Shown in pieces: positions 1 through 40,562 of a DNA stretch of 40,562 bases. The position numbers were made by a program, and so were the translations under genes. Where the stretch lies: assembly GCA_900088475.1 (NCBI GenBank), contig FLMG01002852.1:1-40562 (forward strand). Direction: 5' to 3'. The notes beneath the pieces were generated by a model. The model worked only from the letters and a program-made list of their open reading frames with translations. It was not told the DNA's origin and searched no databases. This DNA comes from Hyphochytrium catenoides (lineage: Eukaryota; Protista; Hyphochytriomycota). Position 1 is the first letter of the stretch, and every line of letters starts with the position of its first letter.

Positions 1-54
1 TTTGGCTTCCTCCTCTCTTCTTCTCCTTTCTATCTAGGAACTACTCCTCCCACA

Positions 55-114
55 GCTCTCTCTCTCTCTTCTCTCTCTTTCTCTTTCTCTCTCTCTCTCT
101 CTCTTCTCTCTCCT
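55..114. repeat. (CT)n microsatellite
   Basis: Direct reading of the sequence. Confidence 0.9.
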
Positions 115-2342
115 CGTGTGCCCTTTCTCCACGCAGCTTCGCATCGGTTCGCAGTGCACCTGCTGCCTTGCTTCCCTGCCACTTCTTGCCGCCGCAGCGC
201 CATCATCTGGAGACCAAAGCTCGCACAGAGTTCAACTTGAACTTGTGCCACTTCTGACCAGCAGCAAACACACTCCGAAGCCACTTCAACCTTTACTATT
301 ATCTATACATCTGACTCACCCACGTATCGATGTGGTGGTTAGGGCTCCAAACTTGGAAGATTCCCTTAGCCGTTACCGGCTATTACCCGTATGCACAATC
401 TTACCGTGCAGTATTCGTAAAGAAAACATCCCTTAGCGTTACCAGCTATCAGCGCCAAGAATGAAAGTAGAGGTTGTCAGGGACAGTTCTTCTTCTAACT
501 ATCTTCTTCTTCTGCTGAGTGCGTTCACTCCTTTTTGCTAATAATAAAGGCCTTTATTAGCATAGCACCATGGCGCGACAAGAGTTAACGCTTCCTCCAT
601 CCTGACTACTGCTCGTAGGAAGTGGTCATCAACCTAACGATGGCCGGTCTGAAGTTCGTCATTTGTTAGCGGACGAACTTTCGGTCTTTGGCCGCTTTTT
701 AGAGAACTTTAGATTAGACAGAGCGGCCATAACGAGGGCAAATCGGCCGTCATAGGTAAGGCACCTCCTACTACTGATGCCGTGCGATGGTTCGCTTGGG
801 CGGCCTTATTGATGCTGTTTTCCTTCTTTATGGTTGGAATAACAGACGGACTCTAAGGAGCACCTCCTACGTACGGGATAGTAATCGAAGATGGCTACTT
901 TGATCCACTGCGGTTTATTATAAGCTCAACGTTGTTTGAGGGGCCATGCACGGCAGTTCGAGTGCGCATTGTTGACTTTTGAACATCTCTTCACTCGTCC
1001 ACTAGATAATAGTAGTATCATTATTATTTGTCCTCCTTTCTGTCGTCCTCGCCACTGATATGATGGTGAAAGAAAGAGAGATAGGCTAGGAGGTGCTCGC
1101 TGTGTGTGTGGGTGTGAAACCTGATAATAAGACACCTCAACTCATGAAGCATGATAGTAATCTTCTTCTAGCGCTGGCGTTAGCTACTTTAATTGGCGGC
1201 ATTTCAAAAAATCGCCTTGTTCTTCTTGAACCTTCCATGGTAGTCTGGCGACGAATAACTAACAGAAGAATGTTACGAGCGATCTCCTACTATAGAGAGT
1301 CGGTCATCTTCAATTGACGCTTTGCTCTTCTCCACGTCAGACGACAATGCCTCGTCGACTCCCTCCTCGCTCGTGGTGTTTGACGACACCATCGTCATCA
1401 ACAACAAACCAACCACTGGGCCTTCCTTCATAGCACTCATCTGAGTAACGACCTCCAGACTCCCGCTGCCTGAGAAGATCCGTGAGCACCTCAATAGAGC
1501 AATGCTGCTTGCGTAGTATGCAAAGTCCAGTACGGCTGAGAAGGCTGGCAATTATTATGGAGAGGATGATGCCTACTAGAGGACGGCGGTGCTCTGCGGA
1601 AAGGTGATGGGAGCTTTGGTTGGGCGTGGAGGAGGAGCAACCGACCAGAAGAATGACTGCTTTGCTCTCAAAAACGAAAAGATAGAGCAGCACTCGTCAT
1701 GATAAACGCCCCATTCCTTTCGTAACCATATTACTGGAAATCTCGGATTAGTAACATAGGTAATAAATCAGGTGATCAATGCAGTAGCGACTAAATGAGG
1801 TTTGCCTTATAGTATATACATTGCACTTTGCATCTCTTCTTGGCAGGGAGTGCCTCCTGGTCTCCTGTAGACGGTAGAGGTTCTTCTCGCCACTAATCAG
1901 TTTGGAGGTTAGGCCACGAGGGGATGTGTCCCCGGTGAGCGGCGCTTCCAAGCGTTTGTAACTCCACTCCATCGAAAAAACGATAATCTTCAGAGTTAAG
2001 ATGTGTCTCTTCGAAGCGCGGCAGCAATAATCTGTAATAAGAGGAGGACCAGGAGTAAAGCTCTGTCTGACACCGCGATATGTAGAGAGCTAGCTCCTCG
2101 TGACAATGTTGGTCGGTCATCAGCCAGTTTGACAGCATCAACGAGACGGAACAGGGCTTGGGGGATATGCCAATAAGGGGCAGTGGACACGGACCTGTAA
2201 GACATGAGCTAAGACATCACACGCGCGGTCATTGATTGGCAGGCCAGGTATTGACAGCGGACGGGGGACCCGCCAGACATATCAGAGGGCCCGACAAAGA
2301 GCTGAGGACTTGCTGCAGTGCATTGGCCAAGAAATTAGGAAG

Positions 2343-2813
2343 ATGGCCGCTCGCAGCGCTGCCGACAAGGTGGATGGCGTTGTCTTTCAGGTCGCTGTTG
2401 GAGGGATCTCCATCCCGGCGAAGGCTCAGCGAGACCAGATCCAAGGCTCTCTATGGGCCCAAGTCTTTCTGGTCAACGACAGTGGAGAGGAGTTGACTCA
2501 CATATGGTAGGGCCTTGCATTATCGAGAAACAGCAAATGAAGGGTGGGTCCTGACTCCTTTGAGCTGCGCAGGTATTCAAAGACAGCTCCGGAAGAGAAG
2601 GAACGGACTGTCACCAAGATAATAGACCCACCTATCGTAAGTTCAGCAATATCCACGTGAAGGCTTGAGTCTCTCCTTATCGTGGCTTTCCTTTCGGTCT
2701 GTGCTTCTCCTCTCTACCCTATCTTCCTCCTCAAGCCTCCGTTGATATAAGCATCTGACTATCCCCGCCCGCCTCTCTCTTTTGGACTCTTTCTCTCTTC
2801 TCTTCTCTGTCTC

Positions 2814-2845
<32 letters not shown>

Positions 2846-5407
2846 CCTTCGTCTCACTCTTTGTGTGTGTCTCCCTTCCCTCCGTCTCCCTATGTCCCTC
2901 ACCCAAGAGAGGCATCGAAGCTGCCAACTTCAGCTACCAACAAGCGTCTAAGTCTATCACACCTTCCCTGTCCTCCTTCGCGGAACTTTTGACGGCGACC
3001 ATCCACGTTGTAGTCTATGAAGGAGAGAGCAGAGAACCGTCTCACAGCCGCCGTCTAGGTCTTGTAGAAGTTCCTCTAGCAAAAGCCTTGGTGGGAGACG
3101 GGATAGACGACTTCCTTGACTTTACCAGCGGTACGAACAGCTTCATTTTACCTTCTATCAATTCTACCCGCCATCTCTCTTCTCCAAGGTCCTGTACCTT
3201 CTTTCTTTTTTTCTGATATATCTCCTGCATCTGCGCTGCTTACCGTCGAGAAGGAACGTCCGAACTTGTCCCCTTGGGTCACGCATTTCCTTTTCTAAGC
3301 ATAACTGTCGGTCTCTTCTCGCTTCCCTTAAGCAAACAATTGTTGTGCTTCTTTTTTGCTGACCATCCTGCCTTCCTTCGCTTCTCTTGTTCTTGTTGCT
3401 CGTCCTATTTCCTGACGCCGTTTATCATGAACCATGAAGGGCTCCTAGTAGAGTCAGCGAAGGACGGAGTGAATAGAGCAGAAACGTCTTCTGCCACACT
3501 TGGAAAGGANNNNNNNNNNNNNNNNNNNNNNNNNNNNNNNNNNNNNNNNNNNNNNNNNNGTTGAAGCTGAAGTCGGTACCTGATTCTTGGACTCCCCCAC
3601 AGGAAGAAGGTGCTAGACTACGGAATCGATGAACCAGCTTTTTTACTTCTCTCTCTCACTCTCCCTCTTTGTTTCTTTCTTTCTCTCTTTCTCTCCCTCT
3701 CTCTTTTCACCTGTCCTTTTCGATTCTCTCTTTGAGGCTCTCACGTTGCTATCATTTCTCTCTCTCTCTCTAAGCCTAGTACTCTATATCAGGCGCAGCT
3801 ATCTCTTTGTTAACTTACTTTGTTAGTTTCCCTTCTCGAATGTCTCTCTCTGTCCTTTGAAGATGTACGGCGGGGTGTTGCTCTTGCGTGGTCCTTCTCC
3901 TTTACTTTTGAACGGACGGGCCTTCCTGCCTGGCTAATGGTTGACATCCATCTCCTCTATCCTTAGATGAGTCGCAGATTCGTCCTCTATACTCCGCTCT
4001 GGTGTACTTTCCACTCTACGAGGATCAACCCAAGCAGCTGTTGAACTGCAGAGTCACATCAGAGACCATTACGCCTGCCACTCCCTCTCCTGCGGAGGGA
4101 GAGACAGGAGGGGCAGTAGTAGACCCTCCTCTCGCCCCTTCCCTTTTGTGGAGTCTACGCTTTGACGGAGCATGCACTATGCTTTATGACAAGGTAGGCA
4201 AGTGGTCAGGGAAAAGCAATCACGGCTCTCATGTAGCTCTTGGTACTTTGTAAGATCTTCTCGCGCTTTTAATTGTCTCCTAGTGGCTTGCGTAGCGCGC
4301 TTTGCGCTTCACTCTTCCTATACGCAGGCTCACCTGTCGCTCACTGCTTATCCTCTCTCCGTGACTCTTCTCTGTTCACTGTCAGGAGAAAAAAGAGCAA
4401 CTGAAGGCGCTAATGGCAAAATCAGGGAGCTTGAAGTGCGTTATTGAGCGTGTCGCCCCGCCCTCTAGTCCTCCTGAGAAAGAGAAAGGTCCAGCTAAAG
4501 GTGTAGCACCAGCAAAAAAAGGAGGAAGCATCTCAGCTGCGGAACAGGTATCCAGCCAAGCTTGCTCTTCATCTATATCCTGACTTGTGACCTAATCCTT
4601 TCACAGCATATCTACACTGCCACCTTCTTCTTAGCTGAACGTCTGTCCTTCTACAGATTCATTTACGTTAGCCAGTACATTGTCCTTACAAAACTCCCGC
4701 TCCGTTAACTCTGTTCCTCTGTTGTCGTACGTCGTTTGGCATCCTAAGAAACCTCCACTGGATGTGTGGCGCCTGGAAGTTGAATTTCCGCTCAATGATC
4801 TCGCCGCGCCAGGGGAACGTTCTGTTGCTCCTTCAACAAGCTCTATTGCACTTGCCTCTCCCCTAACTCTTGAAGATGTAAAGAAGAGGGAGGAGGCGGT
4901 TGAAAGCAATGACAAAGAATCACAGCTAGTCCAGCTTCTACTTCAGGCTGCAGGACAGGTCCAATCTACTGATTCTGCGAACCCTTCCCCTCCCTCTCAA
5001 GCTACTGAGCAGCTGGCGATACTGAAAGCTAAAGGTACGATCCTGATCTTTTGACCTTTCTCTTTCTGATCCCTTTCTCTTCTTCGCCTGTTGTCCCATA
5101 AGCTACCTGGCAGCACAGTAAATTTTTTTAGGGCCTAATGGTGGTACATCATTTTCTAGGCACGGAGGCCTTCTGCCGCATCCGCACTCCCCTTCCTCTC
5201 TCTCTCCCGCCGCCGCCGCCGCCACCCCCAACTCATAAGGTCACGGACTTTCTTCCGTCACGACCTCCTCTTCCTCCATTTCCCTCTCGGGATGCTTGTG
5301 TGGAGTTCAGAGGAGAGGTGTGCAATATTATCAAAACGATCGTCGCAGAGTATGAAGTCTGCGCCAAGGAGACTAATGTAAGAGACATCAACAGCAGAAA
5401 GAAAGAC

Positions 5408-5444
<37 letters not shown>

Positions 5445-8400
5445 AAAAGAAGTACAAGTAGAGAGAGAAGAGACAGTCAGGAGTGATAAAGTTCTATCTC
5501 CCCCTTGCGATATTGCAAATACTGCTATTCCTTCTACCCAAAGTTATGGGTCTTATGCACTCTTCTGTCACGCCAACCACCTCTAACTCTGCCACAGGGG
5601 GATGTGCGACCGAAGTTCTTCTATAAGCTGAACAGCCAACGCATCTATCATGCCTTCAAGGAAAAGCTGAAAGGATACATCGTCAGGTGGAAGGAATTCC
5701 TCTCCTGTTTGTCTACTTCTTTGGTAACCCTCTTTGGGTGCCTCCTTCACCTCCCATTCCTTATGGCTCCAGCTATATATGGGTCTGCTCTGTACCTTCT
5801 CCTTCTTATTCGGATGCTGCACAGAATTGTAAAGGAGCGATATCCTGAACGGCCCGCACCAGAAGCGGAGGAAAGCTTCTACAGCGAGCTATACGCTTAT
5901 CTAATGCAGGAAGTGAGTCCATGGCCCACAATGTCTCTCTCACTCTGTACAACTACTCTGTCGCTCAGTCGGTGCCCTTGAACGCTTTAGTCGGTTTGGC
6001 GAGTGCTGTTAACTTCGTCCTTGACCCTTTACAAGTCTTACTCCTCGGCTGCCTCGATTTAAGTCTTTCAGCTGCTATTCCGTGATATCCTCTTCGCCTT
6101 CCTTGGTACCCCGCGCCGTGGCCCTTATGCTGTCGTTCCTACTCTAATGGTTCATCCGCCTAACACAATGGACTCATTCGTATGTGTTGACTCTGCTCTT
6201 GCGACCATCTCTAGGTTAATAAAGCCCTAAATGAGACTTTGCATCTCTCGGAGCCCACTATTCCGCAACCAGCCCTGCATGCTTTCACGGCAGAGGAGGA
6301 ATCCAAATCTAATCCTCTGTCAAAGACCAAAGCTCTGGCGGAAGAAGCAGAGGTTTGTTTCTTGTCCCTCCTTGTGTGCCTCGCTGTACGCAGCTGTGCT
6401 CCTCAAGGAGGCCACTACCTCCCCTGAGATCTTTCTTGATTGACTTCTGCTAGCGCTTTTGCCCATTGCTTGTCGTTAAAAATTCAAGGTCCTGAGTTAC
6501 CGTCGCACGTCCATCGTGCGCATTTCTCTCTCTTTTCGGTTACTTGTCAGGCCAATGAGGACTGGGAGAAGGCCAAGAAGCTCTATCTGGATTGCATTGC
6601 TTTGGCAGAAGAGGAGGCTCCTAAGAAAGGAGCCTGGAACCCTAAAGTGTGGTTCGATTATGGTGGGAGAAGGATAAAGCCCGCTATCTTTCTCTCTCTC
6701 TCTGACTCTTTGCTTTTGCCCCGCTGTCTTTCCCAGTCCCTCATAATGAGGTCCTTAGTCGCTCTGTATATGTGCATCGGTATCCTCCTGCCTGTGTCCT
6801 TCCTGACTTTGAGGTTTCTCTTGACGTCTCGTTCTATGTCAATCTCAATTGCTATTCGAGACTATTGGAGAATGGAAATAGCCTCTAGAAGAGCCCCTGG
6901 TCTGAACCTTTCAAGTGCCATACCCTACCTCGACTTGACCTACTGCTCTCTTTGTACTTTGGCTGTCTTTCTAGGTCTCTTCAGCTTGCGGCAGGCTGAC
7001 GTAACCAATGCGGTGAAGAGCCTCCGGGAATGCCTAACAATAGACTCGGAGCATCTAGGGGCACTTCTAACTTATGGAGCTCTTCTTCTTGAACAGCGCG
7101 AGTTGGCAATGGCTGAGGTAAACAGTAAACTCGTGCGTAATGACTATTTTTACTTTTTGCCGGACTAACCCTTCTTGCTTTACCTGGAAGGTGGTGATCA
7201 AAAGCGCTGTAGAAGTTAGTGAGAAAAGCAGACTAGACGAGGCTCCCCTGTCTCACTCGCTTCTAGCATTGTATTTTCGCTTATCGGGCACAGATCCTAG
7301 AGGAAGGCTCTGCCAAGCGGAGATCACATCTGCTACCAATAGCTGGAAGTCAAGAGAACAGGGTGAAGGGGACGAAAAAAGTGGCATCAGCAAGGCAGCA
7401 GTCTGTTATGATCTTGCTGCGTTTCTTTGTGAGCGGAAACTGCATGCACTGGCTGCTGCTGCTCTGGATATGGCAGACGGCGTTGTAACTCAAGAAGACA
7501 AGAAAACATTGAGAAGCAGACAGGTGAGGCAATACCTCTGAGCATTTTCTGCCTTTTTTTTCCTTTGACTTTTCCGTCTTCATCTTGTCTTGCCTTGGGT
7601 CTGGCCAACCTCCATCCGCCTTTGGCCCTGTACTGCTTCGCTGGCCTCTTAGTCTTCTATTTACGGCTTCGCCTCCTTTCCTATCTTGCTAATTCCAGCT
7701 CTTTCTTCCCCCTACAATGCAGTCCGCCTTCTTTTTACCTCTGAATTGACCGCTACAGCCTTTGTAAGCTTAGCTTTCTCACCCTTGGTGTTATCTTGGA
7801 ACAACAGCGACTTTTGAAGGCGCAGGTCCTAGCTTTGTCTAAGGACTTCCAAGGTGCCAAAATAATGCTGCAAGCCGCTGTCGAGCAGGATCCTTCTTCT
7901 CCTGAACTATGGGACGAGCTTGGACACGTGCAGGAGGCTCTGGGAGACAATAATGGAGCAAGGGAGAGCTACACGCGCGTCCTTTCCCTACTAGAGTCGA
8001 AAGAGGAGAGTAAAGAAGGTCGAGCAGGAGGGGAAGGGCAAAGTGGCCCACAGAATGGGATCAGAATTCCCTTAAAGCTTTTTCTACGGCTAGGTCACCT
8101 CTATCTCCAGTCATCTCAGCCTGCTGTTGCCAGAGAGATACTCCTCCGTGGTTGTTCTCTCTTCTCCCCGCTCTCTCCTTCCCTCTGGCTGCTCATTGGG
8201 GTCTCCTCGATTCGCCTTGAGCACTGGCAGGACGCAGAGGACGCGCTGTCTGAGGCCAACATGCTGGACAACACTAACGCCGATGTCTGGGGATATCTGG
8301 CACTTTTATGCCTCAGTGGTAAGCTTCCTATACTCCTTCACTTATCTTCAGTCCAACGTCCTTCCGTCAGTCATCGGTCCACACGTGCTTTCGGTCTCGG

Positions 8401-9281
8401 CTTGCTAGCGACAGATGCACGTTGTCTGCAGCACTTGTTGGTCTCCTCCTGACTTCAACATTCAGTTCCGGATACCACTATTCAGCCTAAACAAACTAAT
8501 CTTTCGCTTCAACAGTTTCTCCGCCTAGAACCGTGGAAGCAAATCAAGCCCTAGACCAGGCACTGAGGCTGGGAATGATGGTAAGTGATCCAATTTCCCG
8601 GGCTGAATTTGGCAAGGTTTCATCGTCTGATCCTCTTTGTGCTGCGGTCACCCAGAATGCAACGCTTCTACGTGAGCTTGGCACTCTCTACATGTCGCTA
8701 GATAGACTGGAGGTGGCCGAAGGACTGTTGAGGAGATCCCTAGGAGCGCATGAGTCTTCTCTTACTAGAAAGAGACTAGCTGATGTCTTGCAGGTATGAC
8801 TTTGAGACAGAGAGGCGGAGCTCGAAGAAGATGAGAGAATTCAGAGAAGTCTAGGACTTAGCCCGACATAAGAGGAATAGATTAAAGAAGTTGAGAGATC
8901 CAGATGTTTAGGAGCAGGCAGTCATTTTCCTTGTAAAGAGTCGAGAAGACGAGTCCGCAAGAGGTTGCCTAACAGGTCTTGTGTCTGTCGTCCCTTTCCC
9001 AAATGTCTATGTCTTCCTAACTTCAGGCCCAGAACTGTGCGGAGTCTGCTCTCGCTGAGTATCAAGCTCTTCTTAACACTTGCGACAATATCCAGGAGCG
9101 TTGTGAGGCGTTAGAGCAATGCGCCAAGCTATTGACGACGTTAGAGAGAAAGGAGGAAGCCTTATCCTACCGACAGATGGCTCAAAAGCAGGCCGAGCTG
9201 CTTCAGATGGGAGAACGCTCGGGAGAAGTTGAGAAGAGAGAAGGGGAGGTAGTGCAGACACCGCCACAGATGGTGGCTTAG
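2343..9281 (+). CDS. CFAP70: Multi-exon CFAP70-like cilia/flagella-associated protein (N-terminal C2-like region, C-terminal TPR repeats)
   Basis: GT-AG exons join in frame from ATG 2343 (MAARSAADKV...THIW|YSKTAPE...DPPI|RGIEAANFSY...LGLVEVPLAKALVG). The central motif FFYKLNSQRIYHAFKEKLKGYIVR|IVKERY...FYSELYAYL is CFAP70-like. TPR region includes LWLLIGVSSIRLEHWQDAEDALSEANMLDNTNADVWGYLALLCL. Last exon 9027-9281 ends in TAG. An N gap at 3510-3559 lies within the gene. Confidence 0.78.
2773..2890. repeat. Intronic CT-rich microsatellite
   Basis: Lies in CFAP70 intron 2. Confidence 0.85.
3510..3559. other. Assembly gap (50 N)
   Basis: Run of N. Confidence 1.
5400..5472. repeat. Intronic (GA)n microsatellite
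   Basis: Lies in a CFAP70 intron. Confidence 0.85.
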
Positions 9282-10439
9282 CCTCCACGATGCGTGAAGG
9301 GATAAGAAAGAAAGCCGAACGAAGACAAAGAACCGACAACAATAACCGTCCTTTGATTTATAATGCCAAGCACGATTGCAAAACTACAACGGCTTCCGTT
9401 GGACCTGAAGCTATCGGATCGAGCAGATACTCACAGTCTATATACATCGATTTTCATGGGGGGCTCTGCATCCTGGCAAAGAGTCTAACACCAGCCGCGA
9501 TACGAGGGTTAAGCAAACACGCTAAAGACACATAGAGAACGAACGAGGCCTCCACAGACAGTCCATAACAGCGCTTGGTGTTAGCAGTTAGACGCAGCCT
9601 CCGATCATCCAAGAAGGGCTAACTTGGTGAAGGCAGAAAGAGAAGATGGCGGCATTTGATGGGGCATCTTGTTCGCTGCATTGCCAGTGAATATCCTCCC
9701 AACGTGTAGCTACCAGCCCTACGGGTCGCCTGTGAGGATGGAAAGAGCTTGCCCTGAAGTCTTCAGCCAGCCTCTTTATAAGATGTCAATAACAGAGATT
9801 GCAGATTTTCACAGATGAATTTTCACTGTTGTTTGCCGCCTGAGCGACCTAGGATAGCCGCAATATGTATTGACTCGCTATTTTCGACTAATACAATACA
9901 TATTGCTATATCTGTCATACCTGTTGTGATGTATCGTGAACCTCATATTGCCCTATATTGTCGACACCTTCAAGACATGTGCGCTCAGATCTGACATTGC
10001 ATCTCATCAACATCTTTCTGCGACGCCACTGAGCCCGGGGTCAGATGACTTCTCCTGAGTCCAGGCTTACCGACCTGGCCAGATAACCTTTAGTTCTTAG
10101 AAGGCCTGACTTGTCGTCTTGCGAATCCCTATCGCAGTCTTCAGTTACTTTCGGGGCCGGCGGGGGGGTCGGAGATACGGCGCCAGTCAAGGAACTGTGG
10201 CCTTGTCGATCGCTCCCTGGGCTTTACTTATGTTGCACTGCCACTGCCGGTTGTGGTCCTTCATAACTTTGGCTGGTAGAAGAGATTAAGTCTCCTGCTG
10301 GGCAGGTGCACCGCTCACGATGTTCCGGGGACTCTCTCTGCGTCTTTCCTTTGCCTTACTTCCCCTGGTCACGTACAGTCCGCAGTAGTGGATCCGCTCT
10401 CACATCCAATCTAAGCGTGGAGACGCTTACAAAGCATCT

Positions 10440-11873
<1,434 letters not shown>

Positions 11874-12608
11874 TAAGAGGTGAAGATTGGTCCCAAGAGC
11901 TCTAGCCGGCCTAAAGAGAACTCTGTTAGTAGGAAAGCAGCTAGCTAAATATTCTCCTTGATGGCAAAGAGCTCGCAACGCTCCCAGAGCCCAGGTGTTC
12001 CCATTGCCCCAGCTTCTGTTACACCTGTATAGAGAAGTCTTTCAAAGCCGTACTGCATTGCCACCTAGGTTACAATACACGGCTTTCTCAAGCCCAATGC
12101 AGCTTGCTTCCGCTGTCGCATGTGCCTTTTGCCTGCATGGGCACCATTCTTCTTCTTGCCGCTCTGCTAGCCTCGGCAACTGAATGAGACCGCGCGATGC
12201 GTTGACACCTTGCCCGTTCACACGCGGTCTCCCAATACTCCCAAAACCAAAAATCAAGTAATCACAGCCAATCTCTATTCAATAACCAGTTTTACTGATT
12301 CTGGTGCTGATCTCTATGGTTGCGAACCAATCAAAGGGCAAAGGAGCTTTGGGCGTTATGTTGGGAAGAAGCAGCAGCATCAGGAGCAGCGATGAAGAGC
12401 CATGCGGAAGGCGTTCTGATGGGAGCTTCTGAAGCAAGGCGCAAGCAAGCTTCAGAACCGCAGCTTCCTGACCTTCTACTGCAGAGGACGGGTTGGCCAG
12501 GGTCTCAACTGTGGGAGACTCTTCTCCTTATTGCCGACCGCTCACGGGGGTTTGCTTGGTCTAAAAGAAGCGTGGCTCGTGTGAGAGCACAGTGATATTT
12601 AAAGGACC

Positions 12609-14521
12609 ATGGCAGCAGGAGTGAAGTTTGATGTGGCGATGAAGCTGCCTCAGCTTCAGAATCTGATCAAGAGAGACCCGGATGGCTATCGAGATGACTT
12701 TCAGCTGCAGTACAGGTGAGGACGGCATGACCGCAGGTATTGTCTAGTCTTTGCTAACATCTTTGGGCGGGCAGACACTACCAGAGCGAGCTCAAAATAT
12801 TCCAGCTCCAACCCGGCAAGGAATCGGAAAGTTTCGGTGGCATGGTGACATTTCTCAGTCATGTGGCTTCGTGTTACCCGAAAGGTTTGTCTTTTTCATC
12901 CCTGGTCTCTCGTCTGGGTGTTTCTCCTCCTCTGTCGCTGTTCTTTCTTCACCTGGCGAGTATCGCCACTTCTAAAGCACCTTTCCGCTGAAGTATTGTC
13001 GCTTGGGCTGCTCTCCACTTTATAAGCATTGCCGTGTCTCTCATCTTCCGAGACATCCCTTCTTCCCTATCATTTCGTCTGAATTCTATTCGCAATCGTC
13101 GTCCACAGATTTAGAGACGTTTCCGGCCGAGCTGATGCTTCTTTTGGAGCGGAACCACGCTATACTTCAGCCGAAGCTGCGCATGACTCTTGTGCAGGCA
13201 CTCATCCTTATGCGCAATAGAGGTAAGAGACTTGAGGGTACCTAGAATGAGGAAAAGTTTACGTAGAGAAGAGGTATTGGCGGCTTCTGTGGGCATAGTA
13301 AGCTGGGCTGTGCCTCTGCCACGAAATGCAGCGGTCGGACAATATTCTGGAAAAATGGGAAGAGGACAGTCTAATGGGTCGTCACATATAATACGCGGTA
13401 TACTTCCCGCGATGAAGGCAATGAGACTTGCCAACGCCAGTACTTCGCACGACCTAAGGCCGCTTGTCACACAGGGCAAGTCGAGCCAGTTGCCCTCTGC
13501 CAGCTTCTGTTCCTTCTCTTTCGTTGTGAGGACAAGCGGCTTAGAGAGCTTCTCTTCTCTCACATTGTAAATGACGTCAAGAACATCAACAAGGTCAGGC
13601 TAAGAGCTAGGAGGTTGAAGAGAGGAGGTTCTTTATCACTTTGACTCCGTTTGTTTTCTTGCTGCTGCTTTACCAGTTCCTGCCGGCCTCTGGTGCTCCC
13701 AATTCTGCCATGTGGCATGAAGCCTCTTGAAAGAAGTCTCTTTGGCTTGTCTCTGCAGTTCTGCGTCCTCTTCATAATATTTGCTCCCCTTTTTATGTGT
13801 GTCATCTTATAGTGTTGGATGTCCAATATCACAGGGCTCTCGCAACGAGAAGGTCAACAAAAAGCTCCAATCCATGATGTTTACGCTTTTAAATGACGAT
13901 CACGAGGTTGTTAGCAAGAAGGCAATAGACATTGTCGTGGAGCTCTACCATAGAAAGGTAAGATGCAAAGCTAGAAAGAAGATCTCAGCTGCAAGGTGAA
14001 GGCAAGGGTCCTTCAGAAGATAGGAGCAAAAAGAGTTCGCGACAGTTAGACGTCCAGTGGGTAGATGTTTGACGGGAGCAGAGGGAACAGGCGGGAGCGG
14101 AGGGAGGACAAGCAAATTTTTGCGAGGCGAGATTTTGATAGTGAGCCGCGTAAAGGTTCTGCTGGTTTGACTCCCGTTTGTCACTTCCCCAGATCTGGAC
14201 AGATGCGAGAACCGTCAACGTCATCGCTGAAGCGTGTCTTTCGAAGAACTCCAAAGTGATGGTGGCAGGCGTACAGTTCTTCCTCGGAATTGACGAGAAG
14301 CTGGACAAGGAAGATGAGGAAGGGGCGAACCGGGAGAAAGACAAAGTAGAGCCACATATGGTCGCGCACGCTCATTCTAAGAAGACAAGGGCGAGAAACA
14401 GACATGTGGCGAAGATAATAAAAAAGAACAAGAAAGCAATGGCGAAGAAGGAAGGCCGAGTACAGATTATGTTCCCGGCACTTCAGCTGATAAATGATCC
14501 TCAGGTGAAAACCCGGCGCGG

Positions 14522-14562
<41 letters not shown>

Positions 14563-17173
14563 CTATGTCTCTCTCTCTCTCTCTCTCTTTCTCTCCCCTC
14601 TCTCTCTTTCTCTCCCTCCCTCTCTACTTCATCTTTAAACGGACCCTTTGTGTACCTAAGGCGGCTATCTCTGAGTTTACAGATTAGCTAGTACCTGTGA
14701 CTCTGCCTTCGGCGCTGTATGTCCTGCGAGATGCCTATACTGACATTGTGTCTATCTCCTTAGGGGTTTGCCGAGAAACTATTCAAAAAGTTGAAATCCT
14801 CCACTGAGCGCTTTGAAGTTAAGCTTCTTCTACTTAATCTTATTAGTCGGCTCATCGGCTTCCACAAGCTCATCCTGCTCAACTTCTATCCCTTCATACA
14901 AAGGTACGCTGGGGATAGATTAGGCGGACCCTTACGTACTTCTAATAGTCTACAGACGCAGATAGGACTGAAAGACGATAGAGGATAGAGGCGGAGACAA
15001 ACTAAGCCCCTTGGCAAGCTCTCACGTACTGCCTTTGCTGGCTCCCTTGTGCGTCCCTGTCCACTGCATTGTTCCTTGCTATCATGCAGGTATCTCACCT
15101 CCCATCAGCAGCATGTCACTCAGATCTTAGCCTATCTGGTACAAGGCTGTCATGACCTTCTACCACCCGAGGAGCTGCAGCAAATTGTTCACGCCATTGC
15201 TCATAACTTTATCACGGAAAGAAATCGAGAGGAGGTCATTGCACTAGGTAGGAGACGAAAAGCGGATCGGAGCTACCTTCTTCATACTAATTGTTTCCTT
15301 TTCTGCCACGTATCACCGTCACTCCCTCTTGCTTTGTCATTTGTGCACGATTCTGGGTGTGCTATTTGGCCTTAGACTCTGCAAAATCTCTTTTATTCGA
15401 GCAACTGCTAAAGTGCTCCCCTTTAGTCATCTGATAGATCTCATTGACCTGTCGACTGGTGTATAGGTATCAACTCACTTCGAGAGATATTTGCCCGAGT
15501 TCCACTACTCCTGGAAAGTGAGAATATGGACTACCTCATCTCTGATCTCATCATGTACAGCAAGTCAAGAGATAAAGGTAAAAGGAAGGAAGAATAGTAT
15601 CCCGGAACACCGGAGAGGGCAGTCCTGGCTGTAGATCGGAGAGAGCATTAAGGCGGAAAAACAGCGAAGGAAGAGTGGGAATGGGAAACTTAGCACAAGG
15701 GAGAGACCGGGGGGAACTAGAGAATGAAGTTGTGTTAGAAGGGAAGAGACAGACGACAAAACAGACAGAGATTGGACGACTGGAAGACTATTTAGCTCCT
15801 ACTATCGCGACGCTTCTAAAATGTCCGTGTGCCTTAGGTATTATGGTCGCTGCCCGCAGTATTCTCAACTTTATCCGCGAGACATACCCCGCCATCCTCA
15901 AACCGAAGCAGAGGGGGAAGTACCATAACATAGGAGCAAAGCCTAAGGCTTTTGGAGAATTAGAGGCCAAAGAGGGAATAGAGGGTGCTGAGCTGCTCGA
16001 TGAGGCAGAAAAGAAGGGAATGTTTGACGATGAACTCAATGATGATCCATGGGCCGTGGCGTCCTCGCAAGAAGAGGAAGAAGGAAGTGATGACTCCGAT
16101 GGATGGGTGGACGTTCCCTCTGATGATGAAGGCGAAGCCATCGGGACCGATGTTGAAGAGGAAGAGGAGGAGGACGACGAGAACGAGGAGGAAGAAGAGG
16201 ACGAAGAGGAGGAAGCTATGGAAGAAGATGAACACCTCGAAAATGACGGAGCTGTCAAGAAGAAGGAGGGTGCCAAGACTAAAGCGAAGGAAGTAGAAGA
16301 GATTAATCAGCAGGAAGAGGTAAGGCTATGACTATTCTCACGTCATCCCTCGACTCAAAAAATTGGATATCTCTTCTGTCTCTCACAGTCATCCAGCGTA
16401 CCTCCTTGCTTTCTCGCTTCCTCTTCACAACACAGACTTTAGATCTGACGATGCCAGCTCTCTTCCCCCATCTTAAGAGGAGATAGAAAGACTGTTCTTT
16501 ATGCCTTGACTTCCTTTGCCGTGCCGTCGTTCACTGTGGATGCTCTACCACCGTGAAGGATTAAGGATCCTTGTGTCCACAGGGCAACCCAGTGCGCAGC
16601 CAAAGGGATCGGATTGAAGCGAGAAGAATTCTCACTCCCAAGGACTTTGAACGGATAAAGTTATTGAAGGAAGCTGCCGAGAAAGAGAAGAAAGATCCAA
16701 GGAATAGGAGAAAGAGGGCAAGGGAAGAGAAAAAGGAAGAAACTGCAGCTGAGGGCTACAAGGTAGGATTTCTCTCTCTGTCTCTCTTCCTCTCTCTTTT
16801 CCTTGGCCTCAACCTCTCTCTCTTTACTCTGCGCTCTCAAGTATGTCATCCTCGCACTACGTCTCACAGTGACTCCGTTGTATTACAGTTGGACCCGACG
16901 GACTTGGAGGGTATCAAGAAGAAGAAGAGATTGACCTTAGAGGAGCGGTTGCAATCCATCATTGCAGGAAGAGAGAAATGGCGAGGCAAGGAGAAGTCAG
17001 GCGGAACAACCAACGCAGAGAAACAGAGAAAGAAGAACTTCCTTATGGTTCGCAAGGGCAATCAGGCCGTGCAAGGCAAGCTGAAGCGTTCAGCCAAGGA
17101 TATTCAAAGACAGAAGAACAAGCAGGTCAAGAAGGTTCTTAAGAGGGAGAAGAAGAAGCGACGTACAGTGTAA
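12609..17173 (+). CDS. SDA1: Protein SDA1 (60S ribosome biogenesis/export factor), multi-exon
   Basis: ATG 12609; [24 protein letters not shown]|RHY; [15 protein letters not shown]; [15 protein letters not shown]; [11 protein letters not shown]; acidic low-complexity tract; [12 protein letters not shown]; basic C-terminus [16 protein letters not shown] ending TAA at 17173. Confidence 0.95.
14523..14625. repeat. Intronic (CT)n/(CTAT)n compound microsatellite
   Basis: Lies in the SDA1 intron following ...INDPQ. Confidence 0.9.
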
Positions 17174-17494
17174 TTGAATGGCCCTGAACTGCCGTTTAGT
17201 ACTCTTCCCCATCCTGTCTTTTCTCTTTTTCCAGTACCGCGCATACATTCTCCTATCCTACTTTGTGTCCTGAGCTTCTGACTCGTCTTCAAGGACTTGA
17301 GCATCAAATGAACACTATCACGCGCACGTGAAGCTTTATTACAAATGGGAGGAGGGATAGTGAGTGCTAGCATGTGCCACTAATTGCCATGTGTCCCTTT
17401 GCTATCTCCCATATTCTCTCCCTATCGCTTGATCCGTTACCTTCAAGCCTTCAAACAGCTTTCTCTTCGCGCTTCTTTTGACAAGCAGGCATCC

Positions 17495-18358
17495 TTAGCC
17501 CTTGAAAATAGATACAGCGACGGCATCTCTCCTCTCCTGTCCATCCGAGCATTCCATTGTCGCTTCCAACAGCTGTGTCTCATAGAGTGGGCTCGACTTG
17601 ATGTACTCGGCATAAGCTGGCGCCCCAGGCATAATAATATTATCTGCTACGACAACGGAGCCTTGACGTAGGAGCTTCTTCTCTTCAATAAGTTTTAGGT
17701 CTGGCAGATACAGATCCTTCATATGGTCTATAAAGAAGAAGTCGACGTGTTTGATTCCGTTCCGCTCTCTCACAGCATCAATGCGCTCGGAGAAGGATCC
17801 GACAATGACAGTCACCTTATCCCTCAGTCCAGCAAGCTCAACGACTTTGGTGGCTATCGCAGCATGCAGGGGATCGACCTCAAAAGAGAAGAAATGTGCT
17901 TCAGGATCATTGCGAATCCAGCGAGCGAAACGGACTGCACTGTAGCCGCAGAAGGCGCCAAGCTCCATCATCACTTTGGGATGGTGATTTTGAACCACCT
18001 CGTCCAGCAAACCGCCCTTTGCGGAGCCAACGTGCATCATGGTAGCGTGTTTATGATTAAACTCGTCCATAACTTGCACCACTGAGTCTGCGTCTCCCTC
18101 TGTTGCATGCTGGAAGACATAGTGAAGAAGTTTCTGAATATTCTCGAGTCTCTCTTGTGCGTTCATTCTTCGTCTGCGGGGAGCGGTAACTTGGCCGCTA
18201 GTTGAGTCGTTCGGGTTGTTCGATGGCTTCTGACTGCTGCTGGTGTTTCGACTGAACTGTGAGACGGAGGGAAGTTTGAGTAATGAGCAGGATTGATGGG
18301 GGAGTCTGGCCCGAGATAGGTGCAGCCAGGGCCTACGAAGCAGACTAGTCCTCATCAT
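17495..18358 (-). CDS. COMT: Catechol O-methyltransferase family protein, intronless, with putative mitochondrial presequence
   Basis: 287-aa ORF with MHVGSAKG, MELGAFCGYSAVR (SAM-binding), FIDHMKDLYLPDL and VVADNIIMPGAPAY motifs of the COMT family. The first ~50 aa are R/L/S-rich with no D/E. Confidence 0.88.
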   Translation of the reverse strand: MMRTSLLRRPWLHLSRARLPHQSCSLLKLPSVSQFSRNTSSSQKPSNNPNDSTSGQVTAPRRRRMNAQERLENIQKLLHYVFQHATEGDADSVVQVMDEFNHKHATMMHVGSAKGGLLDEVVQNHHPKVMMELGAFCGYSAVRFARWIRNDPEAHFFSFEVDPLHAAIATKVVELAGLRDKVTVIVGSFSERIDAVRERNGIKHVDFFFIDHMKDLYLPDLKLIEEKKLLRQGSVVVADNIIMPGAPAYAEYIKSSPLYETQLLEATMECSDGQERRDAVAVSIFKG

Positions 18359-20671
18359 TCTTCCTCTGGCTGACTACGAGCCACCATACTCCGCTGAGGA
18401 GAGGAGCAGATTAGTGTTGCCTTAACACCGGCTGGCCCGCAAGCTCATCAGCTCGCCTTCGAACGAAGGATCTAGCACATGGAAGAACGTTCATGTCTTA
18501 CATGCACTTCCAGCTTTGCAGCGGCGATAGCTCACTCACCGCCGTCTGCATCTTTCTCGATGGTCGTTTTGGAGATCCACACCTGCAGCAGTGCCCGTAG
18601 CTGACATCTCAACATTACTATTTTCTGACAATTTAGCGTCCAGCTCTTATATTCGTAGCGACCAGGTTATCACAAGGGTGATGAATAGCTAATATTTCGG
18701 CACAATCACCCTTGTCAACTTACTAAACTCGTAGATCCCCTATCAGATCCGGCTAGTGATAAGGTTGTGAAGCTGAGGACGGAGGAAAATCAGGTGAAAG
18801 GGAGAATCAGGCTTCCCGGCAGGCACCAAGCCTGCATCAGAACATTAGGCCTGCGCCCATCTCTGTCGCCCTGTCCATCCTACCTCTTCCTCTCCTGCAT
18901 CTCTCTAGCCTTTGCCCACCTCTCTCTCTCTCTTTCTCTAGCTCTGTCTCCTCTTCTTTCTTCTCTCTTTCTTACCCCTCTTTCTCTGCCGCTACTAGGG
19001 TTAGCTTGAGGTTTTGCAGACCGCCTATTTGGCCATTGTATTGACGGTTTGCTGCGCTCTCCTCCTCGGCCGCTATTATTGTGGCACCCTGTGCCTTACT
19101 TGCTCTTCATGCAGCTCCATGCGACAGCTTCAGTCGCCTGTGCGACAAGTGTGCGACCTTTGGGGCCATAGGGAAAACTCTTTCATCATATAGAAACTGG
19201 AGTTGGAGCTTGCTCCGTGGTAACGTTGGTCAAACAAGGCACACGCCTGGTTTCTATAACACACCATGCAGCTTGGTGAAGCTCTCGAGACGCTTAGTCC
19301 CAATGCTTTGTCCTCAGTAGAGAGTGATTGTCTGCCGGTGTAATTAAGCCGTTTTATATAACGGGGGAAAGCAGGCTACCGGTCATAAGTCATAATCCGC
19401 ACCGCAAAAGGCCTGGACAAGAGGTAACCTCCCATTAATCCCCTGCGGGAGTGGAGGACTTTGTAGGCTCCGAATAGTGATGCTGCAGCATTTACCGCAT
19501 ATAGTGTCATCACCGATGATGCCGCTGACACACATGCGGGCGCCGTAAACTCGTCACAGCAGATCGGAGGTGCATTGAAGAAACACCAAGAGTGGTACTT
19601 CTTGCCATTGCATGAAGCTTACTGCTTCAAATTGAGGACGTAGGAGGTCCTACTCCATCTGCCACAAGAGACCGTGGGTCTCTTTAAGATTTTGGTGATG
19701 GTAAGAGACTATATGCTATCTTCAGTGACCCCAAAGCGACGACACCCAGACCTGCTGTCAAGGTTCGACATTTTACGAAGCTTTACTGCGGCATCACTCA
19801 CGATACATGATGCGACAAGTGAGCCGGATGGTTTAAAGTTTGACCGAGGCCTTTGAATCAGAGGTAATTGCTATATGATGAGAGTCATGGCTGCGGGCTG
19901 ACCTCAGCGGCCACCACGCACTCATACTAGATCTTAAAAAAGCTAAGTGGAATATATGGTGCGTCCGTCCGTAACGTGGTAAAAGAGTTCACGTGGGCGG
20001 CTGGGCTGATCGCTCTTACCAAGTCCCCCCGGTAGTTGTAAGCATCAGGGAGAAGAATTGCGTTTAAGGAGCAACAGCGGACAAACGCGCAAGGATTACT
20101 CAGAGATGCAAGACGAGAGAGAGAGATGTTGGTTTTAGATCTTATGACTAACTAATAAGATGCGGCTATAGATCTGTGCCTTTATGACTCACTTGTAAGA
20201 TGTACTGCTGCGGATAATTGGTGTCTTGCTGATGATGCTCTAGTGGTACAATTTATATCAAGGGGAAAGCAGTGCTCGTGCGGAAGTGCTGTCTCATCCA
20301 CTCTCTCCGAAAAAGGTCCGTCTCAAGAGGTTTGCTCCATAGCAGCTGATAGGCCAACAACGATGATTAAGTATTTAGAGCTATAGTAGCAGAAGGGACG
20401 ACGAGGTGTAGAGGAGAGGAGAAGGGTCGGTGACGTGAGGATGACTCGGGTTGCACGTCTCTCCGTTCTCTGCTTGATGGGAGTGTAACGGATCTGCTGA
20501 GACTGTCTCCTAATTGAAAGGTTTAGATTTCAAGTCTTTCAAAGCGGAGGTCTGTTACGTTATACAAGGTCTAATTTATTCCTTCATGATAATTTCCTCG
20601 CTAGGAAATGTATCCATCAGCAAGGGCTGTTACTGTCGCTGAAGAAGTTTGGCCTGTGTGGCTGTTTCCCT

Positions 20672-20757
20672 GCCTTCCTTCTCCCTCCCCCCCCCTCTCT
20701 CTCTGGCTGTCTCTCTCTCTCTCTGTCTCCCTCTCTCTTTCTCTCTTTCTTTCTTTC
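20672..20757. repeat. CT-rich microsatellite abutting an assembly gap
   Basis: Direct reading of the sequence. Confidence 0.85.
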
Positions 20758-20848
20758 NNNNNNNNNNNNNNNNNNNNNNNNNNNNNNNNNNNNNNNNNNN
20801 NNNNNNNNNNNNNNNNNNNNNNNNNNNNNNNNNNNNNNNNNNNNNNNN
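20758..20848. other. Assembly gap (91 N)
   Basis: Run of N. Confidence 1.
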
Positions 20849-21348
20849 AAAGAGGTCGCCAGCACTCTTCTAACATCCTCGCCCTCGAGCTCGCCTCCGT
20901 TTCTTATTCTTCTACGCATATGGTCCCTCACTGTCCTTGTCCCTTCCTTGTGCTTCTCGTTCTCAAGCCAGAAAGCGGGACGCCTCTCTGGCTGTGGAAG
21001 GCTTGAAGAAGCGATAATCCTGCTAGTCGAAAGCAGCAGGCAACCGGACTGGACGAGACAGGCGCGCGCATCCTCTGTTTCATTGCCACTGTCCGAACCT
21101 CCCGTCTTAGGGTTCCTACACCGCAGAGCGAAGAAGCGGGTTCGAGAGACTGAAGCTAGGACGAGATAGAATATAGAAGTCGCATGACCTCTCCTCAAAT
21201 CGTTCTACCTGTACCGAAGAGTAATCTGACACCTACTCGTCCGGTCGAGGTGGGGCAAGAGACGCTGCCAGCTTTGTCTCCTCTGGCGTTGAAGGCCTCT
21301 AGCCGAGAAGGTTATTGAGAGTGAGAAGGGGCGATCGTCGACCTTGGT

Positions 21349-23541
21349 ATGGGTAAGACCAAGTCTCTGCCGTTGCCGGCAGGTGGTCTCCATCATGAAG
21401 ACTCAGGGGTCGGTAGCCGTTGCAGGAGCTTGAAGAAATGGTTTTCTCGAGCCAGCCCAAAGCAGCTCTTGGTCATTGGGTGTGGCGCGTTTCTTCTTGT
21501 AGGAGTCATCGTTGCCGTCGCCGTGAGCCTTGCACTATCGCTACGCAATGGACCAGGCAGCAGCAATAATGGAGGCATTGGGTTGGGCAACGGAAGTACC
21601 GGTACGGCCGATATTAACCTACCCAGAGGCTTATATCACGTCTCTACCATTGCCGGGTCAGGGGTTTTGTTCAGCGAGGTTAAAGATCTGGATGCAGACC
21701 CTGTCTCGGGCGTTGTGTACGTGGCTGACAGCGGGAACAACTGTGTGAGGAAGATCCTGCCGGATGGCTCTGTCTCCACTTTCGTGGGCGATGGCTTGGG
21801 CTCTTTTGCCGCTGGACTCTCATCCTCCGCGCTCAGTAACACTCTGAGTCTTACAGTGGAGAACACGGGTAACGTTTATATCTCTGCCGCACATCGAGTC
21901 TTGAAAATAACGGCCGAAGGCTCAGTATCACTTCTAGCTGGAAGTAGTGAAGCCGGGTATCAGGATGGCGAAGGCGCCGCGGCATCTTTCTCCAACCCCG
22001 CTGGGCTGGCTGTGGACACTGCAGGGAACATCTATGTGGCTGACATGTACAACCATCGCATTCGCAAGATAACTGGCACAGGTGTCGTCAGTACACTTGC
22101 TGGAAGTGGCTCGGCTAGTAAGGCGGACGGCACTGGGGTGTCAGCTGCGTTCCACTCTCCCTCCGGAGTCACTGTGGGCCTGGATGGGACTGTATATGTG
22201 GCGGACACAATGAACTATCGTATCTGTAAGATCTCTCCTAGTGGAGTTGTCAGTACTCTTGCTGGAGGCAGTGTAGACCAGAGCTACCGAGATGGGGACG
22301 GAGCGGCGGCTGAGTTCTACTATCCCTCTGACGTTACCCTAGATTCCAGCGGCAACATATACGTGACAGACGGCTTTGAGATTGCCTATCGCGTCCGGAA
22401 AGTCACGCCGTTGGGTGTAGTCACCACTCTAGCTGGTAGCGGTCGGGCAGAGTTTGCAGAGGGGAATGGGATAGCAGCATCCTTCAATCACTTGACCGCC
22501 ATCGCGTTTGACAGTAAAAGTAACATGCTTCTGGTGGCTGACGCGGAAAACAGACGGATACGCAAGGTCTCTCTTGCTGGAGAAGTTGGCACTTTCGCAG
22601 GTAGTGGCGTTGCAGGCTATGTGGATGGCACGGGTCTCTCCTCTGTGTTTGCTATGCCCGTGGCCACCACTGTTGATAGCAGCCACAATATTTATGTGGC
22701 TGATTTATCCCACCATCGCATTGCGAAGGTAACGCCCTCTGGGATCATCAGCACAGTGGCGGGCGGAGACGGAAACAGCAGTCTAATGGAGCCAGAGGGC
22801 GTCGCTGTGGACGCTGCCGGGGTACTCTACATTGCAGATACAGCGAATCATCGGATTAGGAAAGTTACCCCTGATGGTATTGTCAGCACATTGTTGGGCC
22901 AGAGTAAGCTGGATGATAGCTCTATTCGTACCTCCTCCTGTACCGACGAGCCTGTGGGCATCGCCGTTGACACCAACGGCACCATCTACATAGCAGACAG
23001 GGGAGCCAACCGCATCTGTGAGCTTCTACCTAGCGGTGCGGTCAACATTCTAGCAGGGGTCAGTGGCAATCCGGGGCATAGGGATGGGAAGGCTCTAGAT
23101 GCCTACTTTTGGCGCCCGCACGGTCTAGCGTTGGACAAAGCTGGTAATATCTACGTCGCGGACGCGGACAACAATTGCATTAGAGTGATAACCGCTGACA
23201 GACACAATGTTATCACACTTGCGGGGAAGTGCGTCCAAGGTTACGCAGACGGCCCCGCCTCTAGCGCAATGTTCCGCTATCCTAAGGGTATCGCCGTGGA
23301 CGCCAGTGGGATTGTCTTTGTGGCGGACTCTGGAAACAACAGGATAAGAAGAATCCTGCCAAATGGGACTGTGGACACGATTGCGGGTAGCGGGAGGTTT
23401 CTATATAAGGACGGCGAAAGCTTAGCGGCATCCTTTACTTCACCATCCGGACTTGCTTTATCGGCCGAGGGACAAATCATTGTGGCCGAAGAGTGGAGCT
23501 CGAGGATCAGAAAGCTGACCTTCGTTGCTGGTGGACCATAG
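21349..23541 (+). CDS. Type II single-pass membrane protein with 12 NHL repeats (probable double six-bladed beta-propeller), intronless
   Basis: 730-aa ORF with one hydrophobic segment at aa ~40-65, then 12 repeats of the pattern DG.G..A.F..P.G(I/L/V)AVD..GNIYVAD..N.RIRKI...G.V.T(L/I)AG. Confidence 0.92.
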   Translation: MGKTKSLPLPAGGLHHEDSGVGSRCRSLKKWFSRASPKQLLVIGCGAFLLVGVIVAVAVSLALSLRNGPGSSNNGGIGLGNGSTGTADINLPRGLYHVSTIAGSGVLFSEVKDLDADPVSGVVYVADSGNNCVRKILPDGSVSTFVGDGLGSFAAGLSSSALSNTLSLTVENTGNVYISAAHRVLKITAEGSVSLLAGSSEAGYQDGEGAAASFSNPAGLAVDTAGNIYVADMYNHRIRKITGTGVVSTLAGSGSASKADGTGVSAAFHSPSGVTVGLDGTVYVADTMNYRICKISPSGVVSTLAGGSVDQSYRDGDGAAAEFYYPSDVTLDSSGNIYVTDGFEIAYRVRKVTPLGVVTTLAGSGRAEFAEGNGIAASFNHLTAIAFDSKSNMLLVADAENRRIRKVSLAGEVGTFAGSGVAGYVDGTGLSSVFAMPVATTVDSSHNIYVADLSHHRIAKVTPSGIISTVAGGDGNSSLMEPEGVAVDAAGVLYIADTANHRIRKVTPDGIVSTLLGQSKLDDSSIRTSSCTDEPVGIAVDTNGTIYIADRGANRICELLPSGAVNILAGVSGNPGHRDGKALDAYFWRPHGLALDKAGNIYVADADNNCIRVITADRHNVITLAGKCVQGYADGPASSAMFRYPKGIAVDASGIVFVADSGNNRIRRILPNGTVDTIAGSGRFLYKDGESLAASFTSPSGLALSAEGQIIVAEEWSSRIRKLTFVAGGP

Positions 23542-25074
23542 ACAAAAGGAGGACCTGTGTTGCCTAGACCGTGTGGAGGAGTAGTGTATCCAAATAAGAG
23601 CGTAGTATAAAGATAGGAAGAAGAGTGTGACCCCTTTATCGATGGAGAGAACGTCGTCCGCTGAGAAGAGAGAAAATGAGGAGACTTGTATAAAAATGAG
23701 CGTGAAAGGAGAAGAGAGTAAGCAGACTGTGCTGGTGGGAGGCTCTTTAACGTTGTTGCCTATCTACTTGTTGCCCTCTGCCAGGAACAGTCTCAAACAA
23801 TCATCAACCTTTTGGCAGTGAAGAAGAGTGAATATAATGCCATACCATTTATATCTTGAAGGATGGTAGAAGATCTGCGTGGTCGTCGTAGCACCATTAT
23901 ATTTTTATTGCCTTCTGTAGATGATGATGATTGATGATGTCATTTTTTCCATTGACGCCATGTCTGCTTACGGTGATGCTCGCGGGTGGCTAGTACGATG
24001 TCCGATGATGATGTCTGGCTGATGCGGGTGGTTGAAGACCATAGCTGCAGCTGTAGTTCTTCGCATCATCTTATTTGTTGATGACCACTACCACGTCCCT
24101 CTTTCAGATATAACTTTATAGTAAGACCAGCCAAGCGAAGCACATTCGTGAAATGACAGGCAGCAAGTAGTATTATTAACCCACTGGCACTAAGCATCAG
24201 CGATCATAAGCTAAGAAAGGAGCAAGAATGTTCCCTGTGTGCTATATTTCCTCTACACCAAACAGCATCAACTGCGAGGAAGATTTCGCTGTGCGCGATA
24301 CGTCCTCTACTACGAGCAGGATGATCATCAAGTAGGAAACAGAGCATTCGACATCGTCAAGGGATGAAGCGGTCAACTGATCTCTCCACCGTATCCAAGG
24401 ATCCAAGGGCTTCTCGCATAATGATGCATAATGTCTGGCTGACGGTGCTGCGATAGATCATCACATATTTTTAGTTGTTGATGACTGAATGCTAGGTCCG
24501 CTCTTACAGACAGTAGTTGGATACTAAGACATCAGCTTGTAGGACTACTTCCACTATATAGCGGCAGTAGTACTATGTACTGAGAAGAGGCAGCAGCGAT
24601 GATGAGCTTGGACGAAGAAGGAGGAAGAAAAAGACCAATAAGCGATTTAAAAAAGAGAGAAACCTCTTCTACCTTAGACTGCACCCCAGGGGAAGAACAG
24701 AGCAAATTCATAATGTCAGGCATCATCACAAAGAAAGCAGAGGATTCCTTCTTCCGTACTCCATGTGGTGTCTCACCAAGAGGCCACCTTTCTATTGATT
24801 GAGGTTTATGGTTGCTGCCAATATCGGTTTCCACGATATGGACGGACGACCGACAGTGATCAAACTCTTGTTGGATAACTGAGATTTCGTAGAGATGGAG
24901 CATCTATATCCCCCCCTCTTCACACAATCTCCGCACCACCCGCAAAGAAAGAGAAGATAATAAGTCAGAAACCTTACTAGGCCACAGATAGTTGTTGTCA
25001 GAAGTCGTGAGCACTCTCTGCGAGTGATCAACCTCTGCCCCTTCATATTCGTAGGTCTAAAACAAGTATCTCTT

Positions 25075-25118
25075 AAGCTTTTTTATAAAAAGAAATCGTT
25101 TCTGGCTAGGATACATTC
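25075..25118 (-). terminator. Conserved 3' element (candidate polyadenylation signal) downstream of secreted genes A-C
   Basis: agc(t/c)ttt..tataaaa.ag..a.cgttt...gct..gg.taca recurs at 25075-25118, 28488-28531 and 32709-32750. The core tttttataaaaa is palindromic in A and C. Confidence 0.4.
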
Positions 25119-25160
25119 TATCTCGTTCCCTTGAATGGCTTCCTTCTACATGTCCTCGAC

Positions 25161-25610
25161 CTACTTTCTTAGGTTGGTCTTGCCCGTTGGAGCCTCACTG
25201 ACATCGCTTCTCTCAATGACAGCGTCAGCAGGTGCTTCAGGAGCCTCCTCCAGATCAGCGCGGCGGCCACCAGGAGGTCCATAGCCCATGGCAAAGTGAG
25301 CAGACCACTCGTACGTGTCACACTTCGCCGCACCGAAGTTGTTTCTGGCTGCGTTGGACAAGCAGAACTTACAGCGGTCAATGCCCTCGTTCGGGTTGCT
25401 CCACGCTTGGCCCCAAGTCCAGATCTGGCGGTTGCCAAAGATTCCGTTATACCATCCCCAAGTATTCTCCACGGTGTTTATGACGGCCTGCTGATCGGCC
25501 CCATATAATGTATTTGGGTTCCACTTGCTGCAGTCGGTGGAGCCTGCCTCAGCGCTGACGGCGAATGCAGCAGCTATGGCAAGAACGATGGCTGAACTGG
25601 TGGTCTTCAT
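25161..25610 (-). CDS. Small secreted Trp-rich 4-Cys prepro-protein, copy A (149 aa)
   Basis: Signal peptide MKTTSSAIVLAIAAAFAVSAEA, ~90-aa domain conserved in four copies, acidic tail. The ORF is intact while the flanks have diverged. Confidence 0.9.
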   Translation of the reverse strand: MKTTSSAIVLAIAAAFAVSAEAGSTDCSKWNPNTLYGADQQAVINTVENTWGWYNGIFGNRQIWTWGQAWSNPNEGIDRCKFCLSNAARNNFGAAKCDTYEWSAHFAMGYGPPGGRRADLEEAPEAPADAVIERSDVSEAPTGKTNLRK

Positions 25611-27079
25611 GGTGCCTTGTGGTGGATAGCGTAGGAGCTATGCGTTGGTTAGAGGTGCTTGCGGGGTAGCTTCTTGGTGAAGTCCTTCTGGTGGTTTCTT
25701 TATGGCTGATCCGAGGAAAGTTTGACAATGAGGTAATGCTGTGATGGTGATCGAGGGGCACCTCGCCGATATCAATTCATGGCCATGATTGAGGCGCATT
25801 CTCTTCTTCCCCTTCTGCCTTCTTACATCGATGCAGGGGGTAGTGATTTACTGCACGAGATATATATGGGATGGTGATATGATGAGTTATCCAGAGAGAC
25901 GAGGCGATCATAGAGGTCATCTGTTTGCCCCTTCATGACATTGAGAAGAAGAGCACAGCATCATCGGCCATTGAACCCGGCATGACAACCCTATCATACA
26001 CCTTCTCTTCGGCTTTGTGACGAGCCCAGCAGACGATAGGAGTTCTAGTGAGAATTGGAGCTTGGTGTGAGAAATGTGGTGTTCCATGGTATTTGGTGCG
26101 TAAGATTTACTCTTCTCCTGCCAGGGCAATGATAACTTGTTTCCAGGCTCGCTCAGCTAGAAGTAGAAGTCTAGGATTTCTCTAATGTAGAAGTATTGGC
26201 ACGGCCGCAAGGTTTCCTTGTTGTGTCGTCAAGTCCGTCTCCCCTGCTGATGACCTGCTCTTTGTCACTTCTAAAATCTAGTCCTAGGGTTGGCTGGTCT
26301 CGTAGTTCTGTACTAAGACTTTATATTACTGTTATAATATGGGTTGGTGGTGAATTATGATCATGACGATTGATGCGTCGTGACTACTTCTTTAAAATCT
26401 CTGCTGACCTTTTCGAGAGTGATGTTCTTTCGTCGCGTGAAAGAAATCCATGCTCATGTGAATTGTGACAGGCGACAGCCAGTAGTTCTACGGGTGACCA
26501 ACACAAAGAAGCAAGCAGACCACCAAACAGACAATGGATAAGGCAACGCTTCCGGGCGCGCGCTCTCTATTTTGTATGTTGTTGACTTTTGGCTTCGTGT
26601 TCGTCCTTCTTTTCCTCTGGACGGAAACAAGAGACAAAGAACCTCTAGAGCTTCCGTTGGAGCCAGGCCGACAGCTATAGGCCATAGGAACAGACTTACT
26701 AGTTCTACAGTTGTTCTTCTACTACCGTTTTAGCCGCTGCTACTTCGAGAGACACATCAAATTACCCACAGCCACATGCTTATTGGCCACAGCCTGTCTC
26801 GAGTCGCTAATCACAAGGTAGCGAGGGACCTTCACCTTTACCCTTTCTATGACAATCACTCATCAGGATAAATCTTAACTCAGGATAGACCTACGCGAGA
26901 TTCGGTCAGAACTACTTCCTTCCTTCCATCATCATAGAAGACATTTTTTTAGTGTTTCCTAGTAACAGGCCGAAGAATCTAGGACAAGCGAGGTGTAGAC
27001 GGTCTTTCTCTTGGGTTACATGTAGCAATTTACACATGAACATGCATGTTGCAATGCACTATCGCACATACATATCTTT

Positions 27080-27900
27080 TTGAGTGGCCGATCTGTCTGA
27101 ATGTCACGAAGCGAAGATAGCGTTTTTGGGGTCTTTATTAGCACAGCGGTAGGCTCTACACTATTGCAGATACAGCGGACTATGTTTCAGAAAAGTTACT
27201 TCTGACGGCACTGTGAAGACGTTGTTGGGCCGGAGCAAGGTCTTCCTGATAGTTCTGGATCTTTCTCATAGGTCTTTCGATGCCTCCTTCTGTCCTGAAA
27301 GAGGCTGTGGGCATCGCCCTCAACACTAGCGGCAATATCTATGTAGCAGAGCCAACCGGATCTGTGAGCTCCTACTTAGCGGTGCGGTCATCATCCTGGC
27401 TGTTGTCAGTGGCATGGCTATTGTCAGTGGCATTCACAGCAGGATCATGGAAAGGCTCCAAATGCCTACCTTTGGCGCCGTCAGGATCTGGCGTTGGACA
27501 AATGTGGCAAGAAAGTTCTTTACGCACGCAGGCCACAATAGCTGCACCACAAGGATCACAGCTAATAGACAATACCTGTCCTCACAAATGCCCAGAAGAA
27601 TGTCAGAGGTCACGGCCACGGCACCGCCACGTGGGCAACGCTTCGCTACTCTGATACCCCACGAGTATCACCATACACGCAAATAATAAGAAGCATATAT
27701 TATCGTGACAACTGGGTTAAATAGGATAAGGAGGATCCCCTCTATGATACTGCAAAAACGATTGCGGATTCCTATCATTTCCTGGGTACAGCGACCGCTT
27801 GGCGGCATCCCTAACTTCACCACCCAGACTGCCCGTTTCCTCCGAGGGAAGCATCGCTGTGGCCGAAGAGTGTCTCAAAGATCAGGAAGCTGACATATGT
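27080..27900 (+). pseudogene. Decayed 3' portion of the NHL-repeat gene (copy 2)
   Basis: Colinear similarity to ~22690-23541, e.g. ttgcagatacagcg, ctgtgggcatcgcc, atctgtgagct.ctac.tagcggtgcggtca, tgtggccgaagagtg, gatcag.aagctgac. Broken by many frameshifts and stops; the 5' limit is uncertain. Confidence 0.85.
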
Positions 27901-28606
27901 CAGTGAACCAAATAAAGAAAAAAGCAGCGTGTTCCCCATGGGTTGGAGAGTTCAGCAATGAACGTCCAAAATCTGCAGTAACAACAGGGGGCATCTTCGA
28001 CTGACGAGAAAGACGAACAGAAAGAGTAGATAGAAAAAGAGTACAGGGGAGAGTAAGAAGCCTGCGTGGGAGGCTGTTTGGAGTTGTCCCTCTGTTATGA
28101 GAGCCCTCTTAGACAACAGAAAGAGTGGTGCGCTATCAAGCTTCTGCGATTCATGACGAATGAACTACTTAACTTGTTTGTTATCTTGTTGAAAGTTTAG
28201 ATGTAGATTTGCATCATTGTCGTACTCTCCATCGCCTAGAGAAAATCACACTTCAGCGACCGCGGCATATGCGCATAGGTGGTGTCTTCTGACACCTATC
28301 GCTGTGCCGGTTGACACTAGACAAACAAGACGAAGATGCAGGCTAACCCAAGGAGGAAGGGCGGGCTGCTGCTGGCATGATGCATGATCCTGGGCCGCTG
28401 CAAAGGCTGATATAACTCTTGCGGATAGTAGACTAGTACGTTTACTTTGCGGAGCAAGACATTCTAGAGCAAAAATTCTGTTATGATAAGCCTTTATAAA
28501 AGAGAACGTTTGTTCCAGCTAGGTTACATTCGGCCTTGTTCCCAAAGATCGTTACTGCTACCTGACGGATCCTGATAGATTAGTCCGATAAGTTTGTTTC
28601 TGATGC

Positions 28607-29056
28607 CTAGTTCCTTAGGTTGGTCTTGCCCTTAGGAGCCTCACTGACCTCGCTTCTGTCAACGGCAGCGTCAGCAGGTGCTTCAGGAGCCTCCTCAAGA
28701 TCGGCGCTCCGGCCACCAGAAGGACCATAGCCCATGGCAAAGTGAGCAGACCACTCGTACGTGTCACACTTCGCCGCACCGTAGTTATTCCTAGCCGCGT
28801 TGGACAAGCAAAACTTACAGCGGTCAATGCCCTCGTTCGGGTTGGCCCACGCCTGACCCCAGGTCCAAAATTGACGGTTGCCGAAGATTCCGCTATACCA
28901 TCCCCAGGTATTCTCCGCGGTGTTTATGACGGCCTCCTGATCGGCACCATATAATGTATTAGGGTTCCACTTGCTGCAGTCGGTGGAGCCTGCGTCAGCG
29001 CTGGCGGCGAATGCTGCTGCTACAGCAAGAACGAAGGCTGAACTGGTGGTCTTCAT
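28607..29056 (-). CDS. Small secreted Trp-rich 4-Cys prepro-protein, copy B (149 aa)
   Basis: Paralog of copy A. The true start is taken as the MKTT ATG at 29056, not the longer ORF-track start at 29437. Confidence 0.9.
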   Translation of the reverse strand: MKTTSSAFVLAVAAAFAASADAGSTDCSKWNPNTLYGADQEAVINTAENTWGWYSGIFGNRQFWTWGQAWANPNEGIDRCKFCLSNAARNNYGAAKCDTYEWSAHFAMGYGPSGGRSADLEEAPEAPADAAVDRSEVSEAPKGKTNLRN

Positions 29057-30629
29057 GGTACTTGTGGGTGGTGGATAGCGTAGGAGCTGTGTGTTTGTTG
29101 GAGGTGCTTGTGAGGTAGCTTCTTGGTGATATGAGGTCCTTCTGGAGGTTTTGTGTCTGATTTGAGGAAAGTTTGATAATGAAGCAACCCTGTGATGGTG
29201 ACCCGGGCACCTCGCCGACATCAATTCATGGCCATGATTGAGGTGCACTCTCTTCTTCCCCTTCTTCCTTCTTACATCGATGAAGGGGGTAGTGCGTGGC
29301 TTACTGCATAATAAACTTATTAGGATGGTGAAGAAGTTATCCAGAGAGACGATCCCATCATTGTGGTAGTCTGTTTGCCCTTCATGACAATGCGAAGAAG
29401 AATACCGCATCTTCGGCCATTGAGCCTGGCATGACAACCCCTATACACCTCCTCTTCGGCTTTTTATTGTGACGAGCCCAGCAGACAATAGGAGTTCTGA
29501 CGACAAATGGAGCGTGGTGTGAGAAAGGTCTTGTTCCATGGTATTTGGTCCTTGATCTCACTCTTCTCCTGCCAAGGCAATGACAACTTGGTTCCAGTGT
29601 GCCAGGCCCGCTCACCCAGAAGTCTTTTTGTTTAGTATAAATGTAAACAGGGCAAGAACCACGGCACTGATAAAGATTGACACGGCCGCAATACTTCATG
29701 GTTGTGTCGTGGATTCCGTCTCTTCTTCTGATGACCTGCTCTCTGCACTTCTAGTCTTTAGTCCTATGGCTGGCTGATCTAGATTATACTTCGATTTATT
29801 ACTGTTATCTGGCTGATGGATGAAGAGTGATGACGACGCGTCGTAACTATTTCTTTCTCTTATTAGTTGACCATTTCGAGAGTGATGTTCTTTTGTCGGG
29901 GTAAAAAAATCCGGCTAATGTGAGTCGTGAGAGGCGACAGGGAGTACTGGCGGCCGCGGCCCACACTAAGAAATAGAAAACTAGACAGACAATGAATAAT
30001 CAAGGCTCTGTTTCCGGGAGCATCAATTTCCTCCCTCCTAGTTGGTGCCTGTTATTCGTTTTTTGCTTCGCATTCTATCCGCTATTCTATGTACGGAAAG
30101 TCGAAACGACTATGACGGCATGATAGCTCTCCTATCTTTCCGTAAACTAGAGTGGTAAAATGGGAACAATCGCAACCAACGATGTACTTTTCCCGGCTGA
30201 TCATCATTCGAGGTTGCTACTGTTTTAGTCTGGTGCTACTCTGAGACAGCCAAACTACCACCAGATGCTTACTAGTCACAGCCTGTCTCAAGTCTCTACT
30301 CACAAGGTAGCGAGGAGCCTTCCCATGATGAACTTCCATCCTTTCAATGACAATCACTCATCACTCATCAGGCTAGAAGCTTTGACTTCCACCTTTCCAC
30401 ATAGCTTTTTCGGGGCTTTGCTCTCGTTCTAATAAAATGACCCGACAATCCCATTTCATGCATAATGTAACTCACAATCCAGAGTAGAACTATGAGAACT
30501 ACTTCCTTCCTTTCACCACTACAGAAGACAGTACCGATGACGGTTCAGGATAAAGCGAGGTTCTATCGGACTGCAATCGTCCACCCAAACATGCATCGTT
30601 GCAATGCACTATCGCACAATGTAGATACT

Positions 30630-31525
30630 AAGTTGAGTGCCCGATCTATCTCACAGTCGCAAAGAGAAGATAACAGCCTTGGGAGTCACTATTAACAGAG
30701 CGCTTGGTGGATGGTATCACCATTCTAATGGTGCTCTGCATGGTTGCCGATACAACGGACTGGCACTTCAGGAAAATCACTTCTGATGGTACGGTCAAGA
30801 AGTTTGTTGGCCGGAGTTAGAAGTTAGCAATAGCTCTTTCGATGCCTTTCCTCTCCTAAAGAGCCTGTGGGCATCGGCCTTGACATCAAGGGCAATCTAC
30901 GTAGCAGATGGGGAAGCCCACTGATCTGCGAGCTCTTCCCGTTTGCCGTGGTCAACATCATCTTGACCGGTGTCAGTGGCAATCACGGGCATATTCTTGG
31001 GTCAGTGACAATCACGGGCATTATAGTAGGATGATGGAAAGGTTCAAGATGCCTACCTCTGGCGCCCCCGTGGGTCTAGCGCTGAACAAACCTGGCAAGA
31101 TCTACGTCAGGGACCGCGGACGCAGATAACAGCAAGTGAAAGAGAGACACCACAGCTGATAGACACACTGTGCTCACAATTGCCGGAAAATGCGTCAGAG
31201 ATCACGCCGATGACACCGCCTCAGTGCATTGTCCCACTACCCCTAAACCCACTAAACCCTTGTGGTGCCGTAGACGCCAATACGGAAGTTTTCTGTCGTG
31301 GAGGCTGGGGTATAACAGGATAAGAAGATTCTATCGCCCAATGATATTGCGGAGGCCTGGTCGCCAATATCTTGTGATCATCCTAGTTGAACGCCGGTAT
31401 CTTGTGATCATAGTTGAAGTACAGAGACCGTTTGTCGCATCCCTAACGCCACCACCCGGACTGGCTTTATCTTCCGACGTAAACAACGCTGTCGGCGAAT
31501 TCTCAAGGATCAGGCGCAGCTGATC
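30630..31525 (+). pseudogene. Decayed 3' portion of the NHL-repeat gene (copy 3)
   Basis: Colinear similarity to the NHL gene 3' end (gagcctgtgggcatcg, gtcagtggcaatc, gatgcctac.t.tggcgccc, ggtctagcg). Residual peptides VGLALNKPGKIYV, LTIAGKCV, YNRIRR, ASLTPPPGLALS; frameshifted. Confidence 0.85.
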
Positions 31526-32827
31526 TTTGCTTGTAAAAATAAAGATAAAGAAAAATAGCAGCTGTGGCCCATGCGTTGGAAAGTAAGCAATGAAAGTCCG
31601 AAAGAGCGCAGAATTCTGACAAACGTGAAACAACAGGGGCGTGTTTGACTGACAAGAAAGACGGACAGAAGGATCGATTAGCAGGGGAGAGTAAGAAGAA
31701 TGAGTGAGAGGCTATTAAACTGCAAAGATAGCCCCCTCAGCCAACAACAGTGTTGGTGCGCAGTCAGCCTTCTTCTAGGACTAAAGGCGAACAATTCAAG
31801 TGCAACCACTTTTTTTATATCACGGAGGTTTAGATGAAGATTTGCATCATACTCTTCCTGTTCTTGTTAGAGCAAATCACACTTCAATGACTCTCGCATA
31901 TGAGCAAGATCGCAACAGCTGCTTTCTTTTTTGGTTGACGTCTCCACACAAACAAGGCTTAGATGATGCCTGCTGACGCTAGGATAGGCGGGCAGCGGAC
32001 ATGAAGTCTGTCTGGCTTAGGGCTAGGGTTAGTTACAAAGGCTGATATACTCTTGCAGATCGTAGACTAATTCGTAGTTGGGGGTAAGACAGCAGAATGG
32101 AGGACATGGAAGCCCCCACTACTCGCACTAACGTTAAGCACCAGCGGCAACTACCTACTGCCAGTAGATGGCAAGCGATAAGAAGATTGGACAAAGAAGC
32201 AAGAGAATGCCGACGGATGCCACACTTCTCCTACACCAAGCAGCACTAAAGGAGATAATAGGAGTGCAGTTAGACATCACCAGTGGAGGTCATAGGGTGT
32301 TCGCTGCCTACTTTTTTCATGAACAAAATCCACGTTCAATAAGGAGCTTTATAGTTGCTGCCACCAGCTTTCTCACTATGTCCACGAGCAAAATGGGTGC
32401 AAACTTCCCTGCTTACCTACGTTATCATTATGAGAGTAAGGTATCGTAGAGCTGGTTACCGTGCCGTCTAGACTTATCCTCGTTCTCTTCACACCATCAT
32501 CTCCGCTGTCGCAAATATTCGGAAGCAATGGTGATGGAACACTGGATAGGGAAGTAAGCCGATATCTAAACTCTCTTCTATTCGAGTCTGTCTCCTCCTT
32601 CTCGTCGCTCGCTCTCTTTTCCAACTTGGATAGTTGCTGCCAGATATAGTCCTGACGCTTTCCACGACCAACTGATGGTAATAGGTTCGAGAGCAAATAT
32701 CTATTACTAGCTTTTTTATAAAAAGAAAACGTTTCTGGCTCAAGGTACACTGGGCCTTGCTACCAAAACTAGTTGACTGCTACCTGGCAGGCTTTGATAA
32801 AATTATACCAGCAAATGCGTGTAGTGC

Positions 32828-33280
32828 TTAGTTCCTTAGGTTGGTCTTGCCCTTAGGAGCCTCACTGACCTCGCTTCTTTCAACGACGGCGTCAGTTGGT
32901 GCTTCAGGAGCCTCCTCAGCATCGGCGCTGCGGCCACCAGGAGGTCCATAACCCATGGCAAAGTGAGCAGACCACTCGTACGTGTCACACTTCGCCGCAC
33001 CGTAGTTGTTTCTGGCTGCGTTGGACAAGCAGAACCTACAGCGGTCAATGCCCTCGTTCGGGTTGCTCCACGCCTGGCCCCAGGTCCAGATCTGGCGGTT
33101 GCCGAAGATTCCGCTATACCATCCCCAGGTATTCTCCACGGTGTTTATGACGGCCTGCTGATCGGCGCCATATAATGTATTAGGGTTCCACTTGCTGCAG
33201 TCGGTGGAGCCTGCCTCAGCGCTGGCGGCGAATGCTGCAGCTGCTACAGCAAGAACGATGGCTGAACTGTTGGTCTTCAT
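32828..33280 (-). CDS. Small secreted Trp-rich 4-Cys prepro-protein, copy C (150 aa)
   Basis: Paralog of copy A; start taken at the MKTN ATG at 33280. Confidence 0.9.
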   Translation of the reverse strand: MKTNSSAIVLAVAAAAFAASAEAGSTDCSKWNPNTLYGADQQAVINTVENTWGWYSGIFGNRQIWTWGQAWSNPNEGIDRCRFCLSNAARNNYGAAKCDTYEWSAHFAMGYGPPGGRSADAEEAPEAPTDAVVERSEVSEAPKGKTNLRN

Positions 33281-34949
33281 AGTGCTTGTGATGGATAGCT
33301 TAGGAACTGTGTGTTTGTTGGAGGTGCTTGTGAGGTAGCTTCTTGGTGAAGTTCTTCTGATAATTTCTTTGTGTTTGGTCCGAGGTAAGTTTGATAATGA
33401 GGCAACCCTGTGATGGTGATCGAGGGGCATTTCGCCGATACCAATTGGTGGTGATGATCGAGGCGCATTCTCTTCTTCCCCTTCTTCCTTCTACTTTGGT
33501 TGCAGGAGGAGGTAGTAGGAGCGTATATAATAGTTCTAGTTGCAAAACTATTGAGGGAGAGGATGTCATCGCCGTCGTCATCATCTGCTTAGATACCCTG
33601 ACCATTGCACCAAGAAGGGTATGGCCAGTGTGAAATCGTGCTGGCAAAACGATCAAACCCATTCAAGACCTACTCGTCGGCTAATTTTCAGTGGAGCTTC
33701 GGGAGAGAAGAGTGATGGTCCGTGATTTTCGGCCGATGGTTTCTTCGTTTCTGACAGTGACCTATGACAAATTCTGGTATCTTTGAAGAAGAAGTCCATT
33801 TGTTATGCTGGTAAGAAAGGAGAAAGGACCTACACCGATAAACGACAGGGTCTCGGTGTTTCGTCATCGTTGTCATGGGTTTGTCTGTCTATCTACCTGA
33901 TGATCTGCTCTTCGTGGCACATCTCGTAGACCTACAGCGGGCTGACAGATCACCTAAGCAAGACCTTATGGGTGGCTGATGGATGACGACGATGACGACT
34001 GCTGTGGTGATGTCCTGTCGTCAGTTGAAAGAAATGCAGGCTAGTATAAGGTGTGACAGGCGGCAAACCTGTAGTCCTGACCTAAAGGAAGCAACAGAAG
34101 AGGAACTAAACGGTCTGGGTAGAGTACTAGATCTACCTCTCTCCGATCGGGTGTCCCATACTATTTTCCTATTGGTATTTGGCTTCGGTTCTTCTATCGT
34201 CTTATGATAAAGCGTAGAAGGACTACAGCATGACCACCTGATAGCGCTCCTCATATCTTGGTTCGGACTACTATACACCGATACCGACCAATTGCAGTGG
34301 CGCGAATCAATAGTACTTATTCCGTCTAGCGTTTAGTTGATGGAATGTTTCCGGTTGTCTGTCTCTGGAGGCATGAAGATAGACTACTAACTTGATGACC
34401 TTGTGAAACTCCTAGAACTGTACTACTGTTTTAGTCCGCTACACTTCGACACATAGCCACACTACTAACGGCACGTGCTAGCTTATTTACCTACAATCCC
34501 TCTCTAGTATGAGACTTTCACATGGTAATCCTCCATCCTTGCGGTGACAATCACTCTCTGCCTTCTGCGCAGCGTCGGCGGTATCATTATTCCTAGAAGT
34601 GATATGCCAGTCCAAAACTGACTTCGAATCGAATTAGTAGTTCTTTCTACCACCAAAGAACATTATTCTTCTTCTGCCTAGTCTTTCCCTTTATGAGAGA
34701 GCCCACCACATAATCGTGAAGGTGGAAGAGGAAGGTCTTCAAGTACTTCACGATGCGCGTGGTATGCCGAACGCGCACGTTGCGCAGAATTAGTGCATGG
34801 ACTATGTGAAGATCTGCTCTAGCACGGAAAAAGGAAGAGGAAACAAAAGAAGGCTCAGGATAAAATAAGAGCATGACCAAAACACGACTCTTTCTGACCT
34901 CTCTGGGACTGAATGTAGAAGGGTGTAGGTGCTGGACTCGCCATTGTGC

Positions 34950-36440
34950 TATTTTGAGACGATCATCGCATAGAACTACCATCGCTGTGCACAGTTGGAA
35001 AACCATGGATAGGATGACGGAAGGAGGAGGAGGTTCCACAACTGGCGACAAGGTCCCCAGACAATAGCTGTTTCAAGTGGAGGTGCTTTCCAGGACTAAA
35101 GACCGTGCTGGGCCATAGTAGGGCGGGTGCATCACAGTGGCCGACCGAAGAAAAAGGGTTTTTGAACTCTGTCCTCCCTTGTGATTTACCAGGCATCGCT
35201 GCAGAGTAACAAAACCCGCAGATCAGTGCTGTACGTTCTCTAGAACATCTGTCTACCTCTATCGCAGAATCCGTTGATTTTGGAAAGTAGTTCTACATTG
35301 GCTCGTTCTAGTAGTATCAAGATTCGAGATCTCTGTAGTTGCCTGTAACGCAGCTAGTTCTACGAGAAGGGACTCTTGGAACAGCTGTGCATGACCTTCC
35401 TATCTTGACTCGGGCACGTTTCCTTCCTCTGAAAGTGCCGAGAACTACGCCTTTTTTTGTTGAGCGAAAGATGTGTTTCCGAGTTGATGATGACGAAAGA
35501 CTGAATCGGGACGGTCTCTTGCCGAGCGCTCGCTGACAACCAAGTCCTACTAGAAACTGAATGTTTGTCCACATCCATTGCCACTTCTGGGACAACGGAT
35601 AAACGACGATTCGCATGTCGCGAACTTGGAGGGAGGACTGGCAGTAACTTCCAGCAAGAGCAATGCTAAGCGTAGTTCTCGGTTGTAGGTAGTGATACAA
35701 GTGTACCGGCCTTTCTCGAGGCATAAATACTCATTAGAAATGGACTTGTTTAAGAAGTTGCCTTCTTCTACTGCTTTATTCTTCTAACAGTTGCGTGAAT
35801 AGGAGGGCAGTTACTTAGATCTACTACGACCGGCACGAGCCAGATCGGTACTCGGAGGTTTATGATGTTATTTTCTATGAAGAGACTTTCCTTGGAACTA
35901 CTAGAAGGAGACATGAGGGTAGTGAAGAATTTTAAGGTAAAACGGTACCCGAGAAAGAGAGAGTAAGAGGAGGAGGTCACCCAACTGTGCACTGTGCATC
36001 TGCATTGATTGTACAAGTCGAACTACCTCTTACCTCCAAGATTTTGGGGATGACCAGCGGTTATCAAGGGCTTGTCAACCTTCATTATCATCGTGGTATC
36101 CACCCAGGAACATCATTCTTCTGGGCATCAAAGGTTCCCATTGCACCTGCTACTGATTACAGAAACTTAGAAGTACATCATCACCATAACGCTATGAGTT
36201 CGAGGGAAAAGTTGCAACCTATAATGACAACGGTAGATCGTAAAGAGTAAAGAATCAACTTCTGGCTGTCGTTCTACCACCAAGCAAATCTTCTGTGAGG
36301 AGCTCCTTGACACGTCCCTGTCGCCCTTTTTGTTTCTGCTGCGTAGCCTCCGTGAATGTCTGCGTAGCCCACATTCATGGCCTGCCGAAATAGAAGTCAA
36401 TAGAATAGTTGAAGGTCGCCATCAAGATACCAAGATTGAC
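34950..36440 (-). mobile_element. Possible highly decayed retroelement pol (DIRS/Ngaro-like RT-RNaseH-methylase order)
   Basis: Scattered degenerate motifs in plausible order on the minus strand: WYLDGD (~36425), MFLG..DTTM (~36110), TYNREL (~35685), NKKA*FS (~35455), DA..LLWP (~35130), PPPSVIL (~35030). No continuous ORF. Confidence 0.3.
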
Positions 36441-36617
36441 TTTTTGTTTGTTATTGGCCGCCAGGAAGCCAGAAGACGAGGGTGGTGATGGTGGCGTGCA
36501 ATCGACTATGCTTTAGTTACACCCCACACACGCTACCTCGGTCTTTCCAGCAAAGAAGGTTAACGCACAGGTGGGCCTTTCACCATGATCTGGTCGTCAA
36601 TCAACAGTAAAAGGTTG

Positions 36618-36636
36618 GCTCATTATCAAGCTTTCC
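36618..36636 (+). promoter_or_regulatory. Putative initiator-like core promoter motif of the secreted gene family
   Basis: gctcattatcaagctttcc ~110-130 bp upstream of the ATG. Equivalents on the minus strand at 25715-25733, 29166-29184 and 33384-33402. Resembles the oomycete INR+FPR element (TCATT...TTT.C). Confidence 0.45.
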
Positions 36637-36745
36637 TCCAACCAACCACAAGGAGCCCAAGAAGCGCAAAGCACTTCACCCGGAAGCTAGCTCACCGGCA
36701 ACAGGAAAACACCCCACAGCTCCTACGCTATCCATCAGAAGTACC

Positions 36746-37198
36746 ATGAAGACCAACAGTTCAGCCATCGTTCTTGCTCTGGCAGTAGCATTCGCCGCCA
36801 GCGCTGAGGCAGGCTCCACCGACTGCAGCAAGTGGAACCCAAATACCTTATATGGCGCCGATCAGGAGGCCGTCATAGGCACCGTGGAAAATACCTGGGG
36901 ATGGTATAATGGAATCTGGGGCAACCGCCAGATCTGGACTTGGGGCCAGGCGTGGAGCAACCCGAACGAGGGCATTGACCGCTGTAAGTTCTGCTTATCC
37001 AACGCAGCCAGAAACAACTACGGTGCGGCGAAATGTGACACGTACGAGTGGTCTGCTCACTTTGCCATGGGCTATGGACCTTCTGGTGGCCGCAGCGCGG
37101 ATCTCAACGAGGCTCCTGAATCACCAGCTGACGCTGTTGTTGAAAGAAGCGAAGTCAATGAGGCTCCTAAGACCAAGAAGACCAGTTTGAGATATTAG
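36746..37198 (+). CDS. Small secreted Trp-rich 4-Cys prepro-protein, copy D (150 aa, inverted)
   Basis: Paralog of copies A-C on the opposite strand; intact ORF with ~150 bp of homologous 5' flank. Confidence 0.9.
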   Translation: MKTNSSAIVLALAVAFAASAEAGSTDCSKWNPNTLYGADQEAVIGTVENTWGWYNGIWGNRQIWTWGQAWSNPNEGIDRCKFCLSNAARNNYGAAKCDTYEWSAHFAMGYGPSGGRSADLNEAPESPADAVVERSEVNEAPKTKKTSLRY

Positions 37199-37389
37199 TT
37201 AGAAAATTTAAAGGAAAGAGGGTCATCGCCGGACCAGCATCAATTTAGTTCTTCCTTTTCCAAAAATCGGTGGTATAGGAGAGAGACCTCCAGGTCATTG
37301 AGAGGTATCAGACGGTGCGTGGCACTCTATGAGCAGAGATGGCGGTGGGCAATAGAAGTAGAAACTGTTCAACCGTTCATGGAACATCT

Positions 37390-38352
37390 AGTCCCTATGT
37401 TTTATAAAGGATTAGTATGCAGCATATTATCTAACTTCGCCGCTTACATACAACCAGTCGCATCCTGTCTTCCATGTCTCGCTGTTGGAGATCTTTCTTC
37501 TATGGAGTCACAAGCAACACACCATAGTCCCTCGCCAGATATGGTCAATGGACGTGAGGAGTTCGACGTAGAAGCTATACTGTGAGATGTAAGGTCACGG
37601 TAAAAGATGAACTAGTCACGAGAAAGTTTTTGCGCTAGTAAATGTGAAGATAGCAACTCGAGCAACTGAGTCTTCGCTAAGCGCGACATGACAGCCTCTT
37701 CTGACCCCGATAAGATTGTATTCTCCGGAGATGAGAAAGGGAGACTGAGAGTCTCCTCTCATTATGCTTTGCATGCAGAAGGAAAGAGTAATAGGTCTTT
37801 CTTAACATAAAGTTCTACTCGTGAAAATGCATCATGAGAGACAACAAGCAAGCAAGATCAAAGGAGCCTGTCGACAAGAGAGGTTAGAAGGGAGAAAGCC
37901 TTCTCTCGTGAAAGCTCTATTACACTTGGACTGCTGACTTGATACTTGCACCTCTTCTGCAAACCTAGGAAGGCTCTCCACATGTCCTTCTATTATTCCC
38001 AGCGTAAATCCTTGTGCGCGTGTGCCAAAGCCAAGCAAGTGAGGCAGCTCCTGCTAGGAACAACTGAATCTCGGTTGCCTATAATAACACTTCGCTTTGT
38101 TAGGTATCAAAATCTTAACCCTTCAAGTGCTAACTAAAAGATGGGCGAGAGACCAAGACTCCGTGGATCAAATGACAGTTTGCATACTCCGTAGATTGTA
38201 TCGATAGAGTCCTCTGACGTTATCTACCTGATCTCCTTGTCGTTAACCATCCGTTAAGCTATAGGGATAAGGATGAGCTGTATCTCCATTTCCGACAAAT
38301 ATCTGTTGAAGTGGAAGGGTTACCTCGACGTGATGCTTCTTGGGAGCCAGAA
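37390..38352 (+). mobile_element. Relic of Ty3/Gypsy chromovirus integrase C-terminus (GPY/F domain plus interrupted chromodomain)
   Basis: Frameshifted motifs in order: SPYV (37390), AYYL (37422), HPVFHVSLLE (37461-37490), PSPDMVNGREEFDVEAI (~37530-37579), then after ~680 bp KYLLKWKGY / PRRDASWEPE (38297-38352). Confidence 0.8.
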
Positions 38353-39181
38353 GCTATGGACAATCATGCGGACAATCTGTTCACAAACTTTTGGCAAAGC
38401 AGAGAACCAACAATTCCTCGTTCTGTTTCACGACGCCGCTCCAGAGGACGTAGGAAGCTTACTTAGAAGTAGAGAGTTTAAGGAGAAACCTCCTCCTTAC
38501 GCAAACACGTTCTCTTCTTCTAGAGTTAATAATGCTCATATCATAGTATTTCCTCCTAGCTAGTGACAGTCGTTACCCATACAAGAAGCATGCTCATTCA
38601 CGCTCCCGACCGCTGTCCATCAGACCACTATTTTTCAACAATTTGCCCAGCGACCAGCAACAAGTCCCAACAAAATCAACGAACCGAACACTCAAAAATG
38701 CCAAGCAAGGGCTATCACCATTGGCTCCTTTGAAACTGACTGAAGTCCAGCTCTTCCCTATTGATGGTATCAAGAACCTCTACAGAGCCATGTGGTGTTG
38801 GAACATGTGGGATTCTCACACCAGGAATACGGTGATCAATGGGGCAACAAGCTTACAGGCATTGACTGGCAGCCAGCAGTATAGATGTCACAAGATTCAT
38901 GCCACAAATGCTCATCGTATGATTACATTGGCGATTAAACGTGCCTCAGAGGTACTCTAGACCAGTGAACTAGGATATATTTGACCACATTCGTAGTTGT
39001 TCTTCTCTTCTCCTTCTTTATCTGCTTGCATCTATGATATTCTTCTTACTCCTAGTAACTCTTTATGAAGTAGGTACCATGAGTAGGACTCTTAGGTATA
39101 GGGACAGTGAGGTTACCATTATCCTTCACTGCTCACTCCACTAATTACAATGACATCAACAACAGTTGTGTCACACCATTG

Positions 39182-39558
39182 TTACTAGCAAAACCTTCGC
39201 TTACTCTGTGCACTCGCTCCTCTTCTTAAGAACCTTACTGTTCTTACATGTGGTTATCTGATGACAGGGGCGGGATAAAGCATCTTTGGAAAGTGGAAGT
39301 ATGGTTATGCCAACTACGGAGCAGGGTACAGTACAACATCGATCCTACTACTACCACTACCGTTTCATCTCTTACTAGTTAGCAAGAACCTTCGCTTCTT
39401 ACTCTGTGCACTCGCTTCGTAAGAACCTTACCGTCCTTATTACATGTGGTTAGATGATGACAGGGGCGGGATCAAGCATCTTTGGAACGTGGAAGAAGTA
39501 TGATGGTTTGCGCACTACCGAACAGGGTACAGTACGTCCATCCCACTACCGTTTCATC
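39182..39558. repeat. Imperfect direct tandem repeat, two copies of ~187 bp
   Basis: 39182-39369 and 39372-39558 share ttactag..aaccttcgctt..actctgtgcactcgct..aagaaccttac..ttacatgtggtta..tgatgacaggggcgggat.aagcatctttggaa.gtggaag..cagggtacagtac..ccactaccgtttcatc. Confidence 0.9.
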
Positions 39559-40562
39559 GGGAGGGTCAATTACAAGACGACGGCTCAACTAACGAAGAAC
39601 AACACATTGGAGTACCAAGGTCAGATCTAATAATCACTAAGCGATAACTTCTAAGAGAGCAAACATAATCATACGCAGCATGCAGTTAGTTACAGGCAAC
39701 TGTCATGACTGTAACTGCGTCTGATGATGATGGTGACGTGACGGACAGCGGCGACCGACTTTGGAGACGACTACGACCATCCAGCAGCAGACTGTCTTTA
39801 TTTGTTACTTGCGAAAGGACTTCTTTGCTATATTCATCGAGGGCGGACAGACGATGGGCGGTCTCAAGACGGAGAAGATGACAAGCTTCAACACTCGAGC
39901 AGATGACGTTACACAGAAGATCATCAGTGGTTACCGATGATATAGTTCTACATGATGCATGCTACCTTAAGGGGGGTACTAACTACGAAGGAGGAGTCTT
40001 CGTCTCTGTTTGCTTGATCAGGAAGAATCGGAGGAGATGAGACCTATTCCGAATTACTTCTTCTCATCAGGTTATAGCTCTCATCATCTCTTCTCATCCC
40101 ATGTGACGACGATCTGAGGAAGTATAGTAATCCAGTCGTCGTGTGGGAAGTGTATCAGAGTTTGATCTAGTCAACATGTCTTATAAAGTGCAATTTGATA
40201 TGGTAGTCATTAGAGCGCCTCTGCTATGATGAACTCGGTTAGTTGCAAAACGTTATTGTCTTTTGTTTTGTTTCCCAGTTTCAAGCTTTCTTCCTTCTTC
40301 TTCTGTCATCTTTCCCACGATAAGCTCTTCACATTAAAAGTCCACGAACCTAGAGCTTTGAGCAACCAAATTGGACTCTTCTGAACACAGACAAGAAACA
40401 TCATAGACCCTCATTGGGCTAACAGCTAGCAATCGTGGGTGGGTGCAACTGCGGCAGGTATTGCAGGCGGCAATTACAACTGAAGAACTTCTCTATCTAC
40501 TACTTGTAGGTTACTTATACGCCTGCAGAGGTTAGGGGATGGGTCATCCCCTTGTAACGGAC

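Follow-up and report, generated by a model that had tools for sequence, protein, structure and literature searches.

The locus raises two connected questions: what kind of protein is encoded by four similar small genes, clustered within a window (the whole stretch of DNA analysed, 40,562 nt) in which the surrounding DNA has diverged, and what has kept all four of them intact. The answers proposed below were obtained by comparing the copies with each other, with protein and metagenome collections and, through a predicted model, with known structures.

Four intact copies of a small gene

The genes and their protein layout are the following:

25161 to 25610, minus strand: copy A, 149 aa; signal peptide 25545-25610, core 25278-25544, acidic tail and stop 25161-25277
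28607 to 29056, minus strand: copy B, 149 aa; signal peptide 28991-29056, core 28724-28990, tail and stop 28607-28723
32828 to 33280, minus strand: copy C, 150 aa; signal peptide 33212-33280, core 32945-33211, tail and stop 32828-32944
36746 to 37198, plus strand: copy D, 150 aa; signal peptide 36746-36811, core 36812-37078, tail and stop 37079-37198

All are intact, single-exon ORFs with in-frame stops upstream, copy D being inverted with respect to A-C, and a pattern of this kind is far beyond chance. A longer ORF of 276 aa, starting from 29437, was rejected as the extent of copy B, being an artefact of upstream read-through. Scanning the window by tblastn found no further copies; a weak match at 12078-12167, considered as a possible fifth copy, was dismissed as chance after checking.

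Each protein begins with a hydrophobic, signal-like segment of 22-23 aa, ending in A-[ED]-A, after which it would be cleaved. The 89-aa core that follows (GSTDC...MGYG) differs from that of copy A at 6, 3 and 4 positions in B, C and D, respectively (93, 97 and 96% identity), while identity to A over the full length is 88, 91 and 87%. Four cysteines, invariant at core positions 5, 58, 61 and 75, are found in every core, together with seven tryptophans, or eight in the case of D. The core is mildly acidic (pI 5.1-5.6); the tails are acidic as well (pI 4.6-5.2) and more variable. The 38-aa tail, probably disordered, may act as a lineage-specific spacer or propeptide. An earlier note, made from the letters of this DNA, had described four intronless ORFs of about 150 aa with this same signal peptide, core and tail, and its description holds in all these respects.

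Some alternative readings of the protein layout were discarded. Plastid targeting through an 'AAAF' motif was ruled out, since the conserved domain begins 7 residues later, too close for a transit peptide to fit in between. The acidity of the core itself led to the rejection of a cationic antimicrobial peptide made with an acidic propeptide, and a Kex2-type dibasic site before the tail was discarded because RR occurs in copy A alone.

A conserved segment, presumed to include the 5'UTR and the core promoter, precedes copy A, and equivalents are found upstream of the others:

25611 to 25823, minus strand: conserved segment 5' of copy A
29057 to 29272: equivalent segment of copy B
33281 to 33492: equivalent segment of copy C
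36597 to 36745: equivalent segment of copy D

These segments share blocks including CTCATTATCAAACTTTCCTC and CAGCTCCTACGCTATCCA, and an A is present at -3 of the ATG in all copies; the upstream regions are otherwise diverged between copies.

Selection on the copies and decay of the co-duplicated DNA

The small genes were copied together with part of a neighbouring gene, whose remnants are also found between them:

21349 to 23541, plus strand: intact NHL-repeat gene, 730 aa, facing copy A in convergent orientation and encoding an N-terminal membrane anchor; the 3' part of the gene lies within the duplicated unit
27154 to 27904, plus strand: decayed NHL 3'-end fragment of unit 1, upstream of copy B on the plus strand
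30637 to 31517, plus strand: decayed NHL 3'-end fragment of unit 2, before copy C

The fragment of unit 1 shows 65.7% nucleotide identity to 22825-23519, with 78 gaps and a broken reading frame; that of unit 2 shows 67.8% identity to 22858-23282, with 66 gaps and matches in several frames. In an alignment of the A and B units, identity is 79% and 94 gaps occur over 1435 columns; farther out, identity falls to 65-68%. The flanking DNA is co-duplicated yet rich in indels, in agreement with the earlier note. At about 66% identity and with broken frames, the NHL fragments contrast with the small genes, which retain about 90%.

The dN/dS ratio among the copies, which the earlier note had suggested calculating, is between 0.08 and 0.20 in the core, not near 1 (Fisher p from 1e-8 to 1e-3, for synonymous vs non-synonymous changes), and between 0.2 and 0.6 in the tail. 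With dS ranging between 0.15 and 0.46, the copies are old. As far as sequence comparison can tell, the small genes are stand-alone genes for secreted proteins under purifying selection; selection of the secreted product for dosage, as suggested in the earlier note, is a more speculative reading. The four ORFs could otherwise be non-functional relics of a segmental duplication, in line with the absence of the family from almost all databases. But all four are intact, the low core ratios are maintained with dS reaching 0.46, the reading frames of equally old NHL fragments are lost, and distant homologues share with the window copies the same 17 positions, all four cysteines among them. Because of the dN/dS values, the 17 conserved positions and the loss of the NHL frames, this explanation is effectively refuted, and its residual probability is negligible.

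The cluster would have originated by tandem triplication of a unit of about 3.5 kb, containing the 3' fragment of the NHL gene and the small gene, followed by the addition of one short inverted copy; the small genes would be the only part of the unit that selection kept intact. As to the order of duplication, each of the three possible topologies is favoured by a similar number of informative sites (5, 4 and 5). The cluster offers a clean natural example of selection, in which one gene is preserved four times and the fragment duplicated with it decays.

Relatives in sequence databases

No Pfam family was matched by the four window proteins in hmmscan. Searches of PDB sequences produced nothing meaningful with the single proteins, with a profile or with the 38-aa segment of helix 2; hits to botulinum Hc (E about 1), a designed TIM-barrel and a snaclec were discarded as chance or repeat-sum artefacts.

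An exhaustive search of 1.84 billion proteins identified three relatives. The first is CBR_g34994 of Chara braunii, a hypothetical secreted protein (library-wide E 1.8e-16, 42% identity); two further ones, from lake metagenomes, were matched at E 3e-4 and 6e-4, and at 1e-41 to 1e-46 when a profile was used. In all three, the N-terminus is signal-like and the domain ends at the C-terminus of the protein. The metagenome proteins, P0002 (from Lake Mendota) and P0003, carry one or two Chitin_bind_1 modules, followed by a Pro/Thr linker and by the family domain. Two such modules are found in P0002 (E 1e-9), while the match in P0003 (E 8e-5) is below the Pfam cut-off; the module (PF00187) was not found by Pfam in the window proteins or in the Chara protein. 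A word-indexed search produced 0 matches with one protein as query and, with a profile, the same three relatives and nothing else. A first scan of metagenome loci and a scan of viral contigs revealed no relatives; from a second metagenome scan, L005, a Bacteroidetes-like secreted protein of 309 aa, was rejected, since it shares only WLSPSDGWY.

On these searches the distribution of the family appears extremely patchy across organisms, and the statement that it cannot be assigned to a named family stands. Less can be said for the suggestion that richness in tryptophan points to glycan or membrane binding: the argument is weak, because only two of the seven tryptophans are conserved in the wider family.

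As a separate observation, the O-methyltransferase gene of the window has an 87% identical counterpart in Logan contig SRR24052872, while the named proteins closest to its product, from Phytophthora, are about 46% identical. No family member was found among the proteins of the assembly containing that contig, which comes from a related organism and belongs to a collection covered by the exhaustive search; this counts against the reading proposed below. Rfam returned no match for this DNA, and a comparison of SDA1 with PDB chains was uninformative.

Predicted fold

The core was modelled by AF2 from an alignment of seven sequences, producing one model with pLDDT 80.6 and pTM 0.73; the four paralogues alone gave a pLDDT of 40. 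The model contains five strands and two helices (E4-8, H15-27, E32-36, E39-45, H55-67, E72-76, E82-88), in the topology b-a-b-b-a-b-b.

When the model was compared by Foldseek with known structures, ranks 1-12 were all occupied by DUF26 ectodomains, ginkbilobin-2 (3a2e) or Zt-KP4 (8acx). The DUF26 structures 6gre and 6grf were matched with E 6e-3, probability 1.0 and TMq 0.56, and 3a2e with E 0.05. Zt-KP4 followed with TMq 0.49-0.50 and E 0.065-0.5, the LDL lectin (4nds) was found at rank 14 (TMq 0.52, TMt 0.50, E 0.4, 11% identity), and KP4 (1kpt) at rank 38 (TMq 0.39, E 1.7). No match was found among viral structures. The scores are modest, with TM about 0.5 and a best E of 6e-3. DUF26 and KP4 have been grouped as alpha/beta sandwich families, and the LDL and Y3 lectins of basidiomycetes have already been linked structurally to DUF26. 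The best reading of the model is that the proteins form a new sequence family with the DUF26/KP4/lectin sandwich fold, the fold itself not being new.

Possible functions

The four paralogues at the locus would accordingly be secreted proteins of a single domain, stabilised by disulfides and of the DUF26/ginkbilobin-2/KP4/LDL sandwich type. The four invariant cysteines would form two disulfides, one of them probably connecting strand 1 to helix 2, as in PDLPs. A role in binding or attacking the surface of other microbes is suggested by the resemblance of the predicted fold to the DUF26/ginkbilobin antifungal lectins and to the KP4 toxins: once exported, the domain may bind a glycan or glycoconjugate on a foreign cell surface, probably one bearing chitin or mannan, and such binding may serve defence or competition. 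We place the probability of this whole reading (a new secreted family of sandwich fold, binding glycan or chitin surfaces, probably in defence, and clustered through triplication plus an inverted copy) somewhat short of even, at about 0.45. The earlier note had guessed at a lectin, an antimicrobial or an effector. The guess agrees with the predicted fold and with the hevein modules of the relatives, but a typical cationic, membrane-active peptide is not what the core looks like.

The same structural matches allow other roles. Zt-KP4 (TMq 0.50, E 0.065) and 1kpt are among them, and killer toxins have the sandwich fold in common with DUF26. A small, secreted protein, predicted to be disulfide-bonded and encoded by tandemly amplified genes, might then inhibit competitors through an ion channel or another surface protein, rather than through carbohydrate. 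This is unlikely, given that the Pfam model of KP4 is not matched, that only four cysteines are present in an acidic core, and that DUF26 matches outscore those to KP4; the hevein fusions of the relatives also point to a carbohydrate-rich target, although a toxin could be delivered in that way too. Zt-KP4 is itself a pathogen effector with the fold predicted here, and effector repertoires typically include orphan small secreted proteins whose genes are amplified in tandem. The Phytophthora relatives of the O-methyltransferase, at only about 46% identity, could likewise suggest a parasitic or pathogenic eukaryote that manipulates or masks the surface of its host. A host-directed role is nevertheless very unlikely: dN/dS is low and the core nearly invariant, whereas effectors often diversify, and the closest genomic homologue belongs to a free-living alga, Chara braunii, the others coming from lake plankton.

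Strong purifying selection, with no sign of diversification in the core, is also unlike a typical arms-race protein, and would be better accommodated by an endogenous extracellular role, in the wall, the matrix or the cell-cell contacts of the organism itself, similar to that of PDLPs and CRKs. PDLP ectodomains, for which a sugar ligand has not been found, are the top structural matches, and the diverged upstream regions would fit copies used at different stages or under different conditions. None of the relatives, however, is a receptor or a membrane protein, all being secreted, either stand-alone or fused to hevein modules, and the extreme patchiness of the family would be unusual for a core structural component, which makes this role improbable as well.

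Comparison with known systems

The metagenome relatives resemble the plant hevein proteins (class I chitinases, PR-4/hevein precursors) in their succession of signal peptide, CBM18/hevein module, Pro/Thr linker and C-terminal effector domain. The latter, however, is neither GH19 nor Barwin, and the window and Chara proteins have no hevein module. These fusions in lake plankton suggest that freshwater microbial eukaryotes may possess a still unexplored class of proteins directed at chitin, which could be involved, for example, in interactions between algae and chytrids.

With the KP4 proteins (PF09044, including Zt-KP4 of Zymoseptoria) the family would share a small secreted alpha/beta sandwich, here predicted, and possibly a use in microbe-microbe or microbe-host antagonism. 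It differs in showing no sequence match, not even to the Pfam model at E up to 10, in having fewer cysteines, and in its acidic core, the KP4 protein being basic. The lectins LDL (Lyophyllum decastes, 4nds) and Y3 (Coprinus comatus) are, like the predicted core, single domains of about 10 kDa with a sandwich fold, and the structural match spans the whole length of LDL; no sequence relationship accompanies it, and the Foldseek E is only 0.4, at 11% identity.

The closest comparison is with DUF26 (PF01657), whose domains are also secreted, disulfide-stabilised, of about 90-110 aa and made of two helices that lie against an antiparallel sheet of five strands, an arrangement only predicted for the family; stand-alone, secreted single-domain forms occur in both groups. 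DUF26 domains conserve a C-8X-C-2X-C motif, with six cysteines in three disulfides, against four cysteines in the family. The latter has C58-x2-C61, but no cysteine ever occurs at position 49, where, nine residues ahead of C58, the first one of the motif would stand. The C-x2-C at the start of helix 2 and the cysteine of strand 1 would, in the model, fit the bridge between strand 1 and helix 2 known from PDLPs. No match to PF01657 was found by hmmscan at E up to 10 for the window proteins, their cores or the three relatives, nor did a profile search of PDB sequences, 3a2e, 6gre and 6grf included, return anything. By sequence criteria the family is not a DUF26 member, since neither the HMM nor the cysteine motif is matched; it differs also in its acidic C-terminal tail and in the hevein modules of its relatives. 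As for ligands, the antifungal lectins Gnk2 and maize AFP1/2 bind mannose, Gnk2 doing so via N11, R93 and E104; the ligands of plant PDLPs and CRKs may be proteins.

DUF26 is reported to be specific to land plants and absent from charophytes, its absence from algae being stated explicitly in the literature, whereas the relatives of the present family occur in Chara braunii and in lake metagenomes. Vaattovaara et al. (2019) considered that an algal proto-DUF26 might be hidden by sequence divergence. It is conceivable, if distinctly unlikely, that the family represents such a form: a single-domain secreted lectin of Charophyceae and unsampled freshwater eukaryotes, with half of the motif (C-x2-C) and two disulfides, ancestral to the DUF26 of the CRRSPs, PDLPs and CRKs of land plants. 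In a variant of this reading, the family and DUF26 would both derive from an ancestor that they share with the fungal KP4 and LDL proteins, and genes may have passed horizontally from one freshwater lineage to another. Where plant DUF26, a very large family (CRKs, PDLPs and antifungal CRRSPs), came from is an open question, for which the present family offers a concrete protein. If the fold assignment holds, it would be a fourth sequence family beside the DUF26, KP4 and LDL/Y3 secreted sandwich proteins, and the first of them with a member in a charophyte alga.

Four paralogous gene copies

The four small genes are located as follows:

25161-25610, minus strand: copy A, intact ORF, 149 aa
28607-29056, minus strand: copy B, intact ORF, 149 aa
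32828-33280, minus strand: copy C, intact ORF, 150 aa
36746-37198, plus strand: copy D, intact ORF, 150 aa

Over the full length, B, C and D are 88%, 91% and 87% identical to A. Each protein begins with a hydrophobic stretch of 22-23 aa, ending in A-[ED]-A, and is completed by an 89-aa core, containing 4 Cys and 7 Trp (8 in D), and by an acidic tail of 38-39 aa, rich in Pro, Ala and Glu. The core differs from that of A at 6 (B), 3 (C) and 4 (D) positions. The earlier note had described the copies accurately in every detail checked (ORFs, N-terminus, Cys and Trp of the core, core differences, tail). No fifth copy was found by tblastn elsewhere in the window. For B and C longer ORFs are also listed; since the conserved start is an ATG with A at -3, their additional 5' part was put down to read-through from upstream. 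About 150-210 nt 5' of the ATG, presumably corresponding to 5'UTR and core promoter, are conserved in all four copies.

Selection and duplication history

Substitution rates between copies were estimated by the Nei-Gojobori method. dS is about 0.19-0.41; dN/dS is 0.18-0.30 overall, 0.2-0.6 in the tail and 0.08-0.20 in the core, where the synonymous excess is significant (Fisher p 1e-8 to 1e-3), so that the ratio near 1, named in the earlier note as evidence against a selected product, was not seen.

The repeat unit, of about 3.4-4.2 kb, includes DNA copied from the 3' third of the adjoining NHL-repeat gene:

21349-23541, plus strand: NHL-repeat gene, intact parent
27154-27904, plus strand: decayed NHL 3' copy in a tandem unit
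30637-31517, plus strand: decayed NHL 3' copy in a tandem unit

In these units the small genes remain intact, at about 90% identity, whereas the NHL copies are 66-68% identical to their parent, show 66-78 gaps against it and have lost the reading frame. The NHL copies serve as an internal control, within the locus, for selection on the small genes. As judged from these sequence comparisons, A to D appear to be real, functional genes under selection, and their being non-functional relics is effectively excluded. An 18-nt tandem repeat lies at 27397-27433, within the first decayed NHL copy.

The contents of the unit, and the presence of decayed NHL copies beside intact small genes, point to a tandem triplication of NHL 3' fragment, small gene and upstream region, which would have produced A, B and C. 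Copy D is short and inverted; apart from the coding sequence it includes just some 130-150 nt of upstream DNA. The three possible copy topologies are supported by 5, 4 and 5 informative sites, which favours no order of events; some exchange between copies is possible.

Other features of the window

The window is eukaryotic and gene-dense, with 48.8% G+C:

6440-8452, plus strand: TPR-repeat gene, multi-exon
11170-11876, plus strand: exons of a PFA-DSP/Siw14-type tyrosine phosphatase (Pfam Y_phosphatase2)
14178-17173, plus strand: SDA1 ribosome-biogenesis gene, several exons
17495-18358, minus strand: catechol-O-methyltransferase-like gene, intact, 287 aa
20680-20757, and e.g. 56-112, 2765-2849, 3643-3706, 5396-5468, 14518-14614, 18915-18973: purine-rich element copies
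37500-38563, plus strand: ORF fragments downstream of copy D, containing KYLLKWKGY and ending in EEFDVEAIL
39186-39369 and 39380-39558: adjacent direct repeat, about 180 nt, 77.6% identity

An intron apparently splits the catalytic HC-x5-R loop of the phosphatase. SDA1 has a GT-AG intron of about 260 nt (16320-16582), and a Leu/Ser/Phe-rich stretch in its last exon ORF may be another unspliced intron. The methyltransferase gene is 87% identical in DNA, over 1012 nt and including short flanks, to a 1018-nt Logan contig (SRR24052872), and therefore a relative of this organism has already been sequenced; the nearest named proteins, from Phytophthora, are only about 46% identical, which suggests a poorly sampled lineage. 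The public gene collection contained none of the window proteins that were looked up. The scattered purine-rich, low-complexity element (copies of 40-75 nt, 74-90% identical) falls partly within acidic coding stretches. The ORF fragments at 37500-38563 look like an unconfirmed chromodomain remnant of a Ty3/gypsy-type element, and gave no significant Pfam match.

Relatives of the family

A single-sequence query of a word-indexed protein database gave 0 matches. When 1.84 billion cluster representatives were scanned exhaustively with phmmer, three relatives emerged, and the same three were returned by a profile search:

P0001, 118 aa: E 1.8e-16, 42% identity, 'hypothetical protein CBR_g34994 [Chara braunii]'
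P0002, 263 aa: Lake Mendota metagenome
P0003, 185 aa: ENA metagenome assembly, scaffold name prefix GROS21

With no match of the family proteins to Pfam, or to PDB by sequence, the earlier note's statement that no named family could be assigned holds. Scans of metagenome and viral contig loci yielded no further relatives; their sole match was a bacterial false positive.

The Chara gene is single and intronless, and lies on a contig of 1.47 Mb in assembly GCA_003427395 (BFEA01000412; 8001-8357 of the extracted locus L001); the 8 kb to each side of it contain no other copy. Its mature product has 8 Cys, against 4 in the window proteins.

All three relatives start with a signal-like segment. Since the homologous domain extends to the C-terminus in each, the acidic tail is best read as having been gained in the window's own lineage. 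Pfam Chitin_bind_1 (hevein, CBM18) modules, two in P0002 and one in P0003, are joined to the family domain by a Pro/Thr-rich linker. In the seven sequences 17 positions never vary, among them all 4 Cys, 2 of the 7 Trp, a W-x-x-P-x-x-G loop, C-x2-C-L and the terminal A-x-F-x-x-G-Y.

Predicted fold

AlphaFold reached a pLDDT of 40 on the four paralogues alone, and of 80.6 (pTM 0.73) with a 7-sequence core alignment. The core model has five strands (4-8, 32-36, 39-45, 72-76 and 82-88), with one helix (15-27) after the first and another (55-67) after the third. It was compared with PDB by Foldseek:

ranks 1-4 and 8: PDLP5/PDLP8 DUF26 ectodomains (6gre, 6grf), best E 6.3e-3 (prob 1.00), TMq 0.56
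rank 5: ginkbilobin-2 (3a2e), E 0.05, TMq 0.44
ranks 6-7, 9-12 and 15: Zymoseptoria effector Zt-KP4 (8acx), E 0.065, TMq 0.50
rank 14: Lyophyllum alpha-galactosyl lectin LDL (4nds), E 0.4, TMq 0.52
rank 38: KP4 (1kpt), E 1.7, TMq 0.39

No match was found among viral structure models. DUF26, KP4 and LDL/Y3 already form one structural group in the literature: the DUF26 fold is a five-stranded sheet carrying two helices, the fungal lectins LDL and Y3 resemble it, and PF01657 and PF09044 are jointly listed among alpha/beta sandwich families. The model, with modest scores, likely belongs to this DUF26/KP4/LDL-like class. The family is thus an orphan by sequence, yet its fold is probably of a class already known from secreted lectins and killer toxins.

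Possible function

The family proteins carry an N-terminus of secretory type, as read from sequence, and a compact, Cys-stabilised domain under strong constraint; in relatives, the same domain is found, by profile match, attached to chitin-binding modules. The domain would be exported and may act on a carbohydrate-rich surface, for which the wall of some fungus-like organism is the likeliest candidate. This target is proposed by analogy with ginkbilobin-2 (Gnk2) and maize AFP1/2, antifungal lectins that bind mannose, and because of the hevein fusions in the relatives; we give the whole reading a probability of about 0.45.

A toxin of KP4 type with a channel as its target would fit the Zt-KP4 and KP4 matches of the model, and is considered rather unlikely; an endogenous role in wall or matrix is given the same low weight. 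A host-directed effector of a parasite, for which the match to Zt-KP4 could be invoked, seems less probable still. A simple antimicrobial peptide is argued against by the acidic core (pI 5.1-5.6), by the conservation of only 2 Trp across the family and by the lack of a dibasic processing site common to A-D.

Comparison with DUF26 and KP4

Ginkbilobin-2 also reads C-x-x-C-L-S-N in its helix-2 segment, which we take as no more than a lead. In PDLPs a disulfide joins the first strand to the second helix, an arrangement compatible with Cys5 (strand 1) and Cys58/Cys61 (start of helix 2) of the family. By the sequence criteria that define DUF26, the family falls outside it: no PF01657 profile match was obtained, the Cys are four instead of the six of DUF26, and the C-8X-C-2X-C motif lacks its first Cys. 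That it represents the 'proto-DUF26' of charophyte algae, sought in the literature, is improbable. Nor could it be assigned to the KP4 family, to which it gave no Pfam match. The predicted fold appears to be common to DUF26, KP4 and the family described here.
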